DNA from: Candidatus Woesearchaeota archaeon
GTDB taxonomy: Archaea > Nanobdellota > Nanobdellia > SCGC-AAA011-G17 > JACPIM01
Length of the DNA: 64,000 nt
Assembly: GCA_043817645.1 (NCBI GenBank)
Contig: JBDRGP010000013.1
Location: 21,687 to 85,686, forward strand
Direction of reading: 5' to 3'
Shown: in pieces, positions 1 through 64,000 of the stretch
Layout: each line of letters starts with the position of its first letter
How positions within the stretch are numbered: position 1 is the first letter of the stretch
The notes under the pieces: generated by a model
What the model saw: the letters and a program-made list of their open reading frames with translations, nothing else
The model's database searches: none
What the model was told of the DNA's origin: nothing
Translations under genes and position numbers: made by a program

Positions 1-578
1 CTACTTTTTTCAACAACCTCTTTTGCCATCTCTTCAATATCTTCCTTACTCAACCTATCCTTTCCAACTTTCACTAATTCCCACTCCCCAGGTTTTCCCT
101 TTTTTGCATGAGGATAAGAATCTTCTTTCAAATGCACACTCATTGTTCTGCTATCAAAATACTTCTCAAGCTCTAATTTCTCTTTAGGCTCTTTTCTCTC
201 TAAGTGTATAACCTCTAATCCAAAGGCCTTTCCAGATTCAGCCTGAACAAAATCTCCAGTAATCAAAATTGCTTTTTCTTTAAATGCGATTTCTCTTATG
301 AGCGCATCAATTTCTCCAGATTTAGCAAATTTGATTTGTAGTTCATTTGGCCTGTCGCCAACAAATTCCAATTTTACTTTTTTACTTTTTCTTATCTCCT
401 GTATTTCCTCTAAACCAATAAAACCTATCTCTAAACCTCTATTCCCTTGATTTTCTAATTCTGCAATAACCGCATTTGGGATTAAGATAGTCCCAGCTAT
501 TTTTTTCTTTTTGATTAGTTCAGTTACAGCTTTTTCTATAATAGCCGAAGTGTCCACAACATATTTTTTCTCTTCCAT
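1..578 (-). CDS. PIN-domain ATPase (PINA / PINc-VapC ATPase), N-terminal part, runs off window start
   Basis: Manual translation from ATG at 578: MEEKKYVVDTSAII...IPNAVIAELENQGNRG...GEIDALIR...LITGD..., a typical PIN domain followed by TMSVHLKE of the archaeal PINA family. Confidence 0.85.
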   Translation of the reverse strand, partial: MEEKKYVVDTSAIIEKAVTELIKKKKIAGTILIPNAVIAELENQGNRGLEIGFIGLEEIQEIRKSKKVKLEFVGDRPNELQIKFAKSGEIDALIREIAFKEKAILITGDFVQAESGKAFGLEVIHLERKEPKEKLELEKYFDSRTMSVHLKEDSYPHAKKGKPGEWELVKVGKDRLSKEDIEEMAKEVVEKS

Positions 579-730
579 TTTGTATCCTTTTTCCTAACCT
601 TTCTCTCTAAGAAAAGCTAATCGAAACGTTTTTAAACGCAAATTCTTTAATAATAATAAGATTAGATAATCGAGAATAAGCAGCTTGGTTATCTAATCTA
701 AAGAAAAAGTGGTTTTTAAAGCTTTCTAAT

Positions 731-1003
731 TTAATTTTGTGACTGAATGTATTTCTTAATTCTTTCAACATTAGTTCCATAATTCGTAGCCAATCCCACA
801 TCCTTGAATCTTCCAGCATTTTCAGCCAAATAACCTCCAAAAAGAAGTCCACAATCCCTACATCCCTCTTTATGAGCAAACGCCCTTGGAACTAAACGAC
901 CATTATCTTCCACATGCAAATCCACATCACCAGATATTAACGCCTCAAAAAGAGTTTCTACGTTAGCTCCAAATATATCGCAAGTAATTTTCTCGATTCC
1001 CAT
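731..1003 (-). CDS. hypothetical protein
   Basis: 90-aa ORF co-oriented with and closely packed against its neighbours; no recognised motif. Confidence 0.55.
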   Translation of the reverse strand: MGIEKITCDIFGANVETLFEALISGDVDLHVEDNGRLVPRAFAHKEGCRDCGLLFGGYLAENAGRFKDVGLATNYGTNVERIKKYIQSQN

Positions 1004-1006
1004 TTT

Positions 1007-1207
1007 CTATTCCAAAAACCAAGACTTAATGTCTTTCAAAGCAAAAGTTCTATCCGCTTTTTTATCAGGGTCATAAGCCACTAAACACCATTGTTTCTCT
1101 TTATGCCATTCGTTTGATGTAAAAATTATTTCTTTTGGAATTATCCGTCTTATCCCAGTCTCGCCTCTCCAATTGGTATACACAATCTTTACTTCTTTCT
1201 CTTCCAT
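1007..1207 (-). CDS. stand-alone WYL-domain protein
   Basis: I.YTNWRGE...R.I.P......W.L.AYD..K...RTF.L..I pattern of the WYL (Sm-like) fold. Confidence 0.7.
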   Translation of the reverse strand: MEEKEVKIVYTNWRGETGIRRIIPKEIIFTSNEWHKEKQWCLVAYDPDKKADRTFALKDIKSWFLE

Positions 1208-1900
1208 CTAAACTCTCCTAGCAAATAACAAAAACCCGGTATGCATTAATCCATTATGTTCTGGTCTAACTTTAAAACCATCAACAACCCACCCTCTTTC
1301 AATATTCTCTAAAACCTTCTCCAAATAAAACCCTTCTAAATTTTTAGCACACTCCATAACCTGATTAATATTAGTTAAATAACAAACCAAAAAACCACCA
1401 GACTTCAAACTTTTTTTAGCATGTAAAAAAACCTTCCAAGGATCTAGCAAATCTAAAACAACCAAATCCAAATTTTTTTCATCTATACCCTCATGAAGAT
1501 CTTTATTTTTCAGTTTTACTTGAACACCCAAAAATTCCAAATTCTTTTTAGCAATCTCAAAAAAAGACCTATTTTTTTCATAACTAACAACATTATCACT
1601 TACATTCCCTAGAAAAGCAGCAAGTACACCACAACCACTGCCCCCTTCAACGATTTTACTTTTTTGACTAATCCCAGTATGTGCAACAATCTCGCCAACG
1701 TCTTTTTTCAAAATAATCGCAGGCCCTCTTTTTATTTTCTCCAATTTATCCACAAAACCAGCATCAAAAACAATAAATTCATTTCCTAAATTACTCTTAA
1801 CAATCCCATTTTTAACATCTTTAATAACTCCCAGAGAAGTATGTAGCTCTCCTTTTTGCCAGAAATATTTATTTCCTTTTTTATCAATAACTACTTTCAT
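1208..1900 (-). CDS. trmI: tRNA (adenine57/58-N1)-methyltransferase
   Basis: KRGPAII..KD, EGGSGCG SAM motif, LDL.DPW, C-terminal RP.H..LMHTGFL. Confidence 0.9.
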   Translation of the reverse strand: MKVVIDKKGNKYFWQKGELHTSLGVIKDVKNGIVKSNLGNEFIVFDAGFVDKLEKIKRGPAIILKKDVGEIVAHTGISQKSKIVEGGSGCGVLAAFLGNVSDNVVSYEKNRSFFEIAKKNLEFLGVQVKLKNKDLHEGIDEKNLDLVVLDLLDPWKVFLHAKKSLKSGGFLVCYLTNINQVMECAKNLEGFYLEKVLENIERGWVVDGFKVRPEHNGLMHTGFLLFARRV

Positions 1901-1907
1901 AATAGAT

Positions 1908-2834
1908 TCAGTTAATTAACCCTTTAAAATAATTTATTGTTTTGGAAAGGCCCTCATCCAGCTGCACTACTGGCCCCCATCCCAATTTTTCCTTAGCTAA
2001 AGTTATGTTGGGATTTCTTTTTTTAGGATCATCTTCAGGAAGTTTTTCAAAAATTATCTTAGAACCACTACCAATAAGATTAACCACCTTATTAGCAAAA
2101 TCAGTTATAGTAAACTCATTAGGATTTCCTAAATTTGTAGGACCGGTTTCATTTGATTCCATCATTTTTATAAGACCCTCAACCATATCAGAAATATAAC
2201 AAAAGCTTCTTGTTTGATTACCATCGCCAAAAACAGTTATATCTTTCCCTTGCAAGGCTTGCACAACAAAATTAGAAACAACCCTCCCATCACCGATCTC
2301 CATTTTTGGCCCGTATGTATTAAATATCCTAGCTATCTTCACATTCAACCCATACATTCTTTTATAATCCATAATTAAGGTTTCAGCAGCCCTTTTCCCC
2401 TCATCGTAACAAGCTCTAATCCCAATTGAATTCACATTTCCCCAATATTTTTCAGTCTGAGGATGTTCTAAAGGATCGCCATAAATCTCAGAAGTAGATG
2501 CTTGTAAAAGTACACAACCATTCTTCCTGCATAATTCAAGCATATTCCTTATCCCAAGTACACTCGTCTCAAAAGTTTTTATGGGATTTTTTTGATAATG
2601 AACAGGAGAGGCAGGACACGCCAAATTATATATCTGATCTACTTCGATATCAATAGGTTCTGTTACGTCTTTCTCTAAAAATTCAAAATCTGGATTATCC
2701 ATCAAATGTTTAATATTATCTTTGGACCCAGTATACAAATTATCTAGACAAATAACTTTATGCCCCTTGTTTAACAAGGCTCCACATAAATGACTTCCGA
2801 TAAACCCTGCTCCACCAGTAACTAATATTCTCAT
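1908..2834 (-). CDS. UDP-glucuronate decarboxylase (UDP-xylose synthase-like) extended SDR
   Basis: [43 protein letters not shown]. Confidence 0.92.
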
Positions 2835-2871
2835 GTTTAATCTTAGTAATAATTCTCTTTAATATAAACCT

Positions 2872-4233
2872 TTAGCTTCTTTGAGTAATCTGTCTTCTCC
2901 CAATAGAATAATACTCAAATCCTCTTTTTTCCATCTGGTTTGGGTTATACAAATTTCTCCCATCAAACACTATTGGGTTCTTCAATTCTTTATGGATTCT
3001 ATCAAAATCAGGAGACCTAAACGCATCCCATTCAGTACAAACCACCAAGGCATCACAACCATTAAGTGCAAAATATTGTTGATCAACAATAACAACTTTT
3101 CCCATACCCATCTGAGCAGTCAATTCTCTGCTCGCATTATCTCCTGCAATAGGGTCATATGCCACGACCCTGGCTCCCCTTCCAGTTAAAAGTTTTATTG
3201 CCTCTATCGCAGGAGACTCCCTAACATCATCTGTATCAGCCTTAAAAGCCAATCCCCACATACCAAGTGTCAGACTATCTAAGTTCTCATCATAATCTCT
3301 ACCAAAGCGTGAAATCACCTTTTCAGATAAAACTCTTTTTTGTGCCGCATTTCTCTGATAGGCTCCTTCCAAAACCCAAGATTTTAACCCCCCCCTTTTT
3401 ATTTGTTCAATTAAAGTAGGCAAATCTTTAGGAAAACAACTCCCTCCGTATCCTTGCCCAGGGAAAAGGTAATGCATTCCAATTCTTCTATCAGAACCCA
3501 TGCCTAATCGAACTTCATCAATATCAGCACCAATAGCTTCTGCAAAATTTGCAATTTCATTAATAAAAGAAATTCTCATTGCTAAATAGGCATTTGCTGC
3601 AAGCTTTGATAATTCCGAAGAAGAAGGATTCATATACAAGACTCCTCCACCCCCTCTTCTCAAAAAAGGGGCATACAACTCATCACAAACATTCTGAACT
3701 ATTTCACGGTGATCTGTACCAACTATAACCCTATCTGGCCTTTTTGTATCTGCAACAGCCTTTCCTTCTACTAAAAACTCAGGATTTGAAACAACAACAA
3801 CATTTTGTCCATGATCGTCAAAAAATTCCTGAACTTCTCGTGTAGTTCCAACAGGCACAGTACTTTTTATTGCAAGAATTTTTCGATCTTCACCAACAGC
3901 CTCCTGAATACTTCGTGCAACACTCCAAATCTGTTCCGTATTCATAAAACGATTTTCAAATGGCGTTCCAACAGCAGCAATCAACAAATCGGAATCCCTA
4001 ACTGCTCTCACCACATCAGAACTAAACCTTAGAAAAGGAGTATCCCCTTCAGAATTTGTAACATTGCTCAGGATTCCGCCCAATCCATCTTCCTCTATAG
4101 GCACTCCACCCAATTTTAATAATGCAATTTTATCTTTATCAATATCGTAAGCTGTAACATGATTACCCTTTTCTGCCAAACAAGCAGCAGTAGTTAATCC
4201 CACATACCCTGCGCCAAAAACTGAAATTTTCAT
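2872..4233 (-). CDS. ugd: UDP-glucose/GDP-mannose 6-dehydrogenase
   Basis: GAGYVG, KSTVPVGT, SNPEFL, GYGGSCFPKD catalytic Cys motif. Confidence 0.92.
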   Translation of the reverse strand: MKISVFGAGYVGLTTAACLAEKGNHVTAYDIDKDKIALLKLGGVPIEEDGLGGILSNVTNSEGDTPFLRFSSDVVRAVRDSDLLIAAVGTPFENRFMNTEQIWSVARSIQEAVGEDRKILAIKSTVPVGTTREVQEFFDDHGQNVVVVSNPEFLVEGKAVADTKRPDRVIVGTDHREIVQNVCDELYAPFLRRGGGGVLYMNPSSSELSKLAANAYLAMRISFINEIANFAEAIGADIDEVRLGMGSDRRIGMHYLFPGQGYGGSCFPKDLPTLIEQIKRGGLKSWVLEGAYQRNAAQKRVLSEKVISRFGRDYDENLDSLTLGMWGLAFKADTDDVRESPAIEAIKLLTGRGARVVAYDPIAGDNASRELTAQMGMGKVVIVDQQYFALNGCDALVVCTEWDAFRSPDFDRIHKELKNPIVFDGRNLYNPNQMEKRGFEYYSIGRRQITQRS

Positions 4234-4300
4234 AGAAAATTGACTCTAAGGCGCCCTTTAAAAACATTTATCTCTTTTAAACAATATTAGAAAAAACATA

Positions 4301-4429
4301 TGCGGGGAACAGGATTCGAACCTGCGTAGGCACTAAGCCAATGGATTTTGAGTCCATCCCGTCTAGTCTTTCTTTTCCTAGGTTTTCTTTTCCAAAGAAA
4401 AGCTAATTTGACCGCTCCGGCATCCCCGC
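4301..4429 (-). tRNA. tRNA-Leu(CAA) with a 45-nt intron at non-canonical position 21/22 (intron 4363-4407)
   Basis: Minus strand: GCGGGGA acceptor, D arm CCG..CGG, anticodon arm ATGGA-CTCAAAA-TCCAT, long variable arm, GGTTCGAATCC T arm; the insertion in the D-loop forms a GGTC/GACT 4-bp helix with AAA and AGA bulges. Confidence 0.93.
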
Positions 4430-4533
4430 ATAATAAGACTATCCCTAACATTATCCCTTTTAAATTCTTCTCTTCCCCCTATCAAAACATTAATAAATAA
4501 CGATTTCGAACTTAAAAGTAATAAGGGGTAAAA

Positions 4534-5901
4534 ATGAAGAAATTATTTTTAAGCATATTAGTTTTAACTCTAATTATTCCGTCCATCTTAGCAATACAAT
4601 CAGCATCATACCAAGTAGGGGGCGCGGATCCAGAGGTCCTAAAAATAGAATTATTAAGTTATGATCCCTCTCCCATCCAGCCAGGAACAGATTTCACAGC
4701 AACATTCAGAGTTAAAAACCTGGGATATCCAAAAATAACAAACTTCTATTTTCAATTTGTAGATGATTTCCCATTAACAACAAACACTGAAAAAATAAAA
4801 CTCCCAGATTTGACTATAGGAAAAACATATACTCTCACTCACGATTTTCATGTAGACTCTATAGCAGAAACTTCTTTTAATTTAGATTTTCAATACGAAG
4901 GAAGTTTTTCAGATGAAATCATATCAGAATCATTTACAATACCATTAGAAACTTTAGATAGAAATATTGCATTTGATAGAGTAACTGTAAAACCAGAAAG
5001 AATCGCGCCAGGAGAATCAGCAGAAGTAACACTAACATTACAAAACTCTGCACCAGTAACTCTAACAGACATTGATATAAAATTAAATTTTTCAGAGCCC
5101 TTCTCACCAATAAAAACAACAAATGAAAGAAGAATTACTTCATTAGCTCCTAATGGGAAATCATCAGTAACCTTCAATGTACAGGTTAGTCCTGATGCAG
5201 ATATAGATTCTTATTCTCTGCCTTTAGAGATTACTTTCTATGATACCAATGAAAACAAATTTACCAAATCATTAAAATTGGGATTGGTAGTCTATTCAGA
5301 ATCAGAATATGAATTGAATCTAGAAGAATCAGACCCATTAATAAGAGGAACATCCCCAACAGTAACAATTTCTTTATCAGACATCGGAACTTCAGACATA
5401 AAGTTTTTATCTATGGAACTATCATCAACAGATAAATATATAGTCACATCCAATCCAAGAATTTATCTAGGAAACCTAGAACCAGATGATTTTGAAACCG
5501 CAGAGTATACTATTTTCTTAAAAAATTGTTATTTTCGATGTCCCGAGGAAATACCATTAACTTTTAGATTATCCTACAAAGACAATTTCAATAAACAAAT
5601 CTTGGATGAGAAATCCCTAGTCATAAGAACTTACTCAAAAAGAGAAGCTAAAAAATTTGGTTTATCAGTAACAAAAAGATCTTATACAGCCCTTTATATC
5701 TTAATCTTAGTAATTCTCGCATACATGACTATAAAAGAGTACAGGAAAGTAAAGGACTTACCAAAAGCAATCAAAACTGCAATCAAAAAATTCATTTTAG
5801 GAATATTAAGGTTTGTAGTTTCAATATTTAGACATCTCCGATGGCGTTACATAAAAAGAGTTCCAAGAAAACTAAGAGTCTTTTTAATTAAATTGCGATG
5901 A
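4534..5901 (+). CDS. COG1361-type S-layer-domain / Ig-like membrane protein accompanying ABC exporter
   Basis: Signal peptide, repeated P..I.PG..F...F.V.N.G Ig-like modules, C-terminal TM and basic tail; upstream of MacB-like permeases. Confidence 0.8.
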   Translation: MKKLFLSILVLTLIIPSILAIQSASYQVGGADPEVLKIELLSYDPSPIQPGTDFTATFRVKNLGYPKITNFYFQFVDDFPLTTNTEKIKLPDLTIGKTYTLTHDFHVDSIAETSFNLDFQYEGSFSDEIISESFTIPLETLDRNIAFDRVTVKPERIAPGESAEVTLTLQNSAPVTLTDIDIKLNFSEPFSPIKTTNERRITSLAPNGKSSVTFNVQVSPDADIDSYSLPLEITFYDTNENKFTKSLKLGLVVYSESEYELNLEESDPLIRGTSPTVTISLSDIGTSDIKFLSMELSSTDKYIVTSNPRIYLGNLEPDDFETAEYTIFLKNCYFRCPEEIPLTFRLSYKDNFNKQILDEKSLVIRTYSKREAKKFGLSVTKRSYTALYILILVILAYMTIKEYRKVKDLPKAIKTAIKKFILGILRFVVSIFRHLRWRYIKRVPRKLRVFLIKLR

Positions 5902-7079
5902 TAGAATATCTCAAACTTGCCGTAGGCAATATAACCCATCGAAAACTAAGATCTTTTTTAACTGTGCTCGGAATTGTTATAGGCATAACAGCCATAATTT
6001 CACTAATCACTGTTTCTCAAGGTTTAGAAAATTTTGTAACAGAACAATTTGAAAAAATAGGCACAGATAGATTATATGTAATGCCCGCAATGTTTGGCTT
6101 AGACCTGGGAGAAGGTCTCACAACAGACGACGTTGACCTAATAAAAAAACAACCAGAAGTTGAATGGATAAATCCCTTCCTGATGACCAGCACAGAGATG
6201 ACCTTCGGAAACGAAGATGGCTTTATCCAATATGCCGGGGGAGTAGAGACAGATGATCTTGAAAAAAAATTTGAAGATCTTGATGTAACAGCAGCAAAAG
6301 GAAGATTCTTCAAAAATGGTGAAAAAGGCGTGGTAATGTTAGGCCATAAAATAGCTTATGATTTCTTTGATAAAGAGGTTCGTGTAAATAACCAAGTAGA
6401 AGTCAAGGGAAAAAAACTTCGTGTTATTGGAATCTTGAGCGAAATTGGTAATTCAGAAGATGATTCCGCTGTTTATTTTGCAATGGAAGATGCACGTGAA
6501 TTATTTAATAAACCAGATGAAATTAGCGCAATTGAAATAAAAGTAAAACCCGGAGTGGACATAACCTTCTTTGCAGATAAATTATCTAAAAAACTAGAAA
6601 AAGCAAGAGATGATGATTTCTTCTCAGTACTGACCCCAGAACAACTTCTAGAGCAATTTGGTTCAATTTTAAATATAATACAAGTAATATTGGGAAGCAT
6701 AGCAGCAATCTCTCTTGTAGTAGGAGGCATAGGAATAATGAACTCAATGTATACTTCAGTTTTAGAAAGAACAAGAGACATAGGAATAATGAAATCAATA
6801 GGAGCTAAAAATTCTGCAATTTTGATGGTTTTCTTAACAGAATCAGCAATATTGGGACTTATTGGAGGTATTGTAGGAATTATTATTGGCTCAGGATTTG
6901 CTTTAATCATAGACGCCGGAGCAAAACAAGCAGGATATGCAGTATTATCAATAAGTATTGATCCAAAAGTAGTTCTTGGTGGATTATTATTTGCAATAAT
7001 CATTGGAAGTATTTCAGGTGCACTTCCAGCACACAGAGCATCAAAATTAAAACCAGTGGAGGCGTTGCGCTTTGACTAA
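5898..7079 (+). CDS. ABC transporter permease, MacB/FtsX family
   Basis: RKLRSFLT.LGI.IG, VGGIGIMNSM..SV.ERTRDIGIMKSIGA, PA.RASKLKPVEALR. Confidence 0.92.
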   Translation: MIEYLKLAVGNITHRKLRSFLTVLGIVIGITAIISLITVSQGLENFVTEQFEKIGTDRLYVMPAMFGLDLGEGLTTDDVDLIKKQPEVEWINPFLMTSTEMTFGNEDGFIQYAGGVETDDLEKKFEDLDVTAAKGRFFKNGEKGVVMLGHKIAYDFFDKEVRVNNQVEVKGKKLRVIGILSEIGNSEDDSAVYFAMEDARELFNKPDEISAIEIKVKPGVDITFFADKLSKKLEKARDDDFFSVLTPEQLLEQFGSILNIIQVILGSIAAISLVVGGIGIMNSMYTSVLERTRDIGIMKSIGAKNSAILMVFLTESAILGLIGGIVGIIIGSGFALIIDAGAKQAGYAVLSISIDPKVVLGGLLFAIIIGSISGALPAHRASKLKPVEALRFD

Positions 7080-8259
7080 TGCACTTATAAGGCTGGCTGT
7101 CGGTTACATAACCCACAGAAAACTAAGATCCTGGCTAACCACTTTAGGAATTATAATAGGAATTGCATCAATAGTGGCCTTAGTAACAGTAAGCGAAGGA
7201 CTAGAAACAGCGATAGAAGAACAATTCGAACAATTTGGAGTATCAATAGTTAGAGTAGTACCAAGAGGTTTGAGGGGAGCGCCAACAGAAACAAGTGTTC
7301 TATCTCAGGATGATACCGCGACTGTCAAAAAAGTCAAAGGCTTAGAATATGTAGCAGAACTTTTTACCCAAAATGGGAAAGTAGAATACAACAACAAAGA
7401 AAACCTTATAATGGTTCAATCACTAGACCCAAAACTAGCGAAAGATGCTTTTTATGATTTAAACTTTGAAATAGATGATGGAAGAATCCTCGAACCAGGA
7501 GATACAAGTGTAGCTATCGTTGGTGCAACCTTAGGAGATGACTTATTCGACAAGGAAATCTTAGTAAAAAATAGCATCAAAATTGAAGATAAAAAATTTA
7601 GAGTTGTAGGCGTATTCAAAGAAACAGGAACAATAGGCACAGACAACATAATCTTCACACCAATAGAAACAACAAGAAATCTATTTAATGAACCAAATGC
7701 AGTAACAATTATAGCAGCCAAGGTACAAGAAGGCTTAGATGTTGAGGAAATAAGGGAAAAAATAGAGTCTAAATTAAAAAGAGCAAGAGATAATGAAGAT
7801 TTTGATGTTATAACCCCAGCACAAATAATAGAGCAACTTAGTCTGATCCTCGGAGTAGTCCAATTTATCTTAATCGGAATAGCAGCAATCTCTCTTGTAG
7901 TAGGAGGCATAGGAATAATGAACTCAATGTATACCTCAGTTTTAGAAAGAACAAGAGATATAGGCATAATGAAATCCATCGGAGCTAAAAATTCAGATGT
8001 TTTAATGATTTTCGTATTTGAGGCAGGAATATTTGGTTTAGTGGGAGGTTTAGTGGGCGGAATAGGTGGAACAGCAGTTTCTTTCCTAATAAAAGGAATC
8101 GCAAAAGTTTTTAACTTCGGTTTATTATCAATTTCAGTTAACTATGGATTGATAGTTTTCGCAACCTTATTCGCATTCGCTGTTGGAGTTATAGCAGGCT
8201 TAGCTCCGGCATATAGAGCAGCAAAGTTAAAACCTGTAGACGCACTAAGGTATGAATAA
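7072..8259 (+). CDS. ABC transporter permease, MacB/FtsX family (paralog)
   Basis: Same motifs as the preceding gene. Confidence 0.92.
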   Translation: MTNALIRLAVGYITHRKLRSWLTTLGIIIGIASIVALVTVSEGLETAIEEQFEQFGVSIVRVVPRGLRGAPTETSVLSQDDTATVKKVKGLEYVAELFTQNGKVEYNNKENLIMVQSLDPKLAKDAFYDLNFEIDDGRILEPGDTSVAIVGATLGDDLFDKEILVKNSIKIEDKKFRVVGVFKETGTIGTDNIIFTPIETTRNLFNEPNAVTIIAAKVQEGLDVEEIREKIESKLKRARDNEDFDVITPAQIIEQLSLILGVVQFILIGIAAISLVVGGIGIMNSMYTSVLERTRDIGIMKSIGAKNSDVLMIFVFEAGIFGLVGGLVGGIGGTAVSFLIKGIAKVFNFGLLSISVNYGLIVFATLFAFAVGVIAGLAPAYRAAKLKPVDALRYE

Positions 8260-8947
8260 AATGGAAAAAGTAATTGAACTAAAACAGGTATGGAAGATAT
8301 ACAAAATAGAAGAAGTAACCTACCCTGCATTAAGAGGAGCAACTCTGGATGTATTTAAAGGAGAGTTCTTAGCGATAATGGGGCCAAGTGGAAGCGGCAA
8401 GAGTACAATATTGAATTCAGTAGGAGCACTAGACGTTCCAACAAAAGGAGAAATACTTTTAGACGGAAAGAACATCGCACATTTGGCAGAATCAGAATTA
8501 GCACAAATAAGAGGAAGAAAAATAGGTTTCATATTCCAAGCATTTAATTTAATCTCCTCTCTAAACGCTTTAGAAAATGTAATCCTCCCAATGACTTTCC
8601 AAGGAATACAAGCAGATGAAAGAATAGCAAGAGCAAAGAAACTATTAGAGCTAGTAGGGTTGGAACACAGAATGAAAAATCTTCCCTCTCAACTGTCAGG
8701 TGGAGAGAAACAGAGAGTCGCGATAGCTAGATCCTTATCTAATAATCCAGAAGTTATACTTGCAGATGAACCAACAGGAAACTTGGATTCAAAAACAGGC
8801 AAGGAAATATTGGAATTATTAAGAAAACTTCAGAAATCAGAAAACAAGACATTAGTAATGGTCACACATGATAATAAAATAGCAAAACAGGCAGACAGGA
8901 CAGCCTATCTAAGCGATGGCAAGGTAATAAGAATAACAAAGAATTAA
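8252..8947 (+). CDS. ABC transporter ATP-binding protein (LolD/MacB-type)
   Basis: GPSGSGKS, LSGGEKQR, ILADEPTGNLD, VTHD. Confidence 0.95.
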   Translation: MNKMEKVIELKQVWKIYKIEEVTYPALRGATLDVFKGEFLAIMGPSGSGKSTILNSVGALDVPTKGEILLDGKNIAHLAESELAQIRGRKIGFIFQAFNLISSLNALENVILPMTFQGIQADERIARAKKLLELVGLEHRMKNLPSQLSGGEKQRVAIARSLSNNPEVILADEPTGNLDSKTGKEILELLRKLQKSENKTLVMVTHDNKIAKQADRTAYLSDGKVIRITKN

Positions 8948-8987
8948 TGTCGAAAATATTATATACAAACAATATACCTTTATACGC

Positions 8988-9884
8988 ATGAAAAGAGGTG
9001 CGATTTTTCTTTTTGCAATATTACTCGTAATCTCTACAGCCCCCGCTTTCTGTGGAGATGGTTTAGTAGATCCAGACGAATCAGAAACATGCACTTCTTG
9101 CCCACAAGACAATCCTTGTTTAGTAGACCAAAGATGTGTGAACAACAGGTGCATAAATAAATTAATCCCGCCATTACTCCTAAAAGAAGACCCAAAAGCA
9201 ACAATAATAATCCCAAGAGAAATCGCAGAAACTATAAACTCCTTATTAAACCAACCTCACGAATTTGCAGCTTGTCTTGAAGGAAGATATTCTGATGGCA
9301 TTTACCAAATAACAAAAATAGAATTTCCTGAAATTGCAGGCCAAGGTCTCTATGCAGTAGAACATGCAAAATGTAAAGGTCTTAGCGTCATAGCAACAAT
9401 ACACTCTCATCTAGATGGAAATTGCGAGATGTCAAGAGCAGATATCTTTAATTTTGGCCAAAAAAATGAACCTTTGGCAGCCATCATCTGCGGAGAGAAC
9501 GATATTGCCTTCTACTCCAAAAAAAGTTTTGATAAAAGAATGAATTATATCGTTAGAGAAATAGGAGATACTCGGCTTACTTACTTTTGGTCTCTTTTCC
9601 CTTGGGTTTTTTCAGGACTTCTAATAATCTCATTACTAATACTTTTTTACGAAAGAGAAAGAATCTACAATCTCCGAAAAAAAGAATTAGCTGTTTACTT
9701 AATAGAAAAATTCACTTCACAAGAAAAAAATATTATTAACACCTTGGTTGAAAAAGGAAGCCTTAAAAAACGAAAGATAAACTCGAGCTTACTCCTAAAA
9801 CTAACAAAAAAAGATCTAGTAGAAGAAAAAAATAATGAAATACGTTTAAGACATTGGTTCAAAAAAGCCCTTAAAAAAATATAG
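8988..9884 (+). CDS. membrane protein with Cys-rich N-terminus, JAB/JAMM metalloprotease-like domain, TM helix and C-terminal wHTH-like region
   Basis: Signal peptide; CGDG...E.C.SCP.D; E...HSH-x7-S-x2-D; TM FPWVFSGLLIISLLILFY; tail FTSQEKNIINTL... Confidence 0.65.
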   Translation: MKRGAIFLFAILLVISTAPAFCGDGLVDPDESETCTSCPQDNPCLVDQRCVNNRCINKLIPPLLLKEDPKATIIIPREIAETINSLLNQPHEFAACLEGRYSDGIYQITKIEFPEIAGQGLYAVEHAKCKGLSVIATIHSHLDGNCEMSRADIFNFGQKNEPLAAIICGENDIAFYSKKSFDKRMNYIVREIGDTRLTYFWSLFPWVFSGLLIISLLILFYERERIYNLRKKELAVYLIEKFTSQEKNIINTLVEKGSLKKRKINSSLLLKLTKKDLVEEKNNEIRLRHWFKKALKKI

Positions 9885-9920
9885 AAAATTATTTATTAAC
9901 CCTCCTCAGTTAATATTCCT

Positions 9921-10760
9921 ATGGCAACAAATCCAGATTATAAATATGCTAATGCTCAAGAAGAATACAACAATGCTAAAAGTGATGAAGAAAGACTACA
10001 AGCTTTAAAATTAATGTACCAAACTTGTCCTAAGCATAAAAGTGCAGAAAAACTAGCCTCGGATATAAAGAATAAAATAGCAAAACTAAAGAATAAATTA
10101 CAAAAACAAAAGAAACAATCTAAAAAAGGAGGTCGGTTCTCATTAAAAAAAGAAGGAGCCGCAACCGTTGCTTTGGTAGGGACTACAAACACTGGAAAAT
10201 CAACCTTGCTAAAAAAACTAACAGGCGCCAAGGTTGAAATAGCTGATTATAAATACACAACAAAAAAATCAGAAGTAGGCATTTTAGATTATCACGGAAT
10301 AAAATTACAAGTGGTAGAAATACCTTCTTTATTCGAAAACTTTGAAGATTCTCCGAAGGGGCCGGCATATCTAGCATTAATTAGACAATCAGATCTTATG
10401 GTGTTATTCTTTAAAACACCAGAAGAAAAAACTCTACTTAATCACGAATTGGATCAAGCCAATATAAATATCCCCATACTGATTTACAATGACCAAGAAG
10501 ATATCGCAGACCAATTCTGGAAACGCCTCCCATTAATTAAAGTACGTACAAAAATGCCTGGAAAAGATCCAGATTTCCCTCCAGTAGCCTTATCAAAGGG
10601 TTCAACTATAAGGTCTTTAGCTGAACATATTCATAAAGACTTCTTGAAAAATTTTAAATTTGCTCGCGTTTGGGGAAAATCAGCTAAATTCGATGGAGCC
10701 CAAGTGGGACTTAGTCATATCTTAAAAGACAATGATCTTGTTGAGTTACATATGAAATAA
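9921..10760 (+). CDS. DRG/Obg-family GTPase with TGS domain
   Basis: P.HK..EK, VG.TNTGKST, YKYTT, F.FARVWGKS..F..Q.VG..H.L.D.D. Confidence 0.88.
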   Translation: MATNPDYKYANAQEEYNNAKSDEERLQALKLMYQTCPKHKSAEKLASDIKNKIAKLKNKLQKQKKQSKKGGRFSLKKEGAATVALVGTTNTGKSTLLKKLTGAKVEIADYKYTTKKSEVGILDYHGIKLQVVEIPSLFENFEDSPKGPAYLALIRQSDLMVLFFKTPEEKTLLNHELDQANINIPILIYNDQEDIADQFWKRLPLIKVRTKMPGKDPDFPPVALSKGSTIRSLAEHIHKDFLKNFKFARVWGKSAKFDGAQVGLSHILKDNDLVELHMK

Positions 10761-10761
10761 T

Positions 10762-13371
10762 TTAATCTGCTACATCCTTCAAAGCCGCCTGAGCAGCAGC
10801 TAATCTAGCAATCGGAACCCTAAATGGGCTACAACTCACATCATCCAATCCTAATTTATGACAAAACTCTATCGACTTGGGATCCCCAGCATGTTCACCA
10901 CAAATCCCAATTTCAATTTCAGGATTAATTTCTCTAGCTTTCTTAACACAGATTTCCATCAATTTACCAACTCCACCCACATCAATACTCTGAAAAGGAT
11001 CTCTATCATAAATTCCATTTTCAACATACTTTGGCAAAAACCTTCCAGAATCATCTCTTGAAAATCCACAAGTCATTTGTGTTAAGTCATTAGTTCCAAA
11101 ACTAATAAAATCAACTCCCTTAGCAATTTCATCAGCGGTTATAGCTGCTCTTGGAACTTCAATCATAGCACCAATCTTATAATTTATACCTTCCAAATCC
11201 AGTTCAGAAGCAACACGTAGGATAATATCCTTAATCAACTTAAATTCTTTAACATTTCCAATTAATGGAACTTCGATATAGGGAATCGGAGTCACTCCAT
11301 CAACTTTAACTTCTTTAGCAGCTTCAAAAATAGCTTTTATCTGCATTTCATTAACTTCAGGATAAATAATTCCTATCCTGCATCCTCTGAATCCGAGCAT
11401 GGGATTAAATTCATGCAAATCAGCAAGTTTATTCCTTAATTTCTCCGAACTAACTCCCATTTCTTTAGCAATAACTTCGATATCTCTTTTATCTTTGGGC
11501 AGGAATTCATGTAAAGGCGGATCTAATAATCTAATTATTATAGGCAAGTTATCCATAACCTTAAATAATCCTTTGAAATCTTCTTTTTGCACAATTAATA
11601 ATTTTTCTAAAGCTCTTTTCCTTCCAACTGAATCCGCGGCTAAAATCATCTCTCTAACAGATTTAATCCTTTCACCTTCAAAGAACATGTGCTCTGTTCT
11701 ACAAAGACCGATCCCTTCAACCCCAAAATCTTTAGCAATTTGGGCATCTTTTGGTGTATCAGCATTAACCTTAATCTTCAATTTTCTTACTTCATCTGCC
11801 CATCCCATCAAAGTTGCAAAATTATCACCCAATTCCGGATCAATAACAGCGACCATATTCTTAAAGACCTCGCCCCTACTCCCATCTAATGTAATATAAT
11901 CTCCTTCTCTCAATTCAACATTTCCAATTTTCAAAATTTTTTCATCTTCATTAATCACCATATCGCCACATCCAACAACACAGCATTTTCCCATCCCGCG
12001 AGCAATAACAGCTGCGTGGGAAGTAATCCCACCTCTTGCAGTTAAAATTCCTTTAGCAGCATTCATCCCTTCTATATCTTCAGGGGTAGTTTCAGTTCTA
12101 ACCAAAATTACATCATACCCTGCATGAGCTTTTTGATGTGCCTCTTCTGGTGAAAAAACTATCCTGCCAACAGCAGCTCCAGGACTTGCTGGCAGCCCTC
12201 TAGCTAAAAATTCTGACATCTCCCTCGCAACAGGATCTATTTGCTTATGCAATAGTTGATCTAATTGAGAAGGATCAATAACCATTAAGGCTTCTTCTTT
12301 AGTTAACACTCCCTCATTAACCATATCAACCGCAATATTCACTGCCGCTCTGCCGGTTCTTTTTCCACTCCTAGTTTGCAACAAATATAATCTACCGTTC
12401 TGGATAGTAAATTCCATATCTTGGAGATCTTTATAATGTTCCTCAAGTTTTTCTCTAATCTCTAAAAGCTGTTTATAACACTCAGGCATTACTTCTTTTA
12501 ATTTAGAAATTGGTTCGGGCGTTCTTATTCCAGCAACAACATCTTCTCCTTGGGAATTTATTAGATATTCTCCATAAAATTTCTTTTCTCCTGTGCTAGG
12601 ATCTCTTGAAAAACAAACTCCTGTACCGCTATCATCGCCCATATTGCCAAAAACCATCACTTGTATATTAACTGCTGTTCCTTTCAAACCAACAAGGTTA
12701 TTTAATTTTCTATAGGCAATAGCCCTAGAACCCCCCCAAGAATTCAAAACAGCATCGACAGCCATAATTAACTGATCAAAAGAATGTTGAGGAAAAACAC
12801 CCTTTTCATTTTGAATCAATTGGTTATATCTTCCAATAACCTCTTTCAAGTCTTCTTCATCAAGTTCAGTATCAAACTTTGCCCCTTTAGTATTCTTAAC
12901 ATTATCCAAAATTTCCTCAAATTTTCTATGTTTAACTCCCAGCACCACATTACCAAACATTTGTATAAATCTTCTATAAGAATCATAAGCAAATCTTTTG
13001 TTGCCCGTTTTATTTATCAAGCCTTTAACAGTTTCATCATTTAAACCCAAATTTAATATAGTATCCAACATTCCAGGCATAGACCTGGCAGCACCAGAAC
13101 GAACAGAAACTAACAAGGGATTATTTTTATCTCCCAATTTTGCCCCCATCTCATCTTCTAATTTTTGTAAATTTTCTTTTATTTGAGCAATAACGCCATC
13201 CGGATATTCCTTATTAGTATCATGATACTCCTTACAAACATCTATACTAATAGTAAAACCACAAGGAACAGGCAAGCCCAATCTTTTCATCTCAGCCAGA
13301 TTGGCTCCTTTACCTCCCAGTATCTCTTTCATATCCTTATTGCCTTCTTCAAAGGGATATACATACTTCAT
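10762..13371 (-). CDS. ppdK: pyruvate, phosphate dikinase
   Basis: LGGKGANL, SVRSGA, GEDVVAG.RTP, TSHAAV (phospho-His), GLCRTEHMF, SFGTNDLTQ, GICGEH. Confidence 0.97.
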   Translation of the reverse strand: MKYVYPFEEGNKDMKEILGGKGANLAEMKRLGLPVPCGFTISIDVCKEYHDTNKEYPDGVIAQIKENLQKLEDEMGAKLGDKNNPLLVSVRSGAARSMPGMLDTILNLGLNDETVKGLINKTGNKRFAYDSYRRFIQMFGNVVLGVKHRKFEEILDNVKNTKGAKFDTELDEEDLKEVIGRYNQLIQNEKGVFPQHSFDQLIMAVDAVLNSWGGSRAIAYRKLNNLVGLKGTAVNIQVMVFGNMGDDSGTGVCFSRDPSTGEKKFYGEYLINSQGEDVVAGIRTPEPISKLKEVMPECYKQLLEIREKLEEHYKDLQDMEFTIQNGRLYLLQTRSGKRTGRAAVNIAVDMVNEGVLTKEEALMVIDPSQLDQLLHKQIDPVAREMSEFLARGLPASPGAAVGRIVFSPEEAHQKAHAGYDVILVRTETTPEDIEGMNAAKGILTARGGITSHAAVIARGMGKCCVVGCGDMVINEDEKILKIGNVELREGDYITLDGSRGEVFKNMVAVIDPELGDNFATLMGWADEVRKLKIKVNADTPKDAQIAKDFGVEGIGLCRTEHMFFEGERIKSVREMILAADSVGRKRALEKLLIVQKEDFKGLFKVMDNLPIIIRLLDPPLHEFLPKDKRDIEVIAKEMGVSSEKLRNKLADLHEFNPMLGFRGCRIGIIYPEVNEMQIKAIFEAAKEVKVDGVTPIPYIEVPLIGNVKEFKLIKDIILRVASELDLEGINYKIGAMIEVPRAAITADEIAKGVDFISFGTNDLTQMTCGFSRDDSGRFLPKYVENGIYDRDPFQSIDVGGVGKLMEICVKKAREINPEIEIGICGEHAGDPKSIEFCHKLGLDDVSCSPFRVPIARLAAAQAALKDVAD

Positions 13372-13438
13372 CCAAAACCCCCCAAAACACCCCTGATAAT
13401 CAATAAAACTTTAATAATCTATCTATTCCCTACAATTT

Positions 13439-14041
13439 ATGAAACACTTAGAGAAGGCCTATATTCCAAGAAAAAAAGAAATTCTCTCCAGGCTTAAAGA
13501 CTTTAAAAAAGTAAAAGGAGACAATTTATTCTATGAATTATGTTTCTGTATATTAACACCTCAATCTTCGGGATTCAAAGCCGACGAGTGTATTGAAGAA
13601 TTTAAAAGAAAAAAATTTCTTTATTCAAACTACAATCCAAAAAACTTGCTCAAGAAAAAAATAAGATTTCACAACATCAAAACAAAATATCTCTTAGAAT
13701 TAAAAAAGAATTACAAAAATATCATTAATTCTTTAAACAAAATAAACACTCCTGAAGAAAAAAGATTATTCCTATTTAAAAATGTTAACGGTCTGGGTTT
13801 AAAAGAAAGTTCACATTATTTAAGAAACACAGGCCACGAAAACCTAGCAATCTTAGATAGGCACATCTTAAAAAACTTAAAAAAATATAATGTACTAAAA
13901 ACCCTACCAAAGTACTTAACAAATAAAAAATATTTTGAAATAGAAAACAAATTCAAAAAATTCTCAAAAAAAGTAAACATCCCGATGGACCATTTAGATT
14001 TATTATTTTGGGCAGAAGAGACAGGCAAGGTCTTCAAATAA
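13439..14041 (+). CDS. ogg: 8-oxoguanine N-glycosylase/AP lyase (OGG2 family)
   Basis: ELCFCILTPQ, RFHN.K, GLGLKESSH.LRN.G, AILDRH, C-terminal W..ETG.VFK. Confidence 0.92.
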   Translation: MKHLEKAYIPRKKEILSRLKDFKKVKGDNLFYELCFCILTPQSSGFKADECIEEFKRKKFLYSNYNPKNLLKKKIRFHNIKTKYLLELKKNYKNIINSLNKINTPEEKRLFLFKNVNGLGLKESSHYLRNTGHENLAILDRHILKNLKKYNVLKTLPKYLTNKKYFEIENKFKKFSKKVNIPMDHLDLLFWAEETGKVFK

Positions 14042-14552
14042 TAGTCACTTCCACCCCATTTCCAATTTTCACTAAACAACTCTTATACTTTTCCCTCACA
14101 AAATCACAATACTCTTTTAAATTATGAGTTAGAATATTATCTGCAACAACAATCGCTCCTTTATTAAACTTAATCAACTTAAAATAATTAAGATAGTCTT
14201 TTTTGATAGCATCAATAAAAACAAAATCAAATTTTTCATTTAGTTTATGCAAAATCTCTAAAGCATCTCCTTCAATTACTTTAGTATTCTTCAACCCTGC
14301 TTTTTTAAAATTTTCCTTTGCCAATTTTAGTTTTTCAGGATTTTTTTCAATAGTTACAATTTTATCCCCATCCAACCCTAGCCAAATCGTAGAATAACCA
14401 TTACTAGTGCCAACTTCGAGAATATTTTTTGGTTTTTTTATTTTAACAAGCAAATTCAAAAATTCGCCAGCCTCTTTGGGAATATTAAACATATGGCGTT
14501 CTTTTCCAAATCTCTCTAATTCTTCCAGCAAATCCAATATCTTCTTATCCAT
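14034..14552 (-). CDS. SAM-dependent O-methyltransferase (YrrM/COMT-like)
   Basis: ILEVGTSNGYSTIW, FDFVFIDA.K..Y, IVVADN; start assumed at MDKK. Confidence 0.85.
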   Translation of the reverse strand: MDKKILDLLEELERFGKERHMFNIPKEAGEFLNLLVKIKKPKNILEVGTSNGYSTIWLGLDGDKIVTIEKNPEKLKLAKENFKKAGLKNTKVIEGDALEILHKLNEKFDFVFIDAIKKDYLNYFKLIKFNKGAIVVADNILTHNLKEYCDFVREKYKSCLVKIGNGVEVTII

Positions 14553-14604
14553 GGTTTTTAGCTTAAACAACAAACTTTAAAAAAACTTCTCTCTTACTAA
14601 AAGT

Positions 14605-15258
14605 ATGAATGAAAAAGCCCTAAAAATACTTAAAATCCTAAAAAAAGAGTACGTCAAACATTCAAGACCAGTATCAACCTTTTTCCAGGAAACAACTAAG
14701 GATACCTTTAAGGTTTTAATCTCAACAATTTTAAGTCCAAGAGCCAAAGATACTCAAACAGAAAAAGTCTCTAAGAAATTATTCAAAATAGCAGCAACAC
14801 CAGAAAAATTAGTAAAACTAAATACAAAAAGGTTACAAAAAACAGTTTATTCAATAGGTTTCTACAAAGTAAAATCAAAAAGAATTAAACAAGCTTCTCA
14901 ATATTTATTAACTAATCATAAAGGCAGAGTTCCAAATAAACAAGAAGAGTTAATGAAAATTCCAGGAGTAGGAAGAAAAGTTGCAAATATAATTTTGTCA
15001 GAATGTTTCAAGCTTTCATTTATTCCTGTAGATGTCCATATGCACAGACTTCCAAACAGACTGGGCTTAATAAAAACAAAGAAACCAATAGAAACAGAAA
15101 AAGCATTAATGAAACTTTATCCAAAAAAAGAATGGAGAACCTTAAACAAGTACTTTGTTGTTCACGGTCAAAATACCTGCGTCCCAATTTCCCCTTTTTG
15201 CAGTAAATGTGCAATAGAAAAATATTGTAATAAGGTTAGTGTCAAAAGGCGTAGATAA
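14605..15258 (+). CDS. nth: endonuclease III
   Basis: HhH motif IPGVGRKVAN, PVDVH.HR, C-x6-C-x2-C-x5-C Fe-S motif. Confidence 0.93.
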   Translation: MNEKALKILKILKKEYVKHSRPVSTFFQETTKDTFKVLISTILSPRAKDTQTEKVSKKLFKIAATPEKLVKLNTKRLQKTVYSIGFYKVKSKRIKQASQYLLTNHKGRVPNKQEELMKIPGVGRKVANIILSECFKLSFIPVDVHMHRLPNRLGLIKTKKPIETEKALMKLYPKKEWRTLNKYFVVHGQNTCVPISPFCSKCAIEKYCNKVSVKRRR

Positions 15259-15261
15259 GTT

Positions 15262-16578
15262 TCAAACTATTTCCCCTGCAGCCTTCATTCTTGCTAGAAG
15301 GGGCCCAGTGACAAACATTTTTTTTGCTTGCGGGGAAGTCCAAAATCCTTGGAGCAACATCTTCATCGCAGCTGTTCTATTTTTCGGTTTTCTGAAATCA
15401 ATCTCTTTTCGTAAAGCCGAAACTATATTTTTGGTTTGTATTCTCCCCATAACGTACTGTAAATCAGCCAAAGTTTCGCTAAAAGTTCTGTCATCGAATA
15501 AGTAAAAATCTCTAAAAAAGCGGGGGTTGCCTGTTAGTTCAGCAAAAACCAGTTTAGGACGATGCTCCCGGCGATAATTTGTATTATCTTCATTCTCCGT
15601 ATCGTGAAATGCCAACACGTCATAAACAATTTGCCACAACTTTCTACTTATATAAAGTTCCTCTGCACCAGGTATCCTCTCTGGGTCATTAAACTTCCCC
15701 TTGAACAGATTTCTATTTCTTTTCATCCATCCTAATGCAAAATCCATAGTATACAACGCAACCCCCTCGCCCAACACCCCTTGTATCTGTGTCAAATATC
15801 CTTGCTCATCAGGAAGGAGACCGCGAGGCATATTTCTTGAAAAACGAAAATTTAAGTTATGCCCTATTATTTCATGATTAAAATGGTTTAATGCAGTTGC
15901 AGATACATTTCCATCCTGGCTGAACAATTTAGGATTCATTGCAGCAAGTCTCGTAGTATCATCCCAAAAGCTAAATCCAAATAAAGGCGGAGATAACGCG
16001 AGATCATATTCAAGTTTATCTTCCAACAAGCCAGTATCTACACAAATCTTTTGCACCAGCTCCTTGTATTTCTCAAGTTGTCCTAACAAAGCCGCCCTTA
16101 CAGATTCAAATTCAGGCTCTCTCTGGATCCACGTTCTTGCAAAATCATCAGCACTGGCCCTATGTAAAACACGAGAATGTATTACTCCCTTCAACATAGC
16201 TTGCAATTGGGTATATGCCCCATTACCATAAATAACGCTTAACAAATTGGCAATTTTTGCCACTTCTTTCGGATTATAAAGATAGTTCATACTCGCATGA
16301 ATCCTTCGAACATTCTCTCCCACATCTACTAAAACAGCAGCATCAAAATCATTGAGAGATACACTTTCTAACTTATTTAGCCCTCTTTCCAACCTACTAA
16401 CCAACACATTGGCTTCTTTTATGGTTTCACCAGAAATAAACGTAGGATAAGGGCTTCCTCCCAATGCCTGATGTTCTAAAAGACCATATGTTCTATTTAA
16501 TCTCACCCTGTCTCCATCCAAGCGTTTTAGAGAGACATTCTTTGTTTCCCAGGCACATAATTCTTTATCTACTTTCAT
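15262..16578 (-). CDS. putative zincin-like metallopeptidase (DUF885/M2-like motif)
   Basis: HEIIGH followed by a downstream EG.ALY third-ligand motif. Confidence 0.55.
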   Translation of the reverse strand: MKVDKELCAWETKNVSLKRLDGDRVRLNRTYGLLEHQALGGSPYPTFISGETIKEANVLVSRLERGLNKLESVSLNDFDAAVLVDVGENVRRIHASMNYLYNPKEVAKIANLLSVIYGNGAYTQLQAMLKGVIHSRVLHRASADDFARTWIQREPEFESVRAALLGQLEKYKELVQKICVDTGLLEDKLEYDLALSPPLFGFSFWDDTTRLAAMNPKLFSQDGNVSATALNHFNHEIIGHNLNFRFSRNMPRGLLPDEQGYLTQIQGVLGEGVALYTMDFALGWMKRNRNLFKGKFNDPERIPGAEELYISRKLWQIVYDVLAFHDTENEDNTNYRREHRPKLVFAELTGNPRFFRDFYLFDDRTFSETLADLQYVMGRIQTKNIVSALRKEIDFRKPKNRTAAMKMLLQGFWTSPQAKKMFVTGPLLARMKAAGEIV

Positions 16579-16783
16579 GTTCCATTACCTAACTCCCAAC
16601 AGAATTCAAATTTTGGGGCACTAACCTAAAACAATCCACCCACCACCTAACTTTCCTCAAAAGCCCCTTTAAATCATTTATTGTAGTAGAACAATATCAT
16701 TTTATCCTCCCATAACAAGCCCAAAGAAAGACCAATTTAAATCACAATAATCTTTTTAAACCAAACTTTTGAAGACCAATACT

Positions 16784-17941
16784 ATGAAATATATCCTATC
16801 TAGCGAAAGTGTTACCGAAGGGCACCCAGACAAAATGTGCGATCAGATAAGTGACGCAATTTTAGATGAAGCACTAAGACAAGACCCGCAAAGCAGAGTA
16901 GCAATCGAATGTGCAACAAAAAATGGCGGCGTAATGGTCTTTGGAGAGATGACAACAAAAGGTTATATTGATGTTCCAAAAATTGTAAGACAAGTAATAA
17001 AAGATATAGGATACACAAAATCAGATTATGGAATTGAATGGGAAACCTGCTCAGTTTGGTCACAAATAACAGAACAAAGTCCGGATATTTCCCAAGGCGT
17101 TACAGAAGGAGAAGGTCTCCATAAAGAACAAGGAGCAGGAGATCAAGGAATGATGTTTGGCTATGCTTGTAATGAAACCCCCGAACTAATGCCCATGCCA
17201 ATAATGCTCGCGCACAAATTAGTCAAAAAACTTTCAGAAGTTAAAAAAACTGAATTATCATACATAAGACCTGATGGTAAAAGCCAGGTTTCAGTTGAAT
17301 ATGAAGATGGTAAACCGCTAAGAATAGATTCAGTAGTAATAGCCGCACAGCACGATCCTGATGTAGATTATGAAACTATAAAGAATGATATAATCGAGAA
17401 AGTTATAAAACCAGTTTGTGGAGACATGATTGATGAAAATACAAACCTTCATGTTAATCCTACAGGTTCTTTTGTCCGAGGAGGACCCTATGCCGATGCA
17501 GGCCTAACTGGAAGAAAAATAATTGTTGATACTTATGGAGGCTTGGGTAGACATGGTGGAGGTGCATTTGGTGGAAAGGACCCATCTAAGGTTGATAGAT
17601 CTGCAGCTTACATGGCAAGATACATAGCAAAAAATATTGTTGCTGCAGGCTTAGCAGATAAATGCGAGCTCCAATTAGCCTACATTATTGGAAAAGCAGA
17701 CCCAGTATCTGTTCATGTAGATTGTTTTGGCACAAATAAAATTCCTCCAGAAAAAATCTCAGAGATAATCAGGGAAGTATTTCCTCTTAAACCAAAAGAA
17801 ATATTGGACCATTTGCAATTAAGAAGACCGATATATAGAAAAACCTCTTATTATGGCCATTTCGGAAGAGATGACCCAGATTTCACCTGGGAAAACCTGG
17901 ATAAAGTCCAAATTCTAAAAGAAAAAGCAGGAATCTCTTAA
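16784..17941 (+). CDS. metK: S-adenosylmethionine synthetase, bacterial/eukaryotic type
   Basis: [45 protein letters not shown]. Confidence 0.96.
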
Positions 17942-17998
17942 TTACAAGTTCCCTAGAATACAAAAAGATTTATTTAGGCTTTCTTAAGTTATTTAGGT

Positions 17999-18673
17999 AT
18001 GGAAAACGAGAGGATCGAACAGCTTCTTCAGGACTTAAAAACTGTAAAAAAGGGAGACGTTTATTACGATAACCCCAAAATAAAAAAACAATTCTCAGAT
18101 CTAATTGGATTATCTATAAAATTAATGCCAGAAAATAAAGAAAAACTTCTAGAACTAAAAGAAAAAGTTATGAACAGGCCTCATGGCCCATTCGGTTCCG
18201 ATGTTATTTCCTCATGTAAACTTTTGAAAGGATTTTTAGATAAAAATATTAAAAATGAAACTAAGAAACAATTCCTAAACTCCCAGGATTTACTTAATCA
18301 AGCCGGCATTGCACTAAGACAAGGCCATGAAGCATATTCTATAAACCTATGCGATTCTGCAATTGAATCTTTTCTAAAAGAAATGTTTGATGTCCCTTCA
18401 ACAATAGTTGGAGCCGGTTCAGTAAAATTCCTTAGCGAATGCATGATACTAAACATACCAAGCGGGCTGGAACTATATCTAAAAGAAGTAAAAAATAAAG
18501 TTTGCCAAATGAATAACCAAATAAAACATAAAGGTTATGTTCCGACTAGACTGGATGCAATTAACGCTCTAAAATCAACAGAAGAAGTTCTAATCAGAAA
18601 AAACAGATTCAGAACCTTAACACAAGCAGAAAAAAGAAAGGTGCAACAAGGTATAAACGTGATAAAGAAGTAA
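17999..18673 (+). CDS. hypothetical protein, possible HEPN-like C-terminal helical domain
   Basis: A..AL..G....SI..C..AIE.FLK and N.IKH.GY.P...DA pattern; weak. Confidence 0.5.
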   Translation: MENERIEQLLQDLKTVKKGDVYYDNPKIKKQFSDLIGLSIKLMPENKEKLLELKEKVMNRPHGPFGSDVISSCKLLKGFLDKNIKNETKKQFLNSQDLLNQAGIALRQGHEAYSINLCDSAIESFLKEMFDVPSTIVGAGSVKFLSECMILNIPSGLELYLKEVKNKVCQMNNQIKHKGYVPTRLDAINALKSTEEVLIRKNRFRTLTQAEKRKVQQGINVIKK

Positions 18674-18791
18674 CGCAAACAATAAAAACATAGAAATTAT
18701 TTTATTTTCATACCTTATTAATCATAATCTTCAAGCTCTATACTCTCTAGGTGGAGAGAATATAATTTCTTACGAAGAAGTTGAAAGAGGA

Positions 18792-19046
18792 ATGGAAATA
18801 ATAGAGCAAATGAAAACAGAACCCGAAGTTCTAGGATCACCTGCCCCCCATGAAGAAGTAGACTACTCTGATAGAACACCCCCGCAAGAAGTAGACCATT
18901 CAGATTGGTCTCCCCCACCTCCTCCAGAACCAAGAAGAAGTTATTTTTCAAAAGTCATTTATACCATTGTCGCTTTATTCATCTTTATACTCTTTGTAGC
19001 CATTGTAATTTTATGGGACAAACACAGACAATCTAAAGGTTTTTGA
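18792..19046 (+). CDS. small Pro-rich single-pass membrane protein with internal repeat
   Basis: EEVDYSD..PP / QEVDHSD..PP repeat, C-terminal TM. Confidence 0.55.
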   Translation: MEIIEQMKTEPEVLGSPAPHEEVDYSDRTPPQEVDHSDWSPPPPPEPRRSYFSKVIYTIVALFIFILFVAIVILWDKHRQSKGF

Positions 19047-19147
19047 TTTCAAAACAAGCCCCAAATAAAGAAGTAGTATATATTCTAATTAAATTAAACA
19101 AACCATTTATAAATCCAAACATCCTATTTTGAAAAAAATTCTAAAAA

Positions 19148-21718
19148 ATGATAGAATTTATCACAAAACCCAAATCAGATACAGAAATATTCAAAACACT
19201 GAATCCTATAGTGAGAACCTGGTTCAAAAACAAATTCAAAACCTTCTCCGACCCTCAAAAATATGCTATAATCCCTATCCACAACAAGGAAAACATCTTA
19301 GTAAGCGCTACAACGGGTTCTGGAAAAACCTTAACAGCCTTCACAACCATCCTAAACGAACTTATCACTCTTTCAGAAAAAAACAAATTAGAAAATAGGG
19401 TTTATGCAATTTATACATCCCCTTTAAAGGCCTTAGCTAACGATGTACAACATAATCTGATCAACCCTCTAACCGAAATGGAAGAACAAGAAAAAAAGAA
19501 ACTAGGCATAAGAATCGGATTGAGAACAGGAGACACTTCACCATCGGAAAGACAAAAAATGCTCAAAAATCCGCCACATATCCTCGTAACAACTTCCGAA
19601 TCTTTGGCCATAATCTTAAGTTCTCCAAAATTCTCTCTGTTAATCAAAGATGCGCAGTATTTCATAATGGATGAACTCCATTCATTTGCAGAAAATAAAA
19701 GAGGAACTCATTTATCCTTATCCTTAGAAAGACTACAAGGTCTCTCCCCTAAACTAATCAGAATAGGTCTCTCAGCAACAGCAGAACCAATAGAAGAGCT
19801 TGCAAAGTTTCTAGTAGGAACAAATAGGAATTGTAAAATAGCAAAAGTAGAGCTCTCAAAAAAGCTAGATGCAAAAGTTATCTCACCAGTTCCAGATTTA
19901 ATTAACGTAACCCAAAGCCAACTCCATCACAAACTATATTCCTTACTAGATAACTTAATAGAAGAACACAAAACCACTTTAGTATTTACTAATACAAGAT
20001 CTGCAACAGAAAGAGTAGTTCACCACCTAAAAGAAAAATTCCCAAAAAAATACATAGAAAACATAGCTGCTCATCATGGTTCTTTATCAAAAAAACATAG
20101 ATTATCAGTAGAACAAAAATTAAGGGAAGGAAAATTAAAGGTAGTAGTTTGCTCAACATCGTTAGAGTTAGGACTAGACATAGGTTATATTGATTTAGTA
20201 GTTTTATTAGGTAGTCCTAAATCCGTTGCTAGAGGAGCACAAAGAATTGGCAGATCCGGACACAGACTACACGATACAATTAAGGGACGCTTTATAGTTC
20301 TTGATAGGGATGACTCAGTAGAAAGCTCTCTTTTATTAAAAGATATGATAGAGAAAAAAATAGATAAAATCCACATTCCAGAAAACTGCTTAGATGTCTT
20401 AGCACAACAAATTTTCGGAATGGCAATCCAAAATATATGGGATGTTGATGAGCTATTTAAAACAATAAAAAAATCTTATCCTTACAGAAATCTAAAGAAA
20501 AAAGACTTTGAAGAAGTTTTAAAATATCTTTCTGGAGAGTATGCTTCTTTAGAGAGTCGCTATATCTATGCTAAAATTTGGCATGACAAAGAAGAAAATA
20601 AAATAGGAAAAAGAGGTAAAATGGCAAGAGTGATCCATGTGACAAATATAGGAACTATCCCAGAAGAAACTTCAGTAAAAGTAAAAATAAAAGATATAAC
20701 AATAGGTTCTATAGACGAAGTCTTCCTAGAAAGACTAAAAAGAGGAGATATCTTTGTTTTAGGAGGAAACACATACCAATTTCTCTTCTCAAGAGGTACA
20801 GTGGCGCAAGTAAGAGCAGCACCTGAAAAAAATCCAACAGTCCCTTCCTGGTTCTCAGAAATGTTGCCATTAAGTTTTGACCTAGCAAACGACATCCAAA
20901 GATTTAGGCGCTATATAGAAGACATGTTCGTAAACAAAAAAACAAAATATGAAATACTCCAATTCATCAATGAATATCTCTACTTAGAAGAAAACGCTGC
21001 AAATGCAATTTATGAATATTTCAGAGAGCAATACCTCTATTCTGAAATCCCGCATGAAAGAAAATTATTAATAGAGCACTACAAAGATGAGAATAATAAA
21101 AAATATGTAGTTTTCCATTCATTATTTGGAAGAAGGGTTAATGATGTTCTATCAAGAGCAATCGCTTATGGGATAGCAAAACTTCAAAAAAGAGATGTAG
21201 AAATTGGAATTAACGATAACGGATTTTACTTAGCTTCTAAAGCGCCCATACAAGCGCAAAGAGCATTTGATCTTTTAACTCCAGAAAATCTCCCAGAAGT
21301 AATGAAAAGAGCAATTGAAAAAACAGAAGTTCTCAAAAGACGCTTCAGACACTGTGCAACAAGAGCTTTAATGATTCTAAGAACCTACAAAGGAAAAAGA
21401 AAAGGAGTTGGCAGGCAAACAGTATCTTCTATGATATTATTAAAGGCAGTAAAATCAATTTCAGAGGATTTCCCAATCTTAGTTGAGGCAAGAAGAGAAG
21501 TACTACAAGATTTAATGGATATGGAAAACGCAGCCAACGTACTTAAAAAAGTAAAAGAAGGAAAAATAGAACTAAAACAAAGCCACACTTCATTGCCCAG
21601 CCCATTCGCATTTAACCTGATTTTACAAGGCCGTACAGATATAATGAAAATGGAAGACAAAGTGGAATTCATAAAAAGAATGCATCAGATGGTCCTAGCA
21701 AAAATATATCAAAAATAG
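19148..21718 (+). CDS. lhr: Lhr-core ATP-dependent helicase (SF2)
   Basis: TGSGKT, SPLKALAND, RTGDT, DELH, KRG.HL, HHGSLS, SLELG.D.G, QRIGRSGH. Confidence 0.95.
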   Translation: MIEFITKPKSDTEIFKTLNPIVRTWFKNKFKTFSDPQKYAIIPIHNKENILVSATTGSGKTLTAFTTILNELITLSEKNKLENRVYAIYTSPLKALANDVQHNLINPLTEMEEQEKKKLGIRIGLRTGDTSPSERQKMLKNPPHILVTTSESLAIILSSPKFSLLIKDAQYFIMDELHSFAENKRGTHLSLSLERLQGLSPKLIRIGLSATAEPIEELAKFLVGTNRNCKIAKVELSKKLDAKVISPVPDLINVTQSQLHHKLYSLLDNLIEEHKTTLVFTNTRSATERVVHHLKEKFPKKYIENIAAHHGSLSKKHRLSVEQKLREGKLKVVVCSTSLELGLDIGYIDLVVLLGSPKSVARGAQRIGRSGHRLHDTIKGRFIVLDRDDSVESSLLLKDMIEKKIDKIHIPENCLDVLAQQIFGMAIQNIWDVDELFKTIKKSYPYRNLKKKDFEEVLKYLSGEYASLESRYIYAKIWHDKEENKIGKRGKMARVIHVTNIGTIPEETSVKVKIKDITIGSIDEVFLERLKRGDIFVLGGNTYQFLFSRGTVAQVRAAPEKNPTVPSWFSEMLPLSFDLANDIQRFRRYIEDMFVNKKTKYEILQFINEYLYLEENAANAIYEYFREQYLYSEIPHERKLLIEHYKDENNKKYVVFHSLFGRRVNDVLSRAIAYGIAKLQKRDVEIGINDNGFYLASKAPIQAQRAFDLLTPENLPEVMKRAIEKTEVLKRRFRHCATRALMILRTYKGKRKGVGRQTVSSMILLKAVKSISEDFPILVEARREVLQDLMDMENAANVLKKVKEGKIELKQSHTSLPSPFAFNLILQGRTDIMKMEDKVEFIKRMHQMVLAKIYQK

Positions 21719-21754
21719 CAATAATCTTATAAATAATTATTTTTTCTTTAATCT

Positions 21755-22537
21755 ATGGTTCTCAAACCCATCTACATAATAATAGTACTCCTACTTTTAT
21801 TTTTAACTAGTATTTCTGCTGAAGAAGATATTCACGATTTCATGGAAGATGTTGATAGTAGTTATCTAATTGTCTTAGGAGAAGAATCACCAGGTTCAGA
21901 TAGTCTAGCAGCGATAGATATCAATCAGGGGTTAGAAGACCTTGATTTAAATGCCGTTCTAGAAAATGAAATCACTACCGGTAATAAACTAATCCTCTTA
22001 GGAAACCCTTGTGAAAATTCTAAAATAACGCTAGGTTGCCACTCTTGGCCTTTTGAAGAAGGTCAGGCCTTAATAAAAGTTGACGGCTTAAACCTAATCG
22101 TTACTGGAACAACATCTGAAGATATAAGAAAAGCAGCTAAAGTCTTATCAGAATATAAGGATTATAATCTCTTAAAAAGTTATAGCGAGGTTCTAGTTAC
22201 AGGCACACTACAAAACCCAGAAATTGAAATACTAGGCGCCCAGCAAGAAGAATTTACAGAAATCAAAATAATCTGTGGAGACGCTATATGCGCAGAAGAT
22301 GAAAAACAACCAAGATGTGTTAATGACTATTGTGAATATTCTTGCATAGAGGACTGTAGCGTGCCTTGCGGAAATAACATTTGTGAAGAAGAATTTAAAG
22401 AAGATTCAGAAAACTGCCCTGCAGATTGTAAAATAGAAACCGAAAAATCACCAGAAGGATATAACCAAGCTGGCCCTAGCAAAAAAGAAGGTTTTTGGTC
22501 CAGACTTATAGAATGGTTTAAAAATCTATTTTTCTAG
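21755..22537 (+). CDS. secreted S-layer-like domain protein with Cys-rich repeats
   Basis: Signal peptide; IV.G..SP.SD..AA.DI, LI.LG.PC.N, LIVTG....D...AA.VL (S-layer C-terminal-like); CGD.IC / CGN.IC..E...NCP.DC repeats. Confidence 0.7.
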   Translation: MVLKPIYIIIVLLLLFLTSISAEEDIHDFMEDVDSSYLIVLGEESPGSDSLAAIDINQGLEDLDLNAVLENEITTGNKLILLGNPCENSKITLGCHSWPFEEGQALIKVDGLNLIVTGTTSEDIRKAAKVLSEYKDYNLLKSYSEVLVTGTLQNPEIEILGAQQEEFTEIKIICGDAICAEDEKQPRCVNDYCEYSCIEDCSVPCGNNICEEEFKEDSENCPADCKIETEKSPEGYNQAGPSKKEGFWSRLIEWFKNLFF

Positions 22538-22550
22538 CAAAATGAAACTC

Positions 22551-22856
22551 TTATATTTCTAGTTTTTTAATAAATTCAGAGATAATTAATTTCTTTTTAT
22601 CAACAGATACAGAAAAAAGGACACTCTTCACCATTTTTTCAGAGATCGTAAAAATATAATTGAGCTTAATAACACTCTCTTTGATAGCCCCCTCTTTCTT
22701 CGATAAAGGGAGACCCTCCATTTTTAAATTACTAGTTATCCCGGCCAAAACAATATTTCCTTGCTCTTCAAAAAGTACTAAAGCAGGTCTTGTTTTTATC
22801 TCAAAAGTATCAACAAACTGTATTTCAGCTAAAATAACATCGCCAAATTTAAGCAT
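22551..22856 (-). CDS. PemK/MazF-family toxin
   Basis: GDVIL..I.F.D..E.K.RPALV, LAGITS, S.IK...IFT. Confidence 0.85.
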   Translation of the reverse strand: MLKFGDVILAEIQFVDTFEIKTRPALVLFEEQGNIVLAGITSNLKMEGLPLSKKEGAIKESVIKLNYIFTISEKMVKSVLFSVSVDKKKLIISEFIKKLEI

Positions 22857-23076
22857 TCTCCCATGCCTCATCCTCTTTATTATCCCAAAGTTCCTTCATT
22901 TTCGGTTGCTGTATCTTATGCAAAAACTCATCGTATTGGTTTCTTTTTTTGATTTTAATAAATATTTTAGCCATTTTCTCCAAAAGCTCATTATAGGTTT
23001 GCCTAGGATACTCCTTCGCTTCCTTCAATATACTAATAACGTTTTTATTTAGTTGAATTGTTGAGACCTTTTCCAT
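22849..23076 (-). CDS. cognate antitoxin (RHH-like N-terminus, acidic W-containing tail)
   Basis: STIQL......LK..K.YPR.TYNEL; C-terminal ELWDNKEDEAW; overlaps the toxin start. Confidence 0.8.
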   Translation of the reverse strand: MEKVSTIQLNKNVISILKEAKEYPRQTYNELLEKMAKIFIKIKKRNQYDEFLHKIQQPKMKELWDNKEDEAWENA

Positions 23077-23330
23077 ATATAATCATCTATATACCGGTTA
23101 TATATTGACTATATAAATCTTTCGGATATAAACAATTATATAATGAAGTATAAAAGTCAAAAGTAAGTCCTTTAAAATTTACATTGTGGGAGAATATAAC
23201 AAACGCTCATTAATGCATCTCCACCCTTCAATAATCCATGTAGCTACCTTGGAAAAAGTTTTCTCCAAAGAAGGTCTCGCTCTACCTTTTAGATTTAATA
23301 TTTAATAAAACTTGCAAAAATCTATCAAAA

Positions 23331-24020
23331 ATGAAAATACTAAAAAATCTAGAAATAATAGATCTAGCCTTAAAATATAAAGATATTTTGATAATTGGAG
23401 ATCTACACCTAGGTTTAGAAGGAACCTTTCTCAATAAGGGAGTTATGCTTCCAGTTAACCAATTAGATGAGATAATTAAAAGATTAGAAAAGATAATAAA
23501 AAAAGCAAAACCAAAAAAAATCATAATAAACGGAGATTTAAAAGAAGAATTCGGCACCATCTCAACCCAAGAATGGAGAGATATCGGAGAATTAATAACG
23601 TTCTTAAGGGAAAAGGTAGATTTAATATTAATCAAGGGAAATCATGATACTATTTTAGAACCAATTGCAAAGAAATTTAATCTTCCCTTAAAACAAAGAT
23701 ATGACATAGACGAAATCTCCATACTCCATGGCGACACAATCTTAAAAAATCTAAAAAAAACAATAATAATCAGCCATGAACATCCAGCAGTCTCATTCAA
23801 AGAAAGGCCTGATGAAAAATATAAATGTTTCTTAATAGGAAAATACAAAAAACATCACCTTATTATCATACCATCATTCAACCCGCTTATAGAGGGATCA
23901 GATATCACAAAAGAAGAATACCTCTCACCATACATAAAAGACCTCTCAAATTTTGATATCTATGTCGTCCAAGACAGAGTATACAACTTTGGTAAACTCA
24001 AAAAAATACAAAAGTTTTAA
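23331..24020 (+). CDS. metallophosphoesterase (Lhr-associated MPE, COG1407)
   Basis: DLHLG, NGDLK, GNHD, HGD, HEHP, PSFN. Confidence 0.9.
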   Translation: MKILKNLEIIDLALKYKDILIIGDLHLGLEGTFLNKGVMLPVNQLDEIIKRLEKIIKKAKPKKIIINGDLKEEFGTISTQEWRDIGELITFLREKVDLILIKGNHDTILEPIAKKFNLPLKQRYDIDEISILHGDTILKNLKKTIIISHEHPAVSFKERPDEKYKCFLIGKYKKHHLIIIPSFNPLIEGSDITKEEYLSPYIKDLSNFDIYVVQDRVYNFGKLKKIQKF

Positions 24021-24046
24021 TAAGTACAACAAATCTCCTAAATAAA

Positions 24047-24343
24047 ATGAACATTAAGTACATTGGAATTAGGGGGTTGGATGAACAAGAGAGGTTCACA
24101 TTAAAAAAAATATCCGAGACTTCTTACCCAAAAATAGGAAGACTGATAGAGAACCCATTAGTGTTTTTAACAATAAAAAAACAAAAAATTGCTGGAAGAA
24201 GACACAGAATAATTATTGATGCAAGAGTTTCAGCACCAAACATAAGATATTCCTCGTGGGCAGATGAGTGGGATATTGCAAAAGCAACTCACAGAGTTTT
24301 TGATAAACTGGAAAGAGAGATAGAACATAAAATAAAAGACTAA
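24047..24343 (+). CDS. HPF/RaiA-like ribosome-associated protein (putative)
   Basis: 98 aa; KI.R......L.IK....G.R...I.AR.......A..WD...A....DKLE pattern. Confidence 0.6.
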   Translation: MNIKYIGIRGLDEQERFTLKKISETSYPKIGRLIENPLVFLTIKKQKIAGRRHRIIIDARVSAPNIRYSSWADEWDIAKATHRVFDKLEREIEHKIKD

Positions 24344-24870
24344 TGCTTTCTCCAAAGAACAACAACCCCTAAACCGATTACAACTAGTACTAAGATTGCC
24401 ACAAATTTAGCATTATTACTTATTTTAACAGGTTCAATCACTTCTTCTTTAACTCTCTCTGCAACAACCTCCCGCTCTGGGATCTCTTCTTCAAGCAATT
24501 CTAAATCAGGTTCTCCCTCCATAACGCCCCCATCAATATCAGAACAAACAGAATTATCGCAGGATTCATCGCAAACACAATCCTTACACCTATAGTCTAT
24601 ATCCGCAAGAACTCTATCAGACTTTATACTAAAAACATCAATAAATACATCATTCAGCGTCTTAGAATCGTCCTCTTCAATGATCCATTTTTTCCCATTG
24701 ACACAGAATAATGCCTTATCTTCACTAGGATCAAACTTAACTAAAGTAATGTTCCGCCCATCAATTTCATAACTCTTACCAGCAAGGAATGTAAACTGGT
24801 CAGCACTAACTAAAACACTAAAAAAAAGCAAAAAACACAAAATAATCATCTTTTTCATGTCTAAATACAA
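24340..24870 (-). CDS. secreted membrane-anchored hypothetical protein
   Basis: Signal peptide, Cys cluster, C-terminal TM plus basic tail. Confidence 0.65.
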   Translation of the reverse strand: MYLDMKKMIILCFLLFFSVLVSADQFTFLAGKSYEIDGRNITLVKFDPSEDKALFCVNGKKWIIEEDDSKTLNDVFIDVFSIKSDRVLADIDYRCKDCVCDESCDNSVCSDIDGGVMEGEPDLELLEEEIPEREVVAERVKEEVIEPVKISNNAKFVAILVLVVIGLGVVVLWRKH

Positions 24871-24932
24871 GTAAAGATTCTATTTAATTATTTCTAAAAA
24901 GATTTTTAAAGTCCCAGATTTACTACCAACCT

Positions 24933-25271
24933 ATGAAACAGGTCGTATTGGTTCGCAAGGAGCTTCACATGAGCGGAGGAAAGATGGCTGCGCAATGTTC
25001 CCATGCCTCAGTTTCAGCAGTATTAAAATCTCCTAAAGAAAAAGTTGCTCAGTGGAAAACGCAAGGGATGAAAAAATCCATTTTGAAAGTTACTTCAGAG
25101 AAAGAACTACTCTTTTTTCAAAGAGAAGCAAGAAATGCTAAATTAGTAACTGCTCTAATAACAGACGCAGCAAAGACCTTCTTTAAAACACCAACAAAGA
25201 CCTGTTTGGCAATAGGCCCGGATAAAGACGAAAAAATAGACAAAATCACAGGGAAACTTAAGTTAATTTAG
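24933..25271 (+). CDS. pth2: peptidyl-tRNA hydrolase Pth2
   Basis: MKQV.LVR..L.M..GK.AAQ.SHAS, I.DA..T, T.LAIGP, ID.ITG.LKL. Confidence 0.93.
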   Translation: MKQVVLVRKELHMSGGKMAAQCSHASVSAVLKSPKEKVAQWKTQGMKKSILKVTSEKELLFFQREARNAKLVTALITDAAKTFFKTPTKTCLAIGPDKDEKIDKITGKLKLI

Positions 25272-25330
25272 TTATTTATGAGTGGTAACTAATCAGAAAG
25301 ATTTATAAATCATAAAAACCGCTTCTTATT

Positions 25331-25855
25331 ATGGTAGATTATTGTGCTCTTAGAAGGGAATTTGACCCCAATCTTATAGCTGCAAGAAACGTTGTAAGGT
25401 TCTTAATAAGTGGAGATTTAGTCCCGGATAATGTAACCCACCAATATCTTGTGGAGGAATATCCCCTCAAAATTGATGAGGGTAAATTAGGACTTATTAA
25501 AAAAGTATTGGATGCTGCAGGAAAATTACCAGAAATCGGACTTAATGAACCCTCCAATAACCAAATAAGAAAGTGTGGTATCGCATTATTCTCTTTTTAC
25601 CATTCCCAAGATCGTTTTTTAGGAGGAAACCGACAAGATTTAGTTAGATTAGATACCGCAGATACAAGATCCACCCAAGAAATAACAATAGACGATGTGG
25701 TAAACTCTTTTAAAAATATAGATAAACTACCATTTAAAGGTTCAACTGGCAAGCCTTTCCAAGGACCCCATAATCCCCAATCACATCCTAGCAGATATAG
25801 AAATACTCCTGGACCAGAGCCTGAACCAATACCTGAAGAAGATATTCCCTTTTAG
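25331..25855 (+). CDS. hypothetical protein with SSB-like acidic tail (EEDIPF)
   Basis: ORF with upstream TATA-like TTTATAAA; ends in DIPF. Confidence 0.55.
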   Translation: MVDYCALRREFDPNLIAARNVVRFLISGDLVPDNVTHQYLVEEYPLKIDEGKLGLIKKVLDAAGKLPEIGLNEPSNNQIRKCGIALFSFYHSQDRFLGGNRQDLVRLDTADTRSTQEITIDDVVNSFKNIDKLPFKGSTGKPFQGPHNPQSHPSRYRNTPGPEPEPIPEEDIPF

Positions 25856-25915
25856 AAATTCTCGACAGTAGATCACAAGGTAGACTTTAAATAAAAGTTT
25901 TCTCTTAGTAAATCC

Positions 25916-26089
25916 ATGCCAGACTGTGATAAGTGCAGATTTTTAGAACTAGCTAACTGGAATCCAAAAGGTGAAAATCCCCTAAATCCAGAAATTACAT
26001 ATACAGAGAAATATTGTAAACTAAAGAAAAAATGCTTACGTTTCTTATCAAACAAGGAAAAATTTGATTGTAAACTCTTTAAGACTTAA
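25916..26089 (+). CDS. small Cys-rich protein (57 aa), not in ORF track
   Basis: Manual translation MPDCDKCRF...YCKLKKKC...FDCKLFKT. Confidence 0.45.
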   Translation: MPDCDKCRFLELANWNPKGENPLNPEITYTEKYCKLKKKCLRFLSNKEKFDCKLFKT

Positions 26090-26286
26090 CCGCAAGTATC
26101 AAAATAGATCTAGTACTATGGAACAGAGTTAAGAAGCAGTATACAGACAAAGATACGGATATTTCTGATTTCACAGAGCGGTTATTAAATAGAGAATCCA
26201 GAAAAAAACAGACAGTAGATGGTAAGGTAAGTTTCTGAGCGGAGTAAAAACTTATAAAAATCAGTAATTTCTTCTTATTTATAAAT

Positions 26287-26406
26287 ATGAGAGAATGTCC
26301 AAAGTGTAAAAAAAGAGAATTAGATGTTACAGACAAGCCAAACAACTACAGATGCTGGAATTGTGGATATTTCTGTATAGGTACAAAGCATTTAGAAGAG
26401 GATTAG
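26287..26406 (+). CDS. small Zn-ribbon protein (39 aa), not in ORF track
   Basis: MRECPKC...YRCWNCG. Confidence 0.5.
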   Translation: MRECPKCKKRELDVTDKPNNYRCWNCGYFCIGTKHLEED

Positions 26407-26413
26407 AATTAAG

Positions 26414-27949
26414 TTAGCCTCCAGGATCTATCTGAACCTTATATAGAACTATAGCAAATAACTTAGAACTAATAATTGGCTTTTCTACTATTCTTCCATG
26501 AATTACTATTGATACACAGATATTAATTAACACCCATAAATTGAATAAGCAGGTTGAGAATAGGAAATAAAATAATCTGATATGGAAATTCTTAGATGTT
26601 GTTCTAGGTTTGAAATCATGTTCTAATTGTCTATATTTAGTTTCTATGCCCCATCTTTTGGAATAAAATTTGAAAAGATAATGTGTAAGTTGAACAGGGA
26701 TATTAAGATTGGTTGAAAATGCTCTCTTTATTCCATCTTCATCGTTAACTAGGATTAAAGTAGTAGTTTCATCTCCAATTTTAAATTCTTTAATTATTCT
26801 TGCTTCACAATCTTCTGACTTATCATACCATTGTTTAACAGTGGGACTTTTTATTTTAGGCATTAAGTATTTTACATTATTATCTTTAAGAACTCTGATT
26901 ACTTTAGGTTTATCAAAACCTCTGTCAAGATAAACTCTATCAATGTGTATCTTTTCTTTTGCTCTTTTAATTAATCTATCAACTAAATCTTCTTGATTAT
27001 CAAAAGGATGCATCATTAAAGCATCTATTGTAAACCTTCTTCCAGCTACGACTATTGAGCATGTTATAAATTTGAAGAAATTATTTGTTCCTCTATCATT
27101 TTTTCCACCAATAACAAAAGGATCTGTTTTATCTCCATAATAAGGAACTTCGTGAACATCTATGGCTATGTCTAATTTTCTTCTGTTAAGTAGATTGTAA
27201 TTCTTTTTTGAGAATTCAAAAATAACATCAAATATTTTCCTAAAAGTTTCTTCTATCCCTTCTTTTTGATTTAACTTTCTTAGATGGTAAAGAATAGTTT
27301 CTCTTGCTGGAATTTCTACATCTGGATTTAATTCTGTAAAAGTTTTAACTCCATTAGTACAAAAATCATGAGTTTGTGCTAGATGAACAAGAACATCAAG
27401 TAAATCCTTAGTTGTAAATTTAGCATTGTGTCTTAACTTAATTTCTATTTGAGGATAAACTAACTTTTTAACTAGTCTTACTGCCTCTTTGAAAGCTTTG
27501 TTTTTTTTATTAACTTCTTTTTTCTTCTTAGTTATAGTTTCTTTTACTATTTCTATGTCTAAAATTATATTGTGTTTAGTAGCAGTAGATAAAATATTTT
27601 CAGCTATATTATCTAGAAATTGAATATGTTCTTCTGTTAATCTTTTTTGGAAGAATTCGTTAAATGTCCTTTTCTTTGGAATATCAATAATATTTAAATT
27701 ATTAATATCCTTCTCATCTAACTTTTTAATTAGATCTGGATAAGTGGTTATTCCTTTAATTCTTTTATAGAGATATAATTTTATGAATGACTCTAATGAA
27801 AACTTGTTTCTTTTTAATTCAATATTTATTGGTAGTTCTAACTTAGATAAAATAAAAGAAGTCTTAACCCATTTCTCACTAATCAATTCAAAAATTTTAT
27901 TAAGTTCTATTTCTATTCCTTCTATTGTGGGGTTCATAGCGGACTCCAT
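26414..27949 (-). CDS. DDE transposase, ISH3 family (IS4 superfamily)
   Basis: IAID.H..PYYG, VYLDRGF, Y..RWGIET.YR (YREK) motifs. Confidence 0.9.
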   Translation of the reverse strand: MESAMNPTIEGIEIELNKIFELISEKWVKTSFILSKLELPINIELKRNKFSLESFIKLYLYKRIKGITTYPDLIKKLDEKDINNLNIIDIPKKRTFNEFFQKRLTEEHIQFLDNIAENILSTATKHNIILDIEIVKETITKKKKEVNKKNKAFKEAVRLVKKLVYPQIEIKLRHNAKFTTKDLLDVLVHLAQTHDFCTNGVKTFTELNPDVEIPARETILYHLRKLNQKEGIEETFRKIFDVIFEFSKKNYNLLNRRKLDIAIDVHEVPYYGDKTDPFVIGGKNDRGTNNFFKFITCSIVVAGRRFTIDALMMHPFDNQEDLVDRLIKRAKEKIHIDRVYLDRGFDKPKVIRVLKDNNVKYLMPKIKSPTVKQWYDKSEDCEARIIKEFKIGDETTTLILVNDEDGIKRAFSTNLNIPVQLTHYLFKFYSKRWGIETKYRQLEHDFKPRTTSKNFHIRLFYFLFSTCLFNLWVLINICVSIVIHGRIVEKPIISSKLFAIVLYKVQIDPGG

Positions 27950-28115
27950 ACCAGAGGAGATGTGGTCTCAAGCTTCGTCTTCTCTGGATTATCTTATTTA
28001 TATCTTATATGATATATAGAAGTATCTTGTAGTATATAAATATATCGTTAATGTATTATATAGGTTATACTGAAGTATCATAAAGTTTATATACAAGCTA
28101 TATCTAACTAAACAT

Positions 28116-28274
28116 ATGAAAAGAATACTTGTAAGCATACCAGACGGAACTTGGAAGATAATTGAAAAAGACTTAATTGGAAAGATAGGGGAAAAAGAGT
28201 CTGAAGTTATAAGAAATATTGTAATGGCTTACTTATCTGAAAAAGGTTATCTTAAATCCCAAAGTAAAGAATAG
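28116..28274 (+). CDS. CopG/ribbon-helix-helix regulator (52 aa), not in ORF track
   Basis: MKRILVSIPDG.W..I......G...SEVIRNIVMAYLSEKG. Confidence 0.75.
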   Translation: MKRILVSIPDGTWKIIEKDLIGKIGEKESEVIRNIVMAYLSEKGYLKSQSKE

Positions 28275-28429
28275 GACCCTTTTGTCAGGACTTTCCCTTA
28301 TCATTTATAAATAAGTTGTCAATATCTATGATCTAAAGATAGTCAATTTTGTCATTTTATAAGTGTTCTATTTATAAAGAACTTGTCAAAAATAGGAAAC
28401 TTTAAATAATAGTTATCTTTCTATTTTTT

Positions 28430-29914
28430 ATGCCTGTATTTGATATAAGCCAGTTATCAGAGAATAATCCTTGGTGGGTTGATAAAAATAATATTCTAAA
28501 TGATCTAAAAATTAGCGATTTACAGAAATTAGATTATCAATGGGATCCAAATATAAGACACTATATCAGATTAGAAAATGATGTTTTATTTACGATTAGG
28601 GGGCCAAGACAGGTTGGAAAAACAACTCTTATGAAGATAATAATAAAAGATCTTCTTCTTAACAAAAAGATAAATGCAGAGAATGTATTTTTCTGGTCAT
28701 TTGAAAATAATACATCTGATGAATTAAATCAAATTATAAAAACATACTTAGACTGGAGATCAAGTTCAGATAAGGGAAGGAAATATTTATTTCTTGATGA
28801 AATCTGTGCAGTTAAAAATTGGTCAAAGGGATTGATACATTTTGCTAATAAAGGTTCTTTCAAAAACTGTTCTATAGTTGTTACCGGTTCTCATTCAATG
28901 GATCTAAAACATTCCACTGAATTAATGCCTGGAAGAAGAGGGGGAGATGATAAAAACCCATTAGATAAAATATTATTACCAATGAAATTTTCTGAATTTG
29001 TAATGCTGTTATGGCCGGAATTCAAAAAGATTTTATTTGATTTAGATTTAATTAAAAAAGAAGATAAACATAATAAATTATTTGAATTGTTTAAAGGTAA
29101 TATTGATAAGAGTATACAAACTCTATCTATACATAAAAAACAATTAGATTCGCTTTTTGAAATGTATTTATTGACAGGAGGAATCCCTTCAACTATAAAT
29201 GAATTTAAGAAAAAAAATAATATCTCAACTAACCTATTTAACGTTTATCTTAACTCAATTATTGGAGATTTAAATAGATATAATTACAAAGAACTTTTCT
29301 TTAAGCAAATAATCAGAGAAACATTCAATACATTATCAAATCCAATAAGTTGGAATAGTTTTATTAAAAAAACAAGTATAAAATCACATAATACCATTCA
29401 AGATTATATAACAGCTATGGAAGAATTGTATATAGCAAATATTTCTTATAGATGTTCAATACATGATAAAAGAATTCATTCTTTTATGAAAAAAATCTAT
29501 ATTTTAGATCCTTTTATTTTTCATGCATTACATGGTTGGTCAAATGCTAAAAAAGATTACTTTAGCAATGCGAAAGCAAATTTATTAAATTTAGAAACAA
29601 AAAGCAAATTGGTTGAAAGTGTTGTTTATAATCATCTATGTAGGTTTTCTTATGGTATAAATCCTAGGGACCTTTTTGATCCAAAGGACCATATTTGTTA
29701 TTATGAGGATAAAAATAAAAAAGAAGTTGATTTCGTTTTAATATATGATGATAATTATTATCCTTTTGAGGTAAAATATCAGGCCTCTATATCCTCTTCG
29801 GATTTTTTTGCATTTAAATCTTTTAAGAGAGGAGTTCTTATAAGTAAGAATAAATTAGATACTTACAGAGACTATGTACAAATACCCATTTCATTATTTT
29901 TAATGTTAATATAA
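28430..29914 (+). CDS. AAA+ ATPase COG1373 (AAA_14 + DUF4143 PD-(D/E)XK-like C-terminus)
   Basis: NPWW, GPRQVGKTT, LFLDEI, VTGS, GR, YL.TGG.P, KK.Y..D, EVDFV...EVK. Confidence 0.9.
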   Translation: MPVFDISQLSENNPWWVDKNNILNDLKISDLQKLDYQWDPNIRHYIRLENDVLFTIRGPRQVGKTTLMKIIIKDLLLNKKINAENVFFWSFENNTSDELNQIIKTYLDWRSSSDKGRKYLFLDEICAVKNWSKGLIHFANKGSFKNCSIVVTGSHSMDLKHSTELMPGRRGGDDKNPLDKILLPMKFSEFVMLLWPEFKKILFDLDLIKKEDKHNKLFELFKGNIDKSIQTLSIHKKQLDSLFEMYLLTGGIPSTINEFKKKNNISTNLFNVYLNSIIGDLNRYNYKELFFKQIIRETFNTLSNPISWNSFIKKTSIKSHNTIQDYITAMEELYIANISYRCSIHDKRIHSFMKKIYILDPFIFHALHGWSNAKKDYFSNAKANLLNLETKSKLVESVVYNHLCRFSYGINPRDLFDPKDHICYYEDKNKKEVDFVLIYDDNYYPFEVKYQASISSSDFFAFKSFKRGVLISKNKLDTYRDYVQIPISLFLMLI

Positions 29915-29958
29915 TTCAAAAAATTATTTAAATACAAAACTCAAATTCACATATTCAA

Positions 29959-30660
29959 ATGAAAATAAAAGATATTCCTTGGTTTAATAGACCTGGATTT
30001 AAACTTACTAGGAAAGGTGTTAATACACTAGATGATGCTGAATTGCTTTCTATAATATTTGGAAGAGGGGGTAAAGGAGAGTCTGCAATTGAGCTTTCAA
30101 ATAGGTTATTAAAAAAATATAATTTTAACAAATTAGAAGAACTGTCTGTTAAAGATCTTGCTAAAGAATGCAAATGGGATTTTAATAAAGCTAATCAAAT
30201 ATTGAGTTTAATTGAAATATGCAAGAGGTATAATAAGCTAGTTAATGGCGGTTATGATAATAAAATCAAACATAAAAGCATTAAAACTGCAAAGGATGTT
30301 TTTAACATTTTTTCAGACAAGTTTAGAAATCACAAAAAAGAAGTTTTAAATCTTATTTTATTAGATAGCAAAAATAAAATTATATCTGTTAAAGAAGAAA
30401 TTTCTATAGGGATATTAAATTCTTCATTAATTCATCCAAGAGAAATATTCAGAGAAGCAATTAAAGAGGGAGCAAATTCTGTAATATTAATTCATAATCA
30501 CCCTTCTGGAGACCCACAACCTTCCCAAAAAGATAAAGAAATAACTGAAAAATTATCTGAAGCAGGAAAACTATTGGGTGTAAATTTATTAGATCATGTT
30601 ATTATTGGGAAAGAATCCCATTGGAGTTTTAAAGAAAACAGTTCTAGTAATGTTCTCTAA
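29959..30660 (+). CDS. radC: RadC-like JAB-domain protein (UPF0758)
   Basis: L.D.ELL.II, HPREIF, IHNHPSGDP.PS..D, LLDHVIIG. Confidence 0.92.
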   Translation: MKIKDIPWFNRPGFKLTRKGVNTLDDAELLSIIFGRGGKGESAIELSNRLLKKYNFNKLEELSVKDLAKECKWDFNKANQILSLIEICKRYNKLVNGGYDNKIKHKSIKTAKDVFNIFSDKFRNHKKEVLNLILLDSKNKIISVKEEISIGILNSSLIHPREIFREAIKEGANSVILIHNHPSGDPQPSQKDKEITEKLSEAGKLLGVNLLDHVIIGKESHWSFKENSSSNVL

Positions 30661-33544
30661 TGTAATCATAAGCTTTATCAAATAAGTCCTGTTCTTTATG
30701 CAATTTGTATTTTAACAATGTTCTTCTTAATGCCTTTTGGATTTCTCTTTCTCCAGTTCTAGTCCACTGCCATCCATCAAATCTTGTGATTTTTACATGT
30801 TCATCAATATCTTTGATTATTTTTTCTACAATTACAGGAGTTTTGTCAACCTTACATTCTAAAAAAATCTGAGTCAATGCTTCTTTTGTGCCATCAACTG
30901 GTTCAGCTTCTGTTTCTCTTTCTAATTTAACTACTTCTTTAGCAATATCTAATAATCCTTTAAGAAGTTCTATGCTATTAATAGCATTTTGATAATGTCT
31001 TTCTCTTAATTCTTCTAATCTTTTCCCAAGCTCTTTGAATTTAGGATCATTAGCATGTTTGTGAAGCCTCCACATTATTTTCATTTCGATTTCTTTTGCT
31101 TTTCTTCCTGCTTCTTTCTCAGATATTCTTTCTAATATATTTGCATCCATAATTAAAGTATCTAAATCATCTCTTATTGTTTGAACTTCAATATTCTCAT
31201 GAATCAATTCTAAAGTTTTTGCTCCTAAAGCGTGCCATATTAATTTTCCATTTCCACTAGGTGGTTGAATTGATTGATAAACTTGGGTAAGCCATTTATA
31301 ATCTTTATAATATCTTTTTAACATTGAATCTGGGGATATTGCTTCCCAGTGTCTAGTTAGATAAGAATAATCTCCTGCAAATTTATCTCTTTTTTCATTT
31401 GAAGGTAAACAATCTTGTGCTGCAAGTAATCCCTCATAACCTTCAATATTCCTATCAACATCTTTAAAGTGCGATAAACATTTTTCCATAGCTATAGGTA
31501 ATTCTTCTTTTAATCTTGAAATATTCAATATAACATTTCTCATTTCTTGTATATCAAAATCAAGAGCCTTAGCCACATTATCAAATACACCTAAATAATC
31601 AACAATTAATCCGTGATCTTTGTTTGGATAAGGTCTATTTACCCTACATATAGCTTGCAATAAAGTATGGTCTTTCATAGGTTTATCTAAATACATGACT
31701 TGATTTATTGGTGCATCGAAACCAGTCAGAAGTTTTGAGGTTACAATTAATAATTTCAATGGATCTTTTGGATCTCTAAACCTATCTAATAATTTTTCTT
31801 GATCATCATCAGATAAACCATATAATTTTCTCCATTCTTCTTCTCCTTTTTGTTTCACAGTCATTACTACAGCAGTTTCTTCTGGTTGCAGATGTTTGTC
31901 TAATTCCTGTTTGTATAAATGGCACGATTCTCTATCAAATACAACAACTTGCCCTTTGAAATTATTTGGTTCTACATCTTCTTTGTAATGTTTTGCAATA
32001 TCAGCACAAATCTTTTTTATTCTGTCTTTACTTTTTACTATTATTCCAAATTTAGCGGCTTCTTTTGAAAGTTCTGTTTTCTCTTCATAACTTAATTTTT
32101 CTTCTTGCACTAACCATTCAAATTCTTTATTAATTTCTTCTTTCTTAATTCTTAGTTCAACTAATCTTGGTTCAAAATAAATTGGTAAAGTAGCCTTATC
32201 CCTTAATGATTGTTCAAATGAATATCTGCTCATATAACCATTTTTATCTTCTCTGGCTCCAAATGCCCAAAAGGTGTTTCTATCCCTTTTATTTATAGGA
32301 GTTCCAGTAAGCCCAAATAAGAAAGCATTTGGTAGAGATTCTCTCATCTTTTTACCTAAATCTCCTTCTTGAGTTCTATGTGCTTCATCAACCAATACTA
32401 TAATATTCTCTCTAGTATTAAGAACACCTTCTGCTTCTCCAAATTTGTAGATTGTAGTAATAATTATTTTTCTAGTATCTTGTTGTAATAATCTTTGCAA
32501 CTCTTCTCTTGAATTTGCTATTACTGTATTAGGAACATCAGAAGCATTGAAGGTTGCATTAATCTGAGAGTTTAAATCAACCCTATCAACTACAACAATA
32601 ACTGTTGGACTTTTTAATTTTTCTTCTTGTCTTAACTGCATAGCTGCATAAACCATTAAGAAAGATTTACCTGAACCTTGGAAATGCCAGATTAAACCCT
32701 TTTTAATTTTACCATCAACAACTCTCTTGACTATCTGTTTTGCACCTTCATATTGTTGGTATCTAACCATTATCTTTATTTTTTGTCCACCTTGTGTTGT
32801 ACTAAACAAAGTAAAATTATCTAAAATATCTATGATAACTTCTGGGGATAACATTCTACTAACAGCATTTCTTAGTTCCTCTAAATCTTCAAAAGCAGTA
32901 TCGTTAGTTTTCTTCCATGGTTGCCATTTTTCTATTGGTAATTTTATTGATCCAACTCTGTAAGTCTTTCCTTCCGTAGCAAAACAAAATATATTTGGAA
33001 CAAATAAAGCAGGAATTGAGTTTTGATATTCTTCTAATTGAATTGCTCCATCTACCCAAGAAATTGCAGGCCTTACTGGAGTTTTTGCTTCTCCAATAAC
33101 TAAAGGAATCCCATTTACTAATAAAACTAAATCAGGTCTTCTTGTTTGGCTATTACTAAAACTATATTGTGTTGTTACAATAAATTCATTATTCCCAATA
33201 TTATCAAAATCAATTAATTTTATAGAAGTATGTTCACCATTTTCTCCAAAGGGCATAGTTTTTTCATTTCTCAACCATTTTGAGAATTCTTCATTTGTTT
33301 TTACAATGCCTGTTCCCTTTACACTTATGATTATAGCTCTTAATTTGTATAATATTTCATCAGCTCTTTCAGGCTTTTCTTTGATTTCTGGATTTAATTT
33401 TATTAAAGCTTTTTTTACATGTTCTTCTACAAGAATATCTTGTTCTTGCCTTGGTAACTTCTCTCGTGGAACAAATTTCCAGCCCATTTTTACAAGGATA
33501 TCTCTAATGTAATCTTCCACTGTGTTTTGTTCATTAAATACCAT
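30644..33544 (-). CDS. hsdR: Type I restriction enzyme R subunit
   Basis: RPD.VL.VNGIP....E.K, WHFQGSGKS, DEAHR, TGTP, LTGFDAP, LQAICRVNR. Confidence 0.95.
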   Translation of the reverse strand: MVFNEQNTVEDYIRDILVKMGWKFVPREKLPRQEQDILVEEHVKKALIKLNPEIKEKPERADEILYKLRAIIISVKGTGIVKTNEEFSKWLRNEKTMPFGENGEHTSIKLIDFDNIGNNEFIVTTQYSFSNSQTRRPDLVLLVNGIPLVIGEAKTPVRPAISWVDGAIQLEEYQNSIPALFVPNIFCFATEGKTYRVGSIKLPIEKWQPWKKTNDTAFEDLEELRNAVSRMLSPEVIIDILDNFTLFSTTQGGQKIKIMVRYQQYEGAKQIVKRVVDGKIKKGLIWHFQGSGKSFLMVYAAMQLRQEEKLKSPTVIVVVDRVDLNSQINATFNASDVPNTVIANSREELQRLLQQDTRKIIITTIYKFGEAEGVLNTRENIIVLVDEAHRTQEGDLGKKMRESLPNAFLFGLTGTPINKRDRNTFWAFGAREDKNGYMSRYSFEQSLRDKATLPIYFEPRLVELRIKKEEINKEFEWLVQEEKLSYEEKTELSKEAAKFGIIVKSKDRIKKICADIAKHYKEDVEPNNFKGQVVVFDRESCHLYKQELDKHLQPEETAVVMTVKQKGEEEWRKLYGLSDDDQEKLLDRFRDPKDPLKLLIVTSKLLTGFDAPINQVMYLDKPMKDHTLLQAICRVNRPYPNKDHGLIVDYLGVFDNVAKALDFDIQEMRNVILNISRLKEELPIAMEKCLSHFKDVDRNIEGYEGLLAAQDCLPSNEKRDKFAGDYSYLTRHWEAISPDSMLKRYYKDYKWLTQVYQSIQPPSGNGKLIWHALGAKTLELIHENIEVQTIRDDLDTLIMDANILERISEKEAGRKAKEIEMKIMWRLHKHANDPKFKELGKRLEELRERHYQNAINSIELLKGLLDIAKEVVKLERETEAEPVDGTKEALTQIFLECKVDKTPVIVEKIIKDIDEHVKITRFDGWQWTRTGEREIQKALRRTLLKYKLHKEQDLFDKAYDYIREHY

Positions 33545-33545
33545 A

Positions 33546-34733
33546 TTATTTCAACCAGATAGCTCCTTTTAAAAGTTCGTTTGATAGTTTGTTACGAAGG
33601 TTTTTTAGTGTTTTCTTTTCTATTAATAATTTATTTATGATCTTCCATAAATCTTCATTAATTTTGGTTATTTTATTCTTCTTATCTTGAGAAGGATCCA
33701 AAATCAAATATTTATTTACTATTTTACTAGATGTTCTTGGCATTTTTGTTCCATAAGCCATTTGAACATTATAATCTCTGAATCTATCCGATATTAGGTG
33801 TTGAAAAATAAAATCAAAGTCACTTTCTTTTTTGGGTTTTATTACAAGAATTTCAGTTGTACAAATTCCATCAAAATCAACAATTGCAACTTTATCCAAA
33901 TTAGGTCTTAATTTACCATATAGAATATCGCCTTTATAGAACTTAGTTGTTACACTTCTAACTAACTTAGAATCTCCATATTTTTTTAAGATCCTTGTTC
34001 CGGGGTCCATATGTTCTAAACTAACATATCTTTGATCTATATAAGGAGGAGTATCTTTTTCTTTTCTATACTCTATGAGTTTGCCCAATGGAACTTTTTT
34101 CCAGTTTTGTATTAAGTTTATTATTTTATTAAATGTAAAATAATTTTCTTTTCCAAAGAAATTATCAATAAAATTAATTCGACTGAATTGTTTTAACTTG
34201 TCAAGGAATGTAGGCACCATCTCAATTTTTTTCTCAATACCCCACAACACTTCACTAATTTTCTTCTGATCTTCTATTGAAGGCAATAAAAACTCATACT
34301 TGGCAATATCTTTCCAATTCAAGAATGGATTAGTTGATCCATGAGCATTGTTGCAAGTATGCATTACAAAATCTTCGGTCTGAATAATAAAAGGCAATAA
34401 TGATTGCAATAATTGAGTTTCATCTGCATGCATTACAAAACTAACATTAGAACATACCCCTTCAAAATCAACCATTCCACCTTTACGTAATCTAGGATTT
34501 CTAGTAACATAAAGAACATGTCTAGGCTTAAATCTCATATGAAATGCAGATCCAATAACTTCTTCATTTCCCTCAATTGGTGCAGATTTTGTAACTCTAA
34601 TTTCACCTTCATCAAAATGTTCACCCCCAATATATCTTTTGAAAGTCCATTCATCTCTATTCGGAACTTTATCATTGACTTTCTCCACAACATCTCCAAA
34701 TTTTACTTTTCTCCAGCCTTCAGGAATCTTCAT
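33546..34733 (-). CDS. hsdS: Type I RM specificity subunit
   Basis: IPEGW..VK.GDV, two TRDs separated by LP.IE.QKKI conserved helices. Confidence 0.9.
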   Translation of the reverse strand: MKIPEGWRKVKFGDVVEKVNDKVPNRDEWTFKRYIGGEHFDEGEIRVTKSAPIEGNEEVIGSAFHMRFKPRHVLYVTRNPRLRKGGMVDFEGVCSNVSFVMHADETQLLQSLLPFIIQTEDFVMHTCNNAHGSTNPFLNWKDIAKYEFLLPSIEDQKKISEVLWGIEKKIEMVPTFLDKLKQFSRINFIDNFFGKENYFTFNKIINLIQNWKKVPLGKLIEYRKEKDTPPYIDQRYVSLEHMDPGTRILKKYGDSKLVRSVTTKFYKGDILYGKLRPNLDKVAIVDFDGICTTEILVIKPKKESDFDFIFQHLISDRFRDYNVQMAYGTKMPRTSSKIVNKYLILDPSQDKKNKITKINEDLWKIINKLLIEKKTLKNLRNKLSNELLKGAIWLK

Positions 34734-36220
34734 TTTACTACCTCCTTTATGGCTGAATTCATTTCTTTGGTTGATTTTTCAAGTTCTTTCATACTTTCTT
34801 TCCATTCTTTAATATAAGTTTTAAGAGGAGTTTTCAATAATTCTTCATTAACATATCTTTTATCTTCAACATAAAGCCTTAAATTAAGATTGTAATTATT
34901 ATTTCTAACTTCACCAATTTCAACAACTTTTGCAAATCCTTCAATATCTTTAAAGTTCTTATATGCATCATGAATTTTTTTAATATGCTCTGGTTCTAAA
35001 AAACTTTGAGTTTTCTTTCTAGTAATTTGATCTTTGGCATCAATGAATAATATTTTATTTTTCTTATTTTTTTCTTTATTTGTTTTACAAAAAACTAAAC
35101 AAGATTCCATTGAAGAATTATAAAATAAATCTTTTCCAAGACCGACAACACACTCAATTAAATCATCTTCAATTATTGCAGTCCTCATTTTTTGTTCAGA
35201 GTCTCTTTCAAGAATTCCATTTGGATATAATATCCCACATCTTCCATTCTTATCATCCATTGAACAAATACAATGCTGAAAAAATGCATAATCTGCATTA
35301 CCTTTTGGTGGAACTCCGTATTTATTCCTGCCCCAAGGATCATGTTTCCACATTTCTTGATTCCACTTTTTTATAGAATAAGGAGGATTTGCAATTACCA
35401 TATTAAATTTCTTTAATCTATCCATTTCAACAAAAGCAGGATGTTTTAATGTATCTCCTCTAACAATATGAAAATCATTAAATCCATGAATGAACATATT
35501 CATTCTTGCAATACCTGAAGTTATCAAATTAATTTCTTGTCCATATAATTTTAAACTCCTATGTTCTTGACCTTTTTCTTTAACTAATAATGCAGAATTT
35601 AGCAACATCCCCCCAGAGCCACAGGTAGGATCATATATTGATTCATTTGGTTTTGGATCTAAAATTAATGCCATTATTCTAACAACAGTTCTATTTGTAT
35701 AAAATTCAGCGGCTGTATGTCCACTATCATCTGCAAACTTTTTAATTAAAAATTCATAAGCTGTTCCAAATTCATCTTGAGGTACATTTTTAATAGAAAG
35801 ATTGATTGTAGAAAAGTGCTCAATTAAATTGATTAGTGCAGAATCACTTAGTCTATCCTTATTTGTCCAAGTGCTATCTCCAAAAATTCCCATTAATTTA
35901 TCAGGATTAGCTTTTTCAATGTTTTCCATAGCATTTTTAATTGATCTCCCAACATCTTTTGTAATCTTCCTGATATCTCTCCAATGATTTCCTTCCGGAA
36001 TTTGAAATTCGTGTTGTTCTGGATAAGAAGCATATTCTGTATCTCCTTTTGATTCTGCAAGAGCTTTTTCATATTCTTCATCATAAACATCAGAAATTCT
36101 TTTAAAAAACATTAAAGGAAAAATAATGCTTTTATACTCACTAGGATCAATAACTCCCCTAAGGAGGTTTGCAGCTTCCCATAAATAAGATTCTAATTGT
36201 TTTTGATTTATTTCTGTCAT
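34730..36220 (-). CDS. hsdM: Type I RM methyltransferase M2 (NPPY motif)
   Basis: L...LW.AA..LRG, EFYT, YDPTCGSGGML, YGQE, ANPPY. Confidence 0.93.
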   Translation of the reverse strand: MTEINQKQLESYLWEAANLLRGVIDPSEYKSIIFPLMFFKRISDVYDEEYEKALAESKGDTEYASYPEQHEFQIPEGNHWRDIRKITKDVGRSIKNAMENIEKANPDKLMGIFGDSTWTNKDRLSDSALINLIEHFSTINLSIKNVPQDEFGTAYEFLIKKFADDSGHTAAEFYTNRTVVRIMALILDPKPNESIYDPTCGSGGMLLNSALLVKEKGQEHRSLKLYGQEINLITSGIARMNMFIHGFNDFHIVRGDTLKHPAFVEMDRLKKFNMVIANPPYSIKKWNQEMWKHDPWGRNKYGVPPKGNADYAFFQHCICSMDDKNGRCGILYPNGILERDSEQKMRTAIIEDDLIECVVGLGKDLFYNSSMESCLVFCKTNKEKNKKNKILFIDAKDQITRKKTQSFLEPEHIKKIHDAYKNFKDIEGFAKVVEIGEVRNNNYNLNLRLYVEDKRYVNEELLKTPLKTYIKEWKESMKELEKSTKEMNSAIKEVVK

Positions 36221-37704
36221 TTTATGTTGTATTTCTCCAAAACCTTAATCATTTTTTCTTGAGACTTTTCAAATTCTTTTTGTGAGTCAAGCATTTCTTT
36301 ATAAGCTTGTTTTAAAGTAATTTTATCTTCTTCATCAATTTTAACAACATACCTAGAAATATTCAGATTAAATTCATTTTCTTCAATTTCAGATAAATCA
36401 ACTACCTTAGCAAAATTCTCAATATCTTCATATTTATTATACCACTTTAAAATTTGATTAGCATGTTCATCTCTAAAGAAATTTTGATTCCTCCCTTTTG
36501 TAAAAAGATGTGAACCATCAATAAAATATACTTTATTTTTCTTTTTGCTTTCCTTATTAAGTTTAAAAATTAAAATACAAGCACTAATTCCAGTTCCATA
36601 AAATAAGTTTGGACCAAGACCAATAACAGTTTCAAGTAAATCTCTATTCAATAATTCCTTCCTTATTTTTCCTTCAACTCCACCTCTAAAAAGAGCTCCA
36701 TGAGGTAAAACTATGCCCATTCTTCCATTAGGAAGTGCCATTGAGGTAATCATATGCTGAACCCAAGCAAAATCAGCATTATTATCTGTTGGAGTTCCTG
36801 CAATATTTCTTCCAAAAGGATCATGAGACCATTTATCAGCACCCCAATTTTTTAATGAAAATGGAGGATTTGCAATTACAACATCAAATTTTGATAGTGA
36901 ATCTCCTTCATGAAATGCAGGATTTCTTAAGGTATCTCCTCTAACAATTGAAAAATCTTCAACACCATGTAAAAATAAATTTATTCTTGCAATAGCAGAA
37001 GTTGTTAAATTCTTTTCTTGACCATATAACTTAATGGTTCTAATATCTCCTTCTTTTTTCTTAACATAATGAAAAGCTTCTAAAAGCATTCCTCCAGAAC
37101 CACAAGCAGGATCATATATTGTATCTCTTTCTTTTGGTTTTAAAATATTTCCTAGTAAATGAACTATTGCTCTAGGTGTATAAAACTCTCCAGCCTTTCT
37201 GTTAGTAAGATCAGCAAATTTTTTTATAAGATATTCATAAGCATTGCCCAAAACATCTGGTTCGACATTTTTCTTTGAAAGGTTTTTTGTTGAGAAATGT
37301 TCTATAAGATTTATCAAAAGTTCATCAGATAATCTATTTTTATTAGTCCAATTTACATCTCCAAAAATCCCATATAATAAATCTGGATTAGCTTTTTCTA
37401 TAGATCTAAAAGCATATTGTATTGCTTGACCAACATTTTTTGTTTTAATTCTAATGTCTTTCCATTGAGAACCTTCTGGAATGATAAATGTATGATTCTC
37501 AGGAAATGCTGCATATTCTTCATCACCATTAGATTCTTCTAATGCATCATGATATTCTTCATCATAAATATCTGATATTCTTTTAAAGAATAATAAAGGG
37601 AATATGTATGCCTTAAAATCCGCATTATCTATTGGCCCTCTAAGTATATTTGCAGCACCCCACAAATATTGTTCAATCTCAGATAAAGTAACATTATTCT
37701 CCAT
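36217..37704 (-). CDS. hsdM: Type I RM methyltransferase M1 (NPPF motif)
   Basis: LWGAA.ILRG, GEFYTP, YDPACGSGGML, ANPPF, LPHG.LFRG. Confidence 0.93.
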   Translation of the reverse strand: MENNVTLSEIEQYLWGAANILRGPIDNADFKAYIFPLLFFKRISDIYDEEYHDALEESNGDEEYAAFPENHTFIIPEGSQWKDIRIKTKNVGQAIQYAFRSIEKANPDLLYGIFGDVNWTNKNRLSDELLINLIEHFSTKNLSKKNVEPDVLGNAYEYLIKKFADLTNRKAGEFYTPRAIVHLLGNILKPKERDTIYDPACGSGGMLLEAFHYVKKKEGDIRTIKLYGQEKNLTTSAIARINLFLHGVEDFSIVRGDTLRNPAFHEGDSLSKFDVVIANPPFSLKNWGADKWSHDPFGRNIAGTPTDNNADFAWVQHMITSMALPNGRMGIVLPHGALFRGGVEGKIRKELLNRDLLETVIGLGPNLFYGTGISACILIFKLNKESKKKNKVYFIDGSHLFTKGRNQNFFRDEHANQILKWYNKYEDIENFAKVVDLSEIEENEFNLNISRYVVKIDEEDKITLKQAYKEMLDSQKEFEKSQEKMIKVLEKYNIK

Positions 37705-38932
37705 TTTCAGTTTTCTCTTCTTCAGATGGTAATTCTATCTTTTCTTTTCCATGAATTCTGTCATGGCATTTTTCGCAAAGAACCATTATATTACCTAACT
37801 CAGATTTACCTCCGTCAACATGTCTTATTTTGTGGTGGTATTCTGGTTCTTTATAATCTTTAAATGACTTTCCACAAAGTTCACATTTCGAGTTCTTTTC
37901 AAAAGCAGCAATTTTTTCTTCATCAGAAATTTGTCTTTTTTCATCTAATTCTTCTAATTTACACTTTTCAAGAAATTCTCTTATCAATAAATTTCTTCTT
38001 AATGCAATTATCTTTTCAGACCATCCTCCTCTCACATTATCATAAAATCTTTGATATGTTGGATTAGATCTTCTTCTATCCTCTGAATATACTTTATTAT
38101 GGAAATTTTCTACAAAATCTCTTATCATTTTTTCTTTATCTACTAAAGAATATGATAAAGATAATTCTCTAACCATAGTATAAACTGAAAAAACCCATGC
38201 ATGTTTACTTAAGAACTGATAATTTTCTTCTGGAAAACATTTTCTAAGAAAATTAAGTGTCTTTAATGTATTTCTATATTCTTTTGATTCTTTTGTAAGA
38301 GTTTGATTTTCATCAAAAAAAGATAAAATTGCTGGTGTTCCTGAATCTTTTTGTCCAGATTTCTCATAAAACAAAATTCTTGCAGCATCAGGAAATGCAC
38401 CATATCTTTCTTTTGAAATCCCGATTGATTTATCCATGAATGGATGTTTTGCTATTTCCCTCATAGACAATACGATATTTCCAGGTAATGCATTAAGTCT
38501 TTCACCTAATGTTAGTGGTTTTCCTCTTTGCAATCTTGAGAATATAAGCCTTATTCGTTCATCATCATAATCTTCAAGAATATGAAAATTTAAAGTATAA
38601 TTGAGAAATTTTTCTCTTTGTTCATCGAATAGCGGATTTTCTCCATTAAATGTTTTTCCATGATTCTCTTCTCCTGAGAATTTTTTATGTAGTTTTAATT
38701 TATTATCATGAAATAGTTTTATTGCATGTAATCTTTGTTGACCATCTACAATATAATATATTTTTTCATCAGTTAGTTCATTAAGGAAAAATATAGGGAT
38801 TGGTTCTCCTCTTAATATAGAATCTATTAAACAGGCATTGTCTTGAGTAGTCCAAGCACCTGCTGGTCTTTGATATGTTAAGTCTACTTTGTATTTATGT
38901 TTGTTGTTTATGAATTCTTGAATTGTTGCCAT
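37694..38932 (-). CDS. DUF262 (GmrS/ParB-like) + HNH nuclease fusion
   Basis: YQR...W, LIDSIL.G.PIP, IVDGQQRL, IF.RLQ.G..L; C-terminal C..C...EYHH.....GG.S...N...LC..CH. Confidence 0.88.
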   Translation of the reverse strand: MATIQEFINNKHKYKVDLTYQRPAGAWTTQDNACLIDSILRGEPIPIFFLNELTDEKIYYIVDGQQRLHAIKLFHDNKLKLHKKFSGEENHGKTFNGENPLFDEQREKFLNYTLNFHILEDYDDERIRLIFSRLQRGKPLTLGERLNALPGNIVLSMREIAKHPFMDKSIGISKERYGAFPDAARILFYEKSGQKDSGTPAILSFFDENQTLTKESKEYRNTLKTLNFLRKCFPEENYQFLSKHAWVFSVYTMVRELSLSYSLVDKEKMIRDFVENFHNKVYSEDRRRSNPTYQRFYDNVRGGWSEKIIALRRNLLIREFLEKCKLEELDEKRQISDEEKIAAFEKNSKCELCGKSFKDYKEPEYHHKIRHVDGGKSELGNIMVLCEKCHDRIHGKEKIELPSEEEKTENGE

Positions 38933-38933
38933 T

Positions 38934-40091
38934 TTAGTCTTTCCTCTTAGATAAACTCAACCTATGAGCTTTTTCTTTATCTGTGAGATTTATTATATCT
39001 TCATCAACTTCTTTTCTGTTAATTTTTGGGCTTAATTTAAAATAATTTAGAGATGAAAATTCCTCATAAAGTCCTTTTTCTTTGATTAATTTTAATAACT
39101 CTTCTTTTTTATCATCTGGAAAAATAATTTTATCATATTCTTTTACAGAACACTTTTTATCTGTTCCAAAAACGACATCTATTCCTTTTTGTTTAGAAAA
39201 TTCAATTAAATTTTTTTTAATTTCCTCAATTTTTGTTTCAGCTTCTTTTTTAGTTTCTTGTAACTTAGAAAAATCATCAACTAATTTTCCGCCATCATCT
39301 TCAGAAAATTCTTTTTTACTATCTTCTACTTCAAATTTATGTTTCCATGCAGGACATTGTGGTTTATATTGACAATAGTTACATAAGGTGCTTATATTTG
39401 TTGGAAATTTATCACAAACTTCAATTTCTTTAATTATTTTTTTAATTTGCTCCTTTAATTCTTCTAATTGCTCATCATTTCTTTCAGAAACCATTTCTTT
39501 ATCAAAAGCTAAGAAATACCAAACTAGTTTAACAGATTTGGCATCAGGATATTTTTGCTTAACCCAAAGAGAATACATTGCTAATTGATGGTCTTCATCT
39601 AATTCTTCTTGTGCTTTTAATGAATTATTTGTTTTATAATCACAAACATAATAATTTCCTTCTTTATCACATGCTAAATGATCTATTCTTATATGGTATT
39701 GGTATCCCTCAGAAAGATCCAATCTATCTTGAGTCTCTATAGCTATGACGGTTCTATGATTAAATGGTTTGTAATGGTCATAATAATCTGCTATGAATTT
39801 TTTACCCATCTCTTTATAATTTTTAGCAGTATATTCATCTTTAACAATAAACACCTTACCATGCCAATTTTCATCCCAAATCTTTTCAAAAAATTGTAGT
39901 AATTCTTCCTTTGTATTTAGCTTTTGAAATTTTAAATTATTGTATAATTTTTCTAGAACTTCATGAACTCTTTTACCCATAAATATTTCAATGCTTTCTA
40001 AATCACTTTTTATTTTATCAATATATTGAAGTTTATATTTATACTTGCATTGTTGAAATGTTCCAAGTCTTGAATGTGAGTATGTTGTCAT
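38934..40091 (-). CDS. PD-(D/E)XK nuclease, RecB/AddB/Cas4-like with 4-Cys cluster
   Basis: YS.SRL..F.QC, G...H..LE, RID, DYKT, QL..Y, C..C.Y...C. Confidence 0.88.
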   Translation of the reverse strand: MTTYSHSRLGTFQQCKYKYKLQYIDKIKSDLESIEIFMGKRVHEVLEKLYNNLKFQKLNTKEELLQFFEKIWDENWHGKVFIVKDEYTAKNYKEMGKKFIADYYDHYKPFNHRTVIAIETQDRLDLSEGYQYHIRIDHLACDKEGNYYVCDYKTNNSLKAQEELDEDHQLAMYSLWVKQKYPDAKSVKLVWYFLAFDKEMVSERNDEQLEELKEQIKKIIKEIEVCDKFPTNISTLCNYCQYKPQCPAWKHKFEVEDSKKEFSEDDGGKLVDDFSKLQETKKEAETKIEEIKKNLIEFSKQKGIDVVFGTDKKCSVKEYDKIIFPDDKKEELLKLIKEKGLYEEFSSLNYFKLSPKINRKEVDEDIINLTDKEKAHRLSLSKRKD

Positions 40092-40855
40092 AAAATTCCC
40101 TCCTTAAAGAAAAAATCGTGCTTGTCTTCAACGAATTTAATCCCTTTTTTAGTTAGGATGCATAAATCTTTATTTTTATAAACTAAATTTTCTTTTGTTA
40201 AGTTTCCTAGATTAGAAGTTAATTCTTGAGGGTACTTTGGTTTGATCCATCTCTTTAGGGTTTTTATATTCAAATAAGAAGGATAAGAATCAAATAAATA
40301 AATTAATATTTTGTCTTTAGTTTTAAACCTGTTATTTAAAATAATCTTGTCTTCACCAAAGTTTTCAATTAAAGGAATATTTTTTTCCATTAATTCTTGA
40401 ATTAATATTCTAACATTCTCTAGATCTTCAGTATGAAATAATCTTAAAATCTCCGCTATAATCCAATCACATGTAGACGCGACGTAGGAACTGTCTATGT
40501 AATTTGGATCAATCCCTTCTTTTTTATGAGCAGCACCCCTCTTACTTCTTAATGTATATGTTGCGTAAACAATTCTTGGTATTATCAGTCTAAGACTTTC
40601 TTCTCCTCTGCTATTCTCAAAGATAGTAATCATATTTTGCATATTTTTTATTTCCCCGAGTTTTTCATTCTTAAGAACAAAGTTTAAAATCTGAAAAACA
40701 GTTTCACAAAATTTTCCAAATTCATTTATAGCTTCATTATATTTTCCGTTCTGATGAAATTTTTTAATATAATTATATCTATTAACTAGGTCTTTTATCA
40801 ATGATTCGTCTACCTTTGATGATAGATTTTTTATTATTAATTCACTCTTGCTCAT
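40088..40855 (-). CDS. putative HEPN/Abi_C-like protein with C-terminal wHTH
   Basis: Helical N-part GKFCE, R-x4-6-H-like LRSKRGAAH, D.N..D; C-terminal L...L......LT.KG wHTH. Confidence 0.6.
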   Translation of the reverse strand: MSKSELIIKNLSSKVDESLIKDLVNRYNYIKKFHQNGKYNEAINEFGKFCETVFQILNFVLKNEKLGEIKNMQNMITIFENSRGEESLRLIIPRIVYATYTLRSKRGAAHKKEGIDPNYIDSSYVASTCDWIIAEILRLFHTEDLENVRILIQELMEKNIPLIENFGEDKIILNNRFKTKDKILIYLFDSYPSYLNIKTLKRWIKPKYPQELTSNLGNLTKENLVYKNKDLCILTKKGIKFVEDKHDFFFKEGIL

Positions 40856-41663
40856 TTTCTTTAGGATTATTTAACTCTTCTAAATAATTAAGACCTCCTT
40901 GCATTATTTTGTATTTATAACCAATTTCGCTTTTTGTTCTATCAACCATTTTGGTTGCTTTTTTATTATTAAGGGCCATGCTAATTGATTCTTTTCTCGA
41001 AGGAACTCTAAATTTAGAAATCAATAAATTTGAAATCTGAGAAGCAGTTAGTCCATCTATATCTCCATCCTCTTTTGCTATTTTTAGCATTAGTAGTGCT
41101 CTATCCAAATCATTCTTTAGATCATGAAGAATACTATAAGAAGTCCTGTCTAACTTATTTTCTAGTTTTTCAAGTATAGGGTCTTTAGTTTTATCTATTT
41201 TGGATTTAGATTTCTTCTGTTTTACTTTTTTTGGCTTAATTTGTTTAATATTTCTGGTATCATAATCCTCTAAAATTGTATTGAGTATTTGTTCTATTTT
41301 ATATGGAATTATTTTATAACCTTCTTTAGTCTTCTCTATTAATCCTTCACTATTCAGCTCTGATAATTTACCCCAAATAGTACCCGCATTACCTTTTAAT
41401 TCTTGGATTATGCTTGATCCACTTAGGCTATCTGAATCTATAATTTTTATTTTTTCGTGTGCAGAGAAATATCTTCCCATTAACAATAAACAGATTTTCT
41501 CTTTTTCTATGAGCTTTTTTGGTTCTTTGAGTTCAACTCTAGCTGTTTTCTTATGTATGCTAAATAATTTTCCCGCTTTTGATATTAATTCATTCAGTTT
41601 TTCCAAAGTATCTTCTTCATCAACAAAAAGTTTGTTTAAGATCTTAGTTTCTTCATCACTCAT
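40842..41663 (-). CDS. tandem winged-HTH protein
   Basis: Two wHTH-like units (GTI.GKLSEL...GLI; GLTASQIS..L...F.....SIS.AL...Y.IM..G). Confidence 0.6.
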   Translation of the reverse strand: MSDEETKILNKLFVDEEDTLEKLNELISKAGKLFSIHKKTARVELKEPKKLIEKEKICLLLMGRYFSAHEKIKIIDSDSLSGSSIIQELKGNAGTIWGKLSELNSEGLIEKTKEGYKIIPYKIEQILNTILEDYDTRNIKQIKPKKVKQKKSKSKIDKTKDPILEKLENKLDRTSYSILHDLKNDLDRALLMLKIAKEDGDIDGLTASQISNLLISKFRVPSRKESISMALNNKKATKMVDRTKSEIGYKYKIMQGGLNYLEELNNPKENEQE

Positions 41664-42039
41664 CTTTGAACAACTCCTTGATTTTGTTTAGATTATAATT
41701 TGGGATAACATAACCACTATCATCTTTCTTGAGTAAGCTTTTGGCAATTCTTTTGATAACTGTTTTTGTTGAACCTACAGGGATATTAATGTCTCTGCTT
41801 ATTTGATGTTGACCAACGCCTTCAGTTTTAATAATATCTTTGATTTTCATAACCTTTCGAGACAATAAATAAACTATTACCTTTCTTTCATTATTCAATT
41901 TAAAAAAATCAGGTTCTAAACTTACATCTGCATCAGGAGTTATACGTATAAAATCTTTAAGTAGATTAGCAATTAATTCCTTATCAAATTCTTTCTTATT
42001 AGCTATTATTAATTTGTCTAGTACATCAGTCTTATCCAT
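41656..42039 (-). CDS. winged-HTH protein, paralog of the N-half of the neighbouring gene
   Basis: KL...KV.VYLL.R; IS....IP.GS.K..I; Y.IP.Y. Confidence 0.6.
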   Translation of the reverse strand: MDKTDVLDKLIIANKKEFDKELIANLLKDFIRITPDADVSLEPDFFKLNNERKVIVYLLSRKVMKIKDIIKTEGVGQHQISRDINIPVGSTKTVIKRIAKSLLKKDDSGYVIPNYNLNKIKELFKDE

Positions 42040-42373
42040 TTTTTAACCCCCCATTTAAAATTAAATGGTAAATATTAATGATATATTTTATTATGGATTT
42101 GGAGTCATTACTATTATTTAAGCTTTTCCATCATTGTATTTTAATATTTTAACATGTTGTGTATGTGAAAACCAAACTTATTTATAAAGATATCTATAAT
42201 TTATAATATAATAAAAAAATGGTTTTCTGAAATTACTGCTTATTGAGAAGGGAAATTACAATTTAAAGGGATATAATATCATCCTATTTAATATTATTAT
42301 ATTATTATCATAATAAAATTTTATATTGGTTTTTTAGAAATATTTATATAGAAAGGAAATATTCATAGAACCA

Positions 42374-42919
42374 ATGGCAAGGTGTATCAAATGTAATTAT
42401 CTTTTGGTGCTGTTGCCTAAACGAAACAAATACAAATGCAGTAAGTGTGGCAGTTTGTTTCCACAAAGTGATATAGACAACAAGGAATTCAGAAGTTGGA
42501 ACAAGAGACAGAGATTAGAAGACATTGAAAACATAAAACCAGCGAGAAAGCCAAGAGTAAAACTAAGTGATGACGAACGAAAAAGAAGAACTAAAGAATC
42601 TGCTAAAAAATGGAGAGAAAATAATAATAAAAGATGCAGAGAACTATCAGAAAAGAACTACTATAAAAACAGAGATAAAATCTTAGCCAGAAAGAAAGAA
42701 TACAGACAAGAGATAAAAGACAAGGACAGAATAAGAAGGAAAGAATACAGACATCAACAAATTAACAGAACAAGACAACTGGCAAGAATTCACTGGTGGA
42801 GACAAAAACAAAAGGCTTTAGCACTAAGAGAACTCAAAAACATGGAAGAGAAGGCTTGTAATGCCAATATATTCATTTCACCGCCCACTATTCTACATTA
42901 CCATCTACTTACAGAATAA
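42374..42919 (+). CDS. Zn-ribbon + basic coiled-coil protein whose 3' end overlaps the right TIR
   Basis: C..C...KYKC.KC; highly basic; last codons lie in the transposon end. Confidence 0.6.
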   Translation: MARCIKCNYLLVLLPKRNKYKCSKCGSLFPQSDIDNKEFRSWNKRQRLEDIENIKPARKPRVKLSDDERKRRTKESAKKWRENNNKRCRELSEKNYYKNRDKILARKKEYRQEIKDKDRIRRKEYRHQQINRTRQLARIHWWRQKQKALALRELKNMEEKACNANIFISPPTILHYHLLTE

Positions 42920-42924
42920 TAAGG

Positions 42925-42933
42925 CTTATAAAT
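42925..42933 (+). promoter_or_regulatory. archaeal TATA box for the 5S rRNA gene
   Basis: CTTATAAAT about 25-30 nt upstream of the 5S 5' end. Confidence 0.55.
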
Positions 42934-42955
42934 CCATATTATAGAGAAATTCTGT

Positions 42956-43126
42956 GGGCGACCATAGCTGCGGTGTAACACCTGTTCCCATTGGACCTGT
43001 TGGTTTTTAAGCCAATATCCGGGGAATTCGAACACAGAATTGGAAAATATCCGATGTGTAAAAGTTAAGACCGCATACGTTCCAGGCTGTACTGCACTTT
43101 GTTGTGGGAAACCTGGTTAGTTGCCC
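42956..43126 (+). rRNA. rrf: 5S rRNA gene with two internal insertions (putative BHB introns 42992-43026 and 43038-43061)
   Basis: Helix I GGGCGAC/GTTGCCC, CCATAG, helix II TGCGGT/ACCGCA, CACC.GTTCCCAT..CGAACAC.GAAGTTAAG after removing the inserts, loop E region GTACT...GGGAAA. Confidence 0.9.
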
Positions 43127-43127
43127 C
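43113..43127 (+). repeat. attL core (3' end of 5S rRNA)
   Basis: CTGGTTAGTTGCCCC. Confidence 0.85.
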
Positions 43128-43182
43128 TTTTATATTCTAGGTTCCCATTATTCTTATAAATTGACAAAATAACTGTTTCTGG

Positions 43183-44274
43183 ATGGGGGGAAGAACGCAT
43201 AAAGCTAAAGAGAGAAAGTATTACAACAAGTTAGAAGCCATCAAGACAGATAAAACTATCACTAAAGAGAATGTTAAATTAATCAATAAGTTCATGGAAG
43301 ATATTAGCTTGGGCATATCTTCTAAATGTGAAGTTGGGTTACCAACAAGATACAAATACCTCATAGATTTAGTTGTTGTTTCTAGGTGGTTCAATAAATC
43401 CTTTTCCAAAGTTAAATTTGAGGATATGAAAAGGATCATTGTTAAACTAAACAATGATGGATTCAAATCTGTAGCATTAAATAAACCATCTCAACCTTAC
43501 AGCGAGGAAACAAAAGCAAACATAAAGAGGTCAATTAAGAAGTTCTGGAAGTGGCTGTATATGAAGAAACCCGCAGAATATCAAAGAATAGCAGGGTGGA
43601 TTAAAACCAATGTAAAGGAAAAACTAGTAGACGCAGTTACAAGAGATGAAGCCAAGAAACTATTGAGCTTATGCGATAACGCTACTGAAAGATTTTTGAT
43701 TCAGGTTTTATGGGATGGTGGCTTTAGAATTTCAGAATTATTAAATGCACAGGTAAAAGACCTTATGGAGAAGAAGGAAGGCAACAAAAGGTATTATGTT
43801 CTTAATATTCACATTTCTAAAACTAGACCAAGACCTGTAGGCTTAAGATTATCAACTAAGGAGATAGAGGATTGGTTGCACGATGGACACCCAGATAGAT
43901 TAAAAGATAACTTTCAGGAGAGTTATTTATTTCCTCTTGAGTATGAGTATGTTAGAACCAAGGTAAAGGAGATTGGTAAGAAGGCAGGGATTCCATTAAA
44001 CCCTCATAAGCTTAGGCATAGCAGTTGTTCCTATTACTGCAACTTCTTAACAACTTCACAAATGTGTGTAAGATATGGGTGGAGTTTTAATTCTAAGAGT
44101 CCCGGAAGATACATCCATTCAAATGGGGTAGATGAAGGTAAAGCAACTGAGAGAGTCTATAATGATGAGTTTGCAGATTTTAGGACGCAATTAGAAGAGG
44201 AAAGAGAAAAAGTCAAGGAGCTAGAAAATAAGTTTGAGATACTGCATCAGGCAGTTATAATTAAATCAAAATGA
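43183..44274 (+). CDS. tyrosine recombinase/integrase
   Basis: G.RISELL (catalytic R), SKT (K), HKLRH, YGW, RY.H (catalytic Y). Confidence 0.93.
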   Translation: MGGRTHKAKERKYYNKLEAIKTDKTITKENVKLINKFMEDISLGISSKCEVGLPTRYKYLIDLVVVSRWFNKSFSKVKFEDMKRIIVKLNNDGFKSVALNKPSQPYSEETKANIKRSIKKFWKWLYMKKPAEYQRIAGWIKTNVKEKLVDAVTRDEAKKLLSLCDNATERFLIQVLWDGGFRISELLNAQVKDLMEKKEGNKRYYVLNIHISKTRPRPVGLRLSTKEIEDWLHDGHPDRLKDNFQESYLFPLEYEYVRTKVKEIGKKAGIPLNPHKLRHSSCSYYCNFLTTSQMCVRYGWSFNSKSPGRYIHSNGVDEGKATERVYNDEFADFRTQLEEEREKVKELENKFEILHQAVIIKSK

Positions 44275-44289
44275 ACAGGAGATGAAAAA

Positions 44290-44751
44290 ATGAAAAAAAT
44301 ATTAGCAATAGTTCTAGGTTTGTTCCTTGTTGGAGCGATATTTGTAATTGCAGAAGAAGAATCCACTAAAGCAGGAGGAATTCCTGCAAAATTAAATACA
44401 ATAATTGGACAGCTACAAGAAATATTAGACGATGGAGTAAATGCAAAGGTTGAGGGTGTTGATGATATGCCAAAAAGAGGCACTATTTTTGTACACAGAC
44501 TTAATCAGTATCATATATCTGGTGACCAGTATGTTACTCTACCCAATGGTCAATGTTCTATTTCAATATCTACAACAAGAGAACCTGAGGATGTTCGGGT
44601 GGAAGAAGCTAAATCTACTACTGAAATAAGAGATGGTTTTGATGGTAAAGATGGAATATTAAATATAGATGATGAATACTTTATGGCAAAATTATCAATA
44701 GAAGAACCAAGAACCCACCCATATTTGTATTTAGCTTACAATTGTGTTTAA
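44290..44751 (+). CDS. secreted hypothetical protein
   Basis: Signal peptide MKKILAIVLGLFLVGAIFVIA; GGAGA SD upstream. Confidence 0.7.
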   Translation: MKKILAIVLGLFLVGAIFVIAEEESTKAGGIPAKLNTIIGQLQEILDDGVNAKVEGVDDMPKRGTIFVHRLNQYHISGDQYVTLPNGQCSISISTTREPEDVRVEEAKSTTEIRDGFDGKDGILNIDDEYFMAKLSIEEPRTHPYLYLAYNCV

Positions 44752-44759
44752 AAATCAAA

Positions 44760-44855
44760 ATGAACCCACCTAAAGATTGGAGATTTTATGTGAAATGGGC
44801 TAGTCTGGGGATTATTGTGGCTAGCGCTATTCAATTGTTGAGGTTTTATGGGTAA
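44760..44855 (+). CDS. small membrane peptide copy 1 (31 aa)
   Basis: MNPPKDWRFYVKWASLGIIVASAIQLLRFYG; paralog at 46333. Confidence 0.5.
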   Translation: MNPPKDWRFYVKWASLGIIVASAIQLLRFYG

Positions 44856-44942
44856 ATGAAAGGTAATTCGGAGATAAAGGAGAAACCTATTTAAGTCCAA
44901 AAAACCCTCATTTCCTTCAAGAATCGCATAGGGGGGAGCTGA

Positions 44943-45731
44943 ATGAGAAGATTGCTTACAGGATTGCTTTTAATTAGTTTGTTAGTTCTGGCTGGTTGCG
45001 GGGCAGGAGGTATTGATGTTTCAAAATTATCTCCAGAAGATATTGACAAGGTAATAAAATGTGAACCACCTTACATTCGACATGCGTCAGGATGTTGCTT
45101 AGACCAAAATGAAAATAAGATTTGTGATGATGATGAAGGTGTAGACTCACCACCTACAGAACCTCAAGAACCAATAGAACCAGAAACTCCACCAGAGCCA
45201 GAAGAACCACAAGGAGAATTACCAGAACCAACTTCTAATTTAGATTTAGCTGATTATCCTCAACCCTTTCTAGATGAGAACAATATATTTAATCCCAAGA
45301 CTACGATTGTTGTGGGGGAATCTGCACCAGCCTCAGATACGATAGGTGCTGTGGATATCATGCAACAATTACAATTTGATGCTAAAAATTTAGATGGGAC
45401 ACCAATTGATATAGATATAGAAAGCAGAACGGACGCGGAATTATCGGGTTCTTATGAAAATTATGATTTGATTATAGTGAGCACTAAGTGTGTAAATGAA
45501 CTAATGGAAAAATTTGGATTCGATTGTAGTGAAGAGGGATGGGGGCTAGAAACGGGACAAGGATTGATACAACTAATGGAAAATGGAAATAATGTTGCCT
45601 TGATAGTAACAGGAACGAATGCGATGGATACAAGGGTTGCAACAAGAGTGTTAAAGAACTATAGGGATTATGATTTAAATGGAAACAGAGTAATAGTAAC
45701 AGGTAGCCTTAGTGACCCGGTAATAAGTTGA
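44943..45731 (+). CDS. lipoprotein with Cys-rich EF-hand-like motif, Pro/Glu linker and S-layer-like domain
   Basis: LAGC lipobox; CCLDQNENKICD; IVVG..APASD.IGA.DI; ALIVTG....DTR.A.RVL.NY. Confidence 0.75.
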   Translation: MRRLLTGLLLISLLVLAGCGAGGIDVSKLSPEDIDKVIKCEPPYIRHASGCCLDQNENKICDDDEGVDSPPTEPQEPIEPETPPEPEEPQGELPEPTSNLDLADYPQPFLDENNIFNPKTTIVVGESAPASDTIGAVDIMQQLQFDAKNLDGTPIDIDIESRTDAELSGSYENYDLIIVSTKCVNELMEKFGFDCSEEGWGLETGQGLIQLMENGNNVALIVTGTNAMDTRVATRVLKNYRDYDLNGNRVIVTGSLSDPVIS

Positions 45732-45771
45732 ATGTGGAGATGGTAGCATTCCAAGCTTAAGAGAGCACGAG

Positions 45772-46014
45772 TTGGAGAGTGTAAGTCGGACAGGTAAGAA
45801 ATATACCAAGCTTCATGAATGGATGGACTGTGCACAAGAGAGGCTAGGGGTTAGGCATAGGGAAGTTAATCACTCTAGCAATGACATTCCTAAAGTAAAG
45901 GAGTTCTGGAAGGATAATCCTAACGAGGCCGTGATAGAATTTCTATGCCACATAATAGCAGATTTTAGAGATACTTCAGATAAGCTTCTTAATAAAAGGA
46001 GAAGGAGAAAATGA
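45772..46014 (+). CDS. small His-rich hypothetical protein
   Basis: LHEWMD...RHR...H...HI.AD possible metal ligands; start uncertain. Confidence 0.55.
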   Translation: MESVSRTGKKYTKLHEWMDCAQERLGVRHREVNHSSNDIPKVKEFWKDNPNEAVIEFLCHIIADFRDTSDKLLNKRRRRK

Positions 46015-46331
46015 GGGAAGTTGATGAGAGATGGCATAAGGCCTTAGTTTTCTTTGCAGATAATAATCGTGCTAAAGCAATGGATATCAAAGAGAATGAT
46101 AATTCTTATTACAGAGGAATAGTTCCTCAAGAAGTAGAAAATACTTTGATTGAAATGGGACACATAGATTTTGAGTCAGATACAAGATATATTATAACTC
46201 AATCCGGTTTACAACAATTGAGGGGTCTAGATAAAATAAGCCATAGAGATTGGACTAGAATTATTGCTATAATTGCACTGATTGTATCCATCCTTTCCTT
46301 GGGAGTAACTCAAGGATGGTGGCTTAAATAA
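46011..46331 (+). CDS. hypothetical protein, wHTH-like + C-terminal TM
   Basis: L...G.I......Y.IT..G then a hydrophobic helix. Confidence 0.55.
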   Translation: MREVDERWHKALVFFADNNRAKAMDIKENDNSYYRGIVPQEVENTLIEMGHIDFESDTRYIITQSGLQQLRGLDKISHRDWTRIIAIIALIVSILSLGVTQGWWLK

Positions 46332-46332
46332 A

Positions 46333-46425
46333 ATGAGTCTCCCTCATAACTGGCAGTGGTGGGTGAAATGGTTTTCAATCGGGATTATCTTTGTTAGTTT
46401 GTTGAAGTTGTTGGGGGTTTATTGA
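46333..46425 (+). CDS. small membrane peptide copy 2 (30 aa)
   Basis: MSLPHNWQWWVKWFSIGIIFVSLLKLLGVY. Confidence 0.5.
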   Translation: MSLPHNWQWWVKWFSIGIIFVSLLKLLGVY

Positions 46426-46426
46426 T

Positions 46427-46807
46427 ATGAGAGATACAATATTGTTAATCATTGTAATAATTTTGTTGGCTGGCTTGACTCTTTTTACTTTTTCTCCAGC
46501 TAATGGCGGTATTATTGGTAGGAGTGTTAGAACGGCGGAATTACCATCTTTTGATTCGCCCACACAACCCTATGATAGTTTTTATGCAAGAGCGAAAACT
46601 AGAGAATTTTTAGAAAATAAAGGGTATGTGGATATACACATAACAGATATGAAGCAAATCCCGACTGATTGGTTTCTAAAGTCAGAAGCAACAAAAGATG
46701 GTTCTAGCTTTATATTAGTCACTCAAGTAAATAAACTAACAGGAGATGTTGATTGGCTTAGTAGTGGAAATGAGGAGGGAAGCAGGATGTTGGTTGGCCA
46801 AAAATGA
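46427..46807 (+). CDS. secreted/membrane-anchored hypothetical protein
   Basis: N-terminal TM then I.GR (ITG-like) motif common in DPANN surface proteins. Confidence 0.6.
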   Translation: MRDTILLIIVIILLAGLTLFTFSPANGGIIGRSVRTAELPSFDSPTQPYDSFYARAKTREFLENKGYVDIHITDMKQIPTDWFLKSEATKDGSSFILVTQVNKLTGDVDWLSSGNEEGSRMLVGQK

Positions 46808-47214
46808 CTAAGAGGAAAATATGGTTTTATTTGTTTTGGATATTACTTATTTTAAATGTAGGGGTAGGATTTTTTGTAGCAATTACATCCGGAGCGGAAA
46901 GCATCAGCAATATTCTAACCGGACGAACAGCGCAAGATATTGCCTTTGAAAAAGATCAAAGAGACGATGACAGATTTAATAATGAGATTATATTAGGTGA
47001 TTTAAATAAATTTGATAGATTGTGGACACACAAGTGTTTCAGAGTTAACAATACTATAAGAGATTTTTTAGGTATGGCTGAGAAAGCAAGAAGAGATAAA
47101 GATTATACTTTGGCGTATGATTATTTAGACAAAGTAGGAAGCCACCATTTCTATTGGAATATGTCCTGTATGGAAGATACAAAAGATAATATTTTTCCTC
47201 CCACATTTGATTAA
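46804..47214 (+). CDS. membrane-anchored hypothetical protein
   Basis: N-terminal TM, LTGR motif; ATGA overlap with the previous gene. Confidence 0.6.
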   Translation: MTKRKIWFYLFWILLILNVGVGFFVAITSGAESISNILTGRTAQDIAFEKDQRDDDRFNNEIILGDLNKFDRLWTHKCFRVNNTIRDFLGMAEKARRDKDYTLAYDYLDKVGSHHFYWNMSCMEDTKDNIFPPTFD

Positions 47215-47256
47215 TATTGTTTTTTATAGAAAAAGAAAATAAACAGACGGGGTTTA

Positions 47257-47508
47257 CTATATCTTTAAAAAAGAATACAAAACCTTCTTCCCCTTCTCAG
47301 AAATCTGGTAAAATCTAGCCATCCTGTCTTTAGGATTCAAGACTTTGACAAATCCTTTATTGACCAATTCCAAAAGGATCCTGCTGACAGAGGCACGATG
47401 GATCTTGAGCTCCTTGCTTATTCTTGTTGGTGTAGATGGCTTCTCTAATAGCTTCAATATTTTCACCTTTATCGGAGCCCTTTCAAGATAAGCTATGTCC
47501 TCTAACAT
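47257..47508 (-). CDS. ArsR/MarR-like winged-HTH regulator
   Basis: KILKLL..P.TP..IS..L.I....VSR.L.EL...G.V.......R.Y.I..KG; start reassigned to MLEDIAY. Confidence 0.8.
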   Translation of the reverse strand: MLEDIAYLERAPIKVKILKLLEKPSTPTRISKELKIHRASVSRILLELVNKGFVKVLNPKDRMARFYQISEKGKKVLYSFLKI

Positions 47509-47587
47509 ATATAACGAAGCGGTAACTTTAAATATATACTTAGGTAACATATGCGTAACATAGGAATAGAGATAAAAGAAAAATAAA

Positions 47588-48958
47588 ATGACCCAAGAAG
47601 AACATAAATATGTAGGTTTTTTTAAAGAATTAAAAACCACAGGAGTTATCTTAATTCTTTTGGGTATAGCTCATTTATTTCTCGGTGCGCTTTTGACTGA
47701 AATGGGGATAATATTAATTGTACTGGGTATTATCTCTTTCATTAATAAGAAACCACAAATGTTCATTATTTATGGTATTCTTTTAATTTTAATAGGCGTT
47801 ATGAATATATATTCCGTATTTTTAGGTAGTTCTATTGGTTGGTTTATATTAGCACTCTTCCAAGTATTTTGGGGTATAAAAGAAATAGGCTATTACAGTA
47901 AAGTGAAGGATTTAGTCCCTAAAACAAAAGAAAGTAGAAAAAAAGGTTTTGTATGGTATGGCACAAGAATTGGTTTTTGGGTAGTAATTTTTGGTTGGTT
48001 TGTTGATAAAATTATAACTTATACTTTATATGAGTATATCTTTTCCATTTTTTCCACTATAATTGGAATAATAATTTTGGTAGCCATATTATTCACCATA
48101 ATTGTTTCTATTATTCACTTAACAATATATAAAGATAAGGGTTTAGCAATTTCTTCACTACTTATCTGTTCAGTTATCTTAATTCTAACAATTCTGGCTT
48201 CTGTTTTTTTGGTTTCTTTAATGCAATATGCACCAATAGAAGAAAATCTTGAAATCGAAGTAGGAACTTTTTTACCATATTCTATGAAATTAAATGAAGG
48301 AGAAATAGTACACATAAACATAGAATCTGATAAGAATATGAACTTCTACTTTATGGATCTAGAAAATTATAATCTTTTAAAAGGAGATGATAAAAATTAT
48401 GAAATTTTTGTTGGGGCAGGGTGTTCTCAATTCGAAACAAAAAAATTAGATTGTAATTGGAAAGCATATAAAAGCGGAAAGTTTTATGTTGTTTTAATTA
48501 ACCTTGAAGACACTGTAGTTAATGCAAATATAAAATTAGAAAAAATAGATGAAGAAAACGCGATTATAAAACCAATAAAGACACAAGAAATACAGGGATC
48601 AACACAATTTCTAATCGACAAAGAATCATTAAAAGAAGAGAGGAATCACATAGACCTTATAAAAAATGATATAGATAAATTATTAGAAATATCTAGTAAA
48701 TACCAAGATTTAACAAGTGTTGATGACTCTGCTAATTTTATTTCTGAAATGACTCCAAGATTAAATATGCATAAAACTCATTTAATAGAATATAGAAATT
48801 TTCTTAATACTAAAAACTCTGTCATTCAAGATAAAACAGAATACATACAAAAACTTGATGATAGAATTGTTGAAGTGGATACGTATATTAATCAACTAAA
48901 CTTTGCAATGGCAGGGCAACTAAGGGGAGAATTGATTACGTGGCAAAGAAATTACTAA
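47588..48958 (+). CDS. multi-pass membrane protein with extracellular beta-domain and coiled coil
   Basis: About 7 hydrophobic helices then a soluble domain. Confidence 0.7.
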   Translation: MTQEEHKYVGFFKELKTTGVILILLGIAHLFLGALLTEMGIILIVLGIISFINKKPQMFIIYGILLILIGVMNIYSVFLGSSIGWFILALFQVFWGIKEIGYYSKVKDLVPKTKESRKKGFVWYGTRIGFWVVIFGWFVDKIITYTLYEYIFSIFSTIIGIIILVAILFTIIVSIIHLTIYKDKGLAISSLLICSVILILTILASVFLVSLMQYAPIEENLEIEVGTFLPYSMKLNEGEIVHINIESDKNMNFYFMDLENYNLLKGDDKNYEIFVGAGCSQFETKKLDCNWKAYKSGKFYVVLINLEDTVVNANIKLEKIDEENAIIKPIKTQEIQGSTQFLIDKESLKEERNHIDLIKNDIDKLLEISSKYQDLTSVDDSANFISEMTPRLNMHKTHLIEYRNFLNTKNSVIQDKTEYIQKLDDRIVEVDTYINQLNFAMAGQLRGELITWQRNY

Positions 48959-48997
48959 TCGTATTGTTAATTTTTATGTTATCTCTTTTGTAGTATC

Positions 48998-49037
48998 CAG
49001 AGATGATGATGGAATAGCTTGTGAGACTCTGCCGTGA
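48998..49037 (+). pseudogene. remnant of an Excalibur Ca-binding domain C-terminus
   Basis: Reads RDDDGIACETLP-stop with no intact upstream ORF. Confidence 0.4.
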
Positions 49038-49748
49038 CTCCACAAAAAGCTCTCCACAATCCCAGCAGAAGGTTTTAGAGCTTAACCATGAGCGACCGAA
49101 GGGAGCGAATTAGTAGAGGTTCTGCCACGCCGAAGGCTGGCAGGTTCTCCGTCGTAGTTTCCTATATCTATTATGCCTTAACTCATTATCTCTTCTTACA
49201 CGTAAAGTATGTGGGTGGAAATTAAGATATTGTGCCTCAATTAGTAGGATTTAGAATTATTCTCCAATAGATTCGATTTAAGAGGACTTTTTTCTATAAT
49301 ATATTTTTTCAGAATTTTTTCAGAATTTTTATAATATTTTTTTAAAATTTTTCCTGTCGAAACCATAACCAACATAACACCACGAACGCAAGACTCGTTA
49401 ATTCTATTGGTAACGGACTTCTCACCCTCAACCCGCCACTTGCTACGTGCCAAGTTGCCAAAGGTGAGTCGTCGTCGTTCCCCCCTTTGGGGGGACGCAG
49501 GGGGGGACGTATTAGAGCCATCCGCAGATGGCGATATATTAACTTTTGAACATCTACACCATATCCAATATCAGCACCAAACACACCATTATCACCAGAA
49601 AGAGAATTAAAAGAAAAAGAATATAGACGAACAATAAAAAAAGAGAAAGAGAGGTTAATCCTCTTCAATGCCTTTAATCTGTTCTAGCTCTCGAACACAA
49701 TAGATGCAATAGCCACAACAGTTTAAGTTTAGATCGTTCTTGCATCTT

Positions 49749-49958
49749 TTACAAGGCATTGGAATCACCCCCTTGTGTGTTTTCTATTGGTCTAAACTTA
49801 CAAGCTAATGTTTTGTTTTGTATCATCTTAAACACTTCTTGTTTAGATGTATAATACCACGTTCCATTGTGGACGCACTTGAAACCTTTACCTGCTTTTG
49901 TATGAAGCATGGTTATTTGTTTGTCTGTGCCTTTTGCATTTTCTAATGTTTTATTCAT
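49749..49958 (-). CDS. small hypothetical protein downstream of the hairpin cluster
   Basis: 69-aa ORF with GAGG SD-like sequence upstream on the minus strand. Confidence 0.55.
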   Translation of the reverse strand: MNKTLENAKGTDKQITMLHTKAGKGFKCVHNGTWYYTSKQEVFKMIQNKTLACKFRPIENTQGGDSNAL

Positions 49959-49989
49959 TTTTAAACCTCTTAAAGTACCATCTAATCGT

Positions 49990-50560
49990 GGAACTTCAGT
50001 TCGTTCACTCTAACTGAAGTGAGGAAGATGAAACCATTACAGACTGCGCGATACACTCTTGGAGCCGATAATTCTTTAGTCGCAACGACCCTCGCAGGGG
50101 AAAGATTTACGTGTGAGAAGAGTTATTATGCAGGGCTTGTCCTCTTGGTCTGTAATGGAGTATCTAGAAGTTCTCAACCATTCACTTTACTAAACGACTA
50201 CGGGGGGGCGTAGTCGGGGTTGAGGCACCCCTCAACCCTCACGTCGGCGGATGGGTTTTTTTACCCCATCCGCAACATCGGGATACGTGGCCAGAAGCTC
50301 ACCTTGTTCGAGCCGATATTATAAATGAAGCTGTCTGCAAGACAGCCGAGAGAACGTGCCTGAATCGAGGGCACTTCATTTATTTAGCGGTGAAGAATAC
50401 TCAACGACAATATATTCAGAGGCAGAGTACCCCCGCGTAAAAGCAAATGCTTTTAGGGGGCGGGGAGCTGATGGCCTAGAGAAGAAAAAACACTTCTTCT
50501 CCAATGCTAAAATTTAAAGGGCTAAAGAGAGGGATTAGGCACTATGAAGGTGCCTAAAAC
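49990..50560. other. GC-enriched non-coding cluster of hairpins (structured ssDNA/ncRNA candidate)
   Basis: About 10 stems, e.g. ACTTCAGTT/AACTGAAGT, CCATTACAGAC/GTCTGTAATGG, CGACTACG/CGTAGTCG, GGGTTGAGG/CCTCAACCC, GCGGATGGG/CCCATCCGC, ATAAATGAAG/CTTCATTTAT, TTAGGCAC/GTGCCTAA. Confidence 0.7.
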
Positions 50561-50612
50561 AGCTTAAAAAGTGGGTTTAACAAGAATTAGATGGACAATT
50601 GATCTACTAAAA

Positions 50613-50984
50613 TTATTTTGGTGGTCTAGGCGGTCTGGGTATTTTAGGTAAGTGAGATGGCCTGTCATCATCCTCATCATCTTCATCATCATAATCTATT
50701 TCTTCACCACCTTTAGTATAGATTGGTCGGCCTTTTTCATCTTCTTCAGTATCATCAGGTTCATCAGCTTCATCCATCTCCTCAAAATATTTTTCTTTGG
50801 CCTCTTCTTCTTTATTACGCCTCATATACCTTACAGCGTCTTCTTCATCTTCTTTTAGTAAATTTTCTGGGACTTCTATGCCTTCTTTAATACATTCCAT
50901 TATGGACTTGCCCGCTTTTCTTTCAAACCAATATCTATCTAAATCTCTTACTTCAAATTCTTCATGTGATGATGGTCTTGGCAT
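50613..50984 (-). CDS. highly acidic hypothetical protein
   Basis: D/E-rich 123 aa with Pro-rich tail. Confidence 0.6.
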   Translation of the reverse strand: MPRPSSHEEFEVRDLDRYWFERKAGKSIMECIKEGIEVPENLLKEDEEDAVRYMRRNKEEEAKEKYFEEMDEADEPDDTEEDEKGRPIYTKGGEEIDYDDEDDEDDDRPSHLPKIPRPPRPPK

Positions 50985-51151
50985 TTGGATCAGTTAATTC
51001 TCTTTCTTCAACGCTTTCAACACTAAGCGAGGATGGAAGACTCGCTTACCTGCATTTGGTTGTCGTGCAACCAAATGTGGAAGCAAGTATTTAAGCTTGG
51101 TTGTGTTGAAAGCGTCGCTTAAAACTTTTGATTATTGATTAAAAGGCGGGG

Positions 51152-51281
51152 GCTTATGATGGTATTGATGCTAAAGATAGCGGTGTCGGTAATGTTATTC
51201 TTATTCTTTTATTCTCTTATAATCATCATCAATACCATCAATACCGACAATACCATCAATACCGACATTACCATCATAAGC
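51152..51281. repeat. iteron-like 9-bp tandem repeats with inverted copies (putative origin)
   Basis: Five (ATC/GAC)A(A/T)TACC units at 51228-51272; inverted GCTTATGATGGTA (51152) / TACCATCATAAGC (51269-51281); AT-rich spacer. Confidence 0.65.
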
Positions 51282-52641
51282 TACTTGAATCAGGTAGCTT
51301 TATTGGTGTTTTATCCTTATACTCTTCAGAGACAACGTATTTCAGAACTGCATTTCCCCATGAGTCAGTCAAATCAAAGGTTTCTAAAACATCTTTATTC
51401 GCAAGGTCTTTAAGGTGATTGTATAAATTCCTACTTGTAATATATTTTTCTGTAAACTTGCTTATTTCAGTAGCACTCAGAGGGACATCAGATTTTTCTA
51501 ATGTTCCAACAATTCGCTTATCAATCTCCTTTAAAGGAATTGAATGAGCTCCAGAGCAGGAGTTCATAAATGGCTCTCTTGCTATATCATAATCTTCCCA
51601 CTCAGCGTCTATAATTTCCCCCTTATGATGTTCTCTATTCTCTTGGTGGAGTATGGCAATAGCTCTTATGTAATCTAAGAGTTTCTGAAAATATCTTCTA
51701 TACTTCACCTTATCAGAAGGAAATATCTCTCTTAATTTATTTGTGAAGGGGATATTAACTCTACACATCTTCAAGCCCTCAATAAAATCTAACTCTCCTT
51801 GATGATAATCTTCTTCCTCAAAAGAGAAGGTTCTTTTTGTCTGCTCTTCTGATTCATCAATTCCAATAACAGAAAATCTATTTAATATTTCAGATGTAGG
51901 TCTTGCAGTTGCGGATGTTAAAAACAGAACAGGGTTTCCCTTTATTTTTTCAACCTGCCCTCTATTATCGGCTACACTTCCAGACATCTTTTCAGCCGAA
52001 GTCAATATCTTCATTACATCATCATTCATAGTTTTTTCATTAACTTCTTCAATAGAAACAATCTTCCCATCATAAGTCCAATCTGGATCACTTCTTGCTG
52101 TGTGAATATGTTTTAATGCCTTTGCTGACATACTCCCATACATTTCAACATCACTATCAGGATGCAGTTTTAGGACAGAATCGATTAGATGGTCTTTCCC
52201 CGCACTTGAACCAGAAGTTATTAAAGCATTGAAAGAATAAGGTTTCTTGCCCTTAACTAATCTTCCGAGAGAGCATAAGAAAATTATTTCTTTTGCTATT
52301 TTATCACCAATATGTTTTTTTTCCAATACTCTATCTATAAAATGATTCCACAAGCCACCTTTTTCTAAACAGTGTTTAATTTCTTTAGACTCTACTATAA
52401 TTTTCTTATCTTTATCTAAAAAACCCTTTTTGAGCAAATCATAATTTTCATCAATCTCAAAACCTCTAAAATCTTTCAAGGTTGTTTCTATGAGCTTTCT
52501 TAAAGCATCTTCATTCCTGCAACTTCTTACAAAAGTTCTCAAATCATTAGTTCCCTTCTGCCCCAATCTAGTTCTATATTTTTTCAATAGATATAACTCA
52601 ACAAATTCCTTAAATTCCTTAAAGAAAGTATTATCTACCAA
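51274..52641 (-). CDS. P-loop/AAA+ ATPase with C-terminal wHTH, putative replicative helicase/Rep of the element
   Basis: Walker A SGSSAGKD, Walker B IVSIEE, E.LNRF arginine finger, C-terminal LSA.EI......R.LY.HL..L wHTH. Confidence 0.7.
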   Translation of the reverse strand: MVDNTFFKEFKEFVELYLLKKYRTRLGQKGTNDLRTFVRSCRNEDALRKLIETTLKDFRGFEIDENYDLLKKGFLDKDKKIIVESKEIKHCLEKGGLWNHFIDRVLEKKHIGDKIAKEIIFLCSLGRLVKGKKPYSFNALITSGSSAGKDHLIDSVLKLHPDSDVEMYGSMSAKALKHIHTARSDPDWTYDGKIVSIEEVNEKTMNDDVMKILTSAEKMSGSVADNRGQVEKIKGNPVLFLTSATARPTSEILNRFSVIGIDESEEQTKRTFSFEEEDYHQGELDFIEGLKMCRVNIPFTNKLREIFPSDKVKYRRYFQKLLDYIRAIAILHQENREHHKGEIIDAEWEDYDIAREPFMNSCSGAHSIPLKEIDKRIVGTLEKSDVPLSATEISKFTEKYITSRNLYNHLKDLANKDVLETFDLTDSWGNAVLKYVVSEEYKDKTPIKLPDSSSL

Positions 52642-52860
52642 AATTCATCACGCTCTCTTTTTCTATGATCCTGCTCGGCTTCGATTAATTGATCAATATT
52701 AATCACCACTCTTTCTTTGTATAGTATCATGATTTTCACCCATTTTTTAGAAAGAAAGTTTTAAATATTCCAAAAGACTCAGCATTTTTGAATTGACCTG
52801 TTGTCGATAGCTGTTCTGCTTGGAAAGATTTAATCTTTCCTTGCTTTTATTTTTTAAACA

Positions 52861-53052
52861 TCAACTCCTCTTCTTTTTTTTCTCTTGGTTTGGAAATTTC
52901 TCAAGCAATTTATTATTAACATCTTCAACTTGCCTAATTACTTCACTAATATCATCATCATCTAAAGTAATAGTCCAAGAGTATTTTCCCAATGCTGTTT
53001 TATTTAGCTTGATGGATGGTTGATGTAGGATCTTCTGAATTGTTGTTTCCAT
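52861..53052 (-). CDS. small hypothetical protein
   Basis: SIKL.KTA.G.YSW.I pattern; co-oriented with the helicase-like gene. Confidence 0.55.
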   Translation of the reverse strand: METTIQKILHQPSIKLNKTALGKYSWTITLDDDDISEVIRQVEDVNNKLLEKFPNQEKKKKRS

Positions 53053-53353
53053 TTATTTTTCCCTCTCTTCCTTGATAATCTTCTGAGATAGTTTTACTAT
53101 CTCATCCAGCCAGATTTCAGTTTCTTTGCTAAGCGCCATTACCATCTCCACAATATTTTTTTAGAGCTCGCCTCAAAATTGTTATTTTTGGTCTATCTTC
53201 CACATCTGCTTGTTTCGTAAGCAGTGCTTCATATTCCTGCCCTAGATCATATGCGTTTACCATCATGAACCTTTATGTAGAAATTATAGAAATTTGCTAT
53301 TTATATAGTTTTCTATACAAAAGTATATAAAGGTTCAAAACACAACATATAAA

Positions 53354-53872
53354 ATGATGAGAAAAACAGAAGCCCTAAAAATTGTTAAGGAATATCCTGA
53401 CCTAAAGAACAACATAGAAGTTTTAAATTTGGTTCTTCTTGATTTACAAAAATGGCTTTTAAGACATATGGCAATATACAAAAGACCAACCACAACACGT
53501 TCCTTCTTCACTAAGATAATGAATGATTTGTTTGCAAGGCGTATCAGGGGAGATCCTACAGGAGAGAGTGACATACTCGAGTCAGGAATTACACAAAAAA
53601 TCCCAGATAGACTTGTACCAGAATACGCTAAAAGATATAATGCTGCCTTGGAAGACGGAACAAGTCCAACTAATATAGTAGAGGACATAATTAAACCAAT
53701 CTTTAATAAACACAGATTACCTTATCCATCCTACAATAAGATAGAAAATGATTTAAAATGCCTTAAGGATTGGGGAATTTTCAGTAATTATAGAAGTGGG
53801 CCTAAAATATATTGGATAATAAACCCCAAGTTCTTTTTGATGTTTAAGAAAGACTTACATAGGCTTAAATAG
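53354..53872 (+). CDS. putative wHTH regulator, divergent from the replication module
   Basis: PSY.KI..DL..L..WG.......YW.INP. Confidence 0.55.
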   Translation: MMRKTEALKIVKEYPDLKNNIEVLNLVLLDLQKWLLRHMAIYKRPTTTRSFFTKIMNDLFARRIRGDPTGESDILESGITQKIPDRLVPEYAKRYNAALEDGTSPTNIVEDIIKPIFNKHRLPYPSYNKIENDLKCLKDWGIFSNYRSGPKIYWIINPKFFLMFKKDLHRLK

Positions 53873-53902
53873 GGCGGGAACCTTAATTCTTGGATGGGTA
53901 TG

Positions 53903-53917
53903 CTGGTTAGTTGCCCC
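53903..53917 (+). repeat. attR core (duplicated 5S 3' end)
   Basis: CTGGTTAGTTGCCCC identical to 43113-43127. Confidence 0.85.
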
Positions 53918-53993
53918 CTCTTTTCTAATTTAATCAAAAAGGTGAGCTGTAAAGTTAACGAGACCTGAGTTAAAAAAAATAATAGGGTGGCTT

Positions 53994-54155
53994 TCAGTCC
54001 TTTTCAATTATAAGCTTATTATCCTTGATTTCTGCTTCTAACTCCTCTCCAGACTTCCATTTAAGCTTTTCTACAAGCTTTGAAGGAAGGACTACCCAAT
54101 ACTTCTCGTATTTATTTCCCTTATATTCTCTACTTACTTGGCTCTGTAGTCTCAT
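53994..54155 (-). CDS. AbrB/MazE-type DNA-binding protein (53 aa), not in ORF track
   Basis: MRLQSQ.SR.Y....Y.KY.VVLP..LV.KL.WK.G.EL......KLII; ATGA-coupled to the IIG gene. Confidence 0.75.
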   Translation of the reverse strand: MRLQSQVSREYKGNKYEKYWVVLPSKLVEKLKWKSGEELEAEIKDNKLIIEKD

Positions 54156-56947
54156 TTTACGCTTCCCTCTATAATTTGTTTTTCTTTATCTGTAATGCCA
54201 TATAACTTATAGACTTTTCTATCAATTTCATCATCTATTTTTCTAATTTCTTCTTCAAGCTTTGCAGTTTCAAATGTTTTTTTATTTCCATACTCATAAA
54301 TTTTTTTGTTTAGCAAAATAATTCTATCAACGAGTTTTATAAAAATATTCTGTTGTTTTTCTTCAATTAGTTTAATAGGTATAGAACCAATGAAGTTGGA
54401 AGAATATTCAAAACAATTTCCCATTTTTTTGGCATTTTTTTGAGCAAAATGTTCTATATATTTAGAATTTAAAATAGCTAATAAAAATTTGAGGTTAATC
54501 TTCTTATTAGGTTTAAGTGTAATAGCAAATGATGTTGTCAAAGTCACATATCTTGTAGTACTATAAGCAAATTTATTATGAACTGACCTATAATAAGCAT
54601 ATATTTGCTCTTTAACTTCACTTCCAAACAAGTCCTCATTGTATCTAACAATCTCATACCAATTCAATCCTTCTTTTAAAACAGCATATCTCTTTTTAAT
54701 TATCTCCTTTTTGCTTTCCAAGTATTTTTTAACATTAGGGTATTCAACTAAATTAGTTCCTCGTTTAGTCCTTATTAGCAAATTATTTGATAATCTAAAA
54801 GAATATCTATAAATTGAAGAATCCTCAACTACTTTATCTAAAATCTCGTTTTCCAATTGTAGTTTTTTAGCTAAATCCTTTTCTATAACAAATATATTAT
54901 CATTTCCTGTGGCGATCCCCTTCCCAATGTTACATATGTGAGACAATGGTGTTGTTCCTGGTATCCTATCTTCTTCGAATCTCCAAGGTTTACTAGTTAT
55001 ATTGTCTTGTAATTCTTTTTTTATGATAAAACTAGTGGAAATATTATCGTTTTTTTTGGTTGTATCTAACATAAATTCATTTAATGCTTTTTCATCTTTT
55101 AACATTGCATACCAAAATTTATTTTTTTTTGGTTTGTGTTTTCTCAATATTAAAATACAAGTATCAACATTTGCTTCTTGAAATACTTTTATAGAACCAA
55201 AGTCTAGTATTTTTACAAGCTGGTATTTCTGCGTAATAAATTCACGCAGTTTATCAGCGTAGTGTGATTTCATAAAATAATTTGCAACAATAAATCCTAA
55301 ATATCCCCCTTCTTTCAATAATTTATTAGCTTTTTCTAAGAATAAGTACAGTACATCTGCTTTGCCCCTATAGGAATCATATGTCCTGTTAAAAAAATCA
55401 ACTTGAACTTTGTCTTTTAGAGTTTGAAGATTAAAGTAAGGTGGATTTCCAATTACAATATCAAAGCTTCCTTCTTGGAAATCATCATGCCATTTAAAAG
55501 CATTTAATCCAGCTATATTGCCATCATCAATTAAAGAATTTCCATGCTTAATATGTAAGTCTAATTCTTCTGGTAATCTTCTTTCAAATTCAGCAGCTTT
55601 AAGTAATAAGTTTAATTTAGTAATTTCAACAGCTTTATTATCTAAATCAACTCCATAAATATTCTTTTTTAGAATATCTGTTTTGATAGAATGGTGTCCT
55701 TGAAAATCTAATTTATGTTGAGTAGAATCTTTATATTTTGATAGAAACTCATATAAGTAGTCAAATGCTTTTATTAAAAAACTTCCAGAACCACAAGAGG
55801 GGTCTAATATTTTTATTTCTTTCGCTTTAATCTTTTTATCTTTAAGCAATTCTCCAATAGTATTTTTCACAATATAATCTACAATATAAGTTGGTGTGTA
55901 ATAAATTCCTTGCTCTTTTCTGTGTACTTGTCCATCTTTAAGTTTTGAACGACCAGATTTAGTTTGAGCAAGTATTTTACCTAAATATTGCTCATATACC
56001 TGCCCAAGAACATCTGCATCAATCCAATCAAAATTATAAATAAATCTCTTATCTTTTGATTCGTATAAGATATATGTAAGATTTTGCATTATTCTTCCAT
56101 TTACTTCTATTTTATCACAATCATTGTCTTTTGCAGGAGTAAAAAGTCCACTATTATAGACCTTATCATATACTTTAAATATGTCTTTTAAACGAGAATA
56201 TACTTTATTTTGTGGTAAATGTTTTAGTTCTTCCAATGAAATATTATTTGGATTAATGCCAATATCTTCACATCTTCTTATGAAAATAAGTCTATCTAAA
56301 ATTCGTTGGACTATCTCATCTTTGTTTTCAATAGAATACTCTTTTGGATAATTAGCTTCAATATCATCACTTATTAACTTTCTAGCATACATAAAATCTT
56401 TTAATAATTCTTTCCCTATAGAGATTCTTTGTTTTAGTCTTTGTTCTTGAGATGCTCTATTCAACAATTCGTTTTTTTCAAAGCTCTCTTTAGATAAATA
56501 GTATAAATCATCAAATCGACTGATATATTCTTCTGGACTATTAAATAATCTAAAAACTGAGTTTTTTTCATCTTCTACACAGAAAATCTTTAATGTCCTA
56601 AAATTAGTAGATACTGCAAAAGATATTCTTTTTGATAATGAGTAAGATATTACTTGCTTATCAGCTTCTTTGTCTAAGGATATGTTTACTTGTTTGACTT
56701 CTAGGTAGAAAACTATTTTTTCCCCTATCTTAAAAGCATAATCAGCATGTCCTGTTTTTTGACCTCTTTTGGCTTTAGCCTGTTTTTCAAAGTCTTTTTT
56801 AGACCACCCTAACACACCTATAAACAGTTCTTCAATTAGCTTGGTCTCTACATTAGCCTCAAGCATTTTGTAATATTTTTCTTTGTTAGAATTATAATCA
56901 TTAACTAGCTTCTTTAGCTTAATTAATGCTTCTTCTTTTGTTGCCAT
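54152..56947 (-). CDS. Type IIG restriction-modification enzyme (fused REase-N6 MTase-TRD)
   Basis: N-terminal ADY...F.LEVK nuclease, G.YYTP, LDPSCGSG.FL, YGVD, IGNPPY, C-terminal TaqI_C-like TRD. Confidence 0.92.
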   Translation of the reverse strand: MATKEEALIKLKKLVNDYNSNKEKYYKMLEANVETKLIEELFIGVLGWSKKDFEKQAKAKRGQKTGHADYAFKIGEKIVFYLEVKQVNISLDKEADKQVISYSLSKRISFAVSTNFRTLKIFCVEDEKNSVFRLFNSPEEYISRFDDLYYLSKESFEKNELLNRASQEQRLKQRISIGKELLKDFMYARKLISDDIEANYPKEYSIENKDEIVQRILDRLIFIRRCEDIGINPNNISLEELKHLPQNKVYSRLKDIFKVYDKVYNSGLFTPAKDNDCDKIEVNGRIMQNLTYILYESKDKRFIYNFDWIDADVLGQVYEQYLGKILAQTKSGRSKLKDGQVHRKEQGIYYTPTYIVDYIVKNTIGELLKDKKIKAKEIKILDPSCGSGSFLIKAFDYLYEFLSKYKDSTQHKLDFQGHHSIKTDILKKNIYGVDLDNKAVEITKLNLLLKAAEFERRLPEELDLHIKHGNSLIDDGNIAGLNAFKWHDDFQEGSFDIVIGNPPYFNLQTLKDKVQVDFFNRTYDSYRGKADVLYLFLEKANKLLKEGGYLGFIVANYFMKSHYADKLREFITQKYQLVKILDFGSIKVFQEANVDTCILILRKHKPKKNKFWYAMLKDEKALNEFMLDTTKKNDNISTSFIIKKELQDNITSKPWRFEEDRIPGTTPLSHICNIGKGIATGNDNIFVIEKDLAKKLQLENEILDKVVEDSSIYRYSFRLSNNLLIRTKRGTNLVEYPNVKKYLESKKEIIKKRYAVLKEGLNWYEIVRYNEDLFGSEVKEQIYAYYRSVHNKFAYSTTRYVTLTTSFAITLKPNKKINLKFLLAILNSKYIEHFAQKNAKKMGNCFEYSSNFIGSIPIKLIEEKQQNIFIKLVDRIILLNKKIYEYGNKKTFETAKLEEEIRKIDDEIDRKVYKLYGITDKEKQIIEGSVK

Positions 56948-56953
56948 ACACTT

Positions 56954-57056
56954 TTAGATACCTAACTTATTTATAAACTTTTCGATACCTAAAACTATAT
57001 GTTATGATTATCCTTTTTAGATACCTAAATATTTATATAGTTGTTTAGATACCTAA
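56954..57056. promoter_or_regulatory. four TT(A/C)GATACCTAA operator-like boxes flanking two TATA boxes in the divergent promoter
   Basis: Copies at 56954, 56981, 57017 and 57045. Confidence 0.65.
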
Positions 57057-57064
57057 AAGATAGA

Positions 57065-57937
57065 ATGATAAAAATCAAATGTGTTCATTGTGGAAAGAGT
57101 AATTACATAAAAAAGGGCTTTAGAAAGACTGAGAATAGAGACAAGATTCAAGTCTATAAATGTCTTGAATGTAATAGGAAATTTACTAATGATGAGGGCT
57201 TTTATAGGATGCGAAACAGCGAGAAGAAGATAACTTGTGCTATTGATCTCTATTTCTCTAATCTATCAAGCAGGAAGGTTAGAAACCACTTTAGAAGGCA
57301 TTGGGAGCATAATGCTTCTCATGTTACTGTTTTGGACTGGGCTAGGAGATATACTCTAAAAGTCCAGAAATATGTCAATACCTTAAAACCTCAATTATCT
57401 GGTAAGATTTATGCTGATGAAACAGAAATACAGAGAAGCAGAAAAGACAAAAGAAACGATATTTTTTGGTGTTCTGTTGATTGGGATACAAGATATATCA
57501 ATGCTACCCTATATAGCCCTAATCCTCAAAATATGAAAGATGGTGTTGAGTTTATGAGAAAGATAAGGCGTTCTCACTTGCCTAAATATATCCAGACTGA
57601 TGCACTCCCTCTTTATCCAAGAGCATTTAGTAAGGTCTTTGGATGTGGTGTGCATAAGAAAAATGATTGTCAGCATATAGTAAACAACGTGCAAAAGACA
57701 GGAAGGCATAATGTAAGGATTGAAACAGTATTTATGAAGATTAAAGACAGGGTAGATGATTTTAGAGGGCTTAAAGCTTTGTGGTCTGCACCTATTCTAA
57801 TGAATGGTATTGTTCTACAGCATAATTGGATTGAGAATCACACAACAACAAATCAGATACCTTGCGATCTTGCAGGAATGAAGCAAGAAACAGGACAGAA
57901 TAGGTGGTTAGGAATGATTAAACGTTCTATATATTAA
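57065..57937 (+). CDS. DDE transposase with N-terminal Zn ribbon (IS6/COG3316-like)
   Basis: C..C...KKG.R......Q.YKC..C, LS.R.V, SH.T...W, ADET, W..VD..TR, TD....Y, N.RIE. Confidence 0.85.
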   Translation: MIKIKCVHCGKSNYIKKGFRKTENRDKIQVYKCLECNRKFTNDEGFYRMRNSEKKITCAIDLYFSNLSSRKVRNHFRRHWEHNASHVTVLDWARRYTLKVQKYVNTLKPQLSGKIYADETEIQRSRKDKRNDIFWCSVDWDTRYINATLYSPNPQNMKDGVEFMRKIRRSHLPKYIQTDALPLYPRAFSKVFGCGVHKKNDCQHIVNNVQKTGRHNVRIETVFMKIKDRVDDFRGLKALWSAPILMNGIVLQHNWIENHTTTNQIPCDLAGMKQETGQNRWLGMIKRSIY

Positions 57938-58395
57938 AAAATAGAATCTAAATATACACCTAGTAAGAATGAGAATATAGCAATTATTGCACGGATTATC
58001 CATTCGTTAATATCATCATCACATTCAGCTTTATAATTATCTATTTTTTTATTATCTAATTCTAAAAGATTTGCCATATCCAACTTAGTCCTATTACTCT
58101 CGATATTTTGTCTTTCATCACTCATTTGTTTACAAAGTTTTGTCTTAAAGACACCTAAAAATCTCCTTCTCTTTAGACTTCTTTCCATTTTATCTAGTGC
58201 TGAATCCAAAACTTTGATATAATACCTAACTAAAAAGTCATCATATTCTTTTTGAGAAATACCTTTTCTAATAACAAGACTATTAAATTGTTGTGAAAAA
58301 TGTTCTATTGGTGATATGTGATAATATTCTCTTCTACCTTCAATCACCTGATAATTTCTACCGAATAAAATAGTGCGACCAGTATCATCTTTCAT
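57934..58395 (-). CDS. hypothetical protein with C-terminal TM (transposon cargo)
   Basis: 153-aa ORF inside the TIRs. Confidence 0.55.
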   Translation of the reverse strand: MKDDTGRTILFGRNYQVIEGRREYYHISPIEHFSQQFNSLVIRKGISQKEYDDFLVRYYIKVLDSALDKMERSLKRRRFLGVFKTKLCKQMSDERQNIESNRTKLDMANLLELDNKKIDNYKAECDDDINEWIIRAIIAIFSFLLGVYLDSIF

Positions 58396-58397
58396 TT

Positions 58398-58598
58398 TTA
58401 CCGTCTAAATCTTCTTTTAGTTGAAGGCATCTTTACATTTCGCCATACATTTAAATTATGGTCATATACAGTAATTTCATCACTTCTTCTATTTTCTACA
58501 GCTCTATGGAATTTTCGGTATCGTATTGGCATTTCACACTCCTCAATAGACTTATTATCTTCAGTATTTAAATGATTTTCTTCTTTCAAAAACAGCAC
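58398..58598 (-). CDS. hypothetical protein (transposon cargo)
   Basis: 66-aa ORF, start uncertain. Confidence 0.4.
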   Translation of the reverse strand: MLFLKEENHLNTEDNKSIEECEMPIRYRKFHRAVENRRSDEITVYDHNLNVWRNVKMPSTKRRFRR

Positions 58599-58763
58599 CC
58601 CCTCTGTTTACCTCATCAGAAAGGGCTTTTAAACTAAAGAAATCATACAGTTGTTGCTTTATTTTGGGTCTCGTCAACTTAACAGCTCACAAAAAGGTTA
58701 AGTTTATAAAATCCAAATCACTTAATATTCATATCATATTTCTAAAAAAGGGGAGGTGTGGAA

Positions 58764-58832
58764 ATGGCTGCAAGAAGAAGAACTACTACTACCGCTAGAA
58801 CTACTACACGAAGAAAAACAAGAAGAAGATAG
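58764..58832 (+). CDS. 22-aa Arg/Thr-rich basic micropeptide
   Basis: MAARRRTTTTARTTTRRKTRRR with strong SD GGAGGTG, upstream TATA and downstream T-tract. Confidence 0.6.
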   Translation: MAARRRTTTTARTTTRRKTRRR

Positions 58833-58921
58833 GTAGTAAAAACTAAAACAACCAAAATTTTTTATTTTTTCCTATTTCTATTTTTACTAAAATATTTAAA
58901 TCTCTAGTATCTAGAATAACT

Positions 58922-59224
58922 ATGATTCCAAAAAAAATACAAAAGAAAATTGCATCAGAAAGAATTGAAATCTTATTCAAGGAAGCAAAAAAAGTTTCAA
59001 AACAAAACCTACAGTTATCAAATAGATATATAACCTTAGCTAGAAAAATCTCAACAAAACTTAAAGTAAGAATCCCAAAAGAATATAAAAAGTTGTTCTG
59101 TAAAAATTGTTACAAATATTTCTTACCAGGAAAAACATTAAGAACAAGAACTAAAAATAAAAAACTAATCTACTTCTGCTACAATTGCAAACACATAACA
59201 AGATACCCTTTCAAAAAAACCTAA
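58922..59224 (+). CDS. rnp4: RNase P protein Rpp21
   Basis: IA.ERI..LF, RY..LARKI, K..FCK.C, C..C....RYP. Confidence 0.92.
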   Translation: MIPKKIQKKIASERIEILFKEAKKVSKQNLQLSNRYITLARKISTKLKVRIPKEYKKLFCKNCYKYFLPGKTLRTRTKNKKLIYFCYNCKHITRYPFKKT

Positions 59225-59666
59225 AACTACTTCTTAGTTGCCTTACTCTAATTCTCCCCCCATCACCACTTAACTCTCTGTACACACTTTCCCAACTTTC
59301 TTTAAACCATTTTTTCTCATTTTTAATATCCTCACCATAGCCTCTCATTTTAAGTTCGTTATTAACAACGCCGCCTTTATGAGGATGTCTAAACTGTTTT
59401 GGATGAGGACTGTGGAAACCATGCATGTAATGAACAATCTCATGCGCAATAGTTAATCTAATCACAAACTCAGGAATTCTTATATCTTTAAACAGAGTAT
59501 TAATACCAATTTCACTATCTTTATTTTTTAACATTCTTATATGCCCAAACTTATTCTTCCATTTCCCTTTCCATCTTACCACAACATTATTCTTTTTTTT
59601 AACATCAGAAAACCCGCTATCCCAAACATCGTGCATCAAACCCGCTAACCAGATTTCGTCTCTCAT
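59211..59666 (-). CDS. SprT-like zinc metalloprotease
   Basis: TIAHEIVHY.H...PH.G. Confidence 0.7.
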   Translation of the reverse strand: MRDEIWLAGLMHDVWDSGFSDVKKKNNVVVRWKGKWKNKFGHIRMLKNKDSEIGINTLFKDIRIPEFVIRLTIAHEIVHYMHGFHSPHPKQFRHPHKGGVVNNELKMRGYGEDIKNEKKWFKESWESVYRELSGDGGRIRVRQLRSSFRFF

Positions 59667-59687
59667 ATTAAGATAAAGAAAAAGACT

Positions 59688-60059
59688 TTATTTAATTTTT
59701 ACCCTCTTCTTAACCTTACTTTTTGGTATATAAATGCTTAGCAAACCATCGTTAAATTTAGCCTTAGCTTTTTCAATCAAAAGCCCAGGAGGCAAATAAA
59801 TAACTCTACGATACCTATTATCTTTAGAAGCTCTAGATCTGTCTATCGCCCCAACAATCAATTTAGTATGGTCTGCATCAAGGACTATACTCTCTTTTCT
59901 GTCTATTCCAGGCAATTTCACATCCACAGAAACAAAATATTGGCTATGCCGTATATTGCTAAAAGGTTTTTTATAACCCCCGACTAAATTCCCAACCTTT
60001 TTATTAATTTTTTTCTGAAAATTTGCAATTTCTTTAAACGGATCCCATGCTTTAGCCAT
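59688..60059 (-). CDS. small heat-shock protein (Hsp20)
   Basis: WDPF, LPG, R.I.LP, A.F.DGLL.I.IPK. Confidence 0.8.
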   Translation of the reverse strand: MAKAWDPFKEIANFQKKINKKVGNLVGGYKKPFSNIRHSQYFVSVDVKLPGIDRKESIVLDADHTKLIVGAIDRSRASKDNRYRRVIYLPPGLLIEKAKAKFNDGLLSIYIPKSKVKKRVKIK

Positions 60060-60102
60060 TAATAAAACCCACCTCTTAACTAAAACAAATTTAAGTCATT
60101 TA

Positions 60103-60648
60103 TTAATCTTTCTTTTCTACCAATTCACCCATTTTAAACCATAGCTCAATCTCTCTCTCAGCCTCCTTAACATCTCCTGAAGCATGAATTAAATTCCTAA
60201 CAGCCCTGTCATTATTATTGGCCATGGCATAAGACTCATAGTAAAGATCTCCGCGAATAGTTCCAGGCAATGCCTGCCTAGGCTCTGTATGTCCTGCAAG
60301 TTTCCTTATGATTTCTACAGCATGCTCCCCCTCAAAAACAACTGCAACAACCGGACCTTCTTTTAAAAAATTTCTATTCCATTCTTGAACCATATTTCCA
60401 TAATCCATTGCATTATCAAACGAAAATTCTTTACCTGCTGCAGCATACCCCTTTTTTGTTTTTTCAAACACATCGTTAGCCCACTCTTCAGTAACTTGAT
60501 AATGGTTTTTTGCAGTCTCCTCATCCACTCGCACCATCTTAAAACCAATAGGCTTCAAACCGACTTTCTCAAATCTAGAAATAACTTCCCCAATAATTCC
60601 TCTCTTAACACCATCTGGCTTGATAATAACGAGACTTCTTTCAATCAT
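60103..60648 (-). CDS. ndk: nucleoside diphosphate kinase
   Basis: ERSLVIIKPDGV.R, PGTIRGD, NLIHAS. Confidence 0.95.
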   Translation of the reverse strand: MIERSLVIIKPDGVKRGIIGEVISRFEKVGLKPIGFKMVRVDEETAKNHYQVTEEWANDVFEKTKKGYAAAGKEFSFDNAMDYGNMVQEWNRNFLKEGPVVAVVFEGEHAVEIIRKLAGHTEPRQALPGTIRGDLYYESYAMANNNDRAVRNLIHASGDVKEAEREIELWFKMGELVEKKD

Positions 60649-60821
60649 TTTCCTCTAATATACCTTTCAGTCCATTTAATGTGAATTGCCTTTCTTTTTA
60701 ATTTCAATTGATTCTTTCTACATTTTGATGAACAAAAATTCGCTGTTTTTCCACTTTTAAAAACATAAATCATACCAGTGCCAGCAGCAATATCCACACC
60801 GCAAAAAGAACACTTAGCCAT
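60645..60821 (-). CDS. rpl24e: 50S ribosomal protein L24e (not in ORF track)
   Basis: [16 protein letters not shown]....FCSSKC.KN......R.....KWT. Confidence 0.93.
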   Translation of the reverse strand: MAKCSFCGVDIAAGTGMIYVFKSGKTANFCSSKCRKNQLKLKRKAIHIKWTERYIRGK

Positions 60822-61102
60822 TAAGATCTCCTACCAGGAGTAGATCTCCTAGCTTCAATTTCAGTTTCTCTCAACATTAAAGTATCTTTTTTCCTTACAG
60901 GACCTCTAACGTTCCTCCTCAATATTTTTCCTTTATCTCTCCCATCTAAAACCCTTGCTCTTACCTGAATAACCTCCCCTCTATTTCCAGCCCTTCCAAC
61001 TATCTCTTCCACTGTTGCCGGAACTGCCATAGAAAAATTAACTTTTCCAGCTACTTGGACCGCTTCTTCTTCCTTTTTTACTTTCTTTCTTTTTTCAGGC
61101 AT
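60821..61102 (-). CDS. rps28e: 30S ribosomal protein S28e
   Basis: A.V.EI.GR.G..GEV.QV..RVL.GRD.G.I.RRNV.GPVR..D.LML.ETE. Confidence 0.95.
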
Positions 61103-61103
61103 T

Positions 61104-61454
61104 TTAAACAGTTAATTTCTTTACAATACCGCTAATCAAGGATTTTGCATCTCCTTCATTAACAACCACAACAGCGCTTGTAGCAACTTGTAATCCAGCA
61201 GAAGCACCTAAATCACTTCTATTAGGCACAACAACAAAAGGAACCTCTTTTTCCTTGCAAAGTGCAGGAAAATGCATAATTATCTCTTGAGGATTAACAT
61301 CTTTAGCAACTACAACAAGTTTAGCCAAACCCCTCTCAATTATTTTAGTAACCTCATTAACCCCTTTCTTTATCTTGCCAGTATTTCTAGCAGTCTCAAC
61401 AGCCTCTAAAGCCTTATTAGCAATTTCCTTAGGAACATCCTGATTTAAATCCAT
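61104..61454 (-). CDS. rpl7ae: ribosomal protein L7Ae
   Basis: GKIKKG.NEVTK.IERG.AKLV..A.DV.P.EI..H.P.LC.EK..P. Confidence 0.96.
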
Positions 61455-61602
61455 TTTTACCTCCCAATTAAGAGCAATTCTCTTACTAACCTTAATAGGT
61501 CATTGATTATCTAAGATACTAAAAAATCACTTTTTAAAGCTTTCTGTGACTACTTCCAAGGCCAAGCAACAGATTATTAAATACATCCAAATCAAAAAGA
61601 TT

Positions 61603-62760
61603 ATGCTTAAACCAAATTACGAAGATGGAAGCATAGTCAATTTAATGAGTTCTGTTGGAAAAAACTTCGGCTATAAGTCAAAGTATAAACCTCTTAAATT
61701 ATTGCACCCCTCTGAGTTAAAAAATTCAAAAAATATCTTGCTTATCATTTTAGATGGAGTGGGATTTGAGTATATAAAAAAGAAGGGAAACAATACAATT
61801 TTTCAAAAAAACCTAAAAGGCAAAATTACATCTGTTTTTCCACCAACAACAGCTGCAGCCATACCATCAATCACCACAGGAGTTGCTCCACAACAACACG
61901 CTTTTACAGGATGGTATATGCATTTGAAAGAAATTGGAATAGTCTCTGCAATATTACCGTATTCGCCCCGGGCCGGAGGAAAGCCCTTTAGTAAACATAA
62001 ACTCCCTATAGAAAAAATTTTCACTGAACAAGGATTTGCAAGCAGACTCAATTCAACCTCTTATACTATAATGAAAAGAGATATACTAAATTCTGATTTT
62101 ACAATTCACATCTCAAAAAAATCAAAAAGATTAGGATACGAAACCTTAAACGGATTTTTAATGCAAGTTAGAAAAACTATTTTTTCACATAACCGCAGAA
62201 AGTATATATTCGCTTATTGGCCAAAATTTGACGAATTAAGCCACAAATATGGAGTAAAAAGCAAAAAATCATATAACCATTTCAAGCAGTTAGATAAAAA
62301 ATTAAAACAGTTTATTAAAACTATTAAAGATACCAACACAACAGTTATCATAATCGCAGACCACGGGTTCATAGACACTACTAAAAATAAAACAATCAAC
62401 TTAGAGAATCACCCAAAATTGCAAGAATGTTTAACACTCCCCCTATGTGGAGAACCACGCACTGTTTATTGCTATGTTCATCCATCCAAAACAAGACAAT
62501 TCGAGAACTATGTTAAAACCAAATTAAACAAGGCCTGTTACCTATTTAAAAGTAAGGAGTTAATAGATAAAAATTATTTTGGATTATTTAAATCGAACCC
62601 ACAACTATTAGAGAGAATTGGAGACTATGTGTTAATAATGAAAGACAATTACATGATGAGAGATACACTCTTAAATAAAAAGCCGCATCCCCTTATAGGA
62701 AATCACGGCGGTATAAGTAAAGAAGAGATGTACGTTCCTTTGGTAGTTATAAAAACGTAA
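61603..62760 (+). CDS. alkaline phosphatase superfamily nucleotide pyrophosphatase/phosphodiesterase
   Basis: LDG.G, SVFP.TT, D..SH, ADHG, GNHGG. Confidence 0.88.
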   Translation: MLKPNYEDGSIVNLMSSVGKNFGYKSKYKPLKLLHPSELKNSKNILLIILDGVGFEYIKKKGNNTIFQKNLKGKITSVFPPTTAAAIPSITTGVAPQQHAFTGWYMHLKEIGIVSAILPYSPRAGGKPFSKHKLPIEKIFTEQGFASRLNSTSYTIMKRDILNSDFTIHISKKSKRLGYETLNGFLMQVRKTIFSHNRRKYIFAYWPKFDELSHKYGVKSKKSYNHFKQLDKKLKQFIKTIKDTNTTVIIIADHGFIDTTKNKTINLENHPKLQECLTLPLCGEPRTVYCYVHPSKTRQFENYVKTKLNKACYLFKSKELIDKNYFGLFKSNPQLLERIGDYVLIMKDNYMMRDTLLNKKPHPLIGNHGGISKEEMYVPLVVIKT

Positions 62761-64000
62761 TCACCTATGCCCAAAATAAAAAACCATTTTATCTTTTGAT
62801 TTCTTATCGCATCTCACAAAACCTATACGCATAAACTGCACCACCTCATTTACCTTAACCTTCTTCAATCCACCTTCACCCAAACCTTTCTTAATAGAAC
62901 CATCAGGCATAAATAATTCAACTTTAACTAAACCTTTACCCACAGGAAGCCAATGAATCAATTTAGCCCCCAATTTAGGACTCATCGTTTTAGAAACAAA
63001 CTTTAAATCTTTAAAATTGAACAAATCAATAAACCTATAAATCTGACCAGGCTCAAAAACTTCATCAACATAAAACTCGTCAGAAGTACCAAACTTTCTA
63101 AAACCCCTTTTAGGATAATCAGGATGCAAAGGAACCTTAACATTCATAGAGGGTGCAGTTCTAATCTTAATTTTTTTAGGATTTAGAACAACGAAATATC
63201 TTTCAGCTTTTTTATCAACTATATCTTTATTACAAGAAGCCAAACTACTAACATTAACATTTACATCCGCCTTACCAATCCCAACATCTTTAATAAAGCC
63301 TACAATCGCTTCACTCTGAAAACCTCTCTTTCTTAAGGCGGCAATAGTCCCTAATCTAGGATCATCCCATCCTCTTAACTTCCCTTCCTTAATCAATTCT
63401 AAAGCCTCACTAGTACTTTTAATCCCAGAGATAAAGAATTTCCCATGGTACATTGTTTCAGGATATTTCCATTTAAAATAATCATAAATATACCTTTGTC
63501 TTTCATCAGAAACCTCTAAATCCGCTCCTCTTAAGATATGAGTAACACTAAATTCATGATCATCAATAGCACTCGCAAAATTAAGCAAAGGCCAGACTCT
63601 AGCTTTAATCAAAGGATGTTTTCCATTTTTAATAATTCTAAACGCAGGCCAATCACGCACAGCAGGATTCGGATGAGTTATATCAGTCTTAATTCTTAAA
63701 ACAGCACACCCTTCCTCATAGCTCGTAAACATTTTTTTCCATTTCTTCATAACAGTTTCAGGACCTTCTTCTCTTTCATCAGAAATTTTTCTTTCCCATA
63801 ACATCTTTCTCATCACATCAGAAGGCAAGGTATCAACATACGCCTTTCCCATCTCTATCAACTTTTCAGCATACTTATAATAGATATTCAACCTTTTGCT
63901 TTGTATAACAACTTTACTAGGTTTAACACCCAGCCATTCTAAATCTTTTTTAATTTCCTTATAGGCCTCTTTCAATGGAACTTTAATCCTGGGATCTGTA
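62761..64000 (-). CDS. gltX: glutamyl-tRNA synthetase (archaeal type), 5' part outside window
   Basis: Frame open to window edge (TDPR); QS.RL..YY, HPNP.VRDW, THILRG.D, GWDDPRL.T, QF.R.GF. Confidence 0.93.
   Translation of the reverse strand, partial: TDPRIKVPLKEAYKEIKKDLEWLGVKPSKVVIQSKRLNIYYKYAEKLIEMGKAYVDTLPSDVMRKMLWERKISDEREEGPETVMKKWKKMFTSYEEGCAVLRIKTDITHPNPAVRDWPAFRIIKNGKHPLIKARVWPLLNFASAIDDHEFSVTHILRGADLEVSDERQRYIYDYFKWKYPETMYHGKFFISGIKSTSEALELIKEGKLRGWDDPRLGTIAALRKRGFQSEAIVGFIKDVGIGKADVNVNVSSLASCNKDIVDKKAERYFVVLNPKKIKIRTAPSMNVKVPLHPDYPKRGFRKFGTSDEFYVDEVFEPGQIYRFIDLFNFKDLKFVSKTMSPKLGAKLIHWLPVGKGLVKVELFMPDGSIKKGLGEGGLKKVKVNEVVQFMRIGFVRCDKKSKDKMVFYFGHR

Follow-up and report, generated by a model that had tools for sequence, protein, structure and literature searches.

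A 5S rRNA gene interrupted by two inserts

The genome belongs to a tiny DPANN archaeon of the Woesearchaeota/Nanoarchaeota type, and the stretch of 64,000 nucleotides analysed here is referred to as the window. Positions 42954-43129 of its plus strand hold a 5S rRNA gene of 176 nt, including two inserts. The Rfam model RF00001 matched this gene over its full length (model positions 1-120) at 38.1 bits, only just exceeding the gathering score of 38, and its alignment contained a single unaligned block of 64 nt at loop C/helix III. With the same model, uninterrupted relatives reach roughly 55-77 bits. A clade-specific model (R1) scored the same gene at 100.7 bits. An archaeal 5S gene with two inserts had been predicted from the sequence, and this was confirmed base for base. 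The ends given in that original prediction (42956-43126) belong to the same gene but are 5 nt tighter than those of the Rfam match. It had also been expected that such a gene would be hidden from standard annotation; scanning the 64-kb window with Rfam at default settings indeed returned 0 matches, and the gene was missed under stricter filters too. The features of the locus, with the elements of its bulge-helix-bulge (BHB) motifs, are as follows.

42926-42933, plus strand: TATA-like box (TTATAAAT), 21-28 nt upstream of the 5S 5' end
42954-42991, plus strand: exon 1 (38 nt), with the 5' strands of helices I, II and III and the first 4 nt of loop C
42986-42989, plus strand: exon strand UCCC of the BHB 1 central helix, followed by the bulge AUU at 42990-42992; predicted 5' splice site after 42991
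42992-43026, plus strand: insert 1 (35 nt), with an inner stem GGA/UCC and a distal 8-bp hairpin
43027-43037, plus strand: exon 2 (11 nt), with the last 3 nt of loop C and the 3' strand of helix III
43038-43061, plus strand: insert 2 (24 nt), with a 6-bp inner stem AUUGGA/UCCGAU and a 5-nt loop
43062-43129, plus strand: exon 3 (68 nt), with the conserved AA bulge, the loop B side, the 3' strand of helix II, helices IV/V and the 3' strand of helix I
43128-43131, plus strand: T-run (TTTT) at the gene 3' end

The TATA-like box and the T-run were read from the sequence. The former is a candidate archaeal promoter for a stand-alone 5S transcription unit, an assignment made from the usual position of an archaeal TATA box, and one relative (L064) carries a similar box upstream of its own 5S gene. 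The T-run is a possible archaeal terminator. The end of exon 1 was defined by an alignment (A2) with 35 uninterrupted 5S genes, by the junction that the BHB rule gives and by the best-deletion junction found blind to BHB motifs. The window exons keep every 5S helix and resemble the 5S genes of the same family.

Bulge-helix-bulge geometry of the inserts

Insert 1 sits in loop C and insert 2 at the helix III bulge. Both show the same arrangement, in which the 3' end of the insert pairs with the upstream exon in a 4-bp helix, each strand of this helix is followed on its 3' side by a 3-nt bulge, and the insert also contains a hairpin inside the motif. For BHB 1, the motif finder placed the central helix at 42986-42989 (UCCC) and 43021-43024 (GGGG), with bulges AUU (42990-42992) and AAU (43025-43027) and an inner stem of 3 bp. 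The GGGG strand lies at the 3' end of insert 1, which is closed by the first two bases of bulge AAU. For BHB 2, the central helix pairs ACAC of exon 2 (43032-43035) with GUGU at the 3' end of insert 2 (43056-43059), the bulges are AGA and AAA, and the inner stem has 6 bp; exon 2 ends in the AG of bulge AGA, and the first two bases of bulge AAA close the insert. With a cut behind the second nucleotide of every bulge, the excised segments are exactly 42992-43026 and 43038-43061. The original prediction had arrived at these bounds and motifs, and the motif finder returned the same ones. The outer helices, which had been called weak, measured 0 bp (h_out = 0) at both inserts, so the window motifs fit only the relaxed HBh' form and not the canonical hBHBh' form.

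Under a loose BHB definition with a 2-bp inner stem, 20-47 candidates arise by chance in each gene. The motif alone therefore proves nothing, and only its coincidence with junctions determined blind to BHB motifs counts. We found that the product of the BHB rule was identical to the best deletion determined in this blind manner at both window inserts, with the search limited to 12 nt and 6 nt around each insert. When the inserts were shuffled, a strict BHB at the correct junction appeared in 0 of 300 trials for each of them.

Rfam was run on 42850-43250 with E values up to 10, and no other family matched within either insert; besides the 5S gene, one weak match at chance level (E = 9.5) was returned at 42933-42958, upstream of both inserts. 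A self-splicing intron of group I or group II was rejected, since there was no ribozyme match and inserts of 35 and 24 nt are far too short.

Recurrence and covariation in related archaea

We examined a sample of 151 genomes of the same order, 131 of which had a 5S match. Among these 131, 17 carried 5S genes of 133-179 nt with inserts at the same sites, and the interrupted genes were spread over 10 of 29 families. In sister orders, inserts at the same sites were found in 3 of 123 genomes. BHB geometry was present at these sites in 20 other genomes, while the insert sequences varied. In total, 21 genes contained 30 inserts of 16-37 nt, 15 at loop C and 15 at the helix III bulge, with none elsewhere; site 1 (loop C) was occupied in 14 genes besides the window gene. 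A relative of the same genus has insert 2 without insert 1, and one relative of the same family has neither. A survey of related 5S loci had been proposed as a check on the original prediction, and the results showed what it anticipated, namely that inserts come and go among close relatives and that the BHB helices covary.

For 27 inserts in 18 genes, junctions determined blind to BHB motifs coincided with a strict BHB in 21 cases, compared with 0.06 expected from shuffled inserts; under a relaxed criterion, the numbers were 23 and 1.06. A perfect 4-bp helix at offsets (2,2) from both junctions was found in 25 of the 27 inserts, compared with 0-10 at 48 other offsets. Offsets (2,2) are those at which a cut after the second bulge base restores the 5S consensus. 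An inner stem of at least 2 bp directly adjoined the motif in 22 of the 27 inserts and was offset by one base in three more (the site-1 inserts of L035, L037 and L042), and the site-1 inserts of L061 and L073 retained three of the four helix pairs. At site 1, the outer helix had 3 bp in 11 of 14 genes, indicating a full hBHBh' motif there, while at site 2 it had 0 bp in 10 of 13 genes.

Pairing was then scored cell by cell. At site 1, 94.6% of the cells were paired, compared with 32-73% when the partner strand was slid, and a C-G to U-A change occurred in two sequences. At site 2b, 97.3% of the cells were paired, compared with 30-46% with the partner slid; five of the six inner-stem pairs had changed on both sides, and the 4-bp helix showed no two-sided change. 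The helix between exon and intron varied with the exon (ACAC/GUGU, ACCC/GGGU, CUCG/CGAG, UCCC/GGGR and UCUC/GAGA). Compensatory changes within the 4-bp helix amount to few independent events.

One genome (G122) has an 81-nt 5S that lacks the 5' strand of helix II, helix III and loop C, and no convincing missing piece was found in that genome. A split 5S gene was considered for it and rejected, as the only other match (17.1 bits, E = 0.27) lacked the expected pairing and resembled a chance hit. In a separate scan of genome contigs, the site-2a pattern occurred in 8 records, of which two were archaeal (Woesearchaeota and Nanoarchaeota) and six bacterial, a number within chance. A metagenome pattern scan for spliced or intron-less forms returned 2 contigs with bacterial-type 5S, which match only through the conserved loop C region and are uninformative.

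Excision in silico restores the 5S fold

The profile of 35 uninterrupted relatives (nhmmer) scored the window gene at 61.1 bits, and the score rose to 94.8 bits once both inserts were removed. The RNA spliced in silico is 117 nt long, and its minimum-energy fold is the canonical 5S structure with three helix arms. A mature RNA of about 112 nt had been predicted; excision does restore a 5S, and the length becomes 117 nt with the gene ends of Rfam. The canonical fold was regained only upon excision. In the 176-nt precursor, the inner pairs of helix III formed with a probability of 0.003, and the helix pairs of insert 2 with probabilities of 0.87-0.93. For insert 1, the thermodynamics favoured a register displaced by one base, with a 2-nt bulge, over the exact BHB register, whose probability in the ensemble was about 0.005. 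Forcing both BHB registers placed the precursor 4.5 kcal/mol above the minimum-energy fold, and retaining the inserts with helix III enforced was 6.6 kcal/mol worse than that fold.

These results bear on the main rival to splicing, namely that the mature 5S keeps both inserts as small hairpins that stick out at loop C and the helix III bulge, with a BHB-like shape that is incidental or a relic. According to a survey of 5S expansions (PMC7812874), bacterial 5S rRNAs keep inserts at loop C positions 34-37 and helix III bulge positions 52-53, described as the "least obstructed" sites in the ribosome, and the window inserts lie at the corresponding places. Both inserts are short hairpins, the window motifs lack an outer helix and the endonuclease of this genome looks like a plain alpha type, all of which would suit retention. 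However, the retained segments described in that survey have no complementarity to the core, whereas the last 4-6 nt of the inserts studied here pair with the upstream core, and the exon/insert helix follows changes in the exon. This core pairing competes with helix III, as the energies and probabilities above demonstrate, and neither independent folding nor intact core pairing, as expected of retained segments, was found for the window inserts. Retention also gives no reason for the asymmetry of the hairpins, which start 1 nt past the 5' junction and end 6 nt before the 3' junction, or for the full hBHBh' motifs at site 1 of the relatives. We consider retention unlikely, while giving it more weight than any other alternative.

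Splicing enzymes and introns elsewhere in the genome

The genome encodes a splicing endonuclease, EndA, of 175 aa at positions 52233-52757 of contig C14, with both Pfam domains (PF01974, 95 bits, and PF02778), and the ligase RtcB on contig C37 (PF01139, 568 bits). EndA aligns without gaps to the enzyme of M. jannaschii and does not have the 6-residue insertion seen in the alpha subunit of N. equitans, so from its sequence this single EndA looks like a plain alpha-type subunit. Searches with PF01974 (E up to 0.01) and with the EndA protein as query (E up to 10) found no further subunit; since the genome is 90.9% complete, a second subunit is to be read as not found and not as absent. Enzymes of the alpha4 type were long viewed as strict. 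One study links DPANN alpha4 enzymes that carry an "L3" loop to disrupted tRNA genes (PMC5829648).

Many tRNA genes of this genome bear introns, and some of the inserts lie at non-standard places. One tRNA gene has a T-loop insert with a full BHB, and another has an 18-nt D-arm insert that shares both the relaxed form and the AGA/AAA bulges of 5S insert 2. The 23S rRNA gene of the same genome contains a group I intron of 323 nt (RF00028, 70.4 bits).

The presence of RtcB is relevant to another alternative, excision without ligation, in which the ribosomal 5S would consist of two or three fragments held by base pairing. BHB geometry predicts cutting only, and fragmented rRNAs are known in other lineages. 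Nevertheless, RtcB is encoded and is needed in any case for the many intron-bearing tRNA genes, and the middle piece would be only 11 nt long and held by only 4-6 pairs. This alternative appears very improbable.

A second 5S copy on a foreign contig

An uninterrupted full-length 5S was also found in the bin, at positions 7795-7909 of contig C36 (59.8 bits). The RPA encoded on C36 shows 36-43% identity to those of all relatives and 39% to the copy on contig C34, whereas the C34 RPA is 71% identical to that of a same-genus relative, and tRNA-Leu(AAG) is duplicated on C36. The RPA divergence and the tRNA duplication indicate that C36 is a foreign contig. Its 5S lacks the helix IV/V signature of the clade and scored 81.5 bits with model R1, compared with 100.7 for the window gene. 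A second uninterrupted copy had been named beforehand as evidence against splicing; such a copy exists on paper, but it is foreign to the organism, and the C36 5S was rejected as the organism's true gene for this reason. The window gene is the organism's single 5S rRNA gene. That the interrupted locus is a pseudogene, with function residing in the C36 copy or in one missing from an incomplete assembly, scarcely deserves credence, given also that the window exons are intact in all helices and that none of the 16 other interrupted genomes of the order sample (16/16) has a second 5S match.

Proposed splicing of the 5S rRNA and its significance

We propose, with a probability of about 0.7, that this 5S gene is split by two spliced BHB introns of the relaxed HBh' form. 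The correct register at both inserts, the recurrence, the presence and absence among relatives, the restored fold and the presence of EndA and RtcB support this reading, which the original prediction had put forward. Gene, inserts, geometry, recurrence, covariation, the consensus and fold regained in silico and the enzyme genes were observed, and from them we infer cutting, joining and the enzymes responsible. The gene would then consist of three exons (38, 11 and 68 nt) divided by two ORF-less mini-introns of the archaeal BHB class. Before splicing, the 4-bp helix would arise in the transcript by pairing of the final bases of each upstream exon with the 3' end of the next intron. Flanked by two 3-nt bulges and the intron hairpin, it would belong to an alternative fold that replaces helix III and loop C. 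The organism's own EndA, a single alpha-type protein, would cleave each bulge behind its second base, and RtcB would join the exons and probably circularise the introns, yielding the 117-nt RNA with the canonical 5S fold.

We also lean towards a broader interpretation, in which 5S rRNA is a genuine and so far unrecognised substrate class of the archaeal tRNA-splicing machinery. BHB mini-introns of 16-37 nt would have been gained and lost across this Woesearchaeota-type order, and more rarely in sister orders, at three fixed positions (one in loop C and two, one base apart, at the helix III bulge) with at most two per gene. The precursor would keep a fold unlike that of 5S as long as EndA and RtcB have not acted on it, so that splicing would control when 5S can join the assembling ribosome. 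Some of the reports of a "missing 5S" in DPANN genomes would then reflect failed annotation. In a complete-genome survey of the phylum, some genomes with 16S and 23S have no detectable 5S (10.64898/2026.05.13.725050), and introns are one possible reason.

If spliced, this would be the first intron-bearing 5S rRNA gene on any record found. Spliced 5S introns had been regarded as not previously known, and no report of them came up in our search of a library of about 8.4 million papers. Splicing would add the smallest rRNA to the known targets of the archaeal splicing endonuclease, which are tRNA, 16S/23S rRNA and a few mRNAs, and would add a 5S splicing step to DPANN ribosome biogenesis. Relaxed motifs would have to be processed by one plain EndA of the alpha type, a test of the idea that such motifs require additional loops or subunits. 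The insert sites coincide with those of retained expansions in bacteria, which suggests that introns can become established where the RNA tolerates an insert left unspliced.

Comparison with known systems

The group I intron in the 23S rRNA of this genome is likewise an intron of an archaeal rRNA gene. It is self-splicing, whereas the 5S inserts gave no match to any Rfam family and have nowhere near the length of a ribozyme.

Known 5S expansion segments resemble the present case in the oversized gene and in the use of loop C and the helix III bulge. The survey in PMC7812874 describes 108 nt at 104/105 in Halococcus morrhuae, 46 nt at the helix III bulge in Thermoanaerobacterium and clostridial inserts in loop C, and the sole archaeal expansion site that it gives is 104.1-105. 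The segments in that survey are retained and self-folding, whereas the inserts described here pair with the core and displace helix III.

The pre-tRNAs of Crenarchaeota, Nanoarchaeota and ARMAN contain relaxed HBh' introns at non-standard positions, which share with the present inserts the missing or weak outer helix and the occurrence of several short introns per gene. DPANN genomes with many disrupted tRNA genes contain them as well (PMC5829648), and the D-arm tRNA insert of the present genome has this same form. The enzymes known to cut relaxed motifs are of the (alpha-beta)2 or epsilon2 type with extra loops, whereas only one plain alpha-type subunit was found here.

The BHB introns of archaeal 16S/23S rRNA and tRNA, processed by EndA and RtcB, differ from the inserts studied here in several respects. 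The host RNA here is 5S, the inserts are tiny and ORF-less, two of them fall within a 117-nt RNA around an 11-nt middle exon, and splicing is predicted. The two groups are alike in their two 3-nt bulges and 4-bp helix with a cut after the second bulge base, in a central helix that pairs the end of the intron (3') with the upstream exon, and in their patchy presence among close relatives, and both enzymes are encoded in this genome.

The 5S rRNA gene and its two inserts

With default settings, an Rfam scan of the window found no 5S rRNA gene, in line with the original prediction that such a gene would be hidden from standard annotation, and ARAGORN found no tRNA within the window. A permissive scan of 42850-43250 gave a full-length match to the Rfam 5S family (RF00001), whose 38.1 bits lie just above the gathering score of 38, with 64 nt unaligned in loop C and helix III. 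Alignment with 35 uninterrupted 5S genes of relatives (alignment A2) divided the extra sequence into two blocks, and our own motif finder gave the same two bulge-helix-bulge (BHB) structures as had been predicted, confirming a 5S gene with two inserts at those places.

Features of the 5S rRNA locus
Upstream ORF: 181-aa protein, unassigned
42926-42933: TATA-like box, 21-28 nt upstream of the 5S gene, read from the sequence; putative promoter
42954-43129 (+): 5S rRNA gene, RF00001 match
42992-43026: insert 1, loop C (site 1); central helix UCCC (42986-89)/GGGG (43021-24), bulges AUU and AAU, inner stem 3 bp; own motif finder
43038-43061: insert 2, helix III bulge (site 2); central helix ACAC (43032-35)/GUGU (43056-59), bulges AGA and AAA, inner stem 6 bp; own motif finder
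43128-43131: T-run ending the 5S gene, read from the sequence; putative terminator
Downstream ORF: tyrosine recombinase

In both motifs, each 4-nt helix strand is followed on its 3' side by the bulge, the same handedness that true BHB motifs have in tRNA. An adjoining outer helix is missing from both motifs, which places them in the relaxed HBh' class, as the prediction of weak outer helices had it. This feature favors the main rival explanation, namely that the inserts are expansion segments retained in the RNA, which we consider unlikely.

Interrupted 5S genes in relatives

We surveyed related 5S loci for the presence or absence of inserts, as the original prediction had proposed. Several of the RF00001 matches in 60 relatives were 133-178 nt long, and in each of these the additional sequence fell in one and the same region. 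Inserts were variably present among close relatives: the same-genus relative carries insert 2 only, and one same-family relative carries none. We built a clade-specific 5S covariance model (R1), against which the window gene scored 100.7 bits. In the order sample (151 genomes), 131 genomes had a 5S match and 17 carried genes of 133-179 nt, in 10 of 29 families; in the rest of the phylum sample, of the same class throughout, 3 of 123 genomes with a match had an interrupted 5S.

We examined 30 inserts of 16-37 nt in 21 interrupted 5S genes. Half (15/30) lie in loop C, after CCAU or variants, and 15 lie at site 2, where the helix III 3' strand meets the conserved AA bulge. Site 2 exists in two versions one base apart, with the whole BHB shifted along (alignment A5). 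Site 2a (after ...CAG) was found in the window, two relatives of its own family and one sister-order genome (L075 is among the carriers), and also in two public records, titled as a Woesearchaeota and a Nanoarchaeota archaeon. Site 2b (after ...CGGA) was found in all others, among them one member of the window's own family. Sliding of the intron or independent acquisitions may account for this shift.

The clade model itself gave no 5S match in 20 of the 151 order-sample genomes, of which G033, G108 and G110 have a completeness of 95% or more; the missing gene may be unassembled or more heavily interrupted. In another relative (L063, G061 C2:26078-26559), the 3' half of the 5S gene is a run of N. 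At a further locus (L064, G122 C60:20970-21050), a 5S-like gene of 81 nt is preceded by a TATA-like box of its own and lacks the helix II 5' strand, helix III and loop C. A convincing second 5S piece was not found in this genome (85% complete), and the locus could be a deletion derivative or something more unusual.

Position of the BHB motifs relative to the junctions

Because a loose BHB definition found many chance candidates (20-47 per gene), we tested motif position against an independent junction criterion. Using an nhmmer profile built from the 35 uninterrupted genes, we scored every deletion close to each of 27 inserts (18 genes) and kept those no more than 1.5 bits below the best. The results showed that a strict BHB (all 4 helix pairs, bulges of 3 nt and an inner stem no shorter than 3 bp) yields an independent junction in 21/27 inserts, compared with 0.06 expected from shuffled inserts; a relaxed criterion gave 23/27 versus 1.06. 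Among the strict misses, three keep all helix pairs at the expected register but have the inner stem shifted by one base; in another the product is a natural variant of loop C that scores 2.2 bits less than the best, and the last two have an inner stem of 2 bp and 3/4 helix pairs, respectively.

Since shuffling destroys the hairpin as well, a second control moved the helix while the sequences were kept. A perfect 4-bp helix stood at offsets (2,2) from both junctions in 25/27 inserts, compared with 0-10 at the 48 other offsets. Judged from sequence, this fixed offset is the one that a rule of cutting after the second bulge base would demand, and a retained hairpin would give no reason for it; such pairing with the core at a fixed offset argues against retention.

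In MAFFT alignments, 94.6% of cells were paired at site 1, compared with 32-73% when the partner was slid, and one helix pair changed from C-G to U-A in 2 sequences. At site 2b, 97.3% were paired, compared with 30-46%, and both-sided changes occurred at 5/6 inner-stem pairs and at none of the 4-bp helix. Across sites and clades the intron 3' end follows the exon (ACAC/GUGU, ACCC/GGGU, CUCG/CGAG or CGGG, UCCC/GGGG or GGGA, UCUC/GAGA). A 3-bp outer helix is present at site 1 in 11/14 genes, making the motif canonical there. The best reading, to which we give a probability of about 0.7, is that the two inserts are mini-introns predicted to be spliced by the endonuclease EndA and the ligase RtcB.

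Folding of the RNA and the splicing enzymes

The minimum-energy fold of the 176-nt RNA (-56.8 kcal/mol) keeps helices I, II, IV and V and has two hairpins in place of helix III and loop C. Enforcing both BHB registers gave -52.3 kcal/mol, and enforcing helix III with the inserts retained gave -50.2 kcal/mol. In this RNA the pair probability was 0.003 for inner helix III and 0.87-0.93 for the BHB 2 central helix; the exact register of BHB 1 reached only ~0.005, because a one-base-shifted register is preferred. The 117-nt product of excising both inserts in silico has the canonical 5S structure as its minimum-energy fold.

The genome encodes RtcB and one EndA of 175 aa with N- and C-terminal Pfam domains; a genome search found no second EndA subunit. 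Among solved structures, the N. equitans catalytic subunit is its best match, and the protein aligns gap-free to the M. jannaschii enzyme, lacking the 6-residue insertion of the N. equitans subunit. So plain an EndA counts in favor of retention.

Eight of the ten long tRNA loci examined matched RF00005, with inserts in the anticodon loop only (six), the T-loop (one), or the D-arm and anticodon loop (one). The non-standard inserts lie at L082 (G000 C13:19635-19735) and L088 (G000 C13:20339-20445): the T-loop insert (30 nt) has a full BHB with a 4-bp outer helix, and the D-arm insert (18 nt) has the relaxed form with bulges AGA/AAA, the same as 5S insert 2. ARAGORN counted 22 tRNA genes in the genome, and Rfam gave 28 matches. 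A group I intron (RF00028, 70.4 bits) occupies positions 4783-5105 of L077 (G000 C29:16700-23200), inside the 23S rRNA gene.

The 23S gene is ~1070 nt longer than its Rfam model, i.e., it has further inserts beyond the group I intron, and the 16S gene is ~120 nt longer than its model.

A second 5S gene in the bin

A second, uninterrupted 5S, which the original prediction had named as evidence against it, is present in the bin at 7795-7909 of the 8-kb contig C36 (L056), but that contig is foreign to the organism, as indicated by three features. Its 5S is divergent and lacks the clade's helix IV/V sequence signature. Its RPA shares 39% identity with the RPA on contig C34 and 36-43% with the RPAs of 28 relatives, however closely related these are; the C34 RPA shows 71% identity to its counterpart in the same-genus relative and 57-62% to those in three members of the family. 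Its tRNA-Leu(AAG) is a duplicate. Base composition did not separate C36 from the other contigs. Most likely, C36 belongs to another archaeon of the same class and is bin contamination, a view in agreement with the estimated contamination of 3%. There is a single 16S and a single 23S gene in the genome, and none of the 16 other interrupted-5S genomes of the order sample gave a second 5S match.

A putative integrated element next to the 5S gene

The tyrosine recombinase ORF (43183-44274; PF00589, 48 bits) starts 54 nt past the 5S gene. An exact copy of the final 15 nt of the 5S gene (43113-43127) stands at 53903-53917, 10.8 kb downstream, within a 22-nt match with 3 mismatches; two matches appeared in 0/100 shuffles. 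Almost all ORFs between the repeats lack a Pfam family. Region 43128-53917 looks like an integrated element with the 5S 3' end as its attachment site; other integrated elements use tRNA genes.

Comparison with known systems

Our literature search, including combinations of 5S, BHB, DPANN and Woesearchaeota, found no report of a 5S rRNA intron. According to PMC5829648, alpha4 EndAs were formerly held to be strict, and DPANN alpha4 enzymes with an extra loop accompany disrupted tRNA genes. In the relevant parts of a 5S survey (PMC7812874), the sole archaeal insertion site known is 104.1-105, and retained bacterial segments lie in loop C and the helix III bulge, without complementarity to the core. 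The coincidence of these sites with ours favors retention; the same parts of the survey allow that some 5S inserts might turn out to be excised.

Follow-up and report, generated by a model that had tools for sequence, protein, structure and literature searches.

A Plasmid- or Virus-Like Element Probably Integrated at the 5S rRNA Gene End in an Archaeon with a Small Genome

The ~10.8-kb element described here, which resembles a plasmid or a virus, has in our assessment very probably been integrated into the chromosome of an archaeon with a small genome, where an integrase recombined it at the 3' end of a 5S rRNA gene. Located in a contiguous stretch of 64,000 nucleotides analyzed as a whole (hereafter, the window), it is genuine and belongs to a known kind of site-specific integrative elements; its rRNA-gene target is a single instance. 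The overall reading offered by a first-pass annotation of this DNA, that of an integrase element at a 5S end, is supported by an intact integrase gene, a regenerated 5S gene, and empty sites both in a same-genus relative and in a groundwater metagenome.

Results

The ends of the element are marked by the direct repeat CTGGTTAGTTGCCCC, a 15-mer present exactly and on the + strand at both 43113-43127 (attL core) and 53903-53917 (attR core), with a distance of 10,790 bp between the two copies. The left copy corresponds to the last 15 nt of a 5S rRNA gene, comprising one base in addition to the 3' strand of helix I, and leaves that gene whole. The exact repetition of the 5S end 10.8 kb downstream, on which the first-pass annotation had built its case, is thereby borne out, and the pair is the only one in the entire 1,097,220-base genome even when up to two mismatches are allowed (a reversed-pattern control gave 0 matches, and 0/100 dinucleotide shuffles contained the 15-mer twice in the same sequence). 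Allowing three mismatches adds a single - strand site (25282-25296), as many as chance would yield given a mean of 0.49 in each shuffle. The likeness of the two copies runs on leftwards, with agreement at 20/23 positions.

The 1.1-Mb genome of the host, a tiny uncultured archaeon, is a metagenome bin whose contamination is estimated at 3%; the element is located in the interior of a 123,925-base contig. An argument for foreign origin from base composition was rejected, as both GC content and tetranucleotide profile are host-like: the element has a GC of 0.348 vs. a genome mean of 0.340 (sd 0.013, 10.8-kb chunks) and a profile correlation of 0.971, inside the genome's spread, with 24% of random chunks showing equal or higher GC and 12% a lower correlation. 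The GC contrast visible within the window arises because the left flank is unusually AT-rich; the lack of base-composition support had been overlooked in the first-pass annotation.

At attL lies a 176-nt 5S rRNA gene (42954-43129, + strand), an expanded form that had likewise been overlooked and whose assignment draws on RF00001, on an alignment with eight other 5S genes, and on its fold. The RF00001 match is full length (model positions 1-120) and reaches 38.1 bits vs. a gathering score of 38 (E = 3.1e-6), a borderline score caused by the ~60 nucleotides inserted in the gene; it was seen only with permissive filters and in the genome search, the default window scan giving nothing. The unusual length is due to two insertions, one of ~36 nt in loop C and the other of ~24 nt after ACAGAA in helix III. 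In the fold, helix I pairs 42956-42962 with 43120-43126, helices II and IV/V are also retained, and each insertion forms a separate hairpin, so that the earlier claim of an intact 5S gene at attL stands. Both insertions fall at the two insertion hot spots that PMC7812874, in the part relevant here, reports for prokaryotic 5S. A second 5S model, in whose training set the window copy is included, scores it at 107.7 bits. Upstream, 21-23 nt before the 5' end of the gene, the motif TTATAAAT (42926-42933, + strand), which we take from its letters to be TATA-box-like by the archaeal consensus, is the putative 5S promoter. The sequence CTGGTTAGTTGCCC is common to the 5S ends of the host and of relatives G005 and G006. 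No tRNA is found anywhere in the window; the gene at attL, being 5S, is neither a tRNA nor a tmRNA gene.

The host bin also contains a second, different RF00001 match, a canonical 115-nt 5S gene on the 8-kb contig C36 that scores 59.8 bits vs. 38.1 for the window copy. If this were the working gene, then the insertion would be real but the 5S adjacent to it, with its two insertions, a redundant or decaying copy, and the choice of target would have no functional meaning for the ribosome. We consider this improbable, as exactly one 5S match, resembling the window copy, is found in each of 16/16 relatives searched, the closest to the window copy being the sole 5S of the same-genus genome G001, which has the second insertion too; expanded 5S genes of 144-148 nt are also present in G003, G005, and G020. 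The preserved helices and the position of the insertion hairpins at reported hot spots further argue against decay, and the C36 gene, on its short contig in a bin with some estimated contamination, is the most divergent row of the 5S alignment. The 5S gene in front of the element is probably the only one that the host has.

Immediately downstream, an apparently intact tyrosine integrase gene (363 aa; 43183-44274, + strand) points away from attL, with its ATG at 43183 located 56 nt past the core, exactly the spacing claimed previously. The protein matches PF00589 over residues 152-287 (48.3 bits vs. a cut-off of 27.1, E = 1.3e-12) as well as PHROG integrase families 216 and 1 (E values of 1.7e-16 and 4e-16). 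In a 32-sequence family alignment R182, R278, and Y310 are invariant and K213, H275, and W300 at least 90% conserved; all six residues are present in the window protein and make up the R...K...HxxR...H/W...Y catalytic set. Two other class assignments were tried and rejected: a XerA/XerC/XerD chromosome-dimer resolvase, since scores fall under the curated NCBIfam cut-offs (XerA, 72.1 bits vs. 220; XerD, 52.7 vs. 329.6), and an SSV-type self-splitting integrase, since the 363-aa ORF is uninterrupted and aligns end to end with its homologues, with the core outside the gene. A second occurrence of TTATAAAT (43154-43161, + strand), again TATA-box-like, lies 22 nt before the ATG as the putative integrase promoter, and the integrase mRNA is predicted to be leaderless.

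Searches for relatives of this integrase yielded 1077 sequences at E<=1e-10, of which the most similar reach 38-40% identity. Exhaustive HMMER and alignment-based scans were needed for this, a word-based protein search having returned four relatives only; when contigs from metagenomes, genomes, and viruses were scanned with patterns made from the single protein, no close ones emerged. The family habitually uses the 3' ends of RNA genes: at 26/160 collection loci and at 3/11 loci from relatives the integrase gene is preceded, at a distance of 42-132 nt, by the end of a whole tRNA on the same strand, and tRNA 3' fragments of 13-34 nt occupy that position at 29/118 further loci vs. 2/118 controls inside the integrase gene. 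These occupied tRNA sites agree with the preference of archaeal integrases for tRNA genes invoked in the first-pass annotation, and they share with the window a common geometry in which an RNA-gene 3' end is followed, after ~40-130 nt, by an integrase gene pointing away from it. Homologues at tRNA sites had been named as a potential sign that the 15-mer was a chance duplication; because the window locus follows the geometry seen with tRNAs, they do not make it one.

The 5S target itself finds no counterpart among the homologues, beside which the first-pass annotation had suggested looking for 5S genes: across 171 loci, neither a 5S gene (with a search model built from archaeal 5S only) nor a fragment of the 5S core was detected next to any integrase gene, Rfam searches of the 20 closest loci returned three tRNAs only, and a scan of 240 genomes from the order yielded no further duplication of a 5S end. 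With no second case among either the integrase loci or the order's genomes, the 5S specificity rests on one event. In the phylogenetic tree the window integrase occupies a long branch (1.15) and its neighbors lack support, so that the tree does not allow any change away from a tRNA target to be followed.

In the reconstructed attP, two 8-mers would flank the core as inverted repeats: the left arm GGGAACCT (53876-53883, + strand), 19 nt before the attR core, and the right arm AGGTTCCC (43139-43146, + strand), a candidate integrase-binding site 37-44 nt upstream of the integrase start and hence at the near edge of the right-arm range in homologous loci (typically -45 to -75). Both arms are present where they had been placed before, and their proposed role as binding sites, weak if judged from this locus by itself since perfect inverted repeats of at least 8 arise between random 60-mers and 55-mers in 7-9% of 20,000 trials, gains from the family-wide pattern. 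Upstream of the integrase, perfect inverted repeats of at least 8 with a 20-70-nt spacer occur at 60/113 loci without a whole tRNA, vs. 87/680 shuffles and 3/23 loci with a whole tRNA; the window arms are separated by a 45-nt spacer vs. the usual 33 nt in the family. Inverted repeats around the core thus appear to be usual in the putative attP sites of these integrases, and those in the window are probably integrase-binding sites. A search of IMG/VR for the combination of 5S end and right arm gave 0 matches.

The remaining gene content is in keeping with a mobile replicon. Six cargo ORFs (153, 262, 80, 106, 126, and 136 aa; 44290-47214, + strand) follow the integrase, most with N-terminal hydrophobic or signal-like segments as judged by eye, pointing to secreted or membrane proteins, and none with a family match other than the weak, S-layer-like one of the 262-aa ORF (PF05124, E = 6.5e-6). 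Next come a 127-aa winged-helix, TrmB/MarR-like DNA-binding protein (47257-47640, - strand; PF01978, E = 1.3e-6, and related HTH families), which is a candidate element regulator and has homologues adjoining integrase homologues at nine other loci, a 456-aa protein with several membrane passes and a tail resembling a coiled coil (47588-48958, + strand; no family match), and an ORF-poor stretch with many G/C-rich hairpins (48960-50600; GC 0.38-0.42; no Rfam family). A 455-aa replication-type P-loop protein (51274-52641, - strand) belongs to PF27228 (MTBMA_p00010 P-loop domain). At the 3' end of its gene lie 9-nt, CAATACC-type iteron-like repeats (51152-51281) arranged in two inverted 43-nt arms around a 44-nt AT-rich spacer; the same motif is found just beyond a rep homologue on a viral contig, and the region is a candidate replication origin. 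The last gene before attR encodes a 172-aa protein with no family match (53354-53872, + strand).

Excluding the window's own protein, 81 Rep homologues were found at E<=0.001, with at most 63% identity and mostly on short contigs, and one of them is a fusion with PrimPol (PF09250). Homologues are also present on 6 IMG/VR contigs, and Atlas clusters of the PF27228 family are often Toprim/DnaG primase fusions and often carry a viral label. The Rep protein family thus looks typical of plasmids and viruses, with nothing useful added by PDB sequence or NCBIfam searches. No virion hallmark genes (capsid, packaging) were detected by Pfam, PHROGs, or NCBIfam, in which most cargo proteins match nothing. 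The element is plasmid- or virus-like.

To the right of attR, homology with the region downstream of the G001 5S gene identifies 53918-53941 (+ strand) as original chromosomal sequence that continues at 58691. It is interrupted by a 4.75-kb transposon outside the element (53942-58690), which has terminal inverted repeats of 33 nt, shows a target duplication of AAAAAG, and encodes an IS6/IS240-like DDE transposase (57041-57937, + strand), a type IIG Eco57I-like restriction-modification enzyme (54152-56947, - strand), and a 153-aa ORF. This transposon, which starts 24 nt past attR and had been overlooked, is absent at the G001 site. Reading the 15.5 kb missing in G001 as one element was rejected because the last 4.75 kb carry inverted ends and a target duplication of their own.

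G001 itself lacks the element, and its 5S gene is followed within ~42 nt by a homologue of window positions 58691-59975 (71% over 1311 nt). With element and transposon removed in silico, 192/253 aligned columns are identical to G001 (score 267), vs. scores of 115-120 for other arrangements and 148/242 columns for the window as it stands. A relative without the element but with different sequence after its 5S gene would have spoken against the first-pass annotation; the attR-flank homologue found there speaks for it.

An empty site is also seen in a population. The groundwater metagenome run X1 contains the host flanks with 0 differences (e.g., 42000-42353, 54070-54797, and 58690-59159), together with a contig of depth 6.9 in which 43112 is joined to 53903, with 10,790 bases skipped and 15 letters fitting both sides; this is one short contig only, with 41 letters on its shorter side and an 85% likeness threshold. 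Depth over the first 584 element bases (43168-43751) is 0 in X1, and cover of the element interior is patchy in both X1 and a second run, X2, each of them a set of assembled contigs that contains no more than 5-6% of the words sampled. The other joints listed for these runs, whose sides measure 20-21 letters, seem to stem from repeats or from other organisms. The empty attB that the first-pass annotation had proposed looking for is hence found twice with the same boundaries, in a relative and in a population, and the host occurs in nature both with and without the element. An attP joint running from 53917 to 43128 is not among the X1 and X2 contigs, a data type that drops rare forms. We infer present-day excision, and the element is probably still mobile.

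These observations also bear on two ways in which the arrangement could have come about without integrase action. In the first, a free element would have been mis-stitched into the chromosome at the common 15-mer during assembly, a scenario to which the metagenomic origin of the genome and the small share of sampled words in X1 and X2 lend some room. We regard it as extremely improbable: it requires two separate mis-joins at one 15-mer, assemblers generally use words longer than 15, and the element is situated well within a long contig. The attP of such a free element would moreover need the 5S end anyway, and 5S would therefore still be the target.

In the second, the 15-mer pair would be a chance or slippage repeat and the empty forms would result from deletion or ancestral loss, with no site-specific recombination involved. 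The shortness of the common block (only 15 bp), the host-like composition, and the missing circular form in X1 and X2 would fit this explanation, which we nevertheless judge highly improbable in view of the uniqueness of the pair in 1.1 Mb, its position at a structural-RNA 3' end with an intact integrase 56 nt off in family-typical orientation and spacing, and a cargo that includes a Rep protein, a regulator, and an iteron region. Furthermore, identical boundaries are missing in both a different species (G001) and a co-occurring population (X1). Site-specific integration at the 5S 3' end remains our preferred reading.

Discussion

In light of the results presented here, we propose that the integrase would recombine the 15-bp attP core with the identical last 15 bp of the host 5S gene, which would serve as attB. 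With the crossover placed within this identical block, the 5S gene would be rebuilt at attL, the element would supply a new T-run behind it, and the displaced original 5S 3' end would be moved to attR, 10,790 bp downstream. Once excised, the circle may replicate from the iteron region beside the P-loop Rep protein. We infer that the window integrase catalyzed the insertion and that it is specific for 5S.

The tRNA-targeting tyrosine integrase elements, which are integrated plasmids and proviruses of archaea and bacteria, offer the closest parallel. As in the window, their core overlaps the 3' end of a stable-RNA gene that is rebuilt on integration, their integrase gene adjoins attL and points away from it, and short direct repeats mark their ends; the window integrase is by sequence a member of a family with other members at tRNA 3' ends. 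What sets the window apart is the target, a 5S gene, seen at 0/171 other family loci. Sublocation classes of tRNA-targeting integrases go back to Williams 2002, as cited in PMC12540744, and the TIGER/Islander census, as far as its categories are given in the portion of PMC12424338 considered, distinguishes tRNA/tmRNA, coding sequence, and intergenic targets, with no rRNA category.

A non-tRNA structural RNA gene as attB is known from the temperate Enterococcus phage phiEf11, which integrates into ffs, the 4.5S/SRP RNA gene, with experimentally confirmed lysogeny (PMC12540744, in the relevant part). There, too, an identical core (27 nt in phiEf11) lies near the integrase, but unlike the window element phiEf11 is a bacterial phage with an SRP RNA target and a lysogeny established by experiment. 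In the same part of that 2025 paper, the non-coding RNA targets given as known are tRNA/tmRNA and csRNA; ffs is called novel and 5S is unnamed. SSV-type archaeal integrases, in turn, carry the att site inside the integrase gene (e.g., PMC7253208, in the part consulted); like the window integrase they are archaeal tyrosine recombinases of integrative plasmids or viruses, usually with RNA-gene targets, yet the window enzyme is not of this gene-splitting type because attP lies outside the gene and the integrase is whole after integration.

As mobile DNA specialized on an rRNA gene as a safe and conserved landing site, the window element also resembles the eukaryotic rDNA elements R1/R2 and Pokey. 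These rely on hundreds of rDNA copies and insert by reverse transcription (the R1/R2 retrotransposons) or transposition inside 28S, inactivating the copy, whereas in the window a site-specific recombinase preserves what is probably the only 5S gene of its host.

Elements of this kind normally choose tRNA genes, and 5S is not a known target of theirs; full-text searches of openly accessible main texts brought up no paper in which an integrase attaches at a 5S rRNA gene. It is quite conceivable, though we stop short of favoring it, that the window holds the first natural rRNA-gene attachment site of a tyrosine integrase, with a tRNA-targeting family member retargeted to the 3' strand of 5S helix I. 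If true, the "tRNA rule" would really be a rule on the conserved 3' ends of stable RNA genes, and where the host has just one 5S gene, the element would come to lie directly behind one of the cell's strongest promoters, so that read-through could couple integrase expression to ribosome synthesis.

Integrases are both catalogued and used for genome engineering by target site, and island surveys look at tRNA/tmRNA genes or protein genes; a 5S target would escape tools limited to tRNA/tmRNA. If an integrase is specific for 5S, the conserved landing sites would gain a class with one copy per small genome and a nearly identical sequence across an organism family, and such an enzyme would constitute a natural experiment on specificity change in tRNA-targeting recombinases. 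Little is known of mobile elements in DPANN-type archaea, for which one complete element is now defined with its ends, integrase, regulator, Rep protein, and likely origin, and the expanded 5S rRNAs, the restriction-modification transposon, and the family-wide attP layout add to the picture of genome flux in tiny cells.

An integrative element bounded by the end of a 5S rRNA gene

The first-pass annotation had placed a tyrosine-integrase element at the 3′ end of the 5S rRNA gene, a reading that our analysis supports: the integrative element is real and its ends are precisely defined. The exact downstream repeat of the 5S end is borne out, with the 15-mer CTGGTTAGTTGCCCC found at 43113-43127 and again at 53903-53917, both on the + strand. 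Shuffling the window 100 times with dinucleotides preserved never gave two matches, and at up to two mismatches these are the sole two sites in the whole genome (1,097,220 bases, 38 contigs), where the reversed 15-mer pattern, used as a control, gave 0 matches. Allowing three mismatches adds one site, 25282-25296 on the opposite strand, which equals the chance expectation. To the left of the repeat, similarity extends over 20 of 23 positions (repeat family D13).

The 15-mer comprises the helix I 3′ strand and one further base, and attL retains a complete 5S gene. A default Rfam scan of the window returned no match whatsoever, thus missing this gene; once the filters are relaxed, RF00001 aligns over its full length at 42954-43129 with 38.1 bits (gathering score 38), in concordance with a genome-wide RF00001 search. 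The low score is due to some 60 extra nucleotides: alignment with eight other 5S genes reveals two insertions in the 176-nt window gene, one of ~36 nt in loop C and one of ~24 nt on the 3′ side of helix III, after ACAGAA. In the predicted fold helix I (42956-42962 with 43120-43126), helix II and helices IV/V are retained, each insertion forming a separate hairpin; the whole-model match and the kept helices bear out the earlier claim of an intact 5S at attL. Both places are insertion hot spots of prokaryotic 5S rRNA according to the accessible portion of an expansion survey (PMC7812874), which contains none of four DPANN-related words. Within this archaeal order, expanded 5S rRNAs comprise the window gene and those of four relatives (144-148 nt): the single genes of the same-genus genome G001 (L009 1497-1643, 147 nt) and of G005 (L010 1498-1645, 148 nt) carry the second insertion only, and those of G003 (C17:1145-1292, 148 nt) and G020 (C10:10260-10403, 144 nt) are also expanded, the remaining relatives' genes measuring 114-117 nt.

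The genome bin holds a second 5S gene on an 8-kb contig (G000:C36:7795-7909, or L001 1501-1615; 115 nt, 59.8 bits), which is canonical in form but divergent. Exactly one 5S is present in each of 16/16 relatives, the window copy resembles these genes, no aligned 5S gene is more divergent than the C36 copy, and bin contamination is estimated at 3%; for these reasons we take the window gene, with some doubt left, to be the host's own 5S, the C36 gene being either bin contamination or a true second 5S type.

Empty attachment sites in a relative and in a metagenome

In G001, the sole other species of the genus in the comparison, a homologue of window positions 58691-59975 (71% identity, 1311 nt) follows ~42 nt after the 5S gene, so that the window carries 15.5 kb of extra sequence, made up of two insertions, the element and a transposon. 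The latter (53942-58690, 4.75 kb) starts 24 nt after attR, is separate from the element, has 33-nt terminal inverted repeats that are 82% complementary, and is flanked on both sides by AAAAAG, a target duplication. Besides an IS6/IS240-like DDE transposase it carries a type IIG restriction-modification enzyme (Eco57I-like, 931 aa) and an ORF of 153 aa. The transposon is absent from the corresponding G001 site, and contig C29 contains a diverged part of the transposase gene. With both insertions removed in silico, 192/253 alignment columns are identical to G001 (score 267), compared with 148/242 (score 115.5) for the unaltered window and 155/229 (score 120.5) with only the element removed, so the 24 nt after attR are the original 5S-downstream DNA. 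The first-pass annotation had named close relatives lacking the element but with a different sequence after 5S as grounds against its reading; G001 lacks the element, and its 5S is followed by the homologue of the window's attR flank.

Only two public sequencing runs share sampled words of the stretch, at 5-6% each. One of them, X1, is a groundwater metagenome whose contigs were compared over 42000-59500 at an 85% likeness threshold: host flanks and transposon are present at 0 differences (for example 42000-42353, 54070-54797, 55372-55837, 56634-57212, 57577-58266 and 58690-59500), and depth is 0 across the first 584 bases inside the element (43168-43751). An empty attB had been proposed as a further check, and one X1 contig of depth 6.9 joins 43112 straight to 53903, skipping 10,790 bases; at the joint 15 letters fit both flanks, and the shorter side is 41 letters long. 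This joint, from a single short contig at 85% likeness, is an exact empty attB. The other run, X2, yields short pieces of host and element at 0 differences; the circular attP joint is listed for neither run, both being represented by contigs only, whose silence carries no weight.

The integrase and the targets of its family

The integrase gene (43183-44274, 363 aa) matches PF00589 (E 1.3e-12) and PHROG integrase families. Aligned with 31 relatives, the protein has the invariant residues R182, R278 and Y310 and the almost invariant K213, H275 and W300, and by these residues it looks intact. An SSV-type arrangement, in which the integrase splits its own gene, is rejected as the gene is uninterrupted, and so is a Xer resolvase, as scores fall far below the NCBIfam Xer cut-offs. 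An exhaustive HMMER search retrieved 1077 relatives at E<=1e-10, with best identities of 38-40%. Alignment-based scans supplied 80 genomic and 80 metagenomic loci, to which 11 loci of the window's relatives were added (171 in total); many of the 160 are labelled Woesearchaeota, Pacearchaeota or Nanoarchaeota, and many come from diverse bacterial bins. The family is common to DPANN-type archaea and bacterial bins (Zixiibacteriota, Ignavibacteria, Verrucomicrobia and others; collection loci L041-L120, with integrases 26-37% identical to the window protein), some of which could be mobile contigs binned with the wrong organism. A FastTree of 160 rows places the window integrase on a long branch with no supported neighbours, which makes its history unreadable.

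A same-strand tRNA, most commonly Asp-GTC, ends 42-132 nt upstream of the integrase in 26/160 collection loci (ARAGORN), and a tRNA is likewise found there in 3 of the 11 relatives' loci. Among 118 loci without a whole tRNA, 29 have a 13-34-nt tRNA fragment upstream of the integrase, a lower bound given that the search set held 58 tRNA genes; 24 of these fragments reach the tRNA 3′ end, and control stretches within the integrase gene contain a fragment in 2/118. Whether integrase homologues also sit beside 5S genes had been raised in the first-pass annotation. No such case was seen in the loci examined: a covariance model built from nine archaeal 5S sequences, and thus archaeal in scope, with its own training sequences as its two positive matches, finds 5S in 0/171. 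Rfam on the 20 closest loci gives three tRNAs only and no 5S, and no 5S-end fragment lies near the integrase genes of the 171 loci. A survey of 240 genomes from the order found the 5S-end motif CTGGTTAGTTGYCY duplicated in the window's genome alone; six other genomes have a single copy. The element conforms to the family pattern of an integrase gene directly behind the 3′ end of a stable RNA gene, but with a different RNA; the window, a single instance, is the only 5S-targeted case found.

Candidate integrase-binding arms around the core

In attP the left arm GGGAACCT (53876-53883) would lie 19 nt before the core and the right arm AGGTTCCC (43139-43146) 11 nt after it, at -44 from the integrase, positions that agree with the flanking inverted repeats described earlier. 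An 8-bp perfect inverted repeat nevertheless arises between random stretches of like size in 7-9% of trials, near enough to chance that the window arms alone mean little. The family-wide pattern is what favors them: within 200 nt before the integrase, perfect inverted repeats of at least 8 with a 20-70-nt spacer occur in 60/113 loci without a whole tRNA, 35 of which reach at least 9, as against 87/680 (13%) and 21/680 shuffles, respectively. Where a whole tRNA is present, the left arm is expected at the element's other end, and such loci yield 3/23 and 0/23; many of the 113 are probably free elements showing attP. Across L041-L200, the 160 collection loci, the attP layout is one of inverted repeats bracketing a tRNA-derived core. 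Family arms are often TGTAACAAA/TTTGTTACA-like, with a spacer of ~33 nt and a right arm typically at -45 to -75; the window's right arm falls at the near edge of this range and its 45-nt spacer is longer than usual. On this comparison the window arms are probable integrase-binding sites.

Cargo and a candidate replication origin

Behind the integrase, on the same strand, lie six small ORFs, most with hydrophobic N-termini and one with a weak S-layer-like domain match. A winged-helix regulator (47257-47640) is encoded on the opposite strand; at nine further loci its homologues are found beside those of the integrase. The element also encodes a 456-aa membrane protein. An ORF-poor stretch at 48960-50600 (GC 0.38-0.42), with many G/C-rich hairpins and G-runs, has no Rfam family match and no similarity among the fetched loci; it could be non-coding RNA, decayed genes or a regulatory region.

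The 455-aa P-loop protein rep (51274-52641, PF27228) has 81 homologues besides itself, at up to 63% identity and mostly on short contigs; one homologue is fused to a PrimPol domain, and Atlas clusters of the family are often Toprim/DnaG primase fusions and often labelled viral. Homologues are also present on six IMG/VR contigs. At the 3′ end of rep, iteron-like 9-nt CAATACC-type repeats (family I1, 51152-51281) form two inverted 43-nt arms around a 44-nt AT-rich spacer. The motif recurs just past a 45%-identical rep homologue (IMG/VR contig L201, 2402-2462), which suggests conserved origin iterons, and we infer that the repeat region is a candidate replication origin. No virion gene was recognised among the element's ORFs, so both readings, plasmid and virus, are kept. 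The element is single-copy in the genome. A foreign origin by composition is unsupported, as its GC content of 0.348 and tetranucleotide profile fall within the genome spread; the GC contrast in the window stems from the AT-rich left flank (0.28 at 26000-43000). Over these 17 kb GC ranges from 0.23 to 0.31, against a genome mean of 0.34. An archaeal gene, Rpr2/Rpp21, is also present in the window.

A proposed integration mechanism and its context

We propose that in the free circle attP, composed of left arm, 15-bp core and right arm, adjoins the integrase gene, and that the integrase would pair the core with the identical 5S end, strand exchange occurring inside the core. This would restore the 5S gene and place the T-run of the element (TTTT at 43128-43131) behind it, and the former 3′ end with the former downstream DNA would become attR; excision would be the reverse reaction. 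We assign TTATAAAT boxes as putative promoters: one lies 21-23 nt ahead of the 5S gene, the other precedes the integrase ATG by 22 nt.

This mechanism is shared with tRNA-targeting integrative elements, with which the window integrase belongs by sequence, but the target there is a tRNA rather than 5S rRNA. Known non-coding RNA targets, as given in the accessible part of a 2025 report that describes the SRP RNA gene ffs as novel, are tRNA/tmRNA and csRNA (PMC12540744), and the accessible part of the TIGER/Islander census assigns 1.75 million islands to tRNA/tmRNA, coding and intergenic sites (PMC12424338). Full-text searches outside subscription journals and supplementary tables found no paper that describes integrase attachment at a 5S rRNA gene. 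The case is a single instance, and excision at the present day is a possibility; the element is of interest for how target sites evolve and for mobile DNA in DPANN archaea.
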